DNA of 64,000 bases, taken from a virus. The notes beneath the pieces are model-generated. The model did not search any database. It saw only the letters and a program-made list of their open reading frames with translations, and was not told the origin of the DNA. The translations under genes and the position numbers were made by a program. Below are positions 1 through 64,000 of this stretch, piece by piece. Within the stretch, counting starts at the first letter, position 1, and each line of letters begins with the position of its first letter. The stretch is from positions 1 through 64,000 of IMG/VR virus record IMGVR_UViG_3300032163_000005; one strand, given 5' to 3'.

Positions 1-693
1 GTAGATGCACATCGAGGCGACCATACTATCCTTACCCGTGTAGGAGTGAGCCACCACGAGCCGACTCGAGAGACGAGCGCCCTCAAGCTCCATGGGCTCA
101 TAGATTTGGCACTCCTCGCGTGGGTGCGTATCTCGGAGCTTGCCACACGCTTTGCAGACATCGCCATGCTTGACGCTGTAGCTGTGCGCCACGTGATAAC
201 CATGCCCCGCCATGAGTGCTGACATCGGCGTGACCGATTGGGATGCATGCTCGCGAATCGCAGAGTCGGTCACGAGGTGATTCACGAAGACCTTGTAGTG
301 ATCGCTCGCGATTCCAAGTGGCCAGCGCTCCCACCCTGGACGGACAATCGAGAAGGATTCGCCCGCACGAACCGGAGGATCGACCGTGCAGTCTGTCAGC
401 TCGTGGGACTCAGGCGCCCACATCAGCTTGGGATCCTGCCCGTTACGAAATCGGCGAACGACGGGCCAAGGTCGCTTCTCAGGCATCGTGGGCTTTGCCT
501 GGCGTTGAATCATCGCCACTGAAACTTTGAGACCGCGCGCCGTGAACGTGACCGAATCACCCGCGCTGAACGATCGGAGCTCATCCTCATCGAGATACGA
601 ACCGTATGTGCGCATGAATTCGCCATGCACCATCTCGCGCTCGGCCGCTTTGCCTTCTGAGATCCGAACCGCTTGCTCCATCACCGCGTCCAT
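1..693 (-). CDS. hypothetical early protein, runs off the window's left edge (not in ORF track)
   Basis: ATG at 693 preceded by AAGGAG and an early promoter; frame read open to position 1 (MDAVMEQAVRISEGK...CKACGK...). Confidence 0.6.
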   Translation of the reverse strand, partial: MDAVMEQAVRISEGKAAEREMVHGEFMRTYGSYLDEDELRSFSAGDSVTFTARGLKVSVAMIQRQAKPTMPEKRPWPVVRRFRNGQDPKLMWAPESHELTDCTVDPPVRAGESFSIVRPGWERWPLGIASDHYKVFVNHLVTDSAIREHASQSVTPMSALMAGHGYHVAHSYSVKHGDVCKACGKLRDTHPREECQIYEPMELEGARLSSRLVVAHSYTGKDSMVASMCIY

Positions 694-735
694 CTTGGTG
701 TCTCCTTCCGACACACAAATAGTAATGCATCCCTG

Positions 736-751
736 GTTTCTGTCAAGGTTT
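736..751 (-). promoter_or_regulatory. early sigma70-type promoter repeat, copy 1
   Basis: AAACCTTGACAGAAAC on the minus strand; TTGACA-16nt-TACTAT. Confidence 0.8.
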
Positions 752-985
752 CTTTTGGAGCACCCACCCCGAGCAATCCGAGCTTGGGTGCCCTTCAAAT
801 GCGATGAGGCCTTGTTTGCGAAGCTCTTGGAGCCGTCGCGAGACAAGTGCCATGCCTTGAACACCTCTGCCCGTGTAGAACGTGATGTCAGCGCCCGTGG
901 AAGGGGTGTGTCGCGCTCTCAAATACGTGAGGATCTTCGCATCGAGTTCTGCGAGCTGGTCTTTCTTGGCTTGGCTAACCGGCAT
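743..985 (-). CDS. small winged-helix DNA-binding protein
   Basis: 80 aa; ILTYLR...VSRRLQELRKQGLI wHTH pattern; its stop codon lies inside the next -35 box. Confidence 0.6.
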   Translation of the reverse strand: MPVSQAKKDQLAELDAKILTYLRARHTPSTGADITFYTGRGVQGMALVSRRLQELRKQGLIAFEGHPSSDCSGWVLQKKP

Positions 986-1038
986 CTCTCTTCACATTCT
1001 CCGATCATCTCCGATTGTGTTGAGTGAAAACGCGCCTT

Positions 1039-1818
1039 TCATGCTGCCTCTTTCATCGGTTCGGTGACGCGCTTCTCACGAAGGAGCCAACAATGGGTCT
1101 CAAAGAGCGCTTGGATGGCATTCGCGAGGACGTTGTCTCCACTTGCCGCCTTGCCGGCATCTGCATACTCAGCAGGTGTGGTGAGCTTCTCGTACCCGGT
1201 ACGCTCCTCGATGAGATCTCGTGCCATCTCGCGGATGGTGCCGATGTCTTCCTTCTCGAGCGTGTCCTTGTTCGACCACTTGATCTTGTTGTCCGAGAGC
1301 ATCGTGAAGAACGAGAAGCTGTCACGCGCTACGAGCGTGTAGACGGGCTTGAATGCTGGGGAGGCCACAGAGAGCCACGTGAGAGCCGGACGCTCTGTGG
1401 TGGTCGGCTTGGCGGGCTGTGAGCCTTCCGCGAAGAGTCGTTCAGCCATGGCGATTTGCTTTTCTGAAAGCGTGTAACCCTTGTGAATCTTCACGGCGAA
1501 TTCCGAGCCAATCTTGGCCGCAAACGTGGGACGTGGTGCCCACTCATAGATGGGAGAGGAGTACATGTTGGCTTTCGCCTCACACTCGCCGCATCCGATG
1601 TTCGCGCCGACAACACGGTAGTTCGACCAGATCGCCACTTCCTTGCCGTGCTTCGGCTCGCAGAAACCGCATTTGCGGCAACGCTCGTGCGTCGTGGTCT
1701 TGCCGCACGCGCAAGCTTCCGAGGGGAACTTGGCCATCGCTTCGAGCTTCACGAGGAGCTCTGCGTTCGCCGCCACCACCGCCGCAACCTTCATCTTCCA
1801 CGCTGGAACCCGTGCCAT
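1039..1818 (-). CDS. hypothetical protein with Cys-rich zinc-binding N-terminal part
   Basis: 259 aa ORF with CxC and CxxC motifs; AAGGAG RBS; downstream of promoter copy 2. Confidence 0.6.
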   Translation of the reverse strand: MARVPAWKMKVAAVVAANAELLVKLEAMAKFPSEACACGKTTTHERCRKCGFCEPKHGKEVAIWSNYRVVGANIGCGECEAKANMYSSPIYEWAPRPTFAAKIGSEFAVKIHKGYTLSEKQIAMAERLFAEGSQPAKPTTTERPALTWLSVASPAFKPVYTLVARDSFSFFTMLSDNKIKWSNKDTLEKEDIGTIREMARDLIEERTGYEKLTTPAEYADAGKAASGDNVLANAIQALFETHCWLLREKRVTEPMKEAA

Positions 1819-1880
1819 CGACTTGCCGACTCCTTCCGAGGGATCCTCTCCCCCGCACCACTAAAGTGTGCATTGGTGGA

Positions 1881-1896
1881 GTTTCTGTCAAGGTTT
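1881..1896 (-). promoter_or_regulatory. early promoter repeat, copy 2
   Basis: Identical 16-mer; TTGACA-17nt-CACTTT. Confidence 0.7.
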
Positions 1897-2037
1897 GATT
1901 CGTTCGGACTTGATTCGTTCGTGCACTTCTCGACCCCTGGCGGTCGGACGGAACGAGTTGTGTTCCCCGAAGTCGACAAGCTCGATGCACTTGAGTCGTT
2001 CAAGGACAGCGAACGCCCGTTTCCCAACGAGTGCCCA

Positions 2038-2577
2038 TCAGAACGACTCGCACGGACCGAGATCCGTATCGGGAATGTCGAGCTCGGGAGCCGGGGAGAA
2101 CGATGCCACGAGCGCATCAATCTCCCGCTGCTTCGCCGGACTGATGTAGTTCGCCGGTCCATGTGTGTTGTGATTCCGGAAGTCATGCTCTACGACTGCC
2201 TGAGAGCTCGCGACGTACGCATTGATGCGTTGATCAAAGTCGCTCTGCCAACGCTCATCACAAGCGCTGTAGCGGCCAGTGAGGAGCGTTGCGCCCTCTT
2301 CCGCAGGAAGGAAGATACCGTCTGGCTCGGGATGTCCCCAGCCCTCGAGAACGAGCAAGCTTGGCTTGTGGGTCTGAACGAGAACACGCTGTTTGCGAGC
2401 TCTCCTTGGCACGAAGATCGCCTCAACCGCCGCGGTGTATTGGGCGTGCGAGCGCACATTGATCTCAAGTCCCGTGACTTCGAGCTTCTTCACGCCAAGT
2501 CCAAACTCACTCTGAAAATACATCGTGCTCTTCGCCTTGCTCATCACGCACACATCCAACATCATCGAAACCTCCAT
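2038..2577 (-). CDS. hypothetical early protein
   Basis: Start reassigned to ATG 2577 after GGGAGAG, just downstream of promoter copy 3. Confidence 0.55.
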   Translation of the reverse strand: MEVSMMLDVCVMSKAKSTMYFQSEFGLGVKKLEVTGLEINVRSHAQYTAAVEAIFVPRRARKQRVLVQTHKPSLLVLEGWGHPEPDGIFLPAEEGATLLTGRYSACDERWQSDFDQRINAYVASSQAVVEHDFRNHNTHGPANYISPAKQREIDALVASFSPAPELDIPDTDLGPCESF

Positions 2578-2610
2578 CTCTCCCACGCATCTATTATGAC
2601 CATGGGAGAG

Positions 2611-2626
2611 GTTTCTGTCAAGGTTT
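2611..2626 (-). promoter_or_regulatory. early promoter repeat, copy 3
   Basis: Identical 16-mer; TTGACA-17nt-CATAAT. Confidence 0.85.
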
Positions 2627-2629
2627 CTT

Positions 2630-2950
2630 TCAGTCACCACACGCTTCCATGTAGGCGGGTAGACCGGCTTTGGTGAGCGATTCTGCAATCGCTTCGCCCC
2701 GTGCTATCGCGCGCCCATCCGCGTTGTCGTACCCGATGTAGAGCGCGTTCCCGAGTCCGTAGTGAGCCTTTCGCTGAAAGATCAGCCCGAGCTTCTTCGC
2801 CGCCGCTGCAACGGCATTGATCGTGGCCTTGTCGCCCGACACGCACACGTAGACGCGTCCACATCCCCCGAACGCACCCTGCTTTGGCGCAACCTGCAAC
2901 CCGAACGCCACCGTGACCGCTTCGACAACCGAGCTCTTTTCCATTTTCAT
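2630..2950 (-). CDS. hypothetical early protein
   Basis: ATG 2950 after GGTGAGGG; stop codon sits next to promoter copy 3. Confidence 0.6.
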   Translation of the reverse strand: MKMEKSSVVEAVTVAFGLQVAPKQGAFGGCGRVYVCVSGDKATINAVAAAAKKLGLIFQRKAHYGLGNALYIGYDNADGRAIARGEAIAESLTKAGLPAYMEACGD

Positions 2951-2980
2951 TCCCTCACCACTGAATATCGTCATTCCCTG

Positions 2981-2996
2981 GTTTCTGTCAAGGTTT
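2981..2996 (-). promoter_or_regulatory. early promoter repeat, copy 4
   Basis: Identical 16-mer; TTGACA-16nt-GATATT. Confidence 0.75.
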
Positions 2997-3128
2997 CTTT
3001 GGACTGAGCCTACGCATCAAGTCATCCTCAAAGCCGCTCGTGCCGCCATGGCACGCGATAGTTTGCAATTTCCTCATGAAGTCTATCGAGCTCTGCTTCC
3101 CGTTCTTCTGGTGTCGGACCTGGATGTT

Positions 3129-3551
3129 TCACGACGATGCCCCCTGAAGTGTTTTGGTGAGCCATGTCCAGATGGTCGGGTGGGCCTTGGGAGTCTCGCC
3201 ATCGAGTGTCCAGAGCTTCCACGATGCCCATTCCTTGGTGGGCGCAGTGCGGAGTGCGAGCTGTCCGGAATAGGGCTTCAGCGCGAGCTCGATGTCACCA
3301 ACACGTTGGCACGCGTAGAAGTAGCCCGACTCTTCTTCAAGAGCTTCGATGGCGGCCTTGTTGGAGACCCACCCTGGCGCGTAGTCGGGGCACTCCCACG
3401 GGTAGAACCCGAACCACGCTTGGAAGTTTTCAGCTGACTGGTCAGCCTTCTCCTGAGCCGCCTGAATGGCGCGATGATGAATCTCGACGGCCTTTGAAAG
3501 GACCATCATCTCAGCAACCAAGTCACGCGTCCGAACCGTCTCCATTGTCAT
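3129..3551 (-). CDS. hypothetical early protein
   Basis: ATG 3551 after GGGAGAG, downstream of promoter copy 5. Confidence 0.55.
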   Translation of the reverse strand: MTMETVRTRDLVAEMMVLSKAVEIHHRAIQAAQEKADQSAENFQAWFGFYPWECPDYAPGWVSNKAAIEALEEESGYFYACQRVGDIELALKPYSGQLALRTAPTKEWASWKLWTLDGETPKAHPTIWTWLTKTLQGASS

Positions 3552-3584
3552 CTCTCCCACGCATCTAATATGTGCTTGGGATGT

Positions 3585-3600
3585 GTTTCTGTCAAGGTTT
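3585..3600 (-). promoter_or_regulatory. early promoter repeat, copy 5
   Basis: Identical 16-mer; TTGACA-17nt-CATATT. Confidence 0.8.
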
Positions 3601-3603
3601 GAT

Positions 3604-3924
3604 TCACACCCAACGTTCATCAATCGCGGCGATGCGTTCCGATTCCTCGATGTGTGCAATGCTGACGCCGGTATAGCGAATCAGATCAGTTTCTGATCCG
3701 GTAGTTAGCCCAAACTTGACGGCAACACGTCGCGCGACATGACCATCCTTCACACCCATCAACTCGAGAAGCTTCTCCACACTATGGTCACACGTGGTCG
3801 CAAAATCCTCTTCACTGATGGCATTACTGCAAACCATGTGCTCAAGTCTGTACCCCGAAAGCTTGCGTGACTTGGTGAACTGAGGAACCTGGTACGAAAG
3901 GCGAATCGCGATCTTCATAATCAT
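3604..3924 (-). CDS. hypothetical early protein
   Basis: ATG 3924 after GGGAGAG; stop codon sits next to copy 5. Confidence 0.55.
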   Translation of the reverse strand: MIMKIAIRLSYQVPQFTKSRKLSGYRLEHMVCSNAISEEDFATTCDHSVEKLLELMGVKDGHVARRVAVKFGLTTGSETDLIRYTGVSIAHIEESERIAAIDERWV

Positions 3925-3957
3925 CTCTCCCACACCACTATAGTACGTATGGGAGAG

Positions 3958-3973
3958 GTTTCTGTCAAGGTTT
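3958..3973 (-). promoter_or_regulatory. early promoter repeat, copy 6
   Basis: Identical 16-mer; TTGACA-17nt-TACTAT. Confidence 0.85.
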
Positions 3974-3976
3974 GAT

Positions 3977-4285
3977 TCACCAATGAATCGTGTCAGCGCC
4001 AGCGCGTTCCATCGTCTCTAGGAACGCCTCAAATTGCATACAGTCTTCTCGGTTAGGGCTCGTGCGATGAACCGCATTCAACGCTGCTGTGAGCGAGCAC
4101 TGACGGTTGGCCCACTCGAGTCCACACGTCTCGATGAGCTTCTGTCCGTTTTTGTCCGAGAGCTTGAGAAACGCTGGGTGGTCGAAGGTGAGTCGCAAGT
4201 GGGTCACGCGGACCCCTGGAATGAGTCCAGCGCGCTCGTAGACGCCGCTTGGTGTGGTTGTCGAACCTCGGAACAAGAAGCTCAC
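3977..4285 (-). CDS. hypothetical early protein
   Basis: Probable GTG start overlapping the stop of the DUF3560 gene; stop codon sits next to copy 6. Confidence 0.5.
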   Translation of the reverse strand: MSFLFRGSTTTPSGVYERAGLIPGVRVTHLRLTFDHPAFLKLSDKNGQKLIETCGLEWANRQCSLTAALNAVHRTSPNREDCMQFEAFLETMERAGADTIHW

Positions 4286-5079
4286 GATGGCGCTCCTAGC
4301 TCGGTTGGAAGCGAGAGACGAAGGCCCACCCAACTTCCATTCGTCCAACGAAAGCCAGCTTGCCTGAGGGATGTGAGGATCTCTCGTGAGGGCTTCTCCG
4401 GAAACGTCACACGTACGTACTCCGGCGTCATGTTGCCGCTCGCAAGATTTTCGATGAGCACGCCCGTTGGAGTGGCTTGCGCGAGCTCCGCGCGAGCTTG
4501 CTTCGCCTTGATTCGGATGATGCGCTCTTTGTCCGTTCGGATGGCTGCGCGCTCGCCAGTAGCATCACACGGGCCTTTGCGCGTCAGCCATGAGAACTGC
4601 AGCGCGGTCTTCGCGAGCGTCTCTGCGAGCGCCTGTGAAGCTCCCGTGGCCATGAGCGCCGCGATAGCTCCCTCAGCGCCGCCCTTCTTGAAGCCCTTGC
4701 GCCATGCGGCATTCAGCGCGTTGTTGTAGGTCGCGCTCTTCTCGCGATCTGCGATGCGTGCTTCGAGTCGTTCAATCGCATCTGGATCGTCGTCGAAGAT
4801 GGTTCGCTCGAGTTGGCTCGCGAGACCTTGGCCCTTGGACTCGTGGTGCTCGGCAAGCTTATGCTCCTCCATGCCCTTGCCCATGTTGGTCCAAATCTTG
4901 TCGGCATCTCGCCTTGCACGTCGTTCTGAGTGATGACCAACAAGGATTGGCTGCCCGAAGGGGATTCGGCTCGAGATGGCATCCGCAGCATTGAATCGTG
5001 CGTCACTACGCGCGTGAGCTTTGCCCGCCCATTCCTGCCTCTTCTCCACCTTCGATTCGAGTCGTTCGCGGCGTGTCAT
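4282..5079 (-). CDS. DUF3560-domain protein
   Basis: IPFGQPILVGHHSERRARR and DDPDAIERLEARIA motifs typical of DUF3560 in phage/plasmid early regions. Confidence 0.85.
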   Translation of the reverse strand: MTRRERLESKVEKRQEWAGKAHARSDARFNAADAISSRIPFGQPILVGHHSERRARRDADKIWTNMGKGMEEHKLAEHHESKGQGLASQLERTIFDDDPDAIERLEARIADREKSATYNNALNAAWRKGFKKGGAEGAIAALMATGASQALAETLAKTALQFSWLTRKGPCDATGERAAIRTDKERIIRIKAKQARAELAQATPTGVLIENLASGNMTPEYVRVTFPEKPSREILTSLRQAGFRWTNGSWVGLRLSLPTELGAPS

Positions 5080-5390
5080 TCGTCACCTCCGCACTCATCA
5101 CATGTGTACGGGGGGCGTGGTGGATGAGGATTATCAGCACCCCAACCCTCACAGTAACGAGCACCGCGACGTCGAGCACGGCGAGTGGGCTGCCCTGTGG
5201 ACGCCGATCCCGCAGCCTTTCCCACGTCGGCCAGCTGGACACCATCTGGACCTGTCCAGAGGACCTTCCCGACAATGACCGTTTGGGAGCTCCCATCACA
5301 CTTGGTGACCGTGACAGAGCTACCCTCCTGAAGTCCCGTGCCCCGAAGGCCCCACGCGCCACTCCGAAGCTTCGTCCACGTCGTTGCCAT
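5076..5390 (-). CDS. small beta-rich hypothetical phage protein with C-terminal Cys motifs
   Basis: WTKLRSGAWG...VTVTKxDG pattern; strong RBS; follows promoter copy 7. Confidence 0.55.
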   Translation of the reverse strand: MATTWTKLRSGAWGLRGTGLQEGSSVTVTKCDGSSQTVIVGKVLWTGPDGVQLADVGKAAGSASTGQPTRRARRRGARYCEGWGADNPHPPRPPYTCDECGGDE

Positions 5391-5434
5391 CTTCTACCTT
5401 CCTTCCCTCACCACTGAATATGAGGTCTAGAAGG

Positions 5435-5450
5435 GTTTCTGTCAAGGTTT
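5435..5450 (-). promoter_or_regulatory. early promoter repeat, copy 7
   Basis: Identical 16-mer; TTGACA-17nt-CATATT. Confidence 0.8.
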
Positions 5451-5454
5451 CTTT

Positions 5455-5640
5455 TCAGCCGAGATGATCATCTCGTTTCTCGAGTGGCACGCTCTCATCG
5501 AGCTCGTGCAAATTCTCCTCATCCGGATCCTCGTTCTTCATACCCTCGAGAAATTCGTTTCCCACCTTGTGAAGGATCGCATTCACCTTGGGGTCCTTGC
5601 TGAACGTCAGATCCTTGGGGTCCTTCTTCGTTGCCGCCAT
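5455..5640 (-). CDS. small acidic protein downstream of the zeta-like kinase
   Basis: AGGAGG RBS then ATG 5640; 61 aa with a D/E-rich C-terminus. Confidence 0.55.
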   Translation of the reverse strand: MAATKKDPKDLTFSKDPKVNAILHKVGNEFLEGMKNEDPDEENLHELDESVPLEKRDDHLG

Positions 5641-5687
5641 TGGTCTACCTCCTACATTCAAAGTGTAATGGTTTTTTTCGATCCGCG

Positions 5688-6674
5688 CTAGCTCTTCTTG
5701 CGGCCTTCTTTGAGAAGTCTGAGCTGTTCGGCTTGGTCTTTGGGCGCTTTTGATGGTGTTTCACCCCAGTGCGCCGCCTTGAATTGGGCAACGAAGTGCG
5801 GATCGTGTGCATGCTCACCATCTTCATCCTTGGACCACACCTGCTTCGATTCCTTGCCGCGATTGTCCATGAAATGGAACGAGTCAGCGGCTTTGGAGAT
5901 GGCCTCAAAATTCTTAGGGACCGAGTGATACGCCTCTTTGATGACCTCTTCGGGAACATGCCGACCCTCGCTGCCTGAGCGAACCCGAGCACGTTCGAGT
6001 CCCTGTCCAACATCGAGATGACTGCCAATGACATGTACGTGGTAGCCATTCTCTTTGAGCTCTTTGAGCTTCTTCAGAAATGAGGCCTGATTTGCGCCCG
6101 TGCCATCGATGAGAACGTGGTGGCCTTCTTCAATGGCCTTCTTCGTGATCTGTTTTGCAAGAGCGCTCGACTCTTCGTGAGCCATTGCCGCCGCACCCTT
6201 GTAGGTGTTGTTTCGATCCTGAGTTGCCTTCTTGTATTCAGGAAGCTTTCCCTTGATGGAGTCAGGATCGACAACGACAAACTTGCTCGTGTCGATGCCG
6301 TTCAGACCGCTCGACTTGCCCGACGCGGGAGCTCCCATCGTCATGATGGCGATTTTCTGTTCGCCTTTTGCAACGGGCGTCTTGCCCTGGAATGCCTTCG
6401 TGATGATGGGATCGTGAACGAGAGCTTTACGAGCTTCGGTCGGCTTACCTCCTTCGTCAGGATGCTTGTCGTAGTGCTCGTGCCATGTCTCTTTCGGCAG
6501 ATCGTTTGCCGCATGATCGTTGTGCCACACACGTGGTGGGAGCTTCGCTTTAGGCGCTCTTTCTGGCTTCTTTTCCACCGCTATTTTGGGAAGAGGACTT
6601 TTGACTTCTGCAGGTGTCTTGGTTGCTTGTCCCGCGCGTGCAGAAGCCCATGTCTTCAATGCTGATGTGGCCAT
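5688..6674 (-). CDS. zeta toxin/PezT-like P-loop kinase with low-complexity N-terminal extension
   Basis: Walker A GAPASGKS, VDPDSIK, LIDGT, RARVR..EGRHVPEEVI. Confidence 0.8.
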   Translation of the reverse strand: MATSALKTWASARAGQATKTPAEVKSPLPKIAVEKKPERAPKAKLPPRVWHNDHAANDLPKETWHEHYDKHPDEGGKPTEARKALVHDPIITKAFQGKTPVAKGEQKIAIMTMGAPASGKSSGLNGIDTSKFVVVDPDSIKGKLPEYKKATQDRNNTYKGAAAMAHEESSALAKQITKKAIEEGHHVLIDGTGANQASFLKKLKELKENGYHVHVIGSHLDVGQGLERARVRSGSEGRHVPEEVIKEAYHSVPKNFEAISKAADSFHFMDNRGKESKQVWSKDEDGEHAHDPHFVAQFKAAHWGETPSKAPKDQAEQLRLLKEGRKKS

Positions 6675-6683
6675 CCACGCACT

Positions 6684-8642
6684 CTATCCGATCACCCTGA
6701 GCTCACTCCACTTTCCCTGCCTGGAAACTTCAATCCTTGCCGGTAGAGAGTCGAGGACGCTCGCGTGATGTGCCGTGATAAAAGCCTGTTCCGCTCCCCA
6801 ACTTCTCAACATGCTGGGGAGTCCTGAAGACAGCGCTCTTCGGTGGGAAGCATCGAGTTGTCCCCATGCCTCATCGATGAGGATCGTTCCCCACTGCGAT
6901 CCGCGCTTGTCCCTGAGCCACGCACCCGCGCCCATGGCCACTGTGACGCCTGCAAGATCTTCGAGCGCGGCCGACCTATCCGAGAGCTCCAAGTCAAGTC
7001 GGTGAACGAGCTTGGGTCCGCGTGCAGCATTGCAACGGCCGCATGCCCGAACCTTGGTGGAGCTCGGGAATGGATGGCCGCACGCTTCACACGCTGTCGC
7101 GAGTCCCTGCCCTTCGCGAGCCCATTGCACTTTGACCTGCAGATTGATGTTGCTGACATCAAGAGCTTCATTGGCTCGTGCTTCTATTTGCGCAAGAGCA
7201 GACTCAGCGACTCTTCGTTGTGCACCATTACGACCAAAGATGAGCGTTGCTTGTGATGCGGTCTGTTCGGCGAGCGTGAGTTTTTTGATCTCCGCGTTCT
7301 GCACCTCGATGAGCTTGGTTGCATCCGCGTATGACTGCACTGCCCACGTGAAGTGCGTGACCTTCGATACACCCTCATCGACCACCTTTCTTTGATCGGC
7401 TTCTTGAGCTTTGGGCTCTTCAAGCGAAGAAGACAGATCGACTTGCCGGCGTCGCTCCATATCCGGTTGGAGCTTGAGCGCCCGAGCTCGCATTTCTTTG
7501 AGGCGAGCTTGCTTCTCTTGATAGTCGAGGAATGCATTTCGATGCTTGGTGAGATCGCCCGCTGTGGTCGCAAACTTGAGATTCATTTCGAGGTTGAGAG
7601 CGATGGCTGCTTCGTGAGTTTTCTTCGCAGCCCCACGTCGCTGATTGATTTGCTCCTTGATGGGGCATTGAAGCTCGGCAACCGGACACGTTCCGTCGAA
7701 CGTTCCCCGCGCTGGTCCTTCCACTTGCTTCAGTCTGAGATTGGTCTGTGCGCGTTGCTCGAGAATGTCTCGATGACATTCCGTCGCTGACTCGAACGCG
7801 AGCTTGAGGACACCACCGTCCATCTTATCGAGCTCGGTTTTGAGCTTCGTTCCTTCTTCGATCAACGATTCATACTGCTCGACGCTGGCGCGGAACGTCG
7901 CGTCAGCTTCCACGCGAAACCGCTTGGTGGAGATCTCTTCGAGCTTTTGCTTTTGGATCGTGAGTGATTGCTCTGCGTCCTTTCGCGCGCTGAGAAGCTC
8001 CTCGGCATTCTTGAACGGGCCAAGTGCGTGTGTCTGCTTCTCCTGCCATCCTTGGCGTACTCGCTCCGCCGTCTCGATTTGCGTCACCACTGTGCTCAGG
8101 AGGTCTCTGGCGCGCTCTTCCGCACGCTCGAGTGGTCCGAGCCCCACCCAAGTAGAAACGCTGTTCATGCGGTCCTCAGGCCTGCTGAGGATGAATCTCG
8201 CGACCTGCCTCTGTTCGAGGTGTCTCGTGGCGTAGAAGTCAGTCTCGTTGATCCCAATGAGCTCGATGAGACGGAGCTCGGCTTGGTCTCTCGTCATCTC
8301 TGTTTCAGTCGTTCCGCGATGCTCAATCAATTGAAGCCGAGTGGACTTGCCGCGAATGCGCGTACGGATGATGCAAGTCCCATCATCGAGCTCAAGCCCG
8401 ACACCCCCATGATCTTCGCCGTTGGAGATCCATGCGTCTTCAGTGCGATGTCGGTGCTTGCCCCAAAGCGCAAACCCGATGCCCTCGAGAAACGCTGTCT
8501 TGCCGCTCGCGTTCGATTTCTCCCGATCGCCATCGCGCTGTGCACTAACCGCGTACGCAAGCGACTCGAGTTGGAGCTCTTGGTGCCCGCGAAAGCACAG
8601 GAAGTTTTCAAACCAGATCTTCGCGACTCTCACAACCTCCAC
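6684..8642 (-). CDS. SbcC/Rad50-like SMC-family ATPase
   Basis: ENFLCF, NASGKT, long coiled coil with central Cys motif, Walker B ILIDE..LD, H-loop. Confidence 0.88.
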   Translation of the reverse strand: MEVVRVAKIWFENFLCFRGHQELQLESLAYAVSAQRDGDREKSNASGKTAFLEGIGFALWGKHRHRTEDAWISNGEDHGGVGLELDDGTCIIRTRIRGKSTRLQLIEHRGTTETEMTRDQAELRLIELIGINETDFYATRHLEQRQVARFILSRPEDRMNSVSTWVGLGPLERAEERARDLLSTVVTQIETAERVRQGWQEKQTHALGPFKNAEELLSARKDAEQSLTIQKQKLEEISTKRFRVEADATFRASVEQYESLIEEGTKLKTELDKMDGGVLKLAFESATECHRDILEQRAQTNLRLKQVEGPARGTFDGTCPVAELQCPIKEQINQRRGAAKKTHEAAIALNLEMNLKFATTAGDLTKHRNAFLDYQEKQARLKEMRARALKLQPDMERRRQVDLSSSLEEPKAQEADQRKVVDEGVSKVTHFTWAVQSYADATKLIEVQNAEIKKLTLAEQTASQATLIFGRNGAQRRVAESALAQIEARANEALDVSNINLQVKVQWAREGQGLATACEACGHPFPSSTKVRACGRCNAARGPKLVHRLDLELSDRSAALEDLAGVTVAMGAGAWLRDKRGSQWGTILIDEAWGQLDASHRRALSSGLPSMLRSWGAEQAFITAHHASVLDSLPARIEVSRQGKWSELRVIG

Positions 8643-8845
8643 CCTCCACGCCAGTCGTAGCGCCGCATGAAATGGAAGAGGTTCTCGTAAAAGTCATCCA
8701 TCCCAGAGAATGTCTCTCCGTTCTGTTCACCTTCGCGTTCCTCAACCACGGTCCACTTGTCACCGTGACGAGTCATCGTGATCTTGGTGAGTCGATTTGT
8801 GTCGAGAGCTGGCATTGTAGGAGGCGTAACGAGTCGTCGAGCCAT
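8630..8845 (-). CDS. small hypothetical protein (MARRLV N-terminus)
   Basis: 71 aa ORF overlapping the SbcC start. Confidence 0.5.
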   Translation of the reverse strand: MARRLVTPPTMPALDTNRLTKITMTRHGDKWTVVEEREGEQNGETFSGMDDFYENLFHFMRRYDWRGGWRL

Positions 8846-8863
8846 ACCCGCATACTTGCCGCT

Positions 8864-9232
8864 TCAGATGCCGCACTCGCTCATGATGCGTTCTAAAAGA
8901 TCACGAAGCTTAGGCTTGTCGTGGAACGAGCTCTCTTCCGTGAGCTCCAAAACGGCTTGTCGTGCAGTGATGGACGACTTGGTCTCGAGAACCGGCGATT
9001 TGGGTTTTGGTGCTCGTTGCACAATAACCTTTGCAGCAACACTCGAGAGAGCTTCGTGCGCTGCCCGCACTTCAACATCGCTGTCGTTGTGCTGCGTCTT
9101 GAGACGCACGATGGCATCCGTCGCATGCTCGAGAATTTCTTCGTGAGCGTTAGGCGTCGTTGTGATGAGCTCTCGCGCATTCTCAATGCGGATTTCACGC
9201 ACGGCCTTCTGAGAGACGAGTCTACGGGCCAC
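8864..9232 (-). CDS. possible stand-alone C-terminal (capping/Rad50-binding) part of SbcD/Mre11
   Basis: Probable GTG start at 9232 gives MARRLVSQK; DAIVRL beta-alpha segment and terminal helices resemble SbcD C-termini (inference). Confidence 0.45.
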   Translation of the reverse strand: MARRLVSQKAVREIRIENARELITTTPNAHEEILEHATDAIVRLKTQHNDSDVEVRAAHEALSSVAAKVIVQRAPKPKSPVLETKSSITARQAVLELTEESSFHDKPKLRDLLERIMSECGI

Positions 9233-9746
9233 GGCGCATCCGTTCTGTTTCAATCGCATCAAGCATCGCGATCGGAACGCTAGATGACTGCCGTTTCATG
9301 ATCTCTACTATCGCGCTGCGACATCTGGGATCTTTCTGATCATTCATTCGTGCGAGCTCTTCCAAAAGCTTCCAATGTTCATCATCCGTTGCGGCCTTCT
9401 CGAACACACACGAGTCTTTTGGTTCCCACGACAGTGGCCACCCACATGGGATGATGAAATCAGTTTCGATAGCACCGACCGTCCAATGTTCGTTGCAACG
9501 TTTACTCCAAACCATGTCACCAACGCGAAGCTCGGGAACGTGGTCCGCAATCCAGAGACGCGCGAGCTTTTCATTGTCCTCACGAAGGACCTTGGCGCCC
9601 ATCACATAGATGATTCCGTTCTCAAGTAGAAAGTCGATGAGAACATCCATCGCTCCTTCACTGGTCCGTGCTTGTGCTCCGAGCTCGAGTTTATGGACGC
9701 ATTCGGGGCGTTTGCAATTTGCATCCTTTTTCATCTTGAGCATCAA
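9222..9746 (-). CDS. hypothetical protein
   Basis: 174 aa ORF translationally coupled to the SbcD-like gene. Confidence 0.5.
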   Translation of the reverse strand: MMLKMKKDANCKRPECVHKLELGAQARTSEGAMDVLIDFLLENGIIYVMGAKVLREDNEKLARLWIADHVPELRVGDMVWSKRCNEHWTVGAIETDFIIPCGWPLSWEPKDSCVFEKAATDDEHWKLLEELARMNDQKDPRCRSAIVEIMKRQSSSVPIAMLDAIETERMRRGP

Positions 9747-10486
9747 ACTTCTCCCAAGAGAAAACAGGGTGAGTGTCGTTCTTCACCAAACGTAAGCCTC
9801 GCGAGCGCACCTGGAATCTCGAGTGTGAAGTTTGGAAATGTCACCGTCTGGCGCTTGTGGAAATGACCTTGTATAGCCGTCACGCGAATGTTCTCTTTCG
9901 CGAACGCTGACACACGTTCGACGGGATACTTCACGTCACGCCCACGATTCATCTCCGAGCTCTCCTCACCACGCTGCACACCGGGAATGTTGGTGAGATG
10001 CGAGAGAACGAAACACGGCATGGATTCGCGTTGTGCGTGCTCGCGATACATCGCCACAAGATCGAGCTCCGAAGGATTGTATGGAGCGGTCGCGGCGGGA
10101 TACGGAAGTCCGATCACCACAAACCCATTGACCACAGTTGCACGTGGTTGCTCAAACACATGCGTGAGCGCTGACATCGCATAGAGTGGAGAGAGAACCG
10201 TGTCTCCTGATCCATCTTCGATGACGTCGTGATTGCCCGACACAGCGAAGAACGGGATCTCCATCTCCTCGCACGCTGCAGCCGTCTCGAGGATCAATCG
10301 AATCGCTCGAATGGTCGCAGCGCCATTGTCTGGATTGGCGAGGTCACCCATGAAGAAGTACGCATCAACGTTTTCCTTCTCCGCGACCTTCAAGCTCGCT
10401 TCAACCGCACGCTGAATCTCATCGAATCGCCTCACCCCATGAGAGACCCAATCCGCGTGCCAGTCTGAGGTGGCGATGTACTTCAT
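9743..10486 (-). CDS. SbcD/Mre11-like metallophosphoesterase nuclease (catalytic domain only)
   Basis: SDWH, GDL, GNHD, SH, GHFH motifs, then PGAL..LTFGE. Confidence 0.88.
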   Translation of the reverse strand: MKYIATSDWHADWVSHGVRRFDEIQRAVEASLKVAEKENVDAYFFMGDLANPDNGAATIRAIRLILETAAACEEMEIPFFAVSGNHDVIEDGSGDTVLSPLYAMSALTHVFEQPRATVVNGFVVIGLPYPAATAPYNPSELDLVAMYREHAQRESMPCFVLSHLTNIPGVQRGEESSEMNRGRDVKYPVERVSAFAKENIRVTAIQGHFHKRQTVTFPNFTLEIPGALARLTFGEERHSPCFLLGEV

Positions 10487-11112
10487 CGCGGCTCACAGTC
10501 ACGTTTCGGCCGCACGGCTTCAGTGAGTGCTCGTTCGGCCGACCATCCCAACTTCACCAATCGGTTGTGAAGCGTTTTGTATCGGATGCAAAGCTTCTCG
10601 GACCATTGTTGGAGTGTCATTCGTTCACCACGAAATCGGACCACGTGTGACGTCGTCCGATGAGTGCCCTGCTCTTTGTACGTCGCCCACACACAATTTT
10701 TGGGTGTGTAATTCCCATTATTGTTTTTTCGATCAATCGTGAACTGAGCTCGTCCCGATGGGTGTTCTCCGCGTGGTCGTGGTCCCATATCAGCCAGAAA
10801 ATTTTCAAATACTCGCCATCTGACACACACTCGGATCCCGCGACCTCCGTAATTCTCATACTGCTGCGCTGACGGATTTGTGCAGCGCTGAATCAACGAC
10901 GCCCAAATGTAATATTCAGGGCGCTGCTTTCCTTTCACACGTTTCGCGAACCCGTGGCGAAGTCGGACAGGGCGATTTGACATCTCCTCAACACGCCATC
11001 GCCGGTCGCAGGCTTTGCACCGCTGACTCGTCTTGTGAATCAGAGCTCCGCACGCGCATGGATGTTTGTTCCGCTCTTGATACCGCCGTTGTGCTGCCCA
11101 TCGTTCACTCAT
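10483..11112 (-). CDS. HNH homing endonuclease
   Basis: YGGRGIRVC.RW..FENFLADMG.RP...IDR.NNNGNY...NC.WAT. Confidence 0.85.
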   Translation of the reverse strand: MSERWAAQRRYQERNKHPCACGALIHKTSQRCKACDRRWRVEEMSNRPVRLRHGFAKRVKGKQRPEYYIWASLIQRCTNPSAQQYENYGGRGIRVCVRWRVFENFLADMGPRPRGEHPSGRAQFTIDRKNNNGNYTPKNCVWATYKEQGTHRTTSHVVRFRGERMTLQQWSEKLCIRYKTLHNRLVKLGWSAERALTEAVRPKRDCEPR

Positions 11113-12608
11113 CTTACGAGGTATAGCTCTTTTTTGGCTCTGGTGATAGCCACATATGCAAGCGCCCGCTCTTCAAACGTTACCGCCTGCGTCACGTATT
11201 CACCGGTTTCATTACGAACCGTTCTCGCGTTGAGATACGTGCTCCAAAGCAAGAACACACGATCACGCTCCATGCCCTTGAATCGGTGCGTGCTCGAGAA
11301 GAGAACGCGTTCTCGATCATCCCCATCATCGAACATGACCGAGATGTTGCGCAGCACTTCCGCGATGCTCTTAGCTCCGTCTGCGAATGCTTCCACACAT
11401 GCCGCTTTGTCCGTGATGGGTTGAGGATCCTGGTCTTTTGCTTGACACTTATCCACTTCCCTCATGCGCCATGCGGCAACCCAATCGAGAAGATCCGTGA
11501 CCGAACTTGCTTGAGACCTTGTCACCATTCCTGAGAGGGTCTTTCCAAGATCGCGCCCGACGATGTTGCTCTTGATGCCCGCTCGGATGAAGGCCATGCA
11601 TTGTTTGATCAGCGCCGCGTTCGTGCGCGAGATGATCACATCACCGGGTCTGGCTTTGGTGATGAGCTGATTCACTGCGAGATTTTCAACAAGACCTTCT
11701 TCCGCGTTGGGTGCCGCTTCAAGATCAGGAACAAGCTCGTTGGCTTTGCGCACGATGGATCGTGCACATCGAAACGTCACCGTGAGTGGCATTTGTTTGG
11801 CTTGAAGCTGAGATCGTATGCGATTGAACATCGCAGTACCCGCGCCACGCCATTCGTAGATCGCTTGGAACGGATCATAGACGACAACGATGCGTCCGAC
11901 CCCGCCCGCGAGTGAGAACGCAAGACGGAGTTGGTTCTCTGCCATGTCCTGAGCTTCATCCACGAAGACGATGTCATTGACGTACTTCGGCTTGAGATTG
12001 AGCACGATCGGGAGCCAGACTTGATCGTCGAAGTCGACAAGTCCCGGCATCTCTTTGGCGCTCTTCATCGCCGCGAACGCCATTTGCGCGAGCTCGCGTT
12101 GCGAGACGAGACCATCCGCATCAATGTCATGATCCTCGAAGACTTCTTGGGCGCGTTCGAGATCTTCGACCAAGTAAGCCTTGCACATCGAAGCCGCACG
12201 CTTGACCGCTGTAACGAGCTTGGTCGGCGCGCCCATCCCCGCTGCTTCCTTCGCGAGCAAAATGCCTTTGTCCGTGTCAATCGTGCAGTGACGATCGTGC
12301 GCTTTGAGGATCGCGAATCCCGCCGCATGAAACGTGCGGACCTTGAGTGAGTCTGGCGCCTTGGCCTTGAGATCATCAGCGATCGTCCGATTGAACGCCG
12401 TGAGTCCCGCGTTCACCTTGGGAGGAAGTCTCACGGCACACTCGAGAATGGTCGTGCTTTTTCCCGCACCTGCTCGTGCGACCACTTCAAGGTTTCCCTG
12501 GCCTTTGACCACGGCTTCGAAGACCGCCTCTTGTTGGGGCGTCCAGGCCTTCTTTGTTCCCGCTCGTACAGACGCCCCGAGGAACAGATCCATGTCTTCG
12601 TTACTCAT
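11109..12608 (-). CDS. UvrD/Rep-like SF1 helicase
   Basis: ARAGAGKST, DEAQD, DPFQAIYEWRGA, STHRFKGME, YVAITRAK. Confidence 0.9.
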   Translation of the reverse strand: MSNEDMDLFLGASVRAGTKKAWTPQQEAVFEAVVKGQGNLEVVARAGAGKSTTILECAVRLPPKVNAGLTAFNRTIADDLKAKAPDSLKVRTFHAAGFAILKAHDRHCTIDTDKGILLAKEAAGMGAPTKLVTAVKRAASMCKAYLVEDLERAQEVFEDHDIDADGLVSQRELAQMAFAAMKSAKEMPGLVDFDDQVWLPIVLNLKPKYVNDIVFVDEAQDMAENQLRLAFSLAGGVGRIVVVYDPFQAIYEWRGAGTAMFNRIRSQLQAKQMPLTVTFRCARSIVRKANELVPDLEAAPNAEEGLVENLAVNQLITKARPGDVIISRTNAALIKQCMAFIRAGIKSNIVGRDLGKTLSGMVTRSQASSVTDLLDWVAAWRMREVDKCQAKDQDPQPITDKAACVEAFADGAKSIAEVLRNISVMFDDGDDRERVLFSSTHRFKGMERDRVFLLWSTYLNARTVRNETGEYVTQAVTFEERALAYVAITRAKKELYLVR

Positions 12609-12623
12609 GCTTGGTCCTTGCCG

Positions 12624-13739
12624 CTACGCCGCAAACTTGGCGCGGCATTCTGCCTCGATTTGTTTCATCAGCTCCGAATTCTTGTGAAGAGCCTTTACCG
12701 CGTTGTGTTTGCCCTGCCCAAGTTTCTCGCCTTCATGACTGAGCCACGCACCCGTCATCTTCACGATGCCAAGATCAAGCCCGAGCTCGATCACATCGCG
12801 TGGACGGTCGAAGCCCTCGGGAACAAGTAGACCATTTGAAGTGTGGAAGAAGGCTTGTTCGACCTTGCCTTCCTTACTTGCGATTTTCGTTTTGTAGATC
12901 GTCACGCGATGCTTCTCGCCGTAGACTTTGCGATTCTTGTCCTCACCTTCCTGAATCCACGATGCACGCTCAACACGCATCGCTGCAGATGAATCGAAGA
13001 TGACGTCTTGACCTCCACCGACCTTGTAGGTTGGTGTGAATTCATTCCCATCCGTGTTCTCCATCTCACGCGCGATGGCCACGAATCCAGCGTTGGTCTG
13101 TTCGAGAAGAGGGACAAGCTCCATAAGCCACGCTGCATTCATCGCAGCCTGGATTTGTCCCATGCGCCTAAGAAGCCCGCTCTCCTTCTCACCCTTCGCG
13201 CGCAGTCCGAAGATCTCATCCCAGAGATTCTTGGGTACGAGCTTCTTCAACGAATCAACGACGATGATCGCGCTCGTATCTAGTGGGATCTCGCCGTCCT
13301 CTTTTGCTTTCGCGATCGTGAGAAGCGCTTCTCGAATATCCTTCCGAAGCTGTTCATACGTCGCAGGTCTCTGCGCAACAAAGTGCGGCGCATCAAACCG
13401 ATCCCCCATCATCTTCCGAACCCAATCACCAGGGGTGGTGCGTTCGGCATCGATGTAAATTGCAAAATGATCAAGCGCGATGAACGAGCTCATGAGTCCA
13501 AGCGTGAACGCCGTCTTGCCGTGATTGCTCGGTCCATGGACGAGCGTGAATCGTTCGATGGGATACCCCCCGACGCCAAGAGCCCGATCGATGTCGGGGA
13601 ATATCGTCGGGACCGCTTTGACGCGAGTAAGCACGTCGACCGCTGGCCTGAGTGACTTGAACCGCGATGCAACCTTTGCGAGCGCCGCAAGACGTTTCGC
13701 ACCTTCTTTGTTTTCAGGAACGAGACTTCGACGTGCCAT
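12624..13739 (-). CDS. recA: RecA/UvsX-like recombinase
   Basis: ID.ALGVGGYP, GPSNHGKT, YIDAE, IVVDS, KTKIA, AW...GEKLGQG. Confidence 0.88.
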   Translation of the reverse strand: MARRSLVPENKEGAKRLAALAKVASRFKSLRPAVDVLTRVKAVPTIFPDIDRALGVGGYPIERFTLVHGPSNHGKTAFTLGLMSSFIALDHFAIYIDAERTTPGDWVRKMMGDRFDAPHFVAQRPATYEQLRKDIREALLTIAKAKEDGEIPLDTSAIIVVDSLKKLVPKNLWDEIFGLRAKGEKESGLLRRMGQIQAAMNAAWLMELVPLLEQTNAGFVAIAREMENTDGNEFTPTYKVGGGQDVIFDSSAAMRVERASWIQEGEDKNRKVYGEKHRVTIYKTKIASKEGKVEQAFFHTSNGLLVPEGFDRPRDVIELGLDLGIVKMTGAWLSHEGEKLGQGKHNAVKALHKNSELMKQIEAECRAKFAA

Positions 13740-13961
13740 TGATCACCTTGAACGTACGGGCCTGTTATCCCCGCTTGCTACACCGTTTGCGATCCTTCGA
13801 TTGGCGCGCATAGCGCTTTTGAAGGTCACCTCGTGAGAGTTTCGCGTGTTCTTCGTTCTTCAACAGTGAAGGGGGGATTTCAGTTGTTGAAGCTCTCTCA
13901 CTGCGTTGATTCGCAGCGTCGTCAGGAGGTCGGTTCCTCCTAGCAATTCGTTCAAGTCCTT

Positions 13962-15215
13962 TCAGCCGAATGGCACATCGTCGCCCGTGTCAGTCCCATC
14001 GTCGTCGGCGTACTTCGCGCCACACTTTCCGCATTCGAGCTGTCCCTTTTTCATGGGCGCTTTGCACGCATCACATGGGTCGCCCATGTCTTCAGGTGGA
14101 GCAACAGGCCGACGTCCAGCCTTCTTTGGTCCTTCTGGCTTTGCACCATTCTCGTTCGCCGCCTTTGCAGCCGCGGCTTTCTTTACCGTCGTCTTCTTGG
14201 GCGCTGGCTTCTCTTCTTTCTCCTCTTCTTTGCTCTCTGATGCGTCTTCGTCTTCCTCATCTTCGTCCTTCGCTTGGACGCCAGAAAAGAGAGTGTCAAA
14301 TGGGAGCTCAACGCCGTCCGTGAGATGTTTCTCCATCCGAGATCGCATCGTCGCTGCGTTGAACGGATCAAGGTATTGCGAGAGATCTGGCGCGTCGCTC
14401 GTGATGAGCCGTTTAACCTCTTCAGTCAGTTGGATCTTGTTGATGCGAAGCGCGTCGTACTTGTCCTTGAGATCTTCGGCTTCCTCTCGATAGACGAACC
14501 GAATGCAATACGGGTTGATAGTCGGATCACCCTCTTCGGCGCCGTTTGACTCCTTCTCCTTGATGATGGTCGCGACCACCTTCTTCTTGAGAAGATCAGG
14601 CTCGGTTGTGATTTGTACGCCGCCCGCGATGTTGTTGTTGTCAACAATCGGGAAGACATAGGAGAGCTTCGGCATACAATTGAACTTCCACGCCGTCTGC
14701 GGATAGATGCCAACCGACTTCATCTCCTTTTTCTCATCGTCGGTGAGCTTGCGCGATCCAAACGCACCGTAGAGACCACCCGCTCTGATGATGGTGTTGT
14801 GCTTTGGATCGGACGCGCCCTCGAATCTGAAGAGCTCATCGATCCAGCTCATCGTTCCAGCGGCCACCTGACTCCTGACATACTCGATGAGCTTGCACAC
14901 CGGGCATCGGACAGGAGGAACCTTGCGCTCTCCTGATGGCGTGCGCTCGTACATCTCTTTGAGAACGCTCTCATCCTCATGACAGACGATAGGGAGCGAG
15001 TAGATCAGCTTCGTGATCTTCCGCGTGTCCTTGTCTTCTTGGATGATGACCTGCGGGAATGAGTGCCGCCAGACACCCACCGGAAGACGTTTGGTGTGAA
15101 GCCACGCATCGAGCTTGCTGGCGTCGTGCCAGCTCTTGAGACGTGACCCCCCACGCATCTTTGGACCGGAGTGATTGAGAAAGTCGTCAAAGGCTTCGAA
15201 TTCAGTAGCAGCCAT
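13962..15215 (-). CDS. single-stranded DNA-binding protein (gp32-like) with acidic tail
   Basis: CPVC zinc motif, acidic and Lys/Ala-rich linker, C-terminal DDVPFG resembling the bacterial SSB tip; next to RecA. Confidence 0.6.
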   Translation of the reverse strand: MAATEFEAFDDFLNHSGPKMRGGSRLKSWHDASKLDAWLHTKRLPVGVWRHSFPQVIIQEDKDTRKITKLIYSLPIVCHEDESVLKEMYERTPSGERKVPPVRCPVCKLIEYVRSQVAAGTMSWIDELFRFEGASDPKHNTIIRAGGLYGAFGSRKLTDDEKKEMKSVGIYPQTAWKFNCMPKLSYVFPIVDNNNIAGGVQITTEPDLLKKKVVATIIKEKESNGAEEGDPTINPYCIRFVYREEAEDLKDKYDALRINKIQLTEEVKRLITSDAPDLSQYLDPFNAATMRSRMEKHLTDGVELPFDTLFSGVQAKDEDEEDEDASESKEEEKEEKPAPKKTTVKKAAAAKAANENGAKPEGPKKAGRRPVAPPEDMGDPCDACKAPMKKGQLECGKCGAKYADDDGTDTGDDVPFG

Positions 15216-15272
15216 GTTTTTGCTCTTGGTTTGGGTTGTTGGGATCTACGTCCCACCCCATCATTACCGCCT

Positions 15273-16196
15273 TCATCGCGATTTGCCGAGAAGCACTTCG
15301 AGAGCTCGATGATGAGCTGTCCACGCATCCACGAGATTGGAGAGTGACTCCACCATCTCCTTCACTCGGCGCCGCTCGGTTTCTTGCGCGTGCCACTCAT
15401 CCCCGAAGATGGCCGCCGCTTTCATCTTCACATCACCATCCGTGATTTGCTTGTTGCGCTGCTTCGCGTCCTTCTCCTCTTGAAGAGCTTTGGTCGCTTC
15501 AAGCCACATCGCACCGAAGATGACGTTGTTACGAGATTCCCACGACTCCTTCTCGACCTTCGCGGTCACAAAGATGCGATGTGCCTTCCGCATGTTCGAT
15601 GCCGCGTTGCCGAGTCTTGCCGCTAGAGATCCACGATCACTGTGATCGTCACCAAGATGGAGCTCCTTCTCGAGAACATCGTAGAGCCCACCAATGTCGT
15701 CCACGAAGACCGACTCGACCACGCGCTGAACATCGGGACGCAGGGGACTTTTCTTCGCTGCGTTCGAGACCTCGAAGTCGAATCGCTTGCGAGCTCTCGC
15801 GTGTCGTTCTTCTTCCTCTGTCTTGGCAATCTCTTTGGCGAGCTTGCCCGACGTCTCGAGGGCTGTTGCTTGTTTGGCTTTTTCGATTCGTTCATCTCGG
15901 GTTACTTGATCGAGCGATGCCGCTCCACCATGCGCATTCTCGCAATATGTGGTCTTCGGATCTCCCGATGGCGCGATGTACTGCGGTTCAAGACAAACCG
16001 CGCAGTAGAAGAATTCACCACCCACGACGTGTGGAGCTCCCAAGGGAGGTGGTTCAGTGAAATCTCCACTCTTCTTCTTACGACTCTTTTTCGCTGGCTT
16101 TGGGTCCTGTGGTTCGAAGGGATCATCCGTGGCATCCGGGATGCTGGGGATGTCAAAGGGATCAGTGGCAGGTGGTTGAACGAGACGTCTAGCCAT
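15273..16196 (-). CDS. zinc-finger/coiled-coil protein, possibly a UvsY-like recombination mediator
   Basis: CAVC...CENAH; C-terminal helical KQITDGDVK region; lies between Pol and SSB; start at 16196 (MARRLV) or 16202. Confidence 0.4.
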   Translation of the reverse strand: MARRLVQPPATDPFDIPSIPDATDDPFEPQDPKPAKKSRKKKSGDFTEPPPLGAPHVVGGEFFYCAVCLEPQYIAPSGDPKTTYCENAHGGAASLDQVTRDERIEKAKQATALETSGKLAKEIAKTEEEERHARARKRFDFEVSNAAKKSPLRPDVQRVVESVFVDDIGGLYDVLEKELHLGDDHSDRGSLAARLGNAASNMRKAHRIFVTAKVEKESWESRNNVIFGAMWLEATKALQEEKDAKQRNKQITDGDVKMKAAAIFGDEWHAQETERRRVKEMVESLSNLVDAWTAHHRALEVLLGKSR

Positions 16197-19100
16197 TTGC
16201 ATACGTCATTGCCGCAAACCACGCGTTCTCGCGAGCTCCTTCGATAGATCGATCAAGAGCTGACGATCCATCGACCGTGAGCTTCGAGTCTGCGAGCGCC
16301 CGCACCCCATCTTGGAGATGAACAACGATCTTCACTGGTCTCGTGCCAGGGAAGCGGAGAAGCACCTCTCTGAGCACGCCAAAATCATCCAGATCGCTGA
16401 GATGAAGCTCCCAAGGTGTTGTTGTCATTGTGAAATCAGGTTTAGACAGATCGATCTGTCTAAACGGCTCTCGTGGAAGCATTCGTGGGGGGATGCGTAC
16501 CGAAGGCTTCTCCACTGGGAAGTCGAACGCCGCTTGGTCCTTAGGTGGCGGTTTGTGACGTCCCTTCTGCGGCCTAATGCGCTCGAGTCGCCTCCATAGG
16601 TGATCGGGGAAGGCTGCTTCCAAAAGCCGTTGCGTGGGCTTCCAGACGCGATTTTCCCAAACGTAGAACCGATCGCACTCCCCTTTGTAGTCCTCCGCGG
16701 GAACAGCCGTCATCGGTGTAGTGGTCGAATCCATGATGACCCACTCGACACGCTGCCCTTCGCCCATCTGATAGCCGCGCTTCGCGAGCTCCTTGCCGAT
16801 GGCGACGTGGATGATGTCCGCTCCCTCTGAACCGTCCTTCTTGGCCTTGGTCTTGTATTCTTTGAGCCCCTTCGAGAGTCCGGCCGACTGCACAACTTCT
16901 TCGAGAGGCAATGGATCGTTGAGCACATGATCCAGCGCTTGCTCTGCGAGATCTTCATACTCAGAGATTCGTTCCTCTCCGAGCATGAGCATGTGAATTG
17001 CGCGCTCTTGGAGCTTCGCCGCAAGCTTCGTCGCATCGCCGCGCTTGTACTCGAGTCCCTTCACCTCAGGATGCGAGTGCTTATCGGGATCAAACTTCTC
17101 ATCGAGCTGTGGAAGCGGCTTTGGAGCTTTGCCTTTGTAGTGCGAATACGTGGCACAGTTTTTCGATGCAAATCCCCACACAACGTAATTCCCCGTCGTT
17201 GTGGTCAATCCAATAACTTCGCCTTCACCATCCGGCACTACCGAAACCACGCAATCTGGATTCGAAAACCTAGATTTGAAAAGAGACTTGGCCATCCGAC
17301 CAGCCTTCGCAGGTCGGCACCACGTTATGAATTCCAATCTCTCTTGCAGGCTTCCGTGAATGTTGAATGTCTCGCAATCATTCCCCGCGGATCGTTGCGT
17401 CCTGACACCGTAATTCCAACCAAGTTTTTTGATCGACTCCTCAATACGCGTACACACCTCAGGATTTTTGATGCGCGATTGTGAAATCAAAATCTGGCCA
17501 CGATTATCACTCGCAAGAGATCCTTCGCCATCCCAAATCCCACCGAGCCAATCAGCAGCACGCTGTTCATCAAAAGAAAGACGTCGTGGCTGATCGACCA
17601 CATGAGAAATAATTCGACCGACCTTTGCAGGAACGTAGTCTGAATACGTTCCTGATCGTCCGTGAATGCGCCACCGATGATCGGGTGTGCATCGCAACAC
17701 ACGCCCAGATTCAAATGTCACACGAACAATCGTGGCGCGATGCCTGTGTACTGCAACCACCTCAGAAGTTGTGAGCTTTCTACGACTCCTGTCACTTCCA
17801 AAAATACGCTTTCTTGTGACTGTTTTTTTCCCTGGCTGCCTCCGTCCTACGCCCCACTTCCCATCAACCCACCCAAAAACCACATCTCCAACACGAACAT
17901 CATCCAATTGTTTGAAACTGCCATCTGCCATCCAAATGGGAGCTTCCGGAGGATTGCAGTAACGTTTTGCATTGGAGAAGATCAGTCGGTCGTAGGCCTT
18001 CTCGTACGCGATCGAAATGTCGTTGATGGCGCATCCGCACTTCGCGATGAGAGGTGGATAGAGATCCGTGTTGCACCATGCGACGAATACTGAGAATTCT
18101 TGCTTCGTGCATCCTCGAACGAATGACGAGTCCGTGTCCGAGTAAACGACTTCCCATCCGCGCTCTTCGATCGCGTTAATCGTTTGCTTGATGAGCCACA
18201 CGCCAGTTTGCGTGATCGACTCCGCGATCCGCCAGTCGAAGTACCGCGAGAAAGCATTTCCGAAGACGCCGTAAAAGGCATTGATGGTGCTCTTGAGCGC
18301 GCTCGATCGTGAATCGGCGTCGTGCCATTCCGCCGTACCCGGTTGGAGCGATGCCTTCTTCTTGTTCCAGAAGTCTCGTTGTCCGATGAGCTCGAGAAGC
18401 GCGATGCAAAGGAGACCTTGAACATCCGTTCGAAAGGTCTCTCCCGTGGTCGGACAGCGACACGTGTTGGGCGGAAGAGGTCCATTGACCGGAGCTGATG
18501 TCAGCGTCTCCGGACTCATGTTGAACGTGAGCATGATGGATGGGTACATGCGCGAGAAGTCGCACACGTGAATGTCCCGTCCGATGCCATGAATCTTGGG
18601 TTTGACGACTTGCGCGCCCTTGTACTGTTTCTCGCCCGCTCCTTCGCGGTAAACACGCGATGCGAAGTGTTTGCCGTGCTTCATGCCGAGCTTGAGCATG
18701 AAGCCGTCCACTTGCCGCGTTGGTGCGAGCCCCGATGTATCTGGGAACACAGAGCACGCTTGTGCAATGGCATCGAAGAGAAGAGCAAACCCCTTCTTCG
18801 CTTCGATCTTGGGCAGAAGGATCGCGTCCTTCGTGTTGTATTCAAGAAGGCGAGCTCTCGATTCACCGCCCGCTTCCCAAGCTTCCCAAGTTTTTCGCGC
18901 ATCGAAGTTGTCTTTGCCTTCTCCAAGGACAGCTTGTGCAATTGCATCGAGCTTCATCGAGCGCTTCTCATCGCCCGACTCTGCAGCGTGCATGTTCATC
19001 TTCTTGAACAGCAGGAGATGATCGAGCCAGAGCCAAAGCCTTGGATCGGCCTTCACGCGAAGATGATCGGTCCGGGCTCCGAGCACTGGGAAGTCGAAGC

Positions 19101-19656
19101 CGTCACCATTCCACGCGAGGACTTGATCGTAGGGTTCGAGCGCCTTCCAAAGCTCGCTGACAAGTGTGGCTTCCGCACGGTCCGTATCTTCCGCAAGGAT
19201 GTTTCGCGCGACGAGACCTTGGACTTCGTCCGTGACTGTCCAAGAGAGGATGCGCGCTTGATCCTTTCGCGAGAAAGGCACGCGCGAATCCGTCTCGAGG
19301 TCGAAGTAACAGCGATTCGGTTTCCCAATCGGCGTGTCAGTGTCCGTGAGGTAACGGCGAACAGGATCTACGTCGCCCTCGAAATGCTCGAGCCCATGAC
19401 ACGCGAAAAATCCCTCTCGCTGCGTCGCAATCCGACGCGACTCCGGACCGAGAAATCCAATCCGAAGCCATTCACCTTCTCTGCGGATCGATTTGACGGC
19501 CGCGGATGACCGCAGCCCATTTTCGATGTTGGTCGAAACCTTGTCTGCTCGAAGGAAGACAACCCACTCTGCCGAAACGGATCGAACGACTCTCTTACCC
19601 GACGAGCGAGTTACGAGTGCGAGCCGATCGCCATCAACGAATGCGTTCAGAAGCAT
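16189..19656 (-). CDS. family B DNA polymerase with 3'-5' exonuclease, intein-interrupted
   Basis: Exo motifs DLE, NGDGFD, YNTKD; pol motifs DFSRMYPS, KSTINAFYG, YSDTDS, KRY, KGLE. Confidence 0.93.
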   Translation of the reverse strand: MLLNAFVDGDRLALVTRSSGKRVVRSVSAEWVVFLRADKVSTNIENGLRSSAAVKSIRREGEWLRIGFLGPESRRIATQREGFFACHGLEHFEGDVDPVRRYLTDTDTPIGKPNRCYFDLETDSRVPFSRKDQARILSWTVTDEVQGLVARNILAEDTDRAEATLVSELWKALEPYDQVLAWNGDGFDFPVLGARTDHLRVKADPRLWLWLDHLLLFKKMNMHAAESGDEKRSMKLDAIAQAVLGEGKDNFDARKTWEAWEAGGESRARLLEYNTKDAILLPKIEAKKGFALLFDAIAQACSVFPDTSGLAPTRQVDGFMLKLGMKHGKHFASRVYREGAGEKQYKGAQVVKPKIHGIGRDIHVCDFSRMYPSIMLTFNMSPETLTSAPVNGPLPPNTCRCPTTGETFRTDVQGLLCIALLELIGQRDFWNKKKASLQPGTAEWHDADSRSSALKSTINAFYGVFGNAFSRYFDWRIAESITQTGVWLIKQTINAIEERGWEVVYSDTDSSFVRGCTKQEFSVFVAWCNTDLYPPLIAKCGCAINDISIAYEKAYDRLIFSNAKRYCNPPEAPIWMADGSFKQLDDVRVGDVVFGWVDGKWGVGRRQPGKKTVTRKRIFGSDRSRRKLTTSEVVAVHRHRATIVRVTFESGRVLRCTPDHRWRIHGRSGTYSDYVPAKVGRIISHVVDQPRRLSFDEQRAADWLGGIWDGEGSLASDNRGQILISQSRIKNPEVCTRIEESIKKLGWNYGVRTQRSAGNDCETFNIHGSLQERLEFITWCRPAKAGRMAKSLFKSRFSNPDCVVSVVPDGEGEVIGLTTTTGNYVVWGFASKNCATYSHYKGKAPKPLPQLDEKFDPDKHSHPEVKGLEYKRGDATKLAAKLQERAIHMLMLGEERISEYEDLAEQALDHVLNDPLPLEEVVQSAGLSKGLKEYKTKAKKDGSEGADIIHVAIGKELAKRGYQMGEGQRVEWVIMDSTTTPMTAVPAEDYKGECDRFYVWENRVWKPTQRLLEAAFPDHLWRRLERIRPQKGRHKPPPKDQAAFDFPVEKPSVRIPPRMLPREPFRQIDLSKPDFTMTTTPWELHLSDLDDFGVLREVLLRFPGTRPVKIVVHLQDGVRALADSKLTVDGSSALDRSIEGARENAWFAAMTYANG
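16440..16465. repeat. perfect palindrome, copy 1 (inside the pol CDS)
   Basis: GTTTAGACAGATCGATCTGTCTAAAC. Confidence 0.9.
17158..17958 (-). mobile_element. intein (267 aa) with a LAGLIDADG-like motif
   Basis: Starts CNPPEAPIWMADG; block B TPDH; WLGGIWDGEG; ends GFASKN followed by +1 Cys. Confidence 0.88.
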
Positions 19657-20005
19657 CGGGAGTCTTGGCTCTTGAGATGACTTCCAACCGATACTCCCAA
19701 CCCGTCTTCTGCTGCACCTCCCAGATGCGCATATTCAAAAGCCACTTGAGCGTTTGCCGGAGTCCGGCCCCACGCCCATTTGCCGTGAGCTCGCGAATAC
19801 GCTCTTGCGTGCCGTTATCCCAAAAAACGTAATGCGCCTTTTGCTCTTGGGTTGCCTTGTCGAAGTAGAGAATCGCCCTCTCTCCTCCACCCGGCATCTT
19901 GACCATTTCTGGTTCAAGAATCCCACCCTCGGGGGTCGGGAATTCAATCTCGACCTTCCGAGTGATGGGATCGGCGAACACGACGATGAGGTGTGGATCA
20001 GGCAT
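19634..20005 (-). CDS. hypothetical protein
   Basis: Probable ATG at 20005 (MPDPHLIVVF); overlaps the pol start. Confidence 0.5.
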   Translation of the reverse strand: MPDPHLIVVFADPITRKVEIEFPTPEGGILEPEMVKMPGGGERAILYFDKATQEQKAHYVFWDNGTQERIRELTANGRGAGLRQTLKWLLNMRIWEVQQKTGWEYRLEVISRAKTPDASERIR

Positions 20006-21047
20006 CACTACGTTCAACGTTACACGAAAGGAAGATCTCGCCCGCAGAGCTCGTGTTGACGATGTACGTGATGACCACGCCATTCTCGAGCGTCTGTTGT
20101 CCCCACGGTTTGTCCGCGAGACGTCGAGCGCGCGTTGTCGGCTCTTCGCCCTTCTTCTCTGGCTTCTTGAACAACTTCACCTGGAATTTGCCAAGAAGCT
20201 TGGCAACGGTGATGGTGTCCTTCTTCGCAGCCGTCTTCTTCGCAGCTGACGTCTTCTTGCTCTTGGTCGCTGCAACGGCTTTGGCGCGACGGCCGATCCG
20301 TCCACCACGAGCATCCGTTTCACGTGGGAGCTCACGTCCGCCATGTGCCGCGCGTGATTCTCGTGCACTGTCTTTGATCTCGCGAACCGTTGCACCCGCA
20401 GCAACTTGATCGAGAAGAAGCTGGCGATCCTCCTTTGGTGCTTGAAGGATGTGTCCGAGCTTGGTCATGCCATACTCAAGCGCGAGCTTCTCATCGAACG
20501 CCTTCGAGACATCCATCAACCACATCGCCGTCTGCTTCGATGTCCGAAGCTCCTTCGTCACGAACTGCTCGAAGGATTTGTAGATGGCCTTTCCTTCTTC
20601 GTTCGTGCGCTGTTTCCAGAGGTGCTCGTCATAGATCTGCCCAATGGCCTTGCCGAGATTCCAGAGATTTTTACCGCCCTCTGATTGGAGAGCATGCACG
20701 CGTTTCACCGCGGCATTGAGGTCCTTCTCTGTTCGTGCGCCAGCGAGGACAACCGACCCATTGACGGGTGGCGCTGGAATGATGGAGTCATCGGTGCTCG
20801 CGCCTTCATCATCGGTCCCACCGCAGTAAGGACACGGCAAACCTTCGAATTTCTTCGCATCGAATTTGCCATCACACTCCGTGCACTCCGCAAGTTGCGA
20901 GTCCGGAAGCTTGACGAATTCGGCCGCAATGACCTTGGCCGTGCCGCGAACGTCGGAGGTTTTGAGTCCGAGGCCTTCCGCGGACTTGAAGAGGAATTTC
21001 TTGTCGACCTTGCGAATGTCCGGAAGGATTTCTTCGAGCGTGCTCAT
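19998..21047 (-). CDS. putative DNA-binding protein (Zn ribbon, DUF3102-like helical region, basic tail)
   Basis: CxxC...CxxC; LWNLGKAIG...YKSFEQFV..EL; K/A-rich C-terminus. Confidence 0.45.
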   Translation of the reverse strand: MSTLEEILPDIRKVDKKFLFKSAEGLGLKTSDVRGTAKVIAAEFVKLPDSQLAECTECDGKFDAKKFEGLPCPYCGGTDDEGASTDDSIIPAPPVNGSVVLAGARTEKDLNAAVKRVHALQSEGGKNLWNLGKAIGQIYDEHLWKQRTNEEGKAIYKSFEQFVTKELRTSKQTAMWLMDVSKAFDEKLALEYGMTKLGHILQAPKEDRQLLLDQVAAGATVREIKDSARESRAAHGGRELPRETDARGGRIGRRAKAVAATKSKKTSAAKKTAAKKDTITVAKLLGKFQVKLFKKPEKKGEEPTTRARRLADKPWGQQTLENGVVITYIVNTSSAGEIFLSCNVERSDA

Positions 21048-21664
21048 CGTTCGTTTCTCCTCGTTGTCACTTCTTCAAGCGTTTTTCGAATGGTTTGACG
21101 CACATCATCTTCGTTGCAGGCTCGGAAGAGCAGGCGGGCGTCGCAGTCGTCATAGATCATCCTTGCCGCGCTTTCTGGATCTCCTTCACAAATCGTCATG
21201 GCCTGAACCACGAGCGCCGCAATCACGCCATGTTCCGCGGCAACTTCGCGCACAATGGCATCTCCTAGAAGCGCGTTCTCCTGCTCCGCGTCTACGGAAA
21301 TATCCATCTCTTCATACGGGATGTCGTGACGTGACGGATCATCAAATCGCCACGTATGACGATTGACCCCCCTTGCGCGCATCACAGCCTTTCGTCCCGC
21401 ACGAATGGCCGACTGTGCGATCCACGTGTGTGGTTTTGCAACCTCACGTCCGGACGTGGGAGTAGCGGACCATCGCATAGATGATCGCCACGCTTCGATA
21501 AGAAGCTCTTGCCTCACATCCTCATCATCAAGGTATGCGGGAACATCGCGCGCTAGTCGCCTCGCCCACCATGACCAGAGCTTGCCCGTCGTCCGTTCAA
21601 ACTCGGCAAACCCCGCTTGCCCACCCGTGAGATTACGAGCGGCTTCATGAAGCGACTTCGACAT
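21044..21664 (-). CDS. phage-encoded sigma70-family (ECF-like) factor
   Basis: Region-2-like DDEDVRQELLIEAW...HTWI..SAIR; helical C-terminal region. Confidence 0.65.
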   Translation of the reverse strand: MSKSLHEAARNLTGGQAGFAEFERTTGKLWSWWARRLARDVPAYLDDEDVRQELLIEAWRSSMRWSATPTSGREVAKPHTWIAQSAIRAGRKAVMRARGVNRHTWRFDDPSRHDIPYEEMDISVDAEQENALLGDAIVREVAAEHGVIAALVVQAMTICEGDPESAARMIYDDCDARLLFRACNEDDVRQTIRKTLEEVTTRRNER

Positions 21665-21688
21665 CGCGTCACCACCTTCTATCGCTTG

Positions 21689-21727
21689 AAGGTAGTCTCA
21701 CGAAATGGTTTTTGCAACGGTTTTTTT
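21689..21727 (-). promoter_or_regulatory. sigma70-type promoter for the sigma factor gene
   Basis: A-tract, then TTGCAA (21712-21717), 17-nt spacer, TACCTT (21689-21694). Confidence 0.6.
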
Positions 21728-21739
21728 CGGCATCCAACC

Positions 21740-21765
21740 GTTTAGACAGATCGATCTGTCTAAAC
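21740..21765. repeat. perfect palindrome, copy 2
   Basis: Same 26-bp sequence, followed by TTGTAACT; intergenic, upstream of the sigma gene promoter. Confidence 0.9.
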
Positions 21766-21779
21766 TTGTAACTCGTTGA

Positions 21780-22148
21780 TTAGACTGAGAGACCGAGCTC
21801 CTCAACCCACCTTGCGACAGTCGGCGCAGCAACATTCAGCTTACGAGCTGCTTCGTTTAGATTGCCCGCAGCATCCTCCAAAATTCGCTTGAGAATCTTC
21901 ACAGGAGGAGTGGGAATGGCTGGACGTCCACGCCGATCACCACCAACACGCATTCGTCCTTTAAGGATCTCTTCGCTGAGTGAGAGCTCCTTGCAAAGGC
22001 GACGCAACCGAAATTGGGACATGCCGAGGACTGCAGCCGCTGCAACGTACTCAAAGTTAGCATCTCGCATCGCAGATCGAATCTGACGGATGGCCTGTTC
22101 TGGCTTGGTTGCCGCGAGAGCTGTCAACGTGTGTTGTGGTCGTGCCAT
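21780..22148 (-). CDS. tandem Fis-type HTH protein
   Basis: AAAAVLGMS..RLRRL and AGNLNEAARKLNVAAPTVARW. Confidence 0.7.
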   Translation of the reverse strand: MARPQHTLTALAATKPEQAIRQIRSAMRDANFEYVAAAAVLGMSQFRLRRLCKELSLSEEILKGRMRVGGDRRGRPAIPTPPVKILKRILEDAAGNLNEAARKLNVAAPTVARWVEELGLSV

Positions 22149-22178
22149 TACCCCATCCTTGCCGCACTGAGGATCTCT

Positions 22179-22382
22179 CTAGTCTCGAAGTCGAAACTTG
22201 ATCGCCCACCAAGCCCGAATCTTTTCTACGTCTTCCTCAAGCTTGAAGACCTTAAGCTGTTTTCGCAACCACGAATGTGTGATGCCCAGAGTCTTCGCCG
22301 TGCGATTGAGGTTCCCGCCGTGATTGTCAATCGTTTGAAGAATGGACCGTCTCCATTCGGCCCGCGCTATCGCATTGCGCAT
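22179..22382 (-). CDS. Fis-type HTH protein
   Basis: HGGNLNRTAKTLGITHSWLRKQLK. Confidence 0.75.
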   Translation of the reverse strand: MRNAIARAEWRRSILQTIDNHGGNLNRTAKTLGITHSWLRKQLKVFKLEEDVEKIRAWWAIKFRLRD

Positions 22383-23287
22383 AGGGACAACTCTATCAAC
22401 TCGTTGAGCTCCGTTGGATCCATCTGATCGGCATCACGGCCCTTCGGAAACTGAAGACGGTGGTTGTAGACCTGTTGGCGATCGAGCACCCATCCAATCT
22501 GCTCAGCAAGCTTGTCGCCCGCGGGATCGTTGTCCGTTGCGATGATGACCTCATCGAATGTCGCGAGCTTGAGCGCGATCGTTGCTCCAAGATCACTTCC
22601 TGAAGTCACCGCGAGATTGATTGGGTTCACACGTTCAACCGCGAGCGCCTTGATCGCGCCTTCAAGCACAATGACGGGACCTTTACTCCAAAACTGCTCC
22701 CCAAAGAGAACACCTCGATTGGCGCGCTCGAATGCTTCTGGTTCGAGATAGCGCTTCGGATGATTGACGAACGTACGTGCGGTGTATCCCGATAGTTGGC
22801 CACGCTTGTTCCGAACAGGAATGACGATGCGACCTTCAAGCCTTCCCTCGATGGCGTAACCCATTCCCCACTTGTCGACTTGTGATGACGTGATACTTCG
22901 TTTCTCCGCAAACTTCCGAGCCGACGTCACCCACCGTGACATGGGACTGAGCTCCACACCCTCCGGAAGACGAAAGGCCGTTCTCGTTCGAATGGCGAGC
23001 TCTACGCCTGCAGGTGGAGGCGCCGCCAGCTCTTCGGACTCGAGCCATTTTTGCGCATCTCGATACTTGAGATCGAGGACCGTCCGAACGAGATGGAGAA
23101 GCCCGCCCCCGAATCCGCATGGCCAACATTTGTGGAACCCTTCGCGTGGACCGCCCGGATCGTCACGGATGCGCCACGAAGGCTTGTGGTCGTCGTGTGA
23201 TGGGTTGGGACAGAGCGCCACCCATTCTGGCCCGTGCTTGGTCGCTTCGATTCCAAGCCGCTTGAGAATGCTCTCAACACGCGTCAT
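22367..23287 (-). CDS. DnaG-like primase (CHC2 zinc finger plus TOPRIM)
   Basis: CPNPSHDD..PS, CWPCG, RIVIP, EG, DNDPAG, DAD. Confidence 0.85.
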   Translation of the reverse strand: MTRVESILKRLGIEATKHGPEWVALCPNPSHDDHKPSWRIRDDPGGPREGFHKCWPCGFGGGLLHLVRTVLDLKYRDAQKWLESEELAAPPPAGVELAIRTRTAFRLPEGVELSPMSRWVTSARKFAEKRSITSSQVDKWGMGYAIEGRLEGRIVIPVRNKRGQLSGYTARTFVNHPKRYLEPEAFERANRGVLFGEQFWSKGPVIVLEGAIKALAVERVNPINLAVTSGSDLGATIALKLATFDEVIIATDNDPAGDKLAEQIGWVLDRQQVYNHRLQFPKGRDADQMDPTELNELIELSLCAMR

Positions 23288-23466
23288 GTGCCTTGAATAT
23301 GCGCTTTCACATCACACGTTGTGGCGCCGCATCCACACGGCGTCAGCTTGGTCTTCATCCACACAACGAGCTCTTGAGCACCGTTCAACGGCTTATCAAA
23401 ATAGACCGTGCGTTCGCGACGACATCCTGTGCAAACAACAATGACGTGATCGATGGCGACGCTCAT
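23284..23466 (-). CDS. small Cys-rich protein
   Basis: 60 aa; CTGC...CGCG; coupled to DnaB and primase. Confidence 0.45.
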   Translation of the reverse strand: MSVAIDHVIVVCTGCRRERTVYFDKPLNGAQELVVWMKTKLTPCGCGATTCDVKAHIQGT

Positions 23467-24959
23467 GACCTTCGCTTCTTACCGCCACCACCAAGAAACT
23501 TCCCCATTCCCGTTGCCTGATCAAACTCACTCGTCTCACCTGGCCTTGTGTATGCAATCGATCGCCCTCCTGAAATGAGTCCGCGTGTGGGGTCCCAATC
23601 GAATTCAATCGCGAGTGGCCACGGCGCATAGCGTTGCTTGAGCACGTCTATTTCAAGCCGATCATCCGAGACGTTCTTCCACAGGAATGGACGGTGAATG
23701 CCGAGGATGCAATCCGCGATGGCGACCCAAGCACTTGAGCCCATGATGCCTTCACGTGTGGGATTCTTGTTGGTCCGTTGCTCGATGTCTTTGAGGCGTT
23801 GCTGTTGAAGAAGGATGCCGTGCACTCCGAGCTCCTCAACCATCGCTTGCTGGCGGACGAGCGCATCTTCTTCATCGTCTGGTTTGGCCTTGCCCGATGC
23901 AAGGCAACGCTTCCACAGATCAGCGATGAACACTTCGCAACCTGAATCCGAAATGAGCTGATGGATGATGTCGAGGTTCCGTTCATTCGACGGCTTCTCT
24001 GCGATGCGCTTCTTGAAAGGATTCTCTGCGAATCGAATGTATTTGTTGAGCTCGTGTTGCATCTCCTCAAGCGCGATCTGACCTTCGCGCGTGTTGACGG
24101 GTGCATCTGTCGGCGCGTTGTCAGGATTCATGAGATCTGCACGTAACCAACCAAGCTCCATCCCCGCCAAAATCTCGAGCGTGAGTCGTCCGCTCATCTC
24201 CCATGCGCAATAGAGAACACGCCGCTGCAAACGTCGAAGAGCGAGCGTGATGTTAGCTGTCACCGTGGTCTTGCCCGCTCCCGAGCTCGAAGTCACCACC
24301 GTGATCATGCCCGGCCTTGTGCCCGCAACAAGACGGCGTCTCGAGATGCCGTTTTCAGGTTCATAGAGATCGAGACCATCGATGCCGTAAGGAAACGTCT
24401 CTCGTCCTTCGCGACGCGCATCGAGGTCGCGCATGTTCTGGCGAACCATCTCTTTGCCATCGAGAAGAAACCTTCGATCGTTTCCTCCTTCGAATGCCGT
24501 CGAGACTTGTCGCGCAAACATGCGCACGCGATCTTGATCCGCCGTTGGATCGCGAACTGCCTCAAAGAAAGATGCAATAGGGCCCTTGATCGCATCGGCT
24601 CGGATCTTGTCCCAAATGACATTCTGGACGTGCCATTCAAGATTTGGCGGAACGTCTGTGCGAGCTTCGGTGATTTCTTGGATGGTCTGCGCGGCCTTCG
24701 CGCTCGAGAAGCGCTCGATCGCTTCGACGTCGTATTCAAGCCCTTGCTTTTCGAGCTCACCAAACGCGGTCCAAATCTCAGCGTGCTCACGAACGAGAAA
24801 GTGATCGACGCGGAGGATTCGAAGATGCGTCTTTCGAATCTTTCGATCGTGAGCACATGCCGCGATGACGACCGCTTCACTCACTGGATCGTGAGGTACG
24901 GAAATCGGACGAGCCTCAGCCTGAGCCTTCTTGGGCCCCGCTATCAAACGCCTTGCCAT
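23463..24959 (-). CDS. dnaB: DnaB-like replicative helicase
   Basis: PH..SEAVVI N-domain, SGAGKTT, WEMS, ADCILGIHRP, KQR. Confidence 0.85.
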   Translation of the reverse strand: MARRLIAGPKKAQAEARPISVPHDPVSEAVVIAACAHDRKIRKTHLRILRVDHFLVREHAEIWTAFGELEKQGLEYDVEAIERFSSAKAAQTIQEITEARTDVPPNLEWHVQNVIWDKIRADAIKGPIASFFEAVRDPTADQDRVRMFARQVSTAFEGGNDRRFLLDGKEMVRQNMRDLDARREGRETFPYGIDGLDLYEPENGISRRRLVAGTRPGMITVVTSSSGAGKTTVTANITLALRRLQRRVLYCAWEMSGRLTLEILAGMELGWLRADLMNPDNAPTDAPVNTREGQIALEEMQHELNKYIRFAENPFKKRIAEKPSNERNLDIIHQLISDSGCEVFIADLWKRCLASGKAKPDDEEDALVRQQAMVEELGVHGILLQQQRLKDIEQRTNKNPTREGIMGSSAWVAIADCILGIHRPFLWKNVSDDRLEIDVLKQRYAPWPLAIEFDWDPTRGLISGGRSIAYTRPGETSEFDQATGMGKFLGGGGKKRRS

Positions 24960-24965
24960 GATGAT

Positions 24966-25193
24966 CTAACGCGGAATTGGAACAGGCGACGTTTGATCGT
25001 AAGTCTCGGGATGCTCCTCAACGGTCATCAGAATCAATCGCACTTGCATCGGATCCATCGATAGCTCACTCACAATTTGTTCTGGCGTTTTGCCCTGATC
25101 ATGAAGCCAACGCAGCACACGTGCCCGGTGGTGCAGATAGACGGCCCATGGGTGAGAAGTCTTCGTGAGATCAGTGCTTGGAGGTGCGATCAC
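24966..25193 (-). CDS. small HTH-like protein
   Basis: QGKTPEQIVSELSMDPMQVRLIL. Confidence 0.5.
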   Translation of the reverse strand: MIAPPSTDLTKTSHPWAVYLHHRARVLRWLHDQGKTPEQIVSELSMDPMQVRLILMTVEEHPETYDQTSPVPIPR

Positions 25194-25732
25194 GTGCCCT
25201 GCTCCTTACGCGAATGACGCGGACTGAACTTTTCGACTTTCCAATCGGTGAGCAACGTCCGCGCGAACATCAGTCGCCACGTGATGCGAAAGTGTGGGCG
25301 CTGATTTTCAATGCGCCACTTGTGTTTGCTCGCTTCACGTTTCCACGTCCACCGAAAGAATTCCGCCATGATGTTGGCGTCATTATCGAATTCGTTCTTA
25401 AGCATGCGCGCCGCCGCACACGCTGCGAATTTGCGCTCTTTGGTTCCGAGCTCGCCTGGCTCTACGCCATAGACATGCGTGTGAAGCCCTTGGTAGAGCG
25501 CGACGAACACGAGTGGCTTTGCTCCCGCCCAATCCTCTGTCTCCGTCCGCTTCTCAGCTTCGGCGAGAGCCTTGTTCATCGAGCTCGATGCCACTCCGTT
25601 TCTTGGAGGAGTCTTCGACTTGTTGGCTTGCGCCCAATCACCAAGGGATGCAGGAGGTTTGGATTCTGGTTCATCCAGGTAACCCTTCGCCGCCAAGATC
25701 TCGGACTGAGGATCTCTCTTGCGCGCGGTCAT
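25190..25732 (-). CDS. hypothetical replication-region protein
   Basis: 180 aa ORF coupled to its neighbours. Confidence 0.5.
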   Translation of the reverse strand: MTARKRDPQSEILAAKGYLDEPESKPPASLGDWAQANKSKTPPRNGVASSSMNKALAEAEKRTETEDWAGAKPLVFVALYQGLHTHVYGVEPGELGTKERKFAACAAARMLKNEFDNDANIMAEFFRWTWKREASKHKWRIENQRPHFRITWRLMFARTLLTDWKVEKFSPRHSRKEQGT

Positions 25733-26238
25733 GATGCCTTCGTCTCATTGAAGAGCTCCCTCAGCGATTGTGTGAATGCTTGGCGCTTTGCGCGACGTTC
25801 GACATCCGCAAAAGCTCTGAGCTCCTCCATCAAACGCATCCCCGCATGAACGCGCGTTTCTCCCTTTCGAACAGTCGTTGAAGCGGAGAAGGGCCCGACG
25901 CGATACGAGCAAAACTGTCGTGGCGTGTAGAGCTCTTCACCCCAAGTTACTGTTATAGTTTCTTTCTCGTTCCCATCGAGCACTTCGAATGGTTTCTCGT
26001 TGGGTGGCTCGTGTTTTGACGGCTTGGCGGGTGGTGGATCGATCGTCGTTGCATTTGCGTGAGAGAGCCCCGCCTTACACGTCGCGCATGCCCACGTGAT
26101 CTTGTCGATCTGTTTGCATTCTGCAGAGAGCATTTTGCTCTTGCAGAAAGGACATGCGAACGCCTCAGGTGGAACCAATCCTTGAGGTTGTACGGGTTCT
26201 GAAGATGGAGTCCCGTTCTCTAGTCGACGTCGCGCCAT
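25729..26238 (-). CDS. zinc-ribbon hypothetical protein
   Basis: CPFC...CATC; MARRRL N-terminus. Confidence 0.5.
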   Translation of the reverse strand: MARRRLENGTPSSEPVQPQGLVPPEAFACPFCKSKMLSAECKQIDKITWACATCKAGLSHANATTIDPPPAKPSKHEPPNEKPFEVLDGNEKETITVTWGEELYTPRQFCSYRVGPFSASTTVRKGETRVHAGMRLMEELRAFADVERRAKRQAFTQSLRELFNETKAS

Positions 26239-26280
26239 TCGTTCTGCTCCTCGGGTTGGTGGTGGAACCCAACAGCATTA

Positions 26281-27747
26281 CTACCGCGATTTGTTTTGCT
26301 TGACCCAATCTTTCGCAGGAATCCAATTTTTCGTAATCGGATCAAGGATTACCGTGTTCGCATTCCATCGCGCGAGATTTTCTGCGTGCGTTGGAAAAAC
26401 GAAACGGTCCCACGGGTAGACGAGCGTTGCCGATACCTTGCCCGTCGCTGTTCGGCAGATCCTTCCGCGCACTTGTTGGAGAAGCTGTTTGTTTGCTGCA
26501 ATAGGTGTCGCCGCGATGCCATACCCGAGCCTTGGAATGTCGACGCCAAGCGCGATGGCTTTGTACGTTCCGACGCCGACTTGGATTTGTCCCTTTCGAA
26601 GACCTTCGATCGTGTGCGCAAACACCTTCGAGTAGTCATCGCCGCCGATGAGGAGACCTGTGCTCGTTCCCATGCCGCTGATAACTTGCTCGAGATTCAG
26701 GACGTGTTCGCGTGTGTGAGCGAACACAACGACTTGCCCGACACGAGCGGCTTCTCTTGTCGCCTCGACGATGAGCCGGTTCCGATCACGATCCTCTGAC
26801 ATCTCTCGAATGAGTCGAGCAAAATCGATTTCGCGATCCTCTTCTCCGAGCCCATACCAATCCGCTCGAAAGTTGGTTGGGACGATCTTGATGGTGACAT
26901 CGAGGATGTGCCCGCTCGCGATGAGATCCTTTTGATGAAGCGTCGTGGGATCGTCACCGAACAAATCCGTGATCAGAAATTCCTTCTTGTCCTTGCGCTT
27001 GTGATCCGCTGAGACCCCGATGCGATACCGCGCCGGAAGAGGATCGATGGCAGAGAAGAACGTCTTTGCAGCGAAGAGGCTCACTTCGTCCGCGATGACC
27101 GTTCCAAACTGCCTCGCAAACTCAGGGTTGGATGCATGCTTGCCCACGCTCGCAGCAACGCCGATCGTGATATCTCCGATCCTGAACGTTCCACCGCGCA
27201 CTTCACCGATTTGCTTTCGTGTGAGGTGGAGCTCGCGTTGCGCACGTTCGGACCATTGCTCGAGAAGGACCCTATTTGGAACGATGACGAGCGTTCGAAG
27301 GCCCGTTCTCGCGGCCATGGCCATCGCGACTGACGTTTTGCCTGAGCCTGTAGGAGCCTTGAGAAGGCCGTTCTCCCTGGCGAGGATGACTTCTACGGCG
27401 TTTTGCTGATGGGGGTAGAGCGAGAGGTCATGATCCGGCATCCCGCCAGCTTGGGGCGTTCCTAGGCAACGATGGTCTTCGACGTGAAGGCCACGCCCGA
27501 GGTTGTGAGCTTCTTGTTTGACTCGAGCAAATCCGCCACGAGGAACCGAGAGCCATCCATCGCCATCATCGTTCCACGTCTCGTATCGTTTCGGTTCGGC
27601 CCACCATCCGGGGATGTCCATGTACCGGAGCGCTTCACGATGGGGGTTGTCGTGCGTGAACCGCGCCTTGAGATGATCAGCGAGCTCCGAGTCACCAACG
27701 CGAACACGAATCCTGTTGTCGATGATGACTTTGATCTTGCGGCTCAC
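26281..27747 (-). CDS. SF2 DExD/H-type helicase (UvsW/ResIII-like)
   Basis: LYPHQ, APTGSGKT, DEVS, SAD, GVDIP, QVRGRICR; probable GTG start at 27747. Confidence 0.85.
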   Translation of the reverse strand: MSRKIKVIIDNRIRVRVGDSELADHLKARFTHDNPHREALRYMDIPGWWAEPKRYETWNDDGDGWLSVPRGGFARVKQEAHNLGRGLHVEDHRCLGTPQAGGMPDHDLSLYPHQQNAVEVILARENGLLKAPTGSGKTSVAMAMAARTGLRTLVIVPNRVLLEQWSERAQRELHLTRKQIGEVRGGTFRIGDITIGVAASVGKHASNPEFARQFGTVIADEVSLFAAKTFFSAIDPLPARYRIGVSADHKRKDKKEFLITDLFGDDPTTLHQKDLIASGHILDVTIKIVPTNFRADWYGLGEEDREIDFARLIREMSEDRDRNRLIVEATREAARVGQVVVFAHTREHVLNLEQVISGMGTSTGLLIGGDDYSKVFAHTIEGLRKGQIQVGVGTYKAIALGVDIPRLGYGIAATPIAANKQLLQQVRGRICRTATGKVSATLVYPWDRFVFPTHAENLARWNANTVILDPITKNWIPAKDWVKQNKSR

Positions 27748-27998
27748 ACCTGTCTCTTTGCCGCTTTCGCTTCTAGGTCTTGGATTCCCCACGGCCCGAG
27801 ATTGTCATCGATGGGAGAATCTTGCGACCGAGCTTCAATGCAGAGGGCGCAAGCTGCATCGAGAGACGCGGTAACTTGTGCTGCACGATGTTGGTTCCGG
27901 TCATTGTTCTGCGCCGATGCCTTACCAACAAGATTTTGAAGTCGTCCGATCACGACTAACAGATCACGCCGTGTTGGCTTGCGCTTGGATGGTTTCAC
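27744..27998 (-). CDS. hypothetical protein
   Basis: 84 aa, coupled ORF. Confidence 0.45.
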   Translation of the reverse strand: MKPSKRKPTRRDLLVVIGRLQNLVGKASAQNNDRNQHRAAQVTASLDAACALCIEARSQDSPIDDNLGPWGIQDLEAKAAKRQV

Positions 27999-28885
27999 AC
28001 GCGTCCACGCTTCATCGCGGTCTGCGTTGAACCTTCCATGATGGCATCGCGAAGGACAAGTGCGGCTTCATCGTCACCACGACATGCTTGATCGCGAAGC
28101 TCGAAAAGATGTGACGGGCAGTCGTCGCGCACGAGAGGTGGTTTTCGACCCACAAGCCACAGATGAACTTTATCGAGCTCAATCATGAAGTACGAAAAAT
28201 CGTGCGTTGCGCGTTCGAGAGAAACTGAATTTGATACAGGCACAGTTAGACGCGTCATCACAGCCCTCCAATATGGACGTGTCACGAGTGCTGTGAATCC
28301 GGTCCATTCGTAGATGCACGCTCGAAGAAGAGTCCTCACGCGATCGATGTCCTCTTGTGCCGCCGCTTGTGTGAGAAATACAAATTCGTCATTGCCGATG
28401 GTCACAAGCTTGGAGACTTCATCAGCCGAAAGCTTACCGGCATCTTCAAGCAATCGAACACCGCGATCCCAACACACTGGCATCTTGGGTGTGAGCCACA
28501 TGATGGCTGGCTTCTCCCAAATGAAAGGCAATCCTTGATCAAGTTGAAGTCGTAGCTCGTGCACCTTGGCAAGCTGCTTCGCCGTTGGTTTCTTACCCTT
28601 CTCAACCTGTTCACGAAGAGACTCCGCGAAGGTCATCGCCCAAGGGATCTTGATGATGACGCCTTGGAATTTGGTACAACGGCATTCTGGGCAAGCGTCA
28701 TATTCACGAACCCGATCCAACGCGCCATCATCTAGGATGCACTCTTTGCACCGCATGCATTGGAAGTGATCCTCGATGGACTTGCAGCTTGGACACGGGT
28801 TGGGAAGATGAGCATCACGAATCATCGCGAGAGATTCGAAGAGCGCTGCATTCGCTTCAAGGTCCGTGTCGCTCGCCTTCCGCAT
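27995..28885 (-). CDS. Cys-rich hypothetical protein
   Basis: Several CxxC motifs; ATG 28885 after GCGGCAAGGA. Confidence 0.5.
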   Translation of the reverse strand: MRKASDTDLEANAALFESLAMIRDAHLPNPCPSCKSIEDHFQCMRCKECILDDGALDRVREYDACPECRCTKFQGVIIKIPWAMTFAESLREQVEKGKKPTAKQLAKVHELRLQLDQGLPFIWEKPAIMWLTPKMPVCWDRGVRLLEDAGKLSADEVSKLVTIGNDEFVFLTQAAAQEDIDRVRTLLRACIYEWTGFTALVTRPYWRAVMTRLTVPVSNSVSLERATHDFSYFMIELDKVHLWLVGRKPPLVRDDCPSHLFELRDQACRGDDEAALVLRDAIMEGSTQTAMKRGRV

Positions 28886-28887
28886 AC

Positions 28888-29298
28888 TCAATCCTTGCCG
28901 CTCACCACCGCGCGCAATTCATCGATCGCCTCATGCAACATCTTCGTCGCATCTCTGATCGACTCGAGATTACGAGCTTGCTTACTCTGCGCGTGGATTG
29001 CCACAACGTTGCGAGCTACCTCGACAAGACGGTGAACGTTCACGCCAGCAACGATCATGGCATTCTTGTTCGCTGCATTCAGAGCACGCGATGCCAATGA
29101 CTCCGCCACAATCTCCGCAAGCCGATCAAGTTTGGCTTGTGAAACTGGTCGCACCACGCCGGTCTCAGCGTTCACAGCAACAAGAACACCATCTCGTTCT
29201 TCGAGCTCATCATCTCGAAGGCGTCGTCTTCGGAGCTTTGCCCATTTCTGACCGGGCAATTGTTGGATAGCAATCAAAAGTGGATGCATCTTCGACAT
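28888..29298 (-). CDS. hypothetical protein, first gene of the replication operon
   Basis: 136 aa ORF divergent from the AEP-like gene. Confidence 0.5.
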   Translation of the reverse strand: MSKMHPLLIAIQQLPGQKWAKLRRRRLRDDELEERDGVLVAVNAETGVVRPVSQAKLDRLAEIVAESLASRALNAANKNAMIVAGVNVHRLVEVARNVVAIHAQSKQARNLESIRDATKMLHEAIDELRAVVSGKD

Positions 29299-29366
29299 CC
29301 TTGCCGCACTCGTGAGAATGCGACTATAGATCAGTCCATCCCATCCAAATAGAAAGAGACCTCAGT

Positions 29367-30725
29367 TTGCACCTGGGGTCTCGACCGAGTCAGCGTAACA
29401 GGCGCCTCTCAGTGAAACCAAATCTACTTCCCCCAAAGTCGTCTCGCAAGCTCCTCCAAAAAGCTTCGTGTTCTCGTACACATTCGGATCACTCTCTAGG
29501 GGAAGGAATCCGTGGGGGTGTTGGGGCCCCTGGGCACCCAAGAAAACGGAAGCGTCGAACGGATGTTGAGTGGGATGGACTCGTGTCGGCTTACGAGAGG
29601 TTGTTCGAGCTCAGTGGTCGGTCTTACTGGCGTGTGAGCAATCACGACCAACCATGGAAGGAAGGCATCCGGAACGGGAAGAGGTACCGGTATCCCGTTG
29701 GACAGAAGGGATGGCAGAAAACTCCTTCTCCGCTCTGTCGTGATGCTCTGAAGCGAATGCTCTCGGGACAAGATCGCATCGCCGTTTCTGGCTTCACGCA
29801 TACACGGCTCATCATCCTAGATTTCGATGCGCACGAAGAACCACCACGTCCTTGGTGGGAAACGCACGGCATCCATCCATCCATCGGCGCTGCAGACAGT
29901 CAGAAGACGCTTCGTCGCCAGTGGATCGCAGAACAATGCAGTGAGCTCGTCTTCGCCGCTCGAATGAGCCTCGATGAAGATGTTCACGTCGAGATGACAC
30001 CGCGCGGGTATCACGCGTTCATCCTGCTCGAAGACGCGGTACCTGTGACCGAAGCAGCGAGGATCGCTGCGAGCTGGCGGAGCTTGGTACTCACCCGCAC
30101 CAATGATGCTGATCCAAAGCGTGTGGAGAGCTTCCCGAAGATCAATTCTGATGGCACGGGACGCACGTGCGCATTACCACTTGGCGCTGGTCATAGGCTC
30201 GTTGGACGCGACATCACCAAGCCTTGCTCACATCTTCGCGCCATCGAGATTGAGCGCGTCGTGGGTGGTTCAGGACTCGTGAACGTGAAAGCGCTTTGGG
30301 ATGTCCTTACGCCACACATCACACCCGTTGCCATTGAAACGATCCGACCGTCCGATGCTGTTCTTTGCGGATCGGCGTTCGTTCTCGAAGTGCTTCGACT
30401 TCTCGAGCAAGGCATGGACGATGATGAATCATGGCCCGCCATCCGGATCCTCGTTGCGGCGTGTTGCTATCGGGGTCTGACGCGCGACGAGACGATACGC
30501 GCAATGAAACGGTATGTGCGGTGTGGGATCCATCGCGCGACACACTGCCAAAGCGAGCGTGGAATGAGGCAGCTCGATGCTGTCGTGCGTTGCCAGATCA
30601 ACCACTTCGAGCGCGGACTTGGCGAAGGAACCTATCGAGCTGGGATAAAATCTCGAGAGCTCAATCCGATGCTCGATGAGCTCGCTTCTCTTTCAGAGGT
30701 TGACCAACCTCGAGTGGCTGCATAG
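29367..30725 (+). CDS. archaeo-eukaryotic primase (AEP)/prim-pol-like replication protein; true start uncertain, probably downstream
   Basis: IILDFD (motif I), TPRGYHAFI (motif II), ALPLG, helical C-terminal domain. Confidence 0.6.
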   Translation: MHLGSRPSQRNRRLSVKPNLLPPKSSRKLLQKASCSRTHSDHSLGEGIRGGVGAPGHPRKRKRRTDVEWDGLVSAYERLFELSGRSYWRVSNHDQPWKEGIRNGKRYRYPVGQKGWQKTPSPLCRDALKRMLSGQDRIAVSGFTHTRLIILDFDAHEEPPRPWWETHGIHPSIGAADSQKTLRRQWIAEQCSELVFAARMSLDEDVHVEMTPRGYHAFILLEDAVPVTEAARIAASWRSLVLTRTNDADPKRVESFPKINSDGTGRTCALPLGAGHRLVGRDITKPCSHLRAIEIERVVGGSGLVNVKALWDVLTPHITPVAIETIRPSDAVLCGSAFVLEVLRLLEQGMDDDESWPAIRILVAACCYRGLTRDETIRAMKRYVRCGIHRATHCQSERGMRQLDAVVRCQINHFERGLGEGTYRAGIKSRELNPMLDELASLSEVDQPRVAA

Positions 30726-30828
30726 ATTCGCGTTGGGACCAATCGCGTGGGGCATACACGCAAAACGCACTCACACTGCGTTTCCTTAGGGTGGAAACCA
30801 CAACGCCCCGCACACTCGGTTCCCAGCT

Positions 30829-30857
30829 AAAGGCTGCCCTCTCGAAGGGTGGCCTTT
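30829..30857. terminator. strong hairpin after the AEP-like gene
   Basis: AAAGGCTGCCCT-ctcga-AGGGTGGCCTTT. Confidence 0.5.
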
Positions 30858-31001
30858 CTGCGTTGGAGCATCACGTGTGCTGTTCCCTTGCCCACTTCCA
30901 CCACCCGTGTGGGATGCCGTGGTGTCAGTGTCTCGTTGCGGACCTGCCGGTCAAGCACCGTTGCCTATGCATCTCAAAGGGATCTGAGCTATCCGTGCGA
31001 T

Positions 31002-31262
31002 ATGAATCCTAACACCACGAATCCCCTCATGCGCATCCTTGGCTCTTCTAAAGCTCTCATCGTGCTTGCTGTTGTGACTGCTGCCTTCGGAGCGTTCTTC
31101 GCCGGCAAAGCCCAGTGGGACCAAGTCGAGAGCATGGTGAAGTATCTCGTTGGTGCGCTCATCCTCGGGCAGAGCGCAGAAGACGCCGCCAAGCACATCG
31201 CCGGACGTGGCTCTCCCGTTGCCGCTCACAAGCCAACGCCTGACGAAACCGTGAAGCCTTAG
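31002..31262 (+). CDS. holin-like small membrane protein
   Basis: 86 aa with two hydrophobic segments and a charged tail. Confidence 0.55.
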   Translation: MNPNTTNPLMRILGSSKALIVLAVVTAAFGAFFAGKAQWDQVESMVKYLVGALILGQSAEDAAKHIAGRGSPVAAHKPTPDETVKP

Positions 31263-31675
31263 CGCTTGGGCGGGAGCTCAGAAGGATCGACGCGCCCAAT
31301 GGCAGGTGGCGTGTATCGGCGCCCTTCGATCTTCTGCAGAATCTGATCGGTCGTTCGAATCAGGTGTTGGAGCTCCACCTTTGTCACCATCGTCCGCTTG
31401 ATCTCTTGGACATCATCGTCGATGTTGCCGTGCGTCTGCTTCACGAGTGAGATCTCACCATCCTGACGAATGGTCGCTTTCTCTTCGGTGTGAAGGCGTG
31501 TGTCGACCGCAGCCGCGAGGGATCGAACGTCTTCGATGCGACGATCGATGTCCTTCTCTCGGTTCGACCATGCGTAGCGCGCAGTCGTGAGCCAAGCTGC
31601 AAAGCCGAGTGACGCGATGGTGCTCAGAACACTGAGTACCGTGGTGAGATCAACCTGCATCTCCACTAAGTACAA
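31259..31675 (-). CDS. N-terminal TM plus coiled-coil protein (lysis-associated, holin/antiholin-like)
   Basis: One TM segment then a coiled coil; last gene of the tail operon. Confidence 0.45.
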   Translation of the reverse strand: MYLVEMQVDLTTVLSVLSTIASLGFAAWLTTARYAWSNREKDIDRRIEDVRSLAAAVDTRLHTEEKATIRQDGEISLVKQTHGNIDDDVQEIKRTMVTKVELQHLIRTTDQILQKIEGRRYTPPAIGRVDPSELPPKR

Positions 31676-33516
31676 GGTTCATCGATGAGGTACAAATCGA
31701 AGCCCACACCGCCCGCTTTTACCTGATTGAGAGCTTGTCTTGCACGCCCATAAATCGCTGACGCGCCCACAGGAAACCCATCAAAGAAGATAGGAGCTCC
31801 CCATGCGTTATTCGGGCCCGCATCGAACGCGAATCCAAACTCTCCGACACTGAGATTCGTGAGTCCTACGAGAAAATACGCTCGGAACGAGGCGTAATCG
31901 AGGACGTATCGGAATCGGTTGTCGACGATTCCCGCCCCAATGACCGGACTTGCCGAGCAAACGAACATGGCGCCGCTCGTGAGCCCACGAACACGGTACG
32001 AACCGGGTGGTGTGAGTACGGTTGGCGGTTTGTTCTGCGTTGCAATGAACGAGAGAACGCCGCCGAGGATCCCACCGAAAAATCCGCCCACCACGAAGAG
32101 GAGTGGTCCCGCAGGAATGAACTGCTCAAGCACGATGCGTTCATTGGCGAGGAATGTTCCTGTGAGCACACCCGCGATAGTGAACGTGTCCGTGTCGAGT
32201 GCATCTTGATCAAGGAAGAATCCGGGAAGCTTGGACGTGCCGACTTCTCGAAAGCACCAAGGAATGGTGCCAAGAGAGCGATTGAGGGATCTCTTGATGG
32301 CATTGGGCGTCACGACGTCTGCAGGAACAGCAATGCGCTGCCTGTAGAGCACATCTGATTCTTTGGTCGCGCGATCGATCGCGCGTTCAGCTCCGAGCTC
32401 ATCGAGCCACCCTGCGAGACCACCATCAGGCGCCAACACGTTGGTGACCGTGAGATTCCAATCGGCTTCCCACTGCAAGATGCGCCAGGCAGCCGTCCCT
32501 GTTTCACCCACCCACGTTTGCGGGAAGATCAGGGACGCAACCGTCAAGGTCGCCGCGCTCACAACTCCGGTGACCAGCGTGGTGGCAATGACAGACGCCG
32601 GATTGCCTCTCAGAACGACGAACGTAAGGTTTTTGACACCTCCCACGGTCCGGAAGCCCAAAAGCCGTCCACGAAGCACCTCAGGACCGCCATTGGTGAA
32701 AGAAATCTCCTCCCCAACCTGGAACGTTCCCGCGAATGCCGATCCTTGAACCGATTGGGTGAATTCAAGCTCCACCATCGAGCCGAGCCCATTGGGCACA
32801 TCGGGCGGATAGAACGTCTTGATGCGCGCAATGTTGCCGGCGTTGGCGCCCACAGTGAGAAGCAATTGCTGTCCAACGTGCTCCGACACAAACATGTCGG
32901 CCTGGTTGGCTGCGCGGATGAAGACACCACAGACCTGCGGAGCGACGAGCCCCACGGGCGTCACGAAGAGAACATCTGCCAGATCGTTCTCGAAGTTGTA
33001 CCCAACTTGCGGGATGACGACGATCGTATTGGGTTGAGGGTCATTGTAGCTGTACCCCGCCTTTTCGGCTTCGGCAGGGATTGTGAACGGTCCACTGTCG
33101 CCAGGCTGGAAGACGAGATCATCCGTTAGGACGTACAGAAGCCCCGTGAGAACTTCTTCGCCAATGTTCTCACCCCAATCAACGATTTGATGCGCGGCGA
33201 AGATTGTTCCTGCTGCGAGCCTGAGAGGAGCTCGTTGCAAGAGCGTTCGCGCGAACGTAAGCGTAACAGTTGCCTTGGCCTCTCCCGCCGCTGATGGGTT
33301 GGTCTGTCCACTCCAAGGCAGGATGAACATGGCTTGCGTGGTGATATCGATGGCGCGTGAGATGCGTTCGAAGACGTGCCACGCTTGCGCAAAGACCTCG
33401 ATGCCGTGCCCATCGCCCGCGCGCTCGAGTGGTTCACGGTACTCACGATCGACGATGCTTCGCCAAATCGCCTGGAAATCATCGAACGTCAGAGCTCCGG
33501 TTTTGGGGGTCGTCAT
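31666..33516 (-). CDS. baseplate wedge/tail protein
   Basis: Follows baseplate J; LDELGAERAIDR..ESD..YRQRI pattern. Confidence 0.6.
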   Translation of the reverse strand: MTTPKTGALTFDDFQAIWRSIVDREYREPLERAGDGHGIEVFAQAWHVFERISRAIDITTQAMFILPWSGQTNPSAAGEAKATVTLTFARTLLQRAPLRLAAGTIFAAHQIVDWGENIGEEVLTGLLYVLTDDLVFQPGDSGPFTIPAEAEKAGYSYNDPQPNTIVVIPQVGYNFENDLADVLFVTPVGLVAPQVCGVFIRAANQADMFVSEHVGQQLLLTVGANAGNIARIKTFYPPDVPNGLGSMVELEFTQSVQGSAFAGTFQVGEEISFTNGGPEVLRGRLLGFRTVGGVKNLTFVVLRGNPASVIATTLVTGVVSAATLTVASLIFPQTWVGETGTAAWRILQWEADWNLTVTNVLAPDGGLAGWLDELGAERAIDRATKESDVLYRQRIAVPADVVTPNAIKRSLNRSLGTIPWCFREVGTSKLPGFFLDQDALDTDTFTIAGVLTGTFLANERIVLEQFIPAGPLLFVVGGFFGGILGGVLSFIATQNKPPTVLTPPGSYRVRGLTSGAMFVCSASPVIGAGIVDNRFRYVLDYASFRAYFLVGLTNLSVGEFGFAFDAGPNNAWGAPIFFDGFPVGASAIYGRARQALNQVKAGGVGFDLYLIDEPCT

Positions 33517-33539
33517 GCGCTTCAGTCCACCTTAGAGAT

Positions 33540-33563
33540 TTTAGACAGATCGATCTGTCTAAA
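33540..33563. repeat. perfect palindrome, copy 3
   Basis: TTTAGACAGATCGATCTGTCTAAA followed by CCTGTAACT; intergenic. Confidence 0.9.
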
Positions 33564-33587
33564 CCTGTAACTCTACGAAACCACGAA

Positions 33588-34703
33588 TCAAACCACCGTA
33601 ATATTGGCCAAAGTCGTTCGGATCGTCTGCCCTGTTGTGGGCACGAGGTCACCGGTTGGCGTGACGATGGTGCTGTCGTTCACGATGAGTCCATCCTCGA
33701 CGTAACGCTGCAAAACAGAGTTGAGCTCCGCGCGGTAGAGCGTCCCATTGACCGGAAGGCTGTTCACGAAGACTTCAACAGCGGCTTTGATGTTGTCAGT
33801 GAGTGTCGCTGTGTCGATGTTGGCGCGGAATGTCAGATGAAGGCTGATGTTGACGATGAGCGGAACAGATGTGGACACGAGAACCTGGATGCCCCCCGCG
33901 CGATATTCGTTGAGCGCGGCGTAAACGAGACTCGCGAGTTGATCAGAAGCAACGCCCGACGAATCAGAGATGAAGAGCTGAACAAGTCGCGCTGGCTGCC
34001 CGCCTGTCGACAAGACTTCGATCGCCATCGCTGAGACGACACCAGGAACCGTCTTCGCACCAAACTCGATGGCTGCGAGAATCCCGCGTCGTGCGGTCCG
34101 CCAGAAATCTCGCAAACGGTTTTTGAACGTCTCGTTGTCTTCGGCATCTTCACCACCCGCTGTCGCCGCTGCGTTGATGACAGTGAGCGTGCGATCGAAG
34201 AGATCACCGGGACTCGAGAACCGTCGAATGTTCTCTTTGTCGACCTGCGTTGCTTTACCTGCGACCACGGCGCGAACATCGGCGCGTGATACAAGATCCA
34301 ACACACCAAACGATGCCGTCGTTGTGGTGATGTACTCAACGCCTGTAAGCGTTCCAAGCTTCGTTCCAATGGGAACCGACCCTGCTCCACCCGCCACTGT
34401 CACGCGCGAGATGGTGACCTCTCCAAGCGCAGGAGAGGCGCCCTTCCTGAGCTCTTGGTAGCGATCAAACGCGTACCGATCCAGGTCTTCATCCGTCTCG
34501 CACCCATCGAGCGTGAGAGCGGCTGTTCGTCCACCGAGTTGCGCGATGCACGCCGCTGCGAGGATGGCTGAAGTCCCCGCGATGATGTTGGACTCCGAGC
34601 CTTCGATGTTGACCTGGTTGGGATCGATCTTTGTGTTGCGCGACGTGACATAGTCACGTGCGAGCGTAAATAATTGGCTGCGCGTCGGAAGGTCGGGAGG
34701 CAT
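33588..34703 (-). CDS. baseplate J/gp47-like protein
   Basis: DLDRYA..Y.E.RK.A, GGEDAED.ETFKNRL, VPGV. Confidence 0.85.
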   Translation of the reverse strand: MPPDLPTRSQLFTLARDYVTSRNTKIDPNQVNIEGSESNIIAGTSAILAAACIAQLGGRTAALTLDGCETDEDLDRYAFDRYQELRKGASPALGEVTISRVTVAGGAGSVPIGTKLGTLTGVEYITTTTASFGVLDLVSRADVRAVVAGKATQVDKENIRRFSSPGDLFDRTLTVINAAATAGGEDAEDNETFKNRLRDFWRTARRGILAAIEFGAKTVPGVVSAMAIEVLSTGGQPARLVQLFISDSSGVASDQLASLVYAALNEYRAGGIQVLVSTSVPLIVNISLHLTFRANIDTATLTDNIKAAVEVFVNSLPVNGTLYRAELNSVLQRYVEDGLIVNDSTIVTPTGDLVPTTGQTIRTTLANITVV

Positions 34704-34720
34704 GCCCCGACCTTATCAGC

Positions 34721-35602
34721 TCACCCCGCTGTGTTGAACGGAACCTCGAAATTGGACGGCGCGCCTTGCTTCGGTGTGACGAAGATCTGAAAGCGCACGA
34801 TGTTTGGGTTCTGTCGATCGATGATGGCTTTCACTGTGGCGTTGGCAACGTCTGGTTCTTGAAGGATCTGCACTTGTGCGTCCGCCTGTACTGCGGCGAG
34901 ACGTGCAGCGACAAGGAGCTGTTTGCCGAGATACGGAATGCCCACGCCGTATCCAGGAAGGTGCGCGAAGGCATTCTTCTTCGTGATGAGTCGTCGAATA
35001 ATGCGCTTGCGCATCTGGTCACTGCCTTGATCAAACGAGTAGTCACCCGTGGAGTCTGTTCGGAGCGTCCCAAGAAGTGACTCGAGCCCCGGAGCTCCCG
35101 AGAGAAGCGTTCCGCCGAGAGATTGAGGATTGGCGATGTCGCGTGATTGCTTCGCCGTGTCGAAGCTCGGAGGCACGATTTGTTTGAAGACCGCGGGGAT
35201 GGAGAGTGTATCGCCAGGGATGAATTCGGTGAGATCTTCGTTGTAGACCGCGTTCACATCAAGTGTGTATTGAGCGGGATGTGAGGTGAGCGGACGATCG
35301 AGTGTGAGATCAACGTAATGTCCAACATTGATTGGATCGACATCGCTGAGCTCTACGCGAACGACGGTTGCAAGCCGAGCTACTTGCCCATCTGACCCCA
35401 TGGTTGATGTGTCAGGAGTTAGCGACCATTTATTAGGAGTGCTCGCATCGAACGAATCGAGAAGCCCGTTCAGAAAAACACGTTGGTTGAACGCAACGCG
35501 AATGACGTTTTCACGGATAGCGAGGGCGGCAACAAGCGCAAAGGTGGCGTCATCATCTCCCCACGGAAGATCCCCCCACGGACCACTTCCCCAACCTGGC
35601 AT
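34721..35602 (-). CDS. baseplate wedge protein (C-terminal gp25/W-like domain, N-terminal beta-sandwich)
   Basis: IIRRLIT....HLPGYGVG..Q..QEPDV; start at ATG 35602. Confidence 0.65.
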   Translation of the reverse strand: MPGWGSGPWGDLPWGDDDATFALVAALAIRENVIRVAFNQRVFLNGLLDSFDASTPNKWSLTPDTSTMGSDGQVARLATVVRVELSDVDPINVGHYVDLTLDRPLTSHPAQYTLDVNAVYNEDLTEFIPGDTLSIPAVFKQIVPPSFDTAKQSRDIANPQSLGGTLLSGAPGLESLLGTLRTDSTGDYSFDQGSDQMRKRIIRRLITKKNAFAHLPGYGVGIPYLGKQLLVAARLAAVQADAQVQILQEPDVANATVKAIIDRQNPNIVRFQIFVTPKQGAPSNFEVPFNTAG

Positions 35603-35604
35603 TG

Positions 35605-35955
35605 TTATTCTGCCATCCGAAAACAGATTTTGAGTGTTCGGCTCGAGATCTCTCGAGTCATGATGACACACCGTGGCGCTGTGACTGTCACAGAGATCAT
35701 CTCTTTTTTTGCGTCGAGACCTCTGAGCACAGCACACCGCTTCTTGGTTTTTTCCATCTCTTTCTTGGTCGCTTCTTCATCAATCTTGAATCCGGAGTTT
35801 AACCAATTCGTCACGGAGCCTCGGAAGTACCTTTCAGTTTCTTCCGAGCTCGCATCATCATCCACACTGAATCCGCGGTTTTGATGTTCGCTAATAGCCG
35901 TATCAAACGTCTCGTGATCTCCGAAACGATGTTCATCTTCCCAATCAACAGGCAT
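35605..35955 (-). CDS. hypothetical protein
   Basis: 116 aa ORF between fibre and wedge genes. Confidence 0.4.
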   Translation of the reverse strand: MPVDWEDEHRFGDHETFDTAISEHQNRGFSVDDDASSEETERYFRGSVTNWLNSGFKIDEEATKKEMEKTKKRCAVLRGLDAKKEMISVTVTAPRCVIMTREISSRTLKICFRMAE

Positions 35956-37184
35956 TAGATGCCTCCATTCGTCAGTTCGGCCCAGTCGTACACAACGAAG
36001 GCATCAACGGTTTCACCTCCTGTGGTGAGTGTGGCAACTAGATTCCCATCCGCCCCCGTAACAGAAAATGCGACAACGCCGCCGCTAGATCCAGCGAAGA
36101 CATTGATCTGTGAGTCTTGGTCGATGACACAAAAGCCAGACGTGTCTTGATGAATAGTGAGGATATGTGTCTGCGAAGACTGACCTACCGCATCGGTCCT
36201 CTGGAGAACGACCTTCGCGAGAATGAGATACATTCTCCCGTATTGTGTTATGAGCTGGCCGCCCAAATTGTCCAAGAGAACGACGGGTGCACCGGTCGAT
36301 AGGCCTCTGACCATGTATTGCGATGCCTGTCGACGTGCGATCGTACTGAGGGGGCCATCGGCATGGGCCATCTCGCCCGAGCGTCTGGCCGTCCCATAGG
36401 ATCCACCAGGAACACACCCGCCAGCGTTGGCAATCACACTATTGCCTTGACCACCGCCGACAAACCCCAAAGTTATGGCAACGGTATTACTAGTTCCTCC
36501 CGCCACGACGCCGTCCACACCATTGCATTCATTCGCACGCCCACCACAAATGGTAGCTCCGGTGGAGCCCGCTTCGTGACGATCACCACCCGATATCGTC
36601 ACGTAATCGCCTACGGCGCCTGCTGTCCCACCAGAGCTTCGTGACGCGAAGTTGACGATGCCTGTCTTCGTGTTGTTGATTGGCGACTGATTTGTCTTAG
36701 TCGAGCGGAGGTTTTGCTGTGATCCGCCGCCATCAAAGATGACAGCCGCTGCACCACCGATGCCGGCAATCAAAAATCGGAGAAGCTCCTCGAGATATTT
36801 CGCCCATCCACGCGTCTGCCCCCCGAAATTGAATGCGGATGCTTTGGCTTCGAAGGGTGGAATGATGTAGCCCGAAGCTTCGGTCACCTGAAAGACGCGG
36901 CGATCGGTGGAGGACACCCCTTGCGCATCTCGGACAGTGAGCTCGAGAAGGTACCCGCCGCGAACATCAGGAGCGAATGAGAATGTTGGCGATGAGGATA
37001 CGAGCCCCGGTCCTGCGACCGTACTGCCTGGCGGCTTGTCGATGACACTCCATGCCCACGTCACCACTCCTGCGTTATTGCCATTTGAGGCAACAACCGT
37101 GGTTGTGAGAACTCCGATCAACGCCTGTCCCGCAGGAGGTGTACTCAATCCTTGAACAAGCTTGATCTGTGCGAGAAGAGCCAT
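35955..37184 (-). CDS. tail fibre/appendage protein
   Basis: PKD-like N-terminus (WAWSV..KPPGS, PDVRG.Y..ELTV) and Gly-rich xxGGxxN repeats. Confidence 0.6.
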   Translation of the reverse strand: MALLAQIKLVQGLSTPPAGQALIGVLTTTVVASNGNNAGVVTWAWSVIDKPPGSTVAGPGLVSSSPTFSFAPDVRGGYLLELTVRDAQGVSSTDRRVFQVTEASGYIIPPFEAKASAFNFGGQTRGWAKYLEELLRFLIAGIGGAAAVIFDGGGSQQNLRSTKTNQSPINNTKTGIVNFASRSSGGTAGAVGDYVTISGGDRHEAGSTGATICGGRANECNGVDGVVAGGTSNTVAITLGFVGGGQGNSVIANAGGCVPGGSYGTARRSGEMAHADGPLSTIARRQASQYMVRGLSTGAPVVLLDNLGGQLITQYGRMYLILAKVVLQRTDAVGQSSQTHILTIHQDTSGFCVIDQDSQINVFAGSSGGVVAFSVTGADGNLVATLTTGGETVDAFVVYDWAELTNGGI

Positions 37185-37196
37185 CCCGAAGTCTTA

Positions 37197-37469
37197 TCAG
37201 ACGTCGGACGAATCAGGTGAGACGTCGAAGCAGGCGACCTTCCCACCGCCAAACTCGAGCCCCGCGCTCACGCTGATGGGGGCGGATGGATCGCAGGAGA
37301 GCGCAAAGCCAAACTTTGGGAATGGGAGCGCAAACGCGGGTAGCGCGAAGTTGAACCCAACCTTGAAGGATGGGAGCTTGATCGAGAAGTTACAGAGCGA
37401 TGCGTTGACAGATGGTGCGTTGAACGATGCATCTGCCGATGGGAGATCACACGCTTTGCCTTGTGCCAT
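37197..37469 (-). CDS. small Cys/Phe-rich baseplate-region protein
   Basis: ATG 37469 (MAQGKAC); directly follows the spike gene. Confidence 0.45.
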   Translation of the reverse strand: MAQGKACDLPSADASFNAPSVNASLCNFSIKLPSFKVGFNFALPAFALPFPKFGFALSCDPSAPISVSAGLEFGGGKVACFDVSPDSSDV

Positions 37470-37488
37470 GCTCCCCAGCGTAGCGCGT

Positions 37489-38604
37489 TTAGTACATGAA
37501 GCCGGATCGACCGATACCAGGAACGAATCCTGTTGGGTCGATTGACGATCCGCTTGCTTGTGCAGCAAGAGCCGCACTGACCCCACCAAAAATTGGCGTG
37601 AAGGTGAGAGGCCACGTGAAGTAACTCCCGCCTGCTGTCGTGGGTGTGCTTGGAGTAGGGCTCGCTGCGAGGAGAAGCATCGCAGACAGCGCTGTGTCGA
37701 ATGCTTGAGGGAACGGACTTGGAACGGTGGAAAGAAGCTTGCCCGCCGCTCCGAGCTCAGATGCCAACGTCGTTGATCCTTGGGGACCTGCAAGGAGGAT
37801 CGTCCAATTGATCAAGAGCGAGAGAACCTGCTCGAGCGTCACCGCGTGTTGAAGAGCTCCGCCTGGCACAACACCAAGCCCTGACATAACACCAAGCCCT
37901 GACGTGCCAATGGAAAGCGTGCCGCTTGTCGTGAGGATCGAAGAGACCGCATCAAGAAGAAAGCTCGTGACGTTCCCTGCAGTCAGAATGATCTGTTGTT
38001 CGGCCACGAGCATTTGCATGCTCGTTGAACCATCCGCGGTCGACATGCCCACGGCATCCGCGCCCATGAAGAAGCGTGAGCCATCACCATCGTTGAAGAT
38101 GACCTGTCCCGTTTGGTCGATGCCGAACTGAGCTCCCGTAACTGCACTCCGAACGAGGTAGCTCGAAGACGTCTCGAGAATGAATGGCGTGCGCATTCGC
38201 CTGAACGCGAACGTGTTCTCAGTGACGTCCTGCCCCGCAACCACGAGCGGAAAGGTGTCGAGCTCGTTGTTGAGGCGTCCGACGATGACGGGCGCTGCGT
38301 GCGTGTTGCCTTCTGGAATGACGATGATGACTTCATCACCTTGAAGGAATGGCGCCCAGTCAGCCTCTCCAATGCCTCCGACTCCTCCGGCAACACGGCA
38401 TGTGATGGGGATGCCCGAAGGATGAAGCAGAACAGAGATCAGCGGGCCTTCTGGAAACGGCAAGCCTTCTTCGTCTTTGAATCGAACGCTGTGTGAGTCG
38501 GGAGAATCTTCAGCGATGGTGCCGTAGCTCACCCAACTTCTCGTATCGATGCCTGGTCCTTTGACGGCTTGTCGAAGTAGCGCGAGATCGAGGAAGTTGT
38601 GCAT
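37489..38604 (-). CDS. baseplate central spike (gpV/gp5-like OB-fold)
   Basis: PFLQGDEVIIVIPEGN...PVIVG followed by beta-repeats. Confidence 0.75.
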   Translation of the reverse strand: MHNFLDLALLRQAVKGPGIDTRSWVSYGTIAEDSPDSHSVRFKDEEGLPFPEGPLISVLLHPSGIPITCRVAGGVGGIGEADWAPFLQGDEVIIVIPEGNTHAAPVIVGRLNNELDTFPLVVAGQDVTENTFAFRRMRTPFILETSSSYLVRSAVTGAQFGIDQTGQVIFNDGDGSRFFMGADAVGMSTADGSTSMQMLVAEQQIILTAGNVTSFLLDAVSSILTTSGTLSIGTSGLGVMSGLGVVPGGALQHAVTLEQVLSLLINWTILLAGPQGSTTLASELGAAGKLLSTVPSPFPQAFDTALSAMLLLAASPTPSTPTTAGGSYFTWPLTFTPIFGGVSAALAAQASGSSIDPTGFVPGIGRSGFMY

Positions 38605-40319
38605 TACTTCTTGCCTGTCGGCATTGTGGTGCCGTCGTCGAGCGGGGCGTCTGCGCGCGCTTCGACGTAGTTGATCCCACTGAGATCAATTGAGACGCCT
38701 TCATCGATATCCCACGTCACGCTCATCTGTTTCAAACGGAAGACACGCTGAAACCCTGCATTCGTGTAGGCCTTTGCTGCCTTCTCCGCGAAGTCTTGCG
38801 TGTACCCAATCGATTTGAGCCGCGTGATCGTGCGTTGTGCGTTCGAGAGATCATCTTCAATGACGCCTTGAACAGTGTAGGGACCACGATCGATGATGAT
38901 TTTGAAGTTGTCGCCAAACTTCATGTCGAGCAAATCAGGATCAGACGCGTCGCCTCCGAAACTCGACATGTTCTTGGTCTTGAGCTGAATGAGGAGCTCG
39001 TTACGAAAGACGTTGTTGTAATAGTCCTCCGCAATGCGCTTGAGTGTCGGTTCGTCTTTGACGCCCGCTACGAGAACCACTTTCCAATGCTGTTCTCCCG
39101 CGCCACCAGGCAGAGGATGTGTGGGACGATCCTTCTTCTCAGGGAATCGCGCTACCAGCGTTTTCTTTCGTCCTGGAAAGGAGCATCGACACTCAATGCC
39201 CTTTGCTTCTTGATGCGTGTACTTGTGGCTCACCTTCATCTCTGAGATGTTGCGACCCCACACGAACGTCCGAACGTCGTAAGCGCCACTCTCTCGAATA
39301 CGAGGAAAATAGGGATCACCCTCTCGCGGCGTTGCTCGCCCATCGAGAAGCGACGTCGCACGTTGGATGATGATGTGCAGATCCTCGACACGGATCGTGT
39401 GGCCGGTCATCTTGACCACAACATCGAGGTAATCCCACACGGTGTTATCGTCACCGCCCCCGCCCTGACTCGGGGGTCCTAGGTTGGCATCGTGCGCAGC
39501 ATTGTTGAGCACATCTTTGAGAACAGGAATTTTTGAACGTTCGAGCTCCGCAGGCCGATACTCCACCGTCATGCCAGCAAGCTGAGGAAACTGCTTCAGG
39601 TATTCCGCGATGGCTTCATCGATCGGCTTTTTGATGTCGATCTTTCCACCCATGGGCTGTTGTTGCTTCAAGAGAAGTCGCGTGTAGTCCGTACATTTGA
39701 GACTGATGATGGGTTCATCGTCCGTCCAGCTCATCTCCCACTCATCGACCCATCCTCGAAATCGGCGGTTTGATCGAATCACCCCGCGTTGGTCACGGAA
39801 TGTGTCTTGAATGAGATTCATCGGAATGTGCGCGCCTTCGGTCGTCTCGCCTTGGATTCCTCTCGCGAATTCATTCGCGGGGATGGTGCCTAGGTAGAAG
39901 TCAACCGCGCACGACCGGATGATGCGTGGATCAAGCGGCATGTCGAGCCACTTGATCTCAAGATCAAGCTGGTCTCCATTCTGGATCCCATTGACATGCC
40001 ATGTGGCTTTCTTCGGGATGATGCCTTGGATGTCGCTCGTGAGCTCGTCGATACTCGTGGTGCCCACAGATGTCTTGGTCGTGGGTGTCGTGGGACCTGC
40101 GAGCAAGAATCGTTTGACGCCTGTTGGCGCGCTTGGATCATCCACAACCTTGAGTGCACCACGTGGGTCCTTGTTGCCCTTGATTTGTGTGATGGGCTTG
40201 AGGTCTCGAATCTTCGCGATATCTGCCGATCCACTGTATTTGAATTCGTCAAAGCGAATCGCAAGCGTGACGCGTGCACTCGGATAAAGGGTCTGTGGTT
40301 CGTACTCAAGCGGCGGCAT
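38604..40319 (-). CDS. baseplate hub (gpD/gp27-like)
   Basis: FRGWVDE, CTDYT; lies between LysM and spike genes. Confidence 0.7.
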   Translation of the reverse strand: MPPLEYEPQTLYPSARVTLAIRFDEFKYSGSADIAKIRDLKPITQIKGNKDPRGALKVVDDPSAPTGVKRFLLAGPTTPTTKTSVGTTSIDELTSDIQGIIPKKATWHVNGIQNGDQLDLEIKWLDMPLDPRIIRSCAVDFYLGTIPANEFARGIQGETTEGAHIPMNLIQDTFRDQRGVIRSNRRFRGWVDEWEMSWTDDEPIISLKCTDYTRLLLKQQQPMGGKIDIKKPIDEAIAEYLKQFPQLAGMTVEYRPAELERSKIPVLKDVLNNAAHDANLGPPSQGGGGDDNTVWDYLDVVVKMTGHTIRVEDLHIIIQRATSLLDGRATPREGDPYFPRIRESGAYDVRTFVWGRNISEMKVSHKYTHQEAKGIECRCSFPGRKKTLVARFPEKKDRPTHPLPGGAGEQHWKVVLVAGVKDEPTLKRIAEDYYNNVFRNELLIQLKTKNMSSFGGDASDPDLLDMKFGDNFKIIIDRGPYTVQGVIEDDLSNAQRTITRLKSIGYTQDFAEKAAKAYTNAGFQRVFRLKQMSVTWDIDEGVSIDLSGINYVEARADAPLDDGTTMPTGKK

Positions 40320-40328
40320 CGCACCAAT

Positions 40329-41627
40329 CTAGAGCGAACTGGGGTGATTGCCGAGTGCTGGGATGATGAGCACAGCACCAGGCAGAAATGATGGCTGGTA
40401 AAGCGGAAGCTTGTTCGCTCGAAGGATGTCGGATCCGTGGTCGGGCGTCTTGTAATACTGAATCGAGACCTTCTGAGGTGTGTCGCCTTCATGGCAAACA
40501 TGGACGCCGAGAACCTGTCCCGCCCGCGTCGTTTGCGACTCTTGGACCGAGATGACGGGAGCTCCTCCACGCTGCACGAGTGGAGCTCGAAGACGAAGCG
40601 CCAGATCTCGCGAAGATTCGGCTGTGAGTCGTGCTTGCTCGGCAACAGACGCGAAATAACGATTCGCTCGAAGCAGTGATGCCACGCGCGTCTTGTTGGC
40701 TTGAACCTCGGGTGGTTGTCGCCCAAGCGTATCGATCAAGTTGATCGCGATGGACTGCGTGTTTTTCGCAAGATTGATGAAGCTGCCCGTGATGGCCGCT
40801 GGCTGCGTTCGAAACGTGTTGATGACTGAGCCAAGCTGTTTGATCTGCGAGACGTTCTGTTGGATCTGCCGATTGAACGAATTGACGGCTTGAAGTGGTG
40901 CGTTGGCGAGGGCTTCGAATTGCCCAAGCGAGAATTTGACTGCGCTTTTTCGAACGTCTTTTTTCGCCTTCACGATCGATGACTCAAGCGCGAAATTGAT
41001 GCCTGCTGCGTTCACAAGAAGTGCGTTCGAGGCTGCATCGAGATCTTCATCCGATCGAACGCTGACCACGCGGTCTTGAGTGCCGCCACGTGATGCCCAG
41101 TTGAATTCAACAGTCCATCCAATGTCCGTGTGACGGATGAATGAAAAGTGCGCGTTCTTGATCAGGCCTTCGCGAAGGATCTGCGTGTTCTTGAGTTGAG
41201 AAAACCCGCTTGCGCTGTTTCCTTGGCCTTCGTTCGCATTGACAGACCACGTCACGCGAAGCCGAATACCTGAACGACCAATGAGCTCGAACGCCTCTCG
41301 GAGGCCTTGTGGATCGATGATTGAAACTTCGGCGCCTTGATCGTTGGTGAACCGACATGGGGTTCTGCTGAGACGCGTACGACGCCAATCGCCTTGCCAC
41401 GTGGAAGGGAGCTCGCGTGGTCCTAGGTTTTGCTGCGTCGCCTCAACGGGGTTACCTGGATACCATGTGGTGATGACGTTGTTTTCGAAGGCCCACTCCG
41501 AGCCCATGAAAGGAAGCCCCGATCCCAAGAGCACGATGCGACGTGGCTTCTTTCCCGGTCCTGCAGGACCAGTCTCCTCGATGATCAACGTAGAGTCGTA
41601 ACCGAGGGTTGTTGGATCGAAGGGCAC
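40329..41627 (-). CDS. tail tube initiator-like protein with C-terminal LysM domain
   Basis: HVCHEGDTPQKVS..YY....ILRAN....GAVLIIP. Confidence 0.7.
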   Translation of the reverse strand: MPFDPTTLGYDSTLIIEETGPAGPGKKPRRIVLLGSGLPFMGSEWAFENNVITTWYPGNPVEATQQNLGPRELPSTWQGDWRRTRLSRTPCRFTNDQGAEVSIIDPQGLREAFELIGRSGIRLRVTWSVNANEGQGNSASGFSQLKNTQILREGLIKNAHFSFIRHTDIGWTVEFNWASRGGTQDRVVSVRSDEDLDAASNALLVNAAGINFALESSIVKAKKDVRKSAVKFSLGQFEALANAPLQAVNSFNRQIQQNVSQIKQLGSVINTFRTQPAAITGSFINLAKNTQSIAINLIDTLGRQPPEVQANKTRVASLLRANRYFASVAEQARLTAESSRDLALRLRAPLVQRGGAPVISVQESQTTRAGQVLGVHVCHEGDTPQKVSIQYYKTPDHGSDILRANKLPLYQPSFLPGAVLIIPALGNHPSSL

Positions 41628-41630
41628 GAA

Positions 41631-41837
41631 TCACGCTCCGCGTTCCAACATACTCCGCGCCCACAACTTGAGGGGGTTGGGCTTGCCGCCCTTCACGTTG
41701 GGCGCATCCTGACCGGAAGGTGAGAGGCTTTCGGATTCGTCCTCCAAATCGCTTGGAGAGACGTCTTCATCGAGGGGTTGTCGCGCTCCGCTACGGGGGT
41801 TCAGAGCCGTTTTGCCGATCATGGTGGGCATTGCCAT
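41631..41837 (-). CDS. small disordered protein with C-terminal LKLWA motif
   Basis: 68 aa; has its own TAGCTT box 6 nt before the ATG. Confidence 0.5.
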   Translation of the reverse strand: MAMPTMIGKTALNPRSGARQPLDEDVSPSDLEDESESLSPSGQDAPNVKGGKPNPLKLWARSMLERGA

Positions 41838-41858
41838 ACCCCAAAGCTATCACGTGCC

Positions 41859-43676
41859 CTATGTTGACGTGCGCGCTCCCAGTCGGGCAAGACCGTGTTG
41901 CGCGATATCGGTTCGGAACACGATGGCCACACGCTCTGGATCTTCGTCTTTGAAATCCTGATTCACATTGATCGAGCCTGTGAAGGTCTGATTGATGTTG
42001 GGAGTTTTTCCGATGGGAAGTTTTGCCTTGGTCGCTTCCGTGCGGCTCGTTTCAACCTGTTCGGCGATGTTGCTCAAACCAAGGGAATTAAGCTTGGCGA
42101 TGAACGCATCAAGACCTCCCTTGACAACATTGTCGCCGCCTTTGACCAATGCATCTTTGAGCTTTTCGCTTCCGTCCAGAAATGTTGCAGCCGCTTTCAT
42201 GGATTCCGCATCATTGAAGCCGGATGCTTCCTCCCATGCTTTGGAAAATGCTGTTGCATTGCCGCCGATCGCCGCACGAGCTTGGGCATTAACGTCTTCC
42301 ATAATCATCGCGTGATTTTTCATCGCGAATTGCATGTCCTTGTCGAAGTCTTCGAGAGCTCCACCTGCATCTGCATAGGCAGCGCGCGCAGATACAACTC
42401 CCGCTTTTTTCTCAAACCCAACGGCACCCTCTTTTGAGCGTACCCCTGCCATCGCAGCTTCTTTGCCTTTGGATAGTGCCTCTTGTTGTGCAGCGGCCTT
42501 CCCACCCTCTCCGAGCTTCGAAGCCTTATCAATCACCGATCCCAAAAAACTGCCCGCTTGCTGAACGCCTTTCACGGTCAGCAACATCACGTCTTTCATG
42601 GCCCTAGCAACATCTCTAAAAGATTTCGCAAGAAGACCGCGATTGTCATAGATGTATTGAAACGTTGTTCGAAGATCGGCCATTGGTCCTGTCGTGGCGT
42701 TCATTTCAATCGCCATACTTTTCGCGATGCCCATGAGCTCGTCAACAAATGGACCTGCAGCTTTGACTCCGAGAGCCATCGTGTTACCGAAATTCACCGC
42801 AATGCTTCCAAGAAGCGCGTGATTGTCCTGCAACCATCCATGAACTTTGCCCATAACCGGACCGATGGCTTTGACAATCGGAGCGCCTGCAGCCGCGGCT
42901 AGCCGATCAACGAAGAGCTCCATTCCCTTGGTCATCTCTCCAATACCAAGAGGAACATCCTTCATCTTTTTACCCATTGCAGCGACAGCCTTTTCCGCCA
43001 ACTTCATCTGAGCTTCTGGCGACATCTTTTGCATCTGTTGCGCGACAGATTTGGCGTTGCCCTTGAGGAGATGAGTTGCTGAAATCATTCCGACGATTGG
43101 ATTTTTCGCACGGATGATTCCCATCTCAATGGCTTCGAAAGCTTCGGAGATTCCCTCGGCGCCTTGTGGAATGGCGCGACCTGCCGACGCCATGGCTTCT
43201 GTGAGCTCGACCGCTTGATCAATGGTCTTTCCACCACGTTCAATCACGTTAGTAAATGTCGCCATCATCGCATCTCGAGTTTGTCCCGATGCAAAGGCAA
43301 CGCTCTCGAGTTGATCTTGAAGATCGCCAGCAACGTCCTTCATGTCTTTGAAGGACGTTCCGGACTCATCAAGCAAAGTCAACGTTCCGGCAAGCGCTTT
43401 GACTTGAGCAGCGCTCTCCATGTACGCGCTTGCAGCGCCAGTCGCGGCACCGATCATTACTGAGCCAGCGGCTACCGCTGCACCTGCGGCAACACCTAAT
43501 CCGAGCTTCGCGGCGTCACCAACTCCACCCCAAATCTTTTTTCCTTCGAGAACGCCGCCATGCCATTTCTTCTGGCTCTTGTTGACATTGGAGATTCCAT
43601 CTCTGAGCTTTTCAGTCTCCTTCTTTGCATTGGAGTCAATGACGAGCCGAACGTGAACTTCTGCAGCTTCAGTCAT
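41859..43676 (-). CDS. tape measure protein
   Basis: 605 aa, Ala/Gly-rich and helical; follows the chaperones. Confidence 0.85.
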   Translation of the reverse strand: MTEAAEVHVRLVIDSNAKKETEKLRDGISNVNKSQKKWHGGVLEGKKIWGGVGDAAKLGLGVAAGAAVAAGSVMIGAATGAASAYMESAAQVKALAGTLTLLDESGTSFKDMKDVAGDLQDQLESVAFASGQTRDAMMATFTNVIERGGKTIDQAVELTEAMASAGRAIPQGAEGISEAFEAIEMGIIRAKNPIVGMISATHLLKGNAKSVAQQMQKMSPEAQMKLAEKAVAAMGKKMKDVPLGIGEMTKGMELFVDRLAAAAGAPIVKAIGPVMGKVHGWLQDNHALLGSIAVNFGNTMALGVKAAGPFVDELMGIAKSMAIEMNATTGPMADLRTTFQYIYDNRGLLAKSFRDVARAMKDVMLLTVKGVQQAGSFLGSVIDKASKLGEGGKAAAQQEALSKGKEAAMAGVRSKEGAVGFEKKAGVVSARAAYADAGGALEDFDKDMQFAMKNHAMIMEDVNAQARAAIGGNATAFSKAWEEASGFNDAESMKAAATFLDGSEKLKDALVKGGDNVVKGGLDAFIAKLNSLGLSNIAEQVETSRTEATKAKLPIGKTPNINQTFTGSINVNQDFKDEDPERVAIVFRTDIAQHGLARLGARTST

Positions 43677-43978
43677 CGCTCCTCCATCAATACATTCTCT
43701 TCAGAGACCAATTTCGCAATGAAATTCGTTGCCTCAATGAGATCGGTGACTGGGAGATTAGCCCACTGCGTCCACGATTGTCTGCCGTAGCGCGCGCAAA
43801 ACGCTTTCTGTTTCCTACGTGTATTCAAAAGCGCAACGGGATCGATTGCGACTCGCAAATGCCACGACGCATCACTCCACGACTCACACCACGCACCAAA
43901 AACAGGCGATGAAAGAAGATCGCGCTTAGTTACTCGGCCGGCATTGAGATCGTTGAAGTGATGCAATTGGAGAAAAAA
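43673..43978 (-). CDS. tail assembly chaperone, -1 frameshift extension
   Basis: In-frame slippery T TTT TTC at 43978-43972 shifts into ORF 43673-43966. Confidence 0.7.
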   Translation of the reverse strand, partial: FFLQLHHFNDLNAGRVTKRDLLSSPVFGAWCESWSDASWHLRVAIDPVALLNTRRKQKAFCARYGRQSWTQWANLPVTDLIEATNFIAKLVSEENVLMEER

Positions 43979-44451
43979 TCAAGTTGATCATCATCGGGCA
44001 ACGTGTGGGCCTTGATGTAGTAATGAATGACGAGCTTTCTACACGCGCTTCCAATTTCATCCCAGAATGCGCTGATGTTCGCACCCATACCAGGGGTCAT
44101 GGTCCAATTGACACGCTGCCCATCGATGTAGCGAATGCATTGCTTCGCCATCTCGTGAACCATACGACGATCATCTCCACGTGCACGTTGCGCCGCTTGA
44201 TGCTCTTCGAGCTCCGTGAGTTGCCAACACACAATTTGGCGTTCACCCTTTTCAGGAGCAAGTGTCCATGAAGGACGAAATCGCATGATGACGATCTTCC
44301 GACCTGGTGGCGCTTTCATCTGAGCAGGTGTGACAAACCACTCAGGTATGACGTTACTCGTATCTTTCGTTAGAGCGGTTCCCATCCGTTCGAGAGGCGA
44401 TTCCTCTTCCGGCATGTCCGCTTGCCCGTTCTCTTCGACTTGTTCGACCAT
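43930..44451 (-). CDS. tail assembly chaperone
   Basis: Between tube and tape measure; ends ..DFF.. at the slippery site. Confidence 0.75.
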   Translation of the reverse strand: MVEQVEENGQADMPEEESPLERMGTALTKDTSNVIPEWFVTPAQMKAPPGRKIVIMRFRPSWTLAPEKGERQIVCWQLTELEEHQAAQRARGDDRRMVHEMAKQCIRYIDGQRVNWTMTPGMGANISAFWDEIGSACRKLVIHYYIKAHTLPDDDQLDFFSNCITSTISMPAE

Positions 44452-44571
44452 GAGTCCCTCCGTAGCGAAGGAACCTTATCATGCACGTTTTCGATGAGGG
44501 CCTTTCTTCCGAATGGGCTGCGTGAACGCTCGTTCGATTAACCAACCAACAGCACTCGGTTGGGTTGTTGA

Positions 44572-45012
44572 CTAACTAGAAGTGGCTATGGCCCTTTCAC
44601 ATTCGAAGTCGAGCTTGACCGAGACGTACTCGGCGCGATCCGGGAAGTCGTGTGGAATCTCCCCAAACTTCACGTCCGCAAACAAGAAGGTCGGCGTCTG
44701 TCCGTTTGGGAACGAGAGGACCGACGTGATGTTGAAGATGACGTCGGGTGTGTTTCGTTGCGCTCGATCAAGGATCGCTTGCTCGAATGCGATGAATTCT
44801 TGGTTATGGAGGTGAAGCTCCATCGAACCCTTCACGCCCTTGTAGATCTCATCTTTGCGTTCTGACTTCTCACCAAGGTAACCCTGAGACTGAATCTCGA
44901 GTTGATGTGCGAAGTTGAAGTTTCGAACATCCACGAGTGAGGCTTCGAGAGCCCCATCTCGAACGATGAGCACAGAAGTTTCTTGTCCTCGAATCCTACT
45001 CTCAGCAGCCAT
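44572..45012 (-). CDS. tail tube protein
   Basis: 146 aa, beta-rich, directly after the sheath. Confidence 0.75.
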   Translation of the reverse strand: MAAESRIRGQETSVLIVRDGALEASLVDVRNFNFAHQLEIQSQGYLGEKSERKDEIYKGVKGSMELHLHNQEFIAFEQAILDRAQRNTPDVIFNITSVLSFPNGQTPTFLFADVKFGEIPHDFPDRAEYVSVKLDFECERAIATSS

Positions 45013-45059
45013 TGATGACCTCTTATCCTCGGTTCTAGTGCATCTACAACACTAGATGA

Positions 45060-47636
45060 TTAGGCCGCTTGGGGCAGTTGTTCTGTGACCGTGACCGATT
45101 CACCAATCTGCGTCTCGAGCACGAGTGCATCGATGGATGAGAGCGTCCTCACCTTGATGATGAGTCGGAATATGCCGAGCGCCAACGTGTCTGGCGTGTT
45201 GCCGCTCTTGGGATCAAGCGTGTAGCCCGCAATCCGTTGAAACGCCGGATTGTTTGCCGAGAGCAAGCTGTCGAGGAACCCACGAAACTCCGACGTGATG
45301 GCTTGGCGCCTTTGGAAGGTGTTGAGCTTCTTTCCGAATGCTCGGCCCCTTCGTGCAAGCGTGTCCTGGATGAAATCTGCCATACGACGACGCGCGATGT
45401 TGCGGAGCTGAGGGAAGGTTCCCGGATCAACACTCGTGACGCCGCTCTGGAAGATGAGAACGCCATCATCAATGCGTGGTGCACAGATACCGTTTGCTCG
45501 GAACAGCTTGTAGTCGTCCACCGTGTAGTTGGCTGCGTTGGACGAGCTCTCGAGCGCAACAACCGCCGAGGTGAACGATGTGAGCTGGCCGGGGTTCTCT
45601 TCCGGCGCGAGCTGACTAAGGATCGACGCAAGGAAGCCGTCTGAACCGAGGTCCACAAGACCATCAGCAGTGAAGCCTGCACCACCGCTGAGACCCCGCC
45701 GCGCGATAAGCGGAACGAGGGATCGGACGCCTGGATACGTGTAAACAACACGTTGATCGCGATACGCGCCCACGCCCGGTTCCGCCACACGCGAGAGTGC
45801 TTGCGCTCGAGATGTCCCAAGTGGTGGTCGGACCATTCCCATTCGCCCAAAGAGATTGCTCGATGCGCTGAGCACATTCTCTCGAACCTTGCGACGAAGC
45901 GCGTTCGACTGACGTGCGCTGTAGATGATGTTCGCTTCGCGTGAAGGCTGTTGTGGATCAAGCGTGGCATCTAGAGCCGTCGCGTACTGCGAATCGATGG
46001 CCGCTTCGGAGAGCGCCGCGGTGATGAGTTGCGGATTGACGACGTCGAAGCTCCCGAGGTCGGGTGGTTGATCCACCACAACGATGGTGCCTGCTGTTCC
46101 TGAAAGCCCCGATCCATCATCGAGTGCATGACGAACCTTGACCGAGAACGGTCCGGCATTCGCGGTGTAGACCGATCCGATGAGCGTCGGAGCATCGAAC
46201 CGAAGCGTTTGCATCGTGACGAAGACGCGCGTGTTGAGCGCATTACGAACGACCGTTCCCGCGGGAATGTTGCCCGCCACGATCGCTGGAACGCTGATGG
46301 TCTGAACGATGAGCCCAAGGTCAGAGAGGACCGAAGCGGGAGCTCCGACCACGCGAACCTGTCCGCCATTCTTCCGACCGCGGAGAAGCATGTGAGTGGC
46401 ATCGAGCGATGTTGCCATCGTGAAGCCCGCCGCCGTGTTGATGTTCGCGATGACGGTTGCTTGGGATTGCGCCGCTGCGATCGTCACGTTGAAGTTGGCT
46501 TCATCATCCACGCCAAGCGAGAGCACACCCGTTCCAACAGTCGGGAATGTCTGCGCTGTTGATCGAAGGTTTGCGATGCCATCGTTCGATCCTTCTTGCG
46601 TGGCAACGAATCCAAGAGCCGTCGCTGTCGTGGCCGGTCCCACTTCGATGTAGTCGCCCGAGGCCACGAAGTTTTTGCTGACGCGAAGACGGCCCGAGGA
46701 ATCTTGTTCGACGGTCGTTCCTGTGATCGCTGCCTCAACGATCACCTTGATCTCATTGAAGACGACTGCATCGATGTCCGACACATTGCCTGTGCCTGCG
46801 GTCGTGGCGAGCGTGAGATTGAGCGCTGTGAGAACGCTGGCCGTGCCTGCGACGATGCGCACTTGACTGCCCGTTCCGCGCCGAATGGCCGTGAACGTGA
46901 TGATGTTGCCGCCACCATCCGACGCAAACGTGAAGCCTGCATACGCGTTAATGCGCGCGATGACCTGCAGTTTTGTCTGATCCGCTGCGAGAAACGTCAC
47001 GATGAAGTTGGCCGCCGAGTCGTACCCGAGCGTGAGTGTTTCACCACCCGTGAAGAGTGTTGGGTAGACGCCCGCACCGCTGTTGACCGTTGCAGCCGTC
47101 GCGCTGAATGTCGCGCTCACTGGGCCAGCGCCAATGTCGAGAGCAAGAACTTGCGCGGGTTCGAGGTTGTACGCGAACGATGCAAGCCCTGTTACGAACG
47201 CGCGTCGTTGAAACTCGACAGCTCCCACACTCGTGTCCACGCGAAGACAGAGGAGCCTCTTGAACTTCTTTCCGTTGAGCTGAACGAACGCATTGCCGTT
47301 CCAGAATTCATCAACAAGAGCTCCGTCTACGCGACGCTTCCGCGCTGATGGGTTGTTGCCTGGTACACCGCCGTAACGGTATCCGAGCTCCCCAAGGGAG
47401 TTGACGAAGTCGGTCGTCCCTGTTGGTTCGACCATGCGGACGTTGTTGTCCATCCCGTTGGCGTTCCCGCCCGTCGCAAACTCGCCATCTTCGTACTCGC
47501 CAGCACAAATGACGGTCCCCGTTCCGACGCCGGAGATGGACGCAGGAGGGTCCAAATCCAGAATATTTACGGACTCAATTTCGAGAAAGACCTCGTTTCC
47601 TGGGTCCGAAAGGAACCTTCTTAAAAAAACACTCAT
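45060..47636 (-). CDS. contractile tail sheath protein
   Basis: 858 aa; C-terminal RNIARRRMADFIQD..F..LLS...I.GY sheath pattern. Confidence 0.85.
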   Translation of the reverse strand: MSVFLRRFLSDPGNEVFLEIESVNILDLDPPASISGVGTGTVICAGEYEDGEFATGGNANGMDNNVRMVEPTGTTDFVNSLGELGYRYGGVPGNNPSARKRRVDGALVDEFWNGNAFVQLNGKKFKRLLCLRVDTSVGAVEFQRRAFVTGLASFAYNLEPAQVLALDIGAGPVSATFSATAATVNSGAGVYPTLFTGGETLTLGYDSAANFIVTFLAADQTKLQVIARINAYAGFTFASDGGGNIITFTAIRRGTGSQVRIVAGTASVLTALNLTLATTAGTGNVSDIDAVVFNEIKVIVEAAITGTTVEQDSSGRLRVSKNFVASGDYIEVGPATTATALGFVATQEGSNDGIANLRSTAQTFPTVGTGVLSLGVDDEANFNVTIAAAQSQATVIANINTAAGFTMATSLDATHMLLRGRKNGGQVRVVGAPASVLSDLGLIVQTISVPAIVAGNIPAGTVVRNALNTRVFVTMQTLRFDAPTLIGSVYTANAGPFSVKVRHALDDGSGLSGTAGTIVVVDQPPDLGSFDVVNPQLITAALSEAAIDSQYATALDATLDPQQPSREANIIYSARQSNALRRKVRENVLSASSNLFGRMGMVRPPLGTSRAQALSRVAEPGVGAYRDQRVVYTYPGVRSLVPLIARRGLSGGAGFTADGLVDLGSDGFLASILSQLAPEENPGQLTSFTSAVVALESSSNAANYTVDDYKLFRANGICAPRIDDGVLIFQSGVTSVDPGTFPQLRNIARRRMADFIQDTLARRGRAFGKKLNTFQRRQAITSEFRGFLDSLLSANNPAFQRIAGYTLDPKSGNTPDTLALGIFRLIIKVRTLSSIDALVLETQIGESVTVTEQLPQAA

Positions 47637-47718
47637 GTGGATCTCTCCCTAGACGACGAAACGCGGTTTCGTCGAAAGGTACACGTGCTTGGGGGATTGC
47701 GGCAATGATCGCGATTCG

Positions 47719-48558
47719 TCACTCCGAATCCCGCGGTCCGAATGGATCGCAGGGATCGGGAACGAACGGTTTTTCAGCGTCAATCAAGAGCTGAATGCGC
47801 GGATCAGTGGGTTGTGGGTCTTGGAGCTGAATGAGGTCGTTCGTCTGCGGATCAGCATCCACTGCAACTTCGGCCTGAACGGTGACCGGTAGATAGTTGA
47901 CCAAGCTCACGAGCGTGAACCGCATGTCGAGCGTGAGTCTGGCGCGTCGTCGGTTCAGAACATTGTCCGGTTCATCGAAGAGCTCGCGCTGTTCGAGCGA
48001 GAACGAAACGAGCTGATTGAAGTAGTCGGGCACTCGAAACCGAAGGGCGTAGCTCTGCTCAGATGGTGAGAACGCCGCTTCGAGTCCAGCGAGGATGGCG
48101 CGTCGTTCCGCCTTTTTTGCACACCAAATCTCGATGACGAGATTCTCTATGTACTCGGATTGCCACTGAATTACGGTGCCTTTGGCATAGACATCGCGCG
48201 AGTCTTCTTGCAGGTAAGTGGAGAATCCGATCGTCTCGTACGCAACCGGCACGTTGCCCGAGATGAACGCGATGGATGGGAATCGAAGGTCCGACTCGTT
48301 GTCTGGCCACTCGATGTGGATGTCATCGAGTGGGATCTGAAAGTCGATGGGAGCTCCGCGCTTCTTCGTGGTGCGGTCAACGTCACCTTCACGGAAGAAT
48401 GTGAGCTCGGAGATGTAGCGTGCGAGGATGCGAAGACATGCTGTGCGACCATCGGCCGCGGGTGGGGGCGGATTGGGCTTGGGCGGAAATCCGACAGCTC
48501 CCCAAGGAGTACCTTGAAAGAGCTTCAGAAGGCCGTCTGAGAGCTTGGGGATGCCCAT
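47719..48558 (-). CDS. tail terminator/completion protein
   Basis: FPSIAF..IEIW..ERRAIL; upstream of the sheath. Confidence 0.55.
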   Translation of the reverse strand: MGIPKLSDGLLKLFQGTPWGAVGFPPKPNPPPPAADGRTACLRILARYISELTFFREGDVDRTTKKRGAPIDFQIPLDDIHIEWPDNESDLRFPSIAFISGNVPVAYETIGFSTYLQEDSRDVYAKGTVIQWQSEYIENLVIEIWCAKKAERRAILAGLEAAFSPSEQSYALRFRVPDYFNQLVSFSLEQRELFDEPDNVLNRRRARLTLDMRFTLVSLVNYLPVTVQAEVAVDADPQTNDLIQLQDPQPTDPRIQLLIDAEKPFVPDPCDPFGPRDSE

Positions 48559-49094
48559 TACTTGAAGCTCTTTCCAAGAGCTCGTTGGAGCTCCTTCTTG
48601 AGGTAGCCTTCAAGACCTTGAAGCCCCTGCTCGAGGATCCGAAGCCCGCCTTTGCCACCTGCCGATCCGCGATTGAAGATGCCCTTTTTCCTCATGCTAT
48701 GCGCGATGGCGAATGCAACGCCACGAGCGGCGTCAGTCGCGCGTTTACCCTTACCTCCAACCAACCCCTTTCGCTTGGCCCATTTCGCGAGCGCATCGAT
48801 CATCACGCGACCTGGTTTGACGTTGGCTGCGCGTACGCCGCCCTCGATAAGCGGCGCTTGTACTGACGCGTTGATGATGTCCGCACCTCGTTTGGTAGAC
48901 CGAACACGCCACGCTGCGCGATAGATGCCGCGATCTACAGGTGGAGGTTTTTGCGCGGGGATGAGTCGTACCTGTATGTCTTGAACGATGTGAAGAGCTG
49001 CAGCATGGATGGCAGTGTGTGCGGCTTTCTCAAACCCCTTCGTGATGTGGATTTGAATCTGCCCTGCTTCGTTGCTCTCGAACCGCTTGGACAT
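48558..49094 (-). CDS. neck/tail-completion protein (HK97 gp10-like)
   Basis: PVDRGIYRAAW, A..IEGG, basic composition. Confidence 0.65.
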   Translation of the reverse strand: MSKRFESNEAGQIQIHITKGFEKAAHTAIHAAALHIVQDIQVRLIPAQKPPPVDRGIYRAAWRVRSTKRGADIINASVQAPLIEGGVRAANVKPGRVMIDALAKWAKRKGLVGGKGKRATDAARGVAFAIAHSMRKKGIFNRGSAGGKGGLRILEQGLQGLEGYLKKELQRALGKSFK

Positions 49095-49125
49095 GGTTCA
49101 GAGCATAGCGCGGCATCAATGGGAT

Positions 49126-49770
49126 ATGAGCAAACGAGAATGTCCGGTTTGCCTTCGCATTCGGCGAGCATGCATTTGTCGTTCAACGCGCTGTGAAGAC
49201 TGCAACCTTCCCAACCGTGAGTGTTGGTGCCGTCACTTCGATCCCAACACCAAAATTCTGACATTTGAAGAGTCGGAGAAATTCCCTGCGTTGATCCGAG
49301 ATTTGTCGGTCATTCAGGTTCAACAAATCTCCGATGCTCTCGATCACCATCTCGAGCGCATTCTTGGTCCCGACGTCCGAGGAGCGTGCACCTACGCATA
49401 CGATGTCGATGGCAACATCACGTTGCTTTGCTTGTTCTGGATCCAGTGGACTCAATCAGCTTCATCGGTAGAGAACGAGCGAACACTCTCAGTGACTCCC
49501 AAAGTTTGGCAAGATCGCAAAGAGATCATGCAAAAGGAAGGTGTTTCCTACCAACAATCCGCAGGGATCCCATCCGGTGTGCGTGGGTTTTTCGCGCGAT
49601 CCGTTTTGGGAATCATCGAGAAATTCGATGTCACGAATCTCAAACCAACATCGTTCCAAGAGTTGATCGATCTTCTACACGTCCTATACGACGCTTGCGA
49701 AGAGACCAAATTCATCGGGCACTGGCAGGACTCTGTGTTCTCGATTGAAACTGACTGGCATGAGGTCTAG
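49126..49770 (+). CDS. antisense-oriented accessory protein with Cys-rich N-terminus
   Basis: ATG 49126 (MSKRECPVC...); fills the gap between minus-strand genes. Confidence 0.55.
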   Translation: MSKRECPVCLRIRRACICRSTRCEDCNLPNRECWCRHFDPNTKILTFEESEKFPALIRDLSVIQVQQISDALDHHLERILGPDVRGACTYAYDVDGNITLLCLFWIQWTQSASSVENERTLSVTPKVWQDRKEIMQKEGVSYQQSAGIPSGVRGFFARSVLGIIEKFDVTNLKPTSFQELIDLLHVLYDACEETKFIGHWQDSVFSIETDWHEV

Positions 49771-49919
49771 CGCGGCGGATGGATACTCCGCTCGACGACG
49801 CTCTTCTCACCCGTCTTCGGATCGGTTCGTTGCTCGATGACCACGATGGGTGTCTTCGGCTTTGTCTTGATAAAGGCCGGCCGCCGACCTCGACCCCGAA
49901 TCTCAATCTCACGTCTCAT
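49767..49919 (-). CDS. small basic protein (50 aa, not in ORF track)
   Basis: MRREIEIRGRGRRPAFIK...; ATGA overlap with the upstream gene. Confidence 0.4.
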   Translation of the reverse strand: MRREIEIRGRGRRPAFIKTKPKTPIVVIEQRTDPKTGEKSVVERSIHPPR

Positions 49920-50215
49920 TGATCACCCTTCGGTTGCCACCAATCGGAACAATACGTTGTCGGAGACGCAGGGAGCTCCGCGCCGCCATTCCACTGTTGG
50001 AAGTTGGGCTCGTTACACGTTCCCTGTTCCCCATCAATCGCCACGAACCGACAATTGGAACATGACGATCCGCCTTCTGGGACGTTCATTCCGGGAAGGT
50101 GCCCTGCGGGAAGTGTGGCGGTTCCAAGGTTGACATCTTGTGCCAAAGGAAGACGCGCCTTTGAGTCTTGTGGTCCGCCCACCACCGACGACGCCCATTG
50201 CCGAATATCAGGCAT
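49916..50215 (-). CDS. small Cys4 (HiPIP-like pattern) protein with N-terminal IRQWA
   Basis: CSNCRF...GTC...YCSDWW. Confidence 0.5.
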   Translation of the reverse strand: MPDIRQWASSVVGGPQDSKARLPLAQDVNLGTATLPAGHLPGMNVPEGGSSCSNCRFVAIDGEQGTCNEPNFQQWNGGAELPASPTTYCSDWWQPKGDQ

Positions 50216-50639
50216 TGCTCACGCTTTCATCGTACTGCCGTCGATGCATCCCATCCCACGGGCCATTCGATGTTGGGGTGTTGGCAACATACGCCGGAAC
50301 AGACAATCCTTCACGTTGATACGCGAGTGCTCGATGATGCCCATCCACTACCGTCACTGTTTTCGCGTTCGGCTTCTGAATGAGGATGATCGGCTTTCTC
50401 CAACCATTCCGAATCTTCATCTGAAACGACTCGACACGCGATGGTTCTTTGGTCGCTGTCCAACTCTCGCGATCGGAGAAGTCGATGTCCGAAAGAGGCA
50501 CGTTCGTTGGCCCTTTCCACGGCACCGATCGCACCCATGAGCGAGCTTCGGGCGGATAGTCTTCAGCCAGCTCGACATAGAGCTTCTCACCAATCGCGTT
50601 GGTCTTGGCCGTTGCCCACTTTTTCAGATCAGATGCCAT
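50208..50639 (-). CDS. ParB/Srx N-terminal-domain protein with N-terminal LKKWA
   Basis: PIILI...VVDGHHRALAY; no HTH; ATG 50639. Confidence 0.7.
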   Translation of the reverse strand: MASDLKKWATAKTNAIGEKLYVELAEDYPPEARSWVRSVPWKGPTNVPLSDIDFSDRESWTATKEPSRVESFQMKIRNGWRKPIILIQKPNAKTVTVVDGHHRALAYQREGLSVPAYVANTPTSNGPWDGMHRRQYDESVSNA

Positions 50640-51303
50640 CACGCGATTCACTACTCAGATGCCCATCACGTTGCCGATCTTCACTCATGCGTTCGAGCGT
50701 GATCATCCATTGAAACTTCCCTGGATCACGAAATGGCGATGAGAGAAGTCGGAACCGCTTGCGCGTTGAGTTGGGTCTGTCTTCGACAATCTCGTAGAAG
50801 AATTCGAAGGGCTCTTCCACGCGATCACGAACGCGCACGAATGGCTGCCCAATCATCTCCGAGCTCGTTCGCGCCAGTATGTCGGGTGGGAGTGCTTGCC
50901 CCGCGCCGATGTGCGGAGCTCCGCAAGCATCGAGATAGGGCTGTGGGGGTATCTGCTTGCCCATCAGAACGTCTTCCGTAAGCTGCCCAGTGATTTCCTC
51001 AACCCGGACGCTTCCGACTGGCAGAAGGCCTGCTGAGTAGGCTGAGAGGCTCACGCTGGTCAGATCGATGACCTTGGGCCTTGGGAGAATGGGAACTTGA
51101 GCAAGGATGGTTTCGTGGCCTTCCCCTCGCTCGAGTCCGCCCCATCGCGTCCAAACGAGAAGAACGACGTAATTCCTCAGACCGAAGCTCGTGAAGCGTT
51201 GACGAAGCTTGTCGACGGTTGGTTGCAGCCTCTCAACAAGCGGAGGACCGCACGCGCCACGTGTGGCGATGCAAGTCGTACAAATGCCGCATGCGCAAGC
51301 CAC
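50629..51303 (-). CDS. head closure/head-tail joining protein
   Basis: Position plus a W.I.LER C-terminal strand. Confidence 0.45.
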   Translation of the reverse strand: MACACGICTTCIATRGACGPPLVERLQPTVDKLRQRFTSFGLRNYVVLLVWTRWGGLERGEGHETILAQVPILPRPKVIDLTSVSLSAYSAGLLPVGSVRVEEITGQLTEDVLMGKQIPPQPYLDACGAPHIGAGQALPPDILARTSSEMIGQPFVRVRDRVEEPFEFFYEIVEDRPNSTRKRFRLLSSPFRDPGKFQWMITLERMSEDRQRDGHLSSESRDGI

Positions 51304-51573
51304 TTAGAACTTCTCCGGACCTTCGTGACTTGGTGGCCCTGACTTCGACCACAATCGCTGGAATGAAACGGGAACCGATGTTTTTTTGGACTTCGGATTT
51401 GCTCGTGGACGTGTGTGATCGATTTCGATTTGCGTTCCCGACATCCCGCCGTTTTTTTGAACCGACTCAACGTGAAAATAGATGTCCTTGTCGCTGAAAG
51501 ATTGGATGTACCACTCTCCAACCTGCATCGATCCGCCGCTCTGCGCAGCCGCCCATTGTTTGATCGCTGCCAT
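51304..51573 (-). CDS. small beta-rich protein with N-terminal IKQWA
   Basis: 89 aa, coupled ORF. Confidence 0.5.
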   Translation of the reverse strand: MAAIKQWAAAQSGGSMQVGEWYIQSFSDKDIYFHVESVQKNGGMSGTQIEIDHTRPRANPKSKKTSVPVSFQRLWSKSGPPSHEGPEKF

Positions 51574-51575
51574 GC

Positions 51576-51776
51576 CTAAGCCGCTTTCTTCCGACGTTCA
51601 GCCCACTGCTTCGCACGTTTGGCGGGCACGAGCCCATCATCAGCCATCTCGAGGTCGTGTGCCGCTTCTTCTCCCCCGGTCTCTTCACGTTTGGAAGCAG
51701 GCTTTCTGGACGTCCAAATGGCGTGCTTCTCATCAAGTTTTTTGATGGCCTCTGCCCACTTCTTGATCGGAAGCAT
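51576..51776 (-). CDS. small protein with KxWA at both ends
   Basis: MLPIKKWAE...AKQWAERRK. Confidence 0.5.
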   Translation of the reverse strand: MLPIKKWAEAIKKLDEKHAIWTSRKPASKREETGGEEAAHDLEMADDGLVPAKRAKQWAERRKKAA

Positions 51777-51779
51777 GCA

Positions 51780-52067
51780 TCACTTACAGGAAGAATCTGC
51801 CCCAGCATCGCGCATTGCGTTTGCCTTGGCCATTCCCTTCTTCTGAGCTGAAACGAGATCTCGCACGAGCGGCCAAAGATCGTCTGCGAACCCGCACACC
51901 TTTTGAAGCTCCACGCCTTCGATGGTGGGGTTCTCTGCGATGCACTCAGCGAGAAGCTTCTTCACCACGACATCCGTGATGGCTTTGGCTTCCGGCGAGC
52001 ATGCGGCATTGCCGATACTCCACCCCATCACCAGACCCAAAATCGCCAAGCACCAAAATCGTTTCAT
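51780..52067 (-). CDS. small lipoprotein
   Basis: MKR + hydrophobic stretch + NAAC lipobox-like Cys. Confidence 0.55.
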   Translation of the reverse strand: MKRFWCLAILGLVMGWSIGNAACSPEAKAITDVVVKKLLAECIAENPTIEGVELQKVCGFADDLWPLVRDLVSAQKKGMAKANAMRDAGADSSCK

Positions 52068-52071
52068 CGCA

Positions 52072-52491
52072 TCACCCCGCTACAGGCACGTTGATCCCAC
52101 CATCGGCCGACAGAACCCATGCCCTCTTGTCCCACGGATTGCGAACGATGCCTAAGAGGTTCTCGAGCATGCCCAATCCGATGGAATAATACTGTGCGAG
52201 CTCGCGAAGCCGTTTTCGATTGATCGTGATGGTGTCGAGCACTTCAACGTCCGCGAGATCAGATCCGCAGAAGACTTGGTTCTCAATCGCATCAAGCCGA
52301 CAGAGGATCTGGCGAAACTTCTCAATCGCACCCGGTGTGCTCATGATGCGATCAAGCGCGCCTTCGATCATGAATGACGTCTGCATCGCCGCAGGAACGC
52401 CAAGCTGAAACGTCATCACGCTTTCCACGTTATGATAACCCAAATGGTGGCGTGCTCGGACTTTCTCCTCAGGGGTGACGACGGCCGGCAT
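52072..52491 (-). CDS. head-tail adaptor/connector
   Basis: EEKVRARHHLGY N-terminus, helical, downstream of the capsid gene. Confidence 0.55.
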   Translation of the reverse strand: MPAVVTPEEKVRARHHLGYHNVESVMTFQLGVPAAMQTSFMIEGALDRIMSTPGAIEKFRQILCRLDAIENQVFCGSDLADVEVLDTITINRKRLRELAQYYSIGLGMLENLLGIVRNPWDKRAWVLSADGGINVPVAG

Positions 52492-52685
52492 TACGAGCTC
52501 TCTTTCACCATTGTGCGACCACCAAGCGAGACATCAAGACTGATGTGATTGATGGATGCACGCAAGAGAATGCGCCGATCGATGACGAGTTGATCTCCTT
52601 CGAGATGAAAATGATCCGTCACGCGCACGAAGTCATCTTCAGGCGTTCCGTAATGCGTGATCTTCTCGAAAGGAAATACCATCAC
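52491..52685 (-). CDS. hypothetical protein
   Basis: 64 aa, coupled ORF. Confidence 0.35.
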   Translation of the reverse strand: MMVFPFEKITHYGTPEDDFVRVTDHFHLEGDQLVIDRRILLRASINHISLDVSLGGRTMVKESS

Positions 52686-53005
52686 CCGCTCAAGATCTCT
52701 TCGAGATGGATGCCCTGTTGTTTGAGCGCGGCAAGATCGTGCGTGGCCTCTGAGACGCGCGACCCAACGCGGATCTGTACGGGCATCCCGCTCTGAACGA
52801 AGCGCCCTCCATTGGTCACACGAAAGACCTTGGGACGCGGGAGCTTTGCGAGCTCTTCAGGATCGGGTGGTTGGAACTGCGCCGCGAGATGCGATGCCGG
52901 CTTGTTGGCTTCGGGTTCTACACCTGGCGCGCCACCGGGCATTGATGGAGCGTTCTCTTGCGACTCTTCCGCGACTTCGACTTGTGTTGGGACTCGGCGT
53001 GCCAT
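52682..53005 (-). CDS. hypothetical virion-region protein (MARRV N-terminus)
   Basis: AAGGA RBS; first gene after the capsid terminator. Confidence 0.55.
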   Translation of the reverse strand: MARRVPTQVEVAEESQENAPSMPGGAPGVEPEANKPASHLAAQFQPPDPEELAKLPRPKVFRVTNGGRFVQSGMPVQIRVGSRVSEATHDLAALKQQGIHLEEILSG

Positions 53006-53032
53006 TCCTTCACCTCACGAGGAATGTACTCC

Positions 53033-53075
53033 AAAAAAACGAAGGGTGCTCACCCGTGGAGATGAACACCCGTCG
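53033..53075 (-). terminator. rho-independent terminator after the major capsid gene
   Basis: CGACGGGTGTTCATC...GGTGAGCACCCTTCG followed by T7 on the minus strand. Confidence 0.75.
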
Positions 53076-53129
53076 CCCACCTGAACGCGCAACCCAAGGA
53101 GGAGTGCTTGGCTTACGCGTGAGAGTCTA

Positions 53130-54551
53130 CTACGCCGCGAATTCGAGCACCACTGCGCGACGGAATTGCTCCACTCCGTTTGGCGCAAGGATGTCCGAAG
53201 GCACAGGGAAGCTCGTGGAAGCGGTCCACGCGAGACCGACCTTCTGCTGCGCGCGATCGATCGGCGCACGGATGATGAGACGGATCCGTTCGGTCAAGAT
53301 CTGAATGCCGTTGTTCACGACGGTGAATTCACCAATCTTGCCCGTGACGCCCGCCTCGCTCATGAACGCCTTTTGCTCATCGAGCCAGCGTTCATAGATC
53401 GAGCCACGCCCCGTGATGACGACGCGACCAACGTTGATGCCGTTGCCATTGACGACTTCGGCTCCGAGCTCGCGCGCGTACCGCCCGATCGCACCTACGG
53501 GAGCTCCCGTTGCAGCAGATGTGTCGATGAGCTGTCCACTGTTGAGGAGCGCTGGGCTTTCCGTGTTCATGAAGAACATGACGCCAGAGAGCGTGCCGAT
53601 AAAGCCTTCCTTGTAGATGACGTGCTCAGGCAAGCTCTGATTGAGGCGCTGGAACACGGGATCTGCGAAGACTTGCGCATTCGCCAGTGGCGAGATGTGC
53701 GCGTGGTAGAAGCCGTCCTCATGCGGCGGAACCGACGCGTTGCGAAGGAACGCAACGGCGTTGATGGCTTGCTGCAAGACGAATGTGTCTGCAGGACCGA
53801 TGGCATCGATCGAATCGCCGCCCGATGCACGAACGATCCGAGGCGCCACGAGAGTTTTGATTGGCGTCCGCGTTGCAGCGAATGCCGTGCCGAGTGCCGC
53901 GCTGAGAAGCAATGTTCCTGGCCCATCGAGGTCCGCAGGATCCGCGGGAATGGTACCAATGACGTTCGCAGCCACGGCGCCGACACCAGTGCCCACTCGA
54001 ATCGCGAGCGGTGACGTGGTGCTGACGGGGGTTGGACGTGCGCTGACTGTTGGATTCAGGACGAACCGGAACCCGTTGAGCGCAGCCACCTGAATGGTAG
54101 TCGCTCCCGCAAGGAGCGCCGTGTTCGCGACGGTCTGTCCTGAGAGGTAGTTCTTGAAGAGCGCGTTTCGTGCAACACGGTTCATTGTCTGACCTGCATT
54201 CAGGCCCAACGTGTGAATCTTGCGCATGAAGAGCGATGCGTTCGCTGTTGCGCTCGTTGGCATGTCGACGTCATCCGCCGATCCAAACTGATTGAGCTCC
54301 GCCGACCATTGCTCGTTGTAGGAGCTCTGGGGTGTGAGGTCCGCACCTGGTGTGAGTGGACTAACGGCGGGCGCGAGAAGTCCGGTTCGGGTCATGAAGA
54401 CCTCATTACCGGTGTTCATCGGCCACTCTTCCGGCGCTGCTTCCGCGCGGAACGCGAGGTTCGGATAGAGCGAATCGTGGAACGCCCTCTCGATGAGACC
54501 GCGCTGGTTCAGATCGAGGATGGCAGGTGGAATGCCGAGAAAAAGAGACAT
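53130..54551 (-). CDS. major capsid protein
   Basis: 473 aa after the scaffold; GFYHAHISP, G.IGTLSGV.F; GGAGG RBS; followed by a terminator. Confidence 0.82.
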   Translation of the reverse strand: MSLFLGIPPAILDLNQRGLIERAFHDSLYPNLAFRAEAAPEEWPMNTGNEVFMTRTGLLAPAVSPLTPGADLTPQSSYNEQWSAELNQFGSADDVDMPTSATANASLFMRKIHTLGLNAGQTMNRVARNALFKNYLSGQTVANTALLAGATTIQVAALNGFRFVLNPTVSARPTPVSTTSPLAIRVGTGVGAVAANVIGTIPADPADLDGPGTLLLSAALGTAFAATRTPIKTLVAPRIVRASGGDSIDAIGPADTFVLQQAINAVAFLRNASVPPHEDGFYHAHISPLANAQVFADPVFQRLNQSLPEHVIYKEGFIGTLSGVMFFMNTESPALLNSGQLIDTSAATGAPVGAIGRYARELGAEVVNGNGINVGRVVITGRGSIYERWLDEQKAFMSEAGVTGKIGEFTVVNNGIQILTERIRLIIRAPIDRAQQKVGLAWTASTSFPVPSDILAPNGVEQFRRAVVLEFAA

Positions 54552-54731
54552 GTGGATGACCTCCGAGAGTGAAGTGGTCTCCGAGCGACCAAGCTCGGGT
54601 CTTCCTTCACGTTCGCGTCACCCCGTTCCACCTTCTTACCGTGAGGCGTGCCTACGTATTTGGGGTTGTTCGACCGTTTAGCTGACAATCCGGAAGTTAC
54701 ACTCACTTCCGCGTATCGCGCAAACGATCGA

Positions 54732-55643
54732 TTAGAAATTCCAACCGTTCTGCCTCTTGAAGTCACGCCATTCCTTGTCGTTGACGCTTCCCGCCTGTCC
54801 CGGCGCGAATGTCTTCGGCGCTGCAATCCCCGCAGGATTCACATTTTGCGGACGCTGAATGTTCGCACCATTCGTCAATGGTTGTCCTGGAATGGGTACT
54901 GCGGGAGTGGGTGCTACAACCGGCCCAGCGCCGCCAATGGCAGATCCGCCCGTTGATGGAATGGCCAACGCTCCATCTTCCGCAACCGCGCGCTGACACC
55001 ACGCTTGAACCACGGCATCTGGATCAGCGAGCTCTGCATCTGAGAGTCCTGAGATGTACTCTGCAAGATTCTTGAGCTCGTGCTTCATGTACCGCGGGTT
55101 GATGTGTTGCGCGACGATCGCAACGACATGGTGGTCTTGCTCGGCCACTACACGTTCGGTTTGCACCTGTTCCGCGCGCGTCTCTGCTTCGACCGCACGA
55201 CGTTCAGCCGCCGCAAGTTGTTCGGTGAGTCGCTGCGTTTCCGTGAGGTCAGCGAGTCGTCTCTCTTCTCGCTCCGCGCGCATGACACGAAGCTCATCGA
55301 GGTCCGCTCGAATCTGATCAACGTTGTCCGTTCCGAATCGCTCGCGAAGTTGTTTTTTCGCGTATCGATCGAGCCGTCCTTTGAGAGCTGTTGGCGGGAG
55401 CTCGATGAGATCGGCGTCGTTGGGGATGTCGTCAGCATCACCAATTAGCTTGCGCGTTGGGACTCGCCCCGCGGGAGCTGGAATGGGAACGGGGATGGCG
55501 GGCTGGGCTGGCGCAGCAACGGGAGGAGAGACGGGAGGTGGTTGCTGCGCTTGCTGTTGAACGGGCGGGGTTGGCGCCTGTTGTGGTGTGCTCGCGCCAC
55601 CAGGGGGCTGTTGCCCCACTCCCGTATCTCCTTGCATCGACAT
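54732..55643 (-). CDS. capsid scaffolding protein
   Basis: P/Q-rich ends, central coiled coil, directly upstream of the capsid gene. Confidence 0.7.
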   Translation of the reverse strand: MSMQGDTGVGQQPPGGASTPQQAPTPPVQQQAQQPPPVSPPVAAPAQPAIPVPIPAPAGRVPTRKLIGDADDIPNDADLIELPPTALKGRLDRYAKKQLRERFGTDNVDQIRADLDELRVMRAEREERRLADLTETQRLTEQLAAAERRAVEAETRAEQVQTERVVAEQDHHVVAIVAQHINPRYMKHELKNLAEYISGLSDAELADPDAVVQAWCQRAVAEDGALAIPSTGGSAIGGAGPVVAPTPAVPIPGQPLTNGANIQRPQNVNPAGIAAPKTFAPGQAGSVNDKEWRDFKRQNGWNF

Positions 55644-55667
55644 GGTTCTCTCCCTCGACTGATTTTG

Positions 55668-55695
55668 AGTTTAGACAGATCGATCTGTCTAAACT
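55668..55695. repeat. perfect palindrome, copy 4 (28 bp here)
   Basis: AGTTTAGACAGATCGATCTGTCTAAACT followed by TGTAACT; intergenic, upstream of the scaffold gene. Confidence 0.9.
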
Positions 55696-55719
55696 TGTAA
55701 CTTCTTGATTTTGCGTGGA

Positions 55720-56406
55720 TTACTGTGTGCCGGAATCGCCTGTGAGGAGCGCATCCACGTCCGTTGTGGGCACCGTTGAGAACTTCACACGTGCTTGCGT
55801 GACTGCATCTGCAGCCGCGAAAGTCACCGTCGACTTGTCCAGGTTGAGACGCGCTTGTCCCGCCGCGGGAGCTCCTGCACCCGGAACGAGAACGATCTTC
55901 TTGCCGACCGACGTGCCGATCGTCGCCTCGACTTCGAGAAGATTGATGACACCCTGCCCCGTGAACTGCGAAGGGAGCGTGAGGACGTTGGCGGCAACCG
56001 CGAGAGTTGTCTCCTGAATGTCCTGCTTCTCGGGCTGGTAGACAACATCGACGCTCGTGATGGCATCCGCGGCCAACGTAACGATGTCGCCATTGGGGCC
56101 GACTGCGATCTGTCCCGTTGCTGGCGTGGTGCCGTATGCGACCACGGCAAGCTCTCCCTGCCCCGCCGTCGCTGTCCGAGCGTACGCGCGATGAATGTTG
56201 TGAGCTTTCGCGTCATCCGGAAGAACGAGCGCGAGAAGCGTTGCGAGACTGTACGAGCTCGCCACAGGGGTCTTCTTGCGAAGGAATGTTGTGCCTGCAC
56301 GCAACACAGAGCCAACCTTGATCGTCCGGAATTTGTCCGGAAGTGTGTTGGGGTTGGCGTTGTCGAGTGTCGACTTGAGAGAAGTTGCGCTGATTCCAAT
56401 GGTCAT
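55720..56406 (-). CDS. virion structural protein (possible head decoration)
   Basis: A/T/V/G-rich beta protein; GGAGG RBS. Confidence 0.5.
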   Translation of the reverse strand: MTIGISATSLKSTLDNANPNTLPDKFRTIKVGSVLRAGTTFLRKKTPVASSYSLATLLALVLPDDAKAHNIHRAYARTATAGQGELAVVAYGTTPATGQIAVGPNGDIVTLAADAITSVDVVYQPEKQDIQETTLAVAANVLTLPSQFTGQGVINLLEVEATIGTSVGKKIVLVPGAGAPAAGQARLNLDKSTVTFAAADAVTQARVKFSTVPTTDVDALLTGDSGTQ

Positions 56407-56506
56407 GTGACGGTCCTCCGCGTGAACGAGAGAGGGATATCACCCGACGCGAGGATCGGGCTAGTGATGTCTAGCCGAGAGATGAAGCCCTCTCACTAGC
56501 TTTGAT

Positions 56507-56920
56507 CTACAGGTTACCCGAGACAACGTATTCGATGGTGCCCGACCCCTTGGCTTCGAGAAGCAGCAAATAATTCCCTGTTGGGAATTCGATGATGGCG
56601 AGACCTTGAACGGGAATGACGGCCACGACGTCTGGGCCTGAGTCCGCCTTGGTTGTCAGTCGGAGCTGAAATGGACTTGTTGTCCGAAGGAACAGGAAGT
56701 TTCCTTGCGTGACAGTTTCGCTTGTCCCGACACCATCGAGCGCTGCAAATGCCGATGGTGAATCGACTTGTTTCGCCGCAGAAAACGAAGCCGCCGCATT
56801 TTTCTGAATGGGATAGCTCGAGAAAGGAATCGTTGTCGTCCCTGCGGGGAACGCGCAATCACCCGCGCCAAGCGGTCCTTTGACGAGCGTTCCTGAGAGG
56901 ACGATCGAATCCACGTTCAC
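56507..56920 (-). CDS. virion structural protein (jelly-roll-like)
   Basis: 137 aa, beta-rich, in the head module. Confidence 0.45.
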   Translation of the reverse strand: MNVDSIVLSGTLVKGPLGAGDCAFPAGTTTIPFSSYPIQKNAAASFSAAKQVDSPSAFAALDGVGTSETVTQGNFLFLRTTSPFQLRLTTKADSGPDVVAVIPVQGLAIIEFPTGNYLLLLEAKGSGTIEYVVSGNL

Positions 56921-57252
56921 TCCCCCGAGAGCTTGAAGGGTTTCGCCTTCGGCTTGTCGACGATCTGTCCGATCTGCATCCCACGTTCATCATTGTCCGC
57001 CGTGTCGTCAGTCTGCTCGAATGGCAAATCTCCACCATCCGGAACAGAGCTCTCGTTGTAACGATCGGCAGGATCGCCAGCTTCTTGTGGGCGATTCTCT
57101 TTGGTGAAGTCGCGTCCACCATCCGACGTGTTTGATGTTGGCTCTTCAAGGAAGTTGTGAGCTCCCGAAGATGCACCCGTCGCTTGCGTTGCTCCCTTCG
57201 AGTCACCGAAAGGGGAATTCGCCGCATCACCCGGAGTTTTGCCTTCTGCCAT
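56917..57252 (-). CDS. acidic disordered protein ending KPFKLSGE
   Basis: AGGAG RBS; ATG 57252. Confidence 0.5.
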   Translation of the reverse strand: MAEGKTPGDAANSPFGDSKGATQATGASSGAHNFLEEPTSNTSDGGRDFTKENRPQEAGDPADRYNESSVPDGGDLPFEQTDDTADNDERGMQIGQIVDKPKAKPFKLSGE

Positions 57253-57303
57253 GTTCGTTCTCCTGTCCTGTCTCAACAGATGTACCCGGAGAATGCCCTC
57301 ACG

Positions 57304-57513
57304 TCACTTGTTGACCTTGAAAGGCTTTCCGGATTGCTCGAGTGGCTCTGCTTTTGGCCACGGAATGCGCGGCGGATGATCGGGCACATCATTGATGCAC
57401 TCTTCGTTGAGATGCCGATCATCCTTGGCAGGATTGAGATCGGCAATTTGCCGTTGAGGCTCCGCGTTTTGGTTGAGCGGAGCCGGCGTGGTGATCTTAA
57501 ATGGCTTTGACAC
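57304..57513 (-). CDS. small Pro-rich protein with KPFK at both ends
   Basis: Probable GTG start at 57513. Confidence 0.4.
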   Translation of the reverse strand: MSKPFKITTPAPLNQNAEPQRQIADLNPAKDDRHLNEECINDVPDHPPRIPWPKAEPLEQSGKPFKVNK

Positions 57514-57540
57514 ACATCTACGCAAGCACGAGATCAGCGG

Positions 57541-58230
57541 CTACGCGAGGACGAAGTAGAATACATCCACGGAAAATGCTCCCGCGGTGATGGTTGAGAG
57601 GTTCACGGTGCTCGTGATGGTTGCGATGAGCTGAGCTGCGCTCTTCTTCTGTCCAACCCACCCTGTCGAATCTCCTGCAGGCCCATCACCCGCAGCGCCC
57701 ACTGTTTTGAGATCAACACCTTTAATCGCACATTGCGTATCAGCGGCTACGCCGACGTCCACCGAGGTGACATCTGTATCACCTGCATTTTGAACCTTGG
57801 TCGCGACATCGACCTGAGCTCCGAGAAGACGAGCATTGCTCGGAAGCACTGTGTCGATGTTGATGGTCCCAGTCATGAACGCGCCGAGAGCCGCGATCAT
57901 GGCTTGCGTCACCACCACGGTTTTCTTTTGAACGCGCGCTGTAATTGCCGGCGATGCCGATGCTGCGTCTGCTGCTTCAGTCGCTTTCTGCGAGGCATCG
58001 ACCGCCGCTTGCATGATGTTTTGCATATCGGTTTCATTGATGCCCCGATTGACATGCGCGTTCGTTGCATTCGTTGCTGCAGTTGCAACCGTCGCATCTG
58101 AGCTCGGCCAAAGGAGAGCGCCCGCTGCCTGCAGTCCTGGAACGTCATCGATCGTGCTGTCGATGAGCGAGCCGGGAAGATTCTTCACCCCGGCGAATAC
58201 GATGGTGTTGATGATGTAGTAGGTCGCCAT
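57541..58230 (-). CDS. virion structural protein (head fibre/decoration-like)
   Basis: Ala/Thr-rich; beta C-terminal domain ending VFYFVLA. Confidence 0.5.
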   Translation of the reverse strand: MATYYIINTIVFAGVKNLPGSLIDSTIDDVPGLQAAGALLWPSSDATVATAATNATNAHVNRGINETDMQNIMQAAVDASQKATEAADAASASPAITARVQKKTVVVTQAMIAALGAFMTGTINIDTVLPSNARLLGAQVDVATKVQNAGDTDVTSVDVGVAADTQCAIKGVDLKTVGAAGDGPAGDSTGWVGQKKSAAQLIATITSTVNLSTITAGAFSVDVFYFVLA

Positions 58231-58281
58231 GGTCAGAATCTCCTGTTCGAGGGAGAGGTATCAGAATGCGGCAAGAAGGAA

Positions 58282-58443
58282 ATGATGATGAACACGGATG
58301 CTCATGGGTGTTTGACCATCACCTTCTCTCGTGCACAGATCTACGCACTAATGCGCCGTTCGCGTCCTCGCGCAAAACATCGCGTGATCAAGAAATGGGT
58401 CAACGCGTTCTTCCGAAACTGCCAAGGTCCACAGTCGTCATGA
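58282..58443 (+). CDS. small basic antisense ORF (53 aa, not in ORF track)
   Basis: GCGGCAAGAAGGA then ATG; RRSRPRAKHRVIKKW. Confidence 0.35.
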   Translation: MMMNTDAHGCLTITFSRAQIYALMRRSRPRAKHRVIKKWVNAFFRNCQGPQSS

Positions 58444-59410
58444 GAGGACGTGGTGGAGCTGCACCCTTTCGTTTCTCAAGCTTCCATCGCGCGTGAATCT
58501 CACCATCAGGCCGCCAAGCAAGTGTTGGCGGAATTGGCCATGATTGACGGTGTGTGACGACGATTTCACGATCGTTGGGACGATTGGGCGGATGTTGCAT
58601 CAATCCAAACCACGTCTCGAATGGCTCGTTTGGACGACGGATCTCGCCATGGCACGCGATCGAATCGCTACCCGTCCGATTGTCGAACGTCGCGCAAAGA
58701 ATCTTCACGAGATCTCCGAGTTGTTCGTGTGCTTCCTGCGTCGCTTCGAACGTCGCACGCCCATACGCGCCCATCGTCTCTGTACGAACGATGCGCTCTG
58801 ACCAAGACGCGGGAGCTCCTTGCAAAAAGGGACTCGCATCAACAATCTGTTTGCGCGTGTCTTCGAACGATGAACGTGTGAGGAGATTCGTTCGAAGAAT
58901 GTTCTCGAAGTGTCCAACCACGTTCATTCCGTAACGTTGAAGAATGCCGATTCTGGCTTTGTGCGGCTCGGCATCTGCTCCCTCGGCAGGTGTGCCACTT
59001 GAGGCAAGACGTCGGAGCACACTTGCACGAGCTCCCGATGTCGCGGCATCCATGATCGAGGATTCGTCGAGCGCGAGAGCTTGTGTCCCGATGCCCTTGT
59101 ATTGCCGCTCGGCTGCGTTGAGGTAATCGACTGTTCCTGTAGCTGCGACGCTTGCCGCTTGCTCTGCGCCATCGATTGCGAGATCACGCATTCCAGGAAG
59201 CACAAGCCCACGAAGCACATCTCGAATCTGCGCCAACGTCGCGCGCATTCGAATTTCCGTGAACGTGCCTGTTGGAGGCATCGCACGAAGCCGCTCCACG
59301 AGTTGAGTCTCAGCATCTTTGAGCATTCCTCGCGTGTTGGTTGTTCCAACCCGTTGCGCAATTCGAATCGCCGTTTCGCGATTAGCTTGGATGGCTCCTA
59401 GAACGCTCAC
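58400..59410 (-). CDS. minor head morphogenesis protein (MuF/SPP1 gp7-like)
   Basis: ERIVRTE, DNRT, HG, PPNRPNDR (HPNCR-like); after the portal; no C-terminal toxin domain. Confidence 0.8.
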   Translation of the reverse strand: MSVLGAIQANRETAIRIAQRVGTTNTRGMLKDAETQLVERLRAMPPTGTFTEIRMRATLAQIRDVLRGLVLPGMRDLAIDGAEQAASVAATGTVDYLNAAERQYKGIGTQALALDESSIMDAATSGARASVLRRLASSGTPAEGADAEPHKARIGILQRYGMNVVGHFENILRTNLLTRSSFEDTRKQIVDASPFLQGAPASWSERIVRTETMGAYGRATFEATQEAHEQLGDLVKILCATFDNRTGSDSIACHGEIRRPNEPFETWFGLMQHPPNRPNDREIVVTHRQSWPIPPTLAWRPDGEIHARWKLEKRKGAAPPRPLMTTVDLGSFGRTR

Positions 59411-61221
59411 GATTCCTCAGGATTGAGTCCTTCGTCTGGAACACCCTGATCCGGCATTACCGGTTGTGGCGGGCCCCCTGGCGCCACAGCGCCACCAATG
59501 CCAGGGAACATCTCCGCCTGCTGCCCCGCCATCTTGGCGCCTTCTTCCTCCATGCGCTTCTTTTCCTCAGTGGGCTGGACTCCAAAGGCCGCCGCTGCGA
59601 GCTCCACAGCCGTCTCTTCGCTCATAAAGGCTTTTCCGCCAGTCGCCGCAGTGAGATTTGTCACCATCTTGGTTTGATCATCAGGCGTTGGTGGGAAGTA
59701 GGGGGGCCATTGAAGATTGACCTCTCCACCATCGCCAGGCTCACGCGGAATCTTGACAGGACGTGGCGGTAGCGGCGTTCCCGTTACAGGATCAACTAAT
59801 GGGAGCTTGCTGATTGGATCGAGTGTCTGTGATTGCTCGATGCGTGGTGGAAGAAGAAGAACCGGAGGTGGTTGAATCGCGGGTTGGCCCATCTCATCGA
59901 TCACGGGTTGGCCCATCTCATCGATCATGGGTTTGGGCTCGCGAAGATTTCGACGTGCAACCTCGCCCATGTTGGTCAGAATGCGTTCAAGCGCTGTTCC
60001 ATATTGCTCACGAAGTACATCTGTCTTTGAGAGCATCGGTGCATAGACCACCTTCATCGCGACGCTCGAGACGCCTTGCGCTGCGATGTCTGCAGGATCG
60101 GGAACCACGCACTGGGCCGTCTCGAGCACAGTGCGTCGAAACGATTCAATGAGCTTCGTTCCCGCTTCTAACGATGTGCCTGAGAGCTCGAGATAGTCCG
60201 CATCACCAGACTCGCCAACGACGAGCGCATGCTCAGATCCTTTGAGCACGCCGGAACGCGAGACGAGCTCAGGATCAAGTTTCAACTTGAGCGTTGGATC
60301 GAGATTGAGTGTGGCGCCTTTGAGCACAACAGACATGAGAATGTCCATTGCATCGAATTCCTGAAGGAGGCCTTCGTAATCTGGGAACCCATCAATCTCG
60401 TCAGAGGGAAGATTCTGAATCCACTCGAAGTGAATGACACCATCGCCATGCGCGATGCTCTTTTGCTCGTCAATTTCCCAGAATGGATCCTTGTCCTTTT
60501 CGTAGAGCGCATCTTTGAAAATGATATCAGCGTCGGGCGTCCAATCGCGACGAAACCAATAGTAGACCTTGATGAATTCCTTCTTGGAGCCATCCCATTG
60601 CACGCGAAAGAATGTGTAGATCTCCGTCACGTGATCAGGAATGAGAAGGCACCGATCGGCCCACGCGTGAACGTAGAGGTTCTTGGCATTGTGGACCTCG
60701 AACCGAGGGCGGCCTTTGTAGAATGCCCACGACACACCCACCGTGCCCATGGATCCTCCGAGCGTGCGAGCTCGGATCATGTGCATTGGAAGTCGGCCTA
60801 CGCGCGAAACAGTCTGCAAAAAGTCTTCGTCACGTTCGTCGCCATCAACATGGATCTGCGGAAACCGATTCTCGCCAAAGATGAGGCTCGTGAATGAGTC
60901 AACGATGACTTTCGAGAGGTGGTACCGCGCGCTTGGGCGACGTGACGCGAGCGGAACAAATTGGTGAAACTTCTCCGCGCTGATGATGGGAACTGTTGAT
61001 TGCGGACTGAAGACACGACCCTCGAAGTCGAAGCCCTTGTGATTGTGCTGCGAGCCTCGATAGTGCGCTTCGAGACGATCGAGCTCGTAGTACCGCTCAC
61101 CCACGAGAAGAGACCGGGGCTGAATGCCCGGCATCGTGGTGTTGCGAGCTCCGAAGCTTGAGAACGCGAGTGCATTCTTGCCATCGATCGCGATTGCGCC
61201 GGCTTGCGAGAGATTCGCCAT
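59407..61221 (-). CDS. portal protein (SPP1 gp6-like)
   Basis: 604 aa; K.IVD, S.VAMK.., MSEETAVE; upstream of MuF. Confidence 0.8.
   Translation of the reverse strand: MANLSQAGAIAIDGKNALAFSSFGARNTTMPGIQPRSLLVGERYYELDRLEAHYRGSQHNHKGFDFEGRVFSPQSTVPIISAEKFHQFVPLASRRPSARYHLSKVIVDSFTSLIFGENRFPQIHVDGDERDEDFLQTVSRVGRLPMHMIRARTLGGSMGTVGVSWAFYKGRPRFEVHNAKNLYVHAWADRCLLIPDHVTEIYTFFRVQWDGSKKEFIKVYYWFRRDWTPDADIIFKDALYEKDKDPFWEIDEQKSIAHGDGVIHFEWIQNLPSDEIDGFPDYEGLLQEFDAMDILMSVVLKGATLNLDPTLKLKLDPELVSRSGVLKGSEHALVVGESGDADYLELSGTSLEAGTKLIESFRRTVLETAQCVVPDPADIAAQGVSSVAMKVVYAPMLSKTDVLREQYGTALERILTNMGEVARRNLREPKPMIDEMGQPVIDEMGQPAIQPPPVLLLPPRIEQSQTLDPISKLPLVDPVTGTPLPPRPVKIPREPGDGGEVNLQWPPYFPPTPDDQTKMVTNLTAATGGKAFMSEETAVELAAAAFGVQPTEEKKRMEEEGAKMAGQQAEMFPGIGGAVAPGGPPQPVMPDQGVPDEGLNPEES
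59881..59927. repeat. 24-bp tandem duplication in the portal CDS (IDEMGQP x2)
   Basis: GGGTTGGCCCATCTCATCGATCA occurs twice. Confidence 0.8.
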
Positions 61222-61246
61222 AAGCCCACTCTAACGCAGAATGGGT

Positions 61247-62179
61247 TTAGTCCGCGGTCACTTGGCAATACGCATGATTGATGGCCGTCGTGTTCGACGG
61301 AATGGCCAAGTGTTGGACGTTCGTGAGCTTGCATGAGTCGGCGTCTGGATCGAGCGTGTAGTTTCCAGAACCCGAGCAATTCAGATCGTCACCTTGCTGC
61401 GTTTGCGGATTGAGGATGTAGAAGGCCGTGCACCACGGAACGACCGTCTTATCTCCCGTCGAGAGGATCGCATCGTAGTGCACAGGTCCAAGCGCACTCG
61501 CGTTGGGCGTTTCATCGTTTGACCCATCGCCTTGTGGTGAGACACCGTTCAGCTTGTGCATGAAAGCAGAATCCGGGCAGTCTTCGGGATTCACGCCAGT
61601 ACACGAGCCAGCGAGCGTGCAATTGGTGATGCCGTTGTTGGGTGAGGCCATGACCACGAAGTCATTTACCTGCCGTGGTGGCGAACCTGCACCTGCAAGG
61701 AACCGCGCGTAGTATCTCCCCACGATGCCACCTTGCGAATGCGTGACGATGTCGATGTCTGGGCATGTCCCCGCGTCCGCATCACACGGCACTTTTTCGT
61801 CGATGTACCTCTTGAGACACGCTGCGTAGCTCTCGTTTACGTACGTTGCACCCGTCCCATCGGGAGCGGGAAGCATTGCGCAAAACGTGTTCGATGTGCA
61901 GTACGCCGCGAGATCGATCCGGAAGAGATTTGTATTTTCAGTGAAGCCGCGTGAGCTCCAACTCGTGACGAGAGTGTTCCATCTCGAAGGGCTGTCGTTT
62001 CGGCCATGCACAAGAATGACTTTGTGTTGGGGCGTGACGTCCGGGCACGTCTTGCATGACGTTGAACCAGAGACGACTCGGCCAGTGGGTTCAGGGATCG
62101 TTCCGCGATTTCCACTCGCACACGCAATCATCGTGATCATCGTGATCAACGCGATGAAGTAGATGAAAAAACGATTCAT
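61247..62179 (-). CDS. lipoprotein alpha/beta-hydrolase (lipase/esterase)
   Basis: Signal peptide with MIAC lipobox; VILVHG; THSQGG nucleophile elbow; candidate Asp (GDKTV) and His (VQH); Cys-rich. Confidence 0.8.
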   Translation of the reverse strand: MNRFFIYFIALITMITMIACASGNRGTIPEPTGRVVSGSTSCKTCPDVTPQHKVILVHGRNDSPSRWNTLVTSWSSRGFTENTNLFRIDLAAYCTSNTFCAMLPAPDGTGATYVNESYAACLKRYIDEKVPCDADAGTCPDIDIVTHSQGGIVGRYYARFLAGAGSPPRQVNDFVVMASPNNGITNCTLAGSCTGVNPEDCPDSAFMHKLNGVSPQGDGSNDETPNASALGPVHYDAILSTGDKTVVPWCTAFYILNPQTQQGDDLNCSGSGNYTLDPDADSCKLTNVQHLAIPSNTTAINHAYCQVTAD

Positions 62180-62664
62180 GGCCGTTCCTCGGTGTAGACG
62201 ATGCCAACTTTGTGCGTCGACGTGTTGCTCTCGATTTGCTTCAGATAGAAGCCTTCACCCGGATGTAGCACCACTGGCTTTTCTTCTGGGTATCTTGCGA
62301 GATCGAACCGGCACGCGTCTGGTGCTTGGAAAGCATTGGTTTGCACCACAACGGTTTCAACGAGTGGCTGCGAAGGATCTGTTGGCGTGATGGTCGTCGC
62401 GCCAGTCACACACGATGCCGCACTCGCAGCATCATTCGAGTCCGCTTTCGTGGGCGTCTGTGCTGTTCCGCCCGCGAGTGCTGTCGCCATCCGAGCTTCC
62501 CAGCTCACAACCACCGTGGTACCCGATGAGTTGGGAATGTAGATGCTGAACCGTGTGATGCGAATGACGACGTTCGACCCCGCGGGGTTCATCACTCCGA
62601 GCATCACCTTGTTGGCGGCACCCGCAAGTGATGCTTGGACTCGATATGTGGCTAGAGCTCCCAT
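62176..62664 (-). CDS. beta-rich virion/accessory protein
   Basis: NPAGSNV...VLHPGEG...YTEE pattern. Confidence 0.45.
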   Translation of the reverse strand: MGALATYRVQASLAGAANKVMLGVMNPAGSNVVIRITRFSIYIPNSSGTTVVVSWEARMATALAGGTAQTPTKADSNDAASAASCVTGATTITPTDPSQPLVETVVVQTNAFQAPDACRFDLARYPEEKPVVLHPGEGFYLKQIESNTSTHKVGIVYTEERP

Positions 62665-62667
62665 GAA

Positions 62668-63885
62668 TCATTGCTCGTAGAAGTCGAAGGACGCGAAGTA
62701 CGTACGAGTCGATGCCGTGTCAGGATCAGCATAGGCCGTGATGCGAGAAGGCCCAACAACCTCAATCGATGTTCCATACACCCGATTGGATTGCGACCCC
62801 GTTGGTACTCTCAACGCGTCGCTGATCTGAATCTCTGCGCTGTTTGCGTTCGTGGGGTCTTTAGCTCGCAGGAAGAACCCTGTCGTGTCGTTGCCACCTT
62901 TGATCCCACCCACGAATCCTGTGATGTTGGCCGTCTTGCCATTGGGAACGTAGTGGTGTGAGCCGAACGTCTTGTTATCACCAACCGCGACACTCCAAAC
63001 AGCAACACCGCCGCCGCCTGTCGCTGACATAAGCGAGATGACGCCTGCGTTACTTCCTCCCGATCCAACCGTGAGGACTTCGATCTTCTCGATGAAGCAA
63101 ATGTTGGTTGCGATCGTATTGACGAAAGTGACGCCGTTGAGTGAAATCGTCTCAGTAAATGGCCCAGTAACGACGCCCGCCGCCAACGCATAATAAGTGA
63201 CACGGACGGTTCGAGCTCCCGTTCCTGCAGCAGCATCATTGGCACTGGTTGAAAGGATCGAGCGCTGTGCGTTCGCTGTTTGTTCGGTGTAGGTTGTAGC
63301 GCGCACCGCAGTGACCGCGATGGCTGAGAGAACGACCTTCCCATCCGAGAATCCCTTGGTCGTTGCGACCGAACCAGGTGGGGCGATCTGGAATCGATTC
63401 GAGTTATCGAGTCCAACCGTTCCGTAAGCCCCATCCGTCCGCTTCCCCGTGATGACTGCTTGAATGAGCTGAGCAAAACTATCATCCGTGATGACGGTGC
63501 TGATTGGCTTCGTGATGGTGCCGACGCCGCTCTGATGAAAGACCGTGTTCAGTCGGAAAGCTGTCTGCGCAACAACACCATTCGTGTAGACGATGCGGAA
63601 GTAGCGAGCGCGAACGGTGAGCGCGAATGATCGACCCGTGTTTGCGAGCACGTTCGAAATGTCGCTTTGATCAACATTCACACCATCACTTGACCACTGA
63701 AACGTGAGTCCGTTCGATGCCGATGCCTGATCTGCGATGATTGAGACCGCGATGAACGCAAAGTCAGTCATCTCCTCGAATGCGCCAGTGAAGACGCCGC
63801 TGATTCCGAGGTTTGCTGTCGAAGAGTTGGCTGTTGAAACAGATCCTCGAATAGCTACGGGCTGTGTTGTACTTCCTTGCCCCAT
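62668..63885 (-). CDS. Ser/Thr/Gly-rich virion structural protein
   Basis: 405 aa, beta-rich; GTGARTV..ETISLNG motif. Confidence 0.5.
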   Translation of the reverse strand: MGQGSTTQPVAIRGSVSTANSSTANLGISGVFTGAFEEMTDFAFIAVSIIADQASASNGLTFQWSSDGVNVDQSDISNVLANTGRSFALTVRARYFRIVYTNGVVAQTAFRLNTVFHQSGVGTITKPISTVITDDSFAQLIQAVITGKRTDGAYGTVGLDNSNRFQIAPPGSVATTKGFSDGKVVLSAIAVTAVRATTYTEQTANAQRSILSTSANDAAAGTGARTVRVTYYALAAGVVTGPFTETISLNGVTFVNTIATNICFIEKIEVLTVGSGGSNAGVISLMSATGGGGVAVWSVAVGDNKTFGSHHYVPNGKTANITGFVGGIKGGNDTTGFFLRAKDPTNANSAEIQISDALRVPTGSQSNRVYGTSIEVVGPSRITAYADPDTASTRTYFASFDFYEQ

Positions 63886-64000
63886 CAGGAAGTGACCTCA
63901 GCGCCGAAGAGATTGAACGATACGTTCACCGCGTCAGCTTGAACGCGAACAACATCCGCCGCGCCAAGTGAGATGCCGAGCACTGCGAGAAACGTATCGT
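63885..64000 (-). CDS. 3' end of a structural-type gene entering from the right edge
   Basis: ...DVVRVQADAVNVSFNLFGAEVTS* with TGATG coupling to the next gene. Confidence 0.5.
   Translation of the reverse strand, partial: DTFLAVLGISLGAADVVRVQADAVNVSFNLFGAEVTS

What the first reader, a model, noticed from the sequence alone, without database searches (positions are those of the whole stretch)
49916..51776. Shared N-terminal [LI][KR]xWA tag on unrelated small and effector-like proteins: candidate virion cargo-loading system
Seen: five proteins with no other similarity begin with the same motif. They are MLPIKKWAE (start 51776), MAAIKQWAA (51573), MASDLKKWAT (50639, ParB/Srx domain), MPDIRQWAS (50215, Cys4 HiPIP-like) and, 43 kb away, MATSALKTWAS (6674, zeta-like kinase). 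The motif also occurs at C-termini: AKQWAE in the 51576 ORF and PLKLWAR in the 41631 ORF. Four of the genes are interleaved with head-tail joining genes. The two outliers (zeta, 41631) each have their own late-type TAnnnT box 6 nt before the ATG, and zeta's TAGAGTG matches the portal gene's. Known: T4 internal proteins are loaded into proheads by a short N-terminal capsid-targeting sequence, and MuF head proteins can carry fused toxin domains. The MuF here has no fused domain. Inference: the motif is a modular docking helix that loads stand-alone effectors into the capsid for injection into the host.
Basis: partly seen in the sequence, partly recalled or inferred. Interest (0 to 1): 0.82.

Follow-up and report, generated by a model that had tools for sequence, protein, structure and literature searches.

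The report
Shared docking tag on phage effectors
About a dozen otherwise unrelated small proteins of this uncultured 94-kb phage carry the same short peptide (Leu-x-x-Trp-Ala) at one end. In other phages the same enzyme domains are fused directly to head proteins, so the peptide is probably an address label that loads free-standing enzymes into the virus particle, though this is untested.

Summary
All five ORFs start with [LI][KR]xWA, their codons differ at synonymous sites, and the motif is almost confined to protein ends: 11 terminal against 1 internal in the whole genome, with shuffles averaging 0.18. The conserved core is L-x-x-W-A. It works at either terminus and precedes flexible linkers. 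It is also found in relatives with 46-70% capsid identity, as LGxWA or at the C-terminus of orthologues.

The four flagged genes are lineage-specific insertions between conserved genes lying between the capsid and sheath genes. Three tagged domains occur elsewhere without the tag, in larger head-module proteins:
- T3, with a ParB/Srx fold, inside portal/MuF polyproteins.
- T8, a second ParB-like protein, inside the MuF of two sister phages.
- T5, the zeta kinase, at the C-end of a 690-aa ORF between the terminase and portal genes.

Among 119 stand-alone zeta homologues, 33 carry the tag in their leader and none carries it elsewhere. It often sits next to the HPRD..GRF junction peptide of head-fused cargo.

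My best reading (0.55) is a non-covalent docking peptide that replaces fusion to head proteins. The receptor and actual packaging remain untested. This scan has noted similar tag-addressed cargo sets, with other peptides, on other phage DNA. It is a new variant of a known kind.

The parts
51576..51776 (-). T1: 66-aa charged protein with the tag at residues 4-8 and a second, looser copy (KQWA) 11 residues from the C-terminus
   Evidence: no homologue in relatives
51304..51573 (-). T2: 89-aa protein; tag at residues 4-8 followed by a Gly-Gly linker
   Evidence: no Pfam or PHROG hit
50208..50639 (-). T3: 143-aa ParB/Srx-fold (DGHHR) protein; tag at residues 5-9, globular domain at residues 15-135
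   Evidence: AF2 pLDDT 89.7 with a low-confidence tag. Foldseek finds sulfiredoxin/ParB. 680 homologues, mostly inside long portal/MuF proteins.
49916..50215 (-). T4: 99-aa protein; tag, then a conserved LPxxHxPxMxLP segment, then a four-Cys domain
   Evidence: Homologues in G002 and G003 keep an LGxW tag; in G002 the tag is separated from the domain by a roughly 110-aa acidic linker.
5688..6674 (-). T5: 328-aa zeta-toxin-like kinase; tag at residues 6-10, then a Lys/Pro-rich leader of about 90 aa
   Evidence: Pfam Zeta_toxin 2.3e-23. Best PHROG is 'minor head protein'. 42% identical to the C-end of a 690-aa ORF between TerL and portal. 33 of 119 homologues have tagged leaders.
41631..41837 (-). 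68-aa acidic protein after the putative tape-measure gene, with a C-terminal tag; a conserved core member of the tag set
   Evidence: The same gene position and a C-terminal L-x-x-W-[AV] occur in all five complete genomes.
58400..59410 (-). Short MuF-like head protein (336 aa) that stops where the long polyvalent forms of relatives continue
59407..61221 (-). Portal protein
   Evidence: phrog_64 portal, 1e-10
53130..54551 (-). Major capsid protein, a candidate receptor
   Evidence: phrog_1357, 4e-15; 30 related loci found with it
54732..55643 (-). Putative scaffolding protein. Its conserved C-terminal hydrophobic-x-x-aromatic-K-R segment loosely resembles the tag.
   Evidence: it did not reach the tag-profile threshold
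50629..51303 (-). Conserved gene between capsid and sheath that separates the two insertion slots holding T1/T2 and T3/T4
   Evidence: Present in 29 of 30 related loci, directly followed by the 48558 homologue in the closest relatives.
48558..49094 (-). Conserved gene between capsid and sheath with an internal, family-wide AL-x-x-W-[AV]-x-RKG segment
52072..52491 (-). Conserved gene upstream of the T1/T2 insertion slot
25190..25732 (-). Doubtful member: LGDWA about 30 residues from the N-terminus of a conserved replication-region protein
   Evidence: only partly conserved in orthologues

Best explanation
L-x-x-W-A, usually followed by small or basic residues and then a Gly/Pro/Lys-rich linker, is a short linear docking peptide. 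It sits at either end of free-standing accessory proteins: two ParB/Srx-type predicted nucleases, a zeta-type kinase, a four-Cys protein and several small charged proteins.

Proposed function: it binds a conserved component of the assembling virion, most likely inside the procapsid (capsid inner surface, scaffold, portal or MuF). The proteins would then be packaged and delivered with the DNA. The tag would do non-covalently what fusion to MuF, portal or the head protease does covalently in polyvalent proteins of other phages.

Shown: the motif is terminal, is conserved at peptide level, is modular, and is absent from the copies embedded in larger head-module proteins.

Inferred: docking, the receptor, packaging and injection.
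For: 1) The motif is confined to termini: 11 terminal against 1 internal, with shuffles averaging 0.18. Codons are not conserved.

2) Four N-terminal and one C-terminal further members lie outside the window, at genome 71.4-85.7 kb.

3) Orthologues in relatives keep the core as LGxWA. The T8 orthologue in G004 carries it at the C-terminus instead of the N-terminus. The small acidic protein after the tape-measure gene ends with it in all five genomes.

4) T1-T4 are insertions between genes that are adjacent in relatives. L014 has another tagged gene in the same slot.

5) Embedded copies lack the tag:
- T3 residues 16-138 lie inside 1,100-1,300-aa portal+MuF+NUDIX ORFs.
- Of the 150 best T3 homologues, 105 exceed 400 aa. 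Among 48 of these scanned, Pfam portal families matched 12, 8, 1 and 1 members, Phage_Mu_F matched 10 and Mu-like_Pro matched 4.
- T8 lies inside the 837- and 801-aa MuF of L007 and L026.
- T5 matches the C-end of a 690-aa ORF between TerL and portal at E 3e-63; the tag residues align to unrelated sequence.

6) Two short stand-alone T3 homologues carry the tag, one at the N- and one at the C-terminus.

7) In the AF2 model the tag of T3 is a low-confidence free end ahead of a confident domain.

8) 33 of 119 stand-alone zeta homologues have the tag within 70 residues of the start. None has it in the other 35,669 residues, and shuffles average 2.6. Twenty of the 33 also carry an HPRD..GRF-like peptide.

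9) The literature places DdrB-type ParB and zeta kinase domains in MuF/portal polyvalent proteins. It also notes solo forms next to virion genes (PMC5512222).
Against: - No virion proteomics exists and no receptor has been identified.
- Five of the twelve tagged genes lie outside the structural region: zeta in the replication region, and four at 71-78 kb.
- The one universally conserved member is encoded in the tail module, not the head module.
- The 690-aa ORF that carries the T5-like domain has no recognisable MuF or portal domain; only its position between terminase and portal ties it to the head.
- Most stand-alone T3 homologues elsewhere have no such tag.
- No head protease was detected here, so a T4-like cleavable signal is not supported.
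- Tag-profile scans did not pick out the scaffold C-terminus, so the mimicry idea remains weak.
- The VKKWA of the 85.3-85.7 kb ORF runs straight into a conserved family helix and may not be a tag.
- Gene starts are predicted, not measured.
Confidence: 0.55

Rival explanations
1. The peptide is a docking motif for a hub inside the infected cell, either a host protein or a phage factory component. It gathers accessory enzymes during infection and has nothing to do with packaging.
For: Terminal short motifs on flexible linkers are typical of hub binding. Tagged genes are scattered through the replication and unannotated regions as well as the late region. A doubtful copy sits on a conserved replication-region protein.
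Against: It does not explain why the tag is missing exactly where the domain is embedded in a larger head-module protein, including in sister phages of the same family. It also does not explain the conserved member in the tail operon or the co-occurrence with the HPRD..GRF junction peptide.
Confidence: 0.2
2. The receptor is in the tail (tape measure, tube lumen or baseplate hub). Cargo would ride in the tail and leave ahead of the DNA, as in contractile injection systems with N-terminal cargo leaders.
For: The only member conserved in all five genomes is encoded directly after the putative tape-measure gene. The phage has a sheath gene (phrog_23).
Against: The embedded counterparts are attached to portal, MuF or the head protease, or encoded beside terminase and portal; these are procapsid-internal parts or head-module positions. 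The tape measure is expected to fill the tube lumen (general knowledge). T1-T4 sit among the genes between capsid and sheath, not the tail genes.
Confidence: 0.1
3. The peptide is punctuation rather than an address: a processing site or module-boundary spacer inherited from polyproteins, with no binding partner.
For: It co-occurs with the HPRD..GRF boundary peptide in zeta leaders. Earlier notes of this scan read similar tags as protease sites.
Against: Here it lies 3-5 residues from the initiator Met or about 10 residues from the stop, where cutting would release nothing. It was not found at module boundaries of the long MuF proteins of this family. No head protease was detected.
Confidence: 0.08
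4. It is common descent or chance: duplicated leaders, or a translation-start effect, with no function of the peptide itself.
For: Several members are small, lineage-specific genes with no homologues.
Against: Synonymous codons differ. The downstream domains are unrelated. C-terminal copies cannot affect initiation. Orthologues keep the core across 46-70% capsid identity while moving it between termini. Shuffle tests exclude chance.
Confidence: 0.03

Closest known systems
Capsid targeting sequence of phage T4 internal proteins (IPI-III, Alt)
   Same: A short N-terminal peptide shared by unrelated proteins. It is sufficient to load them into proheads for injection, and it includes an ADP-ribosyltransferase effector (PMC9024508 section 3.3, PMC5512222 introduction).
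   Different: The T4 signal is N-terminal only and is removed by the prohead protease (general knowledge). Here the peptide also works from the C-terminus, no protease was found, and the sequence is unrelated.
N-terminal packaging signal of phage P1 DarB (Dar antirestriction system)
   Same: A packaging signal in the first 30 residues directs a large effector, and a reporter, into the capsid. P1 DdrB carries a ParB-type domain like T3 and T8.
   Different: The authors found no consensus among the Dar N-termini. Here about a dozen proteins share one explicit consensus.
Polyvalent proteins and MuF/portal-fused effectors (Iyer et al. 2017, PMC5512222)
   Same: The same cargo domains (ParB/Srx type, zeta kinase) and the same head-module context. 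Relatives of this phage have 800-916-aa MuF proteins, one with an ART domain.
   Different: Those are single polypeptides. Here the domains are separate genes with a short MuF, and the paper gives no loading mechanism for solo forms.
Encapsulin cargo-loading peptides
   Same: A short terminal peptide on a flexible linker, at either terminus, docks diverse cargo to the inner face of an HK97-fold shell.
   Different: Encapsulins are not viruses and do not deliver cargo, and their peptide sequences are unrelated. Binding to the capsid protein is not shown here.
HPRD..GRF junction peptide of head-fused phage cargo
   Same: It sits in the same leaders as the L-x-x-W-A tag in 20 of 119 zeta homologues, in either order.
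   Different: It is a different peptide. It is absent from this genome and present once in G002.

Membership tests
Zeta toxin family (PF06414), for the 5688-6674 ORF | Profile match above the curated cut-off, covering the kinase core | tested here: met
   83.1 bits against a cut-off of 22.3; residues 95-265 match profile positions 5-181 of 199
ParB/Srx superfamily, for the 50208-50639 ORF | ParB/sulfiredoxin alpha+beta fold | tested here: met
   AF2 pLDDT 89.7; all top Foldseek PDB hits are sulfiredoxin, ParB, PadC, KorB or Noc, at probability 1.00
ParB/Srx superfamily, for the 50208-50639 ORF | Conserved active-site Arg in the GxxR/DGHHR box | tested here: met
   D99, G100 and R103 are invariant and H101-H102 nearly invariant in a 46-sequence alignment
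High-potential iron-sulfur protein, for the 49916-50215 ORF | Sequence or fold match to HiPIP | tested here: inconclusive
   No Pfam hit at E<=1. No PDB sequence hit at E<=10. AF2 pLDDT is 38, so no fold search was possible. Four Cys are invariant in three homologues.
MuF head protein (PF04233), for the 58400-59410 ORF | Profile match above the curated cut-off | tested here: inconclusive
   20.5 bits, E 8.7e-4, below the cut-off of 29.6. PHROG 'head morphogenesis' scores 9.4e-6. It lies directly after the portal gene and is 45-56% identical to relatives that give the same sub-threshold match.
Polyvalent protein (Iyer et al. 2017) | Two or more conflict-related domains in one polypeptide | tested here: not met
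   The tagged proteins are single-domain or domain-free separate genes. Only their homologues elsewhere are polyvalent.
T4-type capsid targeting sequence | N-terminal peptide removed by a prohead protease | tested here: not met
   No protease family was found in the head genes tested, and copies occur at C-termini. Cleavage itself is not testable here.
T4-type capsid targeting sequence | The peptide is necessary and sufficient for packaging into proheads | not testable with these tools
   Needs virion proteomics or a reporter-packaging assay

The most novel reading that the evidence does not exclude
A five-residue core, L-x-x-W-A, usable at either terminus, is a transferable cargo-loading signal of a whole group of about 90-100-kb contractile-tailed phages. 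It would be the natural non-covalent equivalent of MuF/portal fusion and would work much like encapsulin targeting peptides. This phage would use it to pack about a dozen separate proteins, including two predicted nucleases and a kinase, and the peptide could load foreign proteins into these capsids.
Probability: 0.4. Interest if true: 0.8.

Novelty: new variant of a known kind. Interest (0 to 1): 0.68.

Why it matters
Phages are known to inject proteins with their DNA. How free-standing ('solo') effectors get into the particle is known in only a few models (T4, P1), and no shared consensus was found in P1.

A short, explicit, position-independent consensus shared by many cargo proteins would give three things:
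- A way to predict injected proteins, including likely anti-defence factors, from sequence alone in uncultured phages.
- An account of how polyvalent head-fused proteins and solo genes interconvert.
- A minimal tag for loading foreign proteins into capsids.

It also links this tag to the HPRD..GRF junction peptide, which hints at a small vocabulary of cargo address peptides.

Tried and rejected
- DNA-level repeat or regulatory site: rejected, because synonymous codons differ.
- Tag unique to this phage: rejected once the pattern was relaxed. My first regex missed the LGxWA variants in relatives (against 29, 30, 37).
- Tag equals the C-terminal I-x-A-R-W helix of the MuF core: rejected, because the spacing differs and the helix is present in both short and long MuF.
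- Tag at module boundaries of the long MuF proteins: not found.
- Scaffold C-terminus mimicry: there is a loose resemblance, but it fell below the tag-profile threshold. I keep it only as a lead.
- Longer, fused forms of T4: none found.
- HiPIP identity of T4: no support.
Scans of viral and metagenome contigs gave nothing useful, only a 4.3-kb contig.
I rebuilt the profile from coordinates instead.
- Literature search for a described L-x-x-W-A or MuF packaging signal: nothing found.
Full report
CONTEXT. The window is bases 1-64000 of a 94,023-bp IMG/VR virus record with direct terminal repeats. Nearly all genes are on the minus strand. Recognisable genes include:
- a major capsid protein at 53130-54551 (phrog_1357);
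- a portal at 59407-61221 and a MuF-like protein at 58400-59410;
- a tail sheath at 45060-47636, so the tail is contractile;
- a zeta-type kinase at 5688-6674.

OBSERVATION. Codons for the shared residues differ (ATC/CTG/ATT/TTG; AAG/AAA/CGG; GCA/GCG/GCT), so selection acts on the peptide.

I called 120 genes on the whole genome. [LIV][KR]xWA then occurs 9 times within 16 residues of an N-terminus, twice near a C-terminus, and once in 24,561 internal positions. In 2000 shuffles the terminal count averaged 0.18 and never exceeded 4.

Additional members lie outside the window (genome coordinates):
- 71622-71852, N-terminal tag;
- 72264-72830, N-terminal tag followed by a Pro-rich linker;
- 76702-77226, here called T8, a second ParB-like protein, with the tag at residues 15-19;
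- 85268-85684, doubtful;
- 71450-71617, C-terminal tag.

RELATIVES. The capsid protein retrieved 30 related loci at 46-70% identity, and I fetched four complete relatives, G001-G004.

The genes at 52072, 50629, 48558 and 47719 are conserved, and in the closest relatives they are nearly contiguous. T1-T4 therefore occupy two insertion slots specific to this phage. Locus L014 has a different tagged 95-aa gene in the first slot.

My first strict pattern found no tags in the relatives. The orthologues showed why: there the motif reads LGxWA.
- The T4 orthologue in G002 keeps the tag but has about 110 acidic or Pro-rich residues between it and the Cys domain.
- The T8 orthologues in G002 and G003 start with the tag.
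- The T8 orthologue in G004 has no N-terminal tag and instead ends with L-Q-A-W-A.
- The small acidic, low-complexity protein encoded after the putative tape-measure gene ends with L-x-x-W-[AV] in all five genomes. That is almost the only part of it that is conserved.

The core is therefore L-x-x-W-A. It is terminal but indifferent to which end, and it is older than this phage.

TAGGED VERSUS EMBEDDED. This is the main functional evidence.
- T3. Residues 16-138, everything except the tag, are 38% identical to an internal segment of roughly 1,100-1,300-aa ORFs that carry Phage_portal and NUDIX domains. An exhaustive search found 680 homologues. Of the best 150, 105 are longer than 400 aa. In 48 long ones, Pfam portal families matched 12, 8, 1 and 1 members, Phage_Mu_F matched 10 and Mu-like_Pro matched 4, alongside NUDIX, ART and other effector domains.
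- T8. It aligns inside the 837-aa and 801-aa MuF proteins of sister phages L007 and L026. These copies have no tag and have lost the DGHHR box.
- MuF in this family. It is either short (about 330-360 aa) or long (800-916 aa, one with an ART domain), and the long forms branch exactly where this phage's 336-aa MuF stops.
- T5. It is 42% identical (E 3e-63) to the C-terminal part of a 690-aa ORF lying between the terminase and portal genes of a 110-kb phage, and the tag residues align to unrelated sequence. That ORF shows no recognisable MuF or portal domain, so its tie to the head is positional. The best PHROG match of T5 is a 1,440-position 'minor head protein' family.
- The converse also holds. 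The closest short T3 homologue (57% identity) starts with the tag, and another short homologue carries it at the C-terminus.

The published survey of polyvalent proteins lists ParB-type and zeta-kinase domains fused to MuF/portal. It notes solo forms beside virion genes but offers no loading mechanism for them (PMC5512222).

ANATOMY. The AF2 model of T3 is confident for residues 15-135 (mean pLDDT 89.7), with a ParB/sulfiredoxin fold. The first ten residues average pLDDT 50 and have no secondary structure. In the other members the tag is followed by Gly-Gly, Pro-rich or Lys/Pro-rich stretches. This is the layout of a short linear motif on a tether.

WIDER DISTRIBUTION. Among 119 stand-alone homologues of the zeta kinase, 33 have a tag-like motif in the first 70 residues. 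None has one in the remaining 35,669 residues, and shuffles averaged 2.6 with a maximum of 9. Twenty of the 33 also carry an HPRD..GRF-like peptide in the same leader, in either order. Earlier AI notes of this scan describe that peptide as a junction in portal- and MuF-fused cargo; I did not verify those notes. This genome has no HPRD motif, and G002 has one.

MECHANISM. The best-supported reading is a docking peptide that recruits free-standing accessory proteins to a conserved virion component, replacing covalent fusion.
- Shown: terminal restriction, peptide-level conservation, portability between termini and between unrelated domains, and absence from the embedded forms.
- Inferred: binding, the receptor, packaging and injection.
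- Receptor candidates are the capsid inner face or scaffold, portal or MuF. The conserved scaffold C-terminus has a loosely similar hydrophobic-x-x-aromatic-K-R segment, but it did not score with a tag profile. The 48558 protein has an internal, family-wide AL-x-x-W-[AV]-x-RKG segment.
- The tail-module position of the conserved acidic member keeps a tail receptor possible.

RIVALS. The alternatives are an intracellular hub-binding motif, a tail-lumen loading signal, a processing or spacer peptide, and descent or chance. They are weighed in the Rival explanations section. The absence of the tag from embedded forms, and its position 3-5 residues from the initiator Met, argue against the first and third. 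The shuffle tests and the moves between termini argue against the last.

WHAT IS KNOWN. It works like the T4 capsid targeting sequence and the P1 DarB N-terminal signal (PMC9024508). It differs in having an explicit consensus across many cargos, in being usable at the C-terminus, and in showing no sign of a protease. It resembles encapsulin targeting peptides in layout (own knowledge). The proteins are not polyvalent proteins themselves.

This scan has noted comparable tag-addressed cargo sets with other peptides on other phage DNA. Those are unchecked AI notes and did not enter the scores.

LIMITS. No complex prediction was possible.

VERDICT. The finding is a new variant of a known kind, with interest 0.68.

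Noticed in passing
window 6675-6690, 41838-41853, 61222-61237, 40320-40335, 22383-22398: The hexamer TAG[AC][GT]T lies exactly 12-13 nt before the ATG of five genes: zeta, the 41837 ORF, portal, and the ORFs at 38604-40319 and 22179-22382. There are only 13 copies on the minus strand of the genome. It may be a -10-like box giving near-leaderless transcripts, or an unusual ribosome-binding site.
   Followed up: partly
window 53005, 26238, 24959, 16196, 13739, 8845 (minus-strand starts): Seven ORFs of this genome start with M-A-R-R, mostly replication genes.
   Followed up: partly
whole window: This genome has 55.6% G+C, while four complete relatives sharing its capsid and MuF have 64-68%. That suggests a different host group or strong drift.
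   Followed up: no
L005:3513-5420: In the closest complete relative the MuF gene is 635 aa because of an internal insertion of about 280 aa that splits the MuF match. The insertion contains a Hint/intein-like segment.
   Followed up: no
L009:1684-4332: Relative G002 has an 883-aa MuF with a C-terminal NAD:arginine ADP-ribosyltransferase domain (Pfam ART, 1.8e-7). The same genome also keeps tagged stand-alone T4 and T8 orthologues, so both loading styles coexist.
   Followed up: partly
L007:1347-3857 and L026:4412-6814: The T8-like ParB domain embedded in these MuF proteins has lost the DGHHR box, whereas all stand-alone tagged orthologues keep it.
   Followed up: no
window 49072-49770 (+): A 232-aa plus-strand ORF with a Cys-rich N-terminus lies antisense inside the minus-strand structural operon, in the same insertion slot as T3 and T4. 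It has no family hit above threshold, and its coding status is unclear.
   Followed up: partly
window 49916-50215 and homologues L039:9464-10039, L012:1827-2108: Between the tag and the four-Cys domain, the T4 family shares a second conserved segment, LPxxHxPxMxLP, of unknown role.
   Followed up: no
window 16189-19656, about residue 957 of the polymerase: The tag-profile scan picked up a conserved SKxLKEYxTKxKxDG segment near the C-terminal part of the family B polymerase, in this genome, G002 and G003. It is probably unrelated to the tag.
   Followed up: no
G002 genome about 18430-19260 (minus strand; locus L039): The 277-aa reading frame just upstream of the T8 orthologue carries both an HPRG..GKF peptide near its start and an internal GLGAWV segment. 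This is the only place in the five genomes where both peptides occur together.
   Followed up: no
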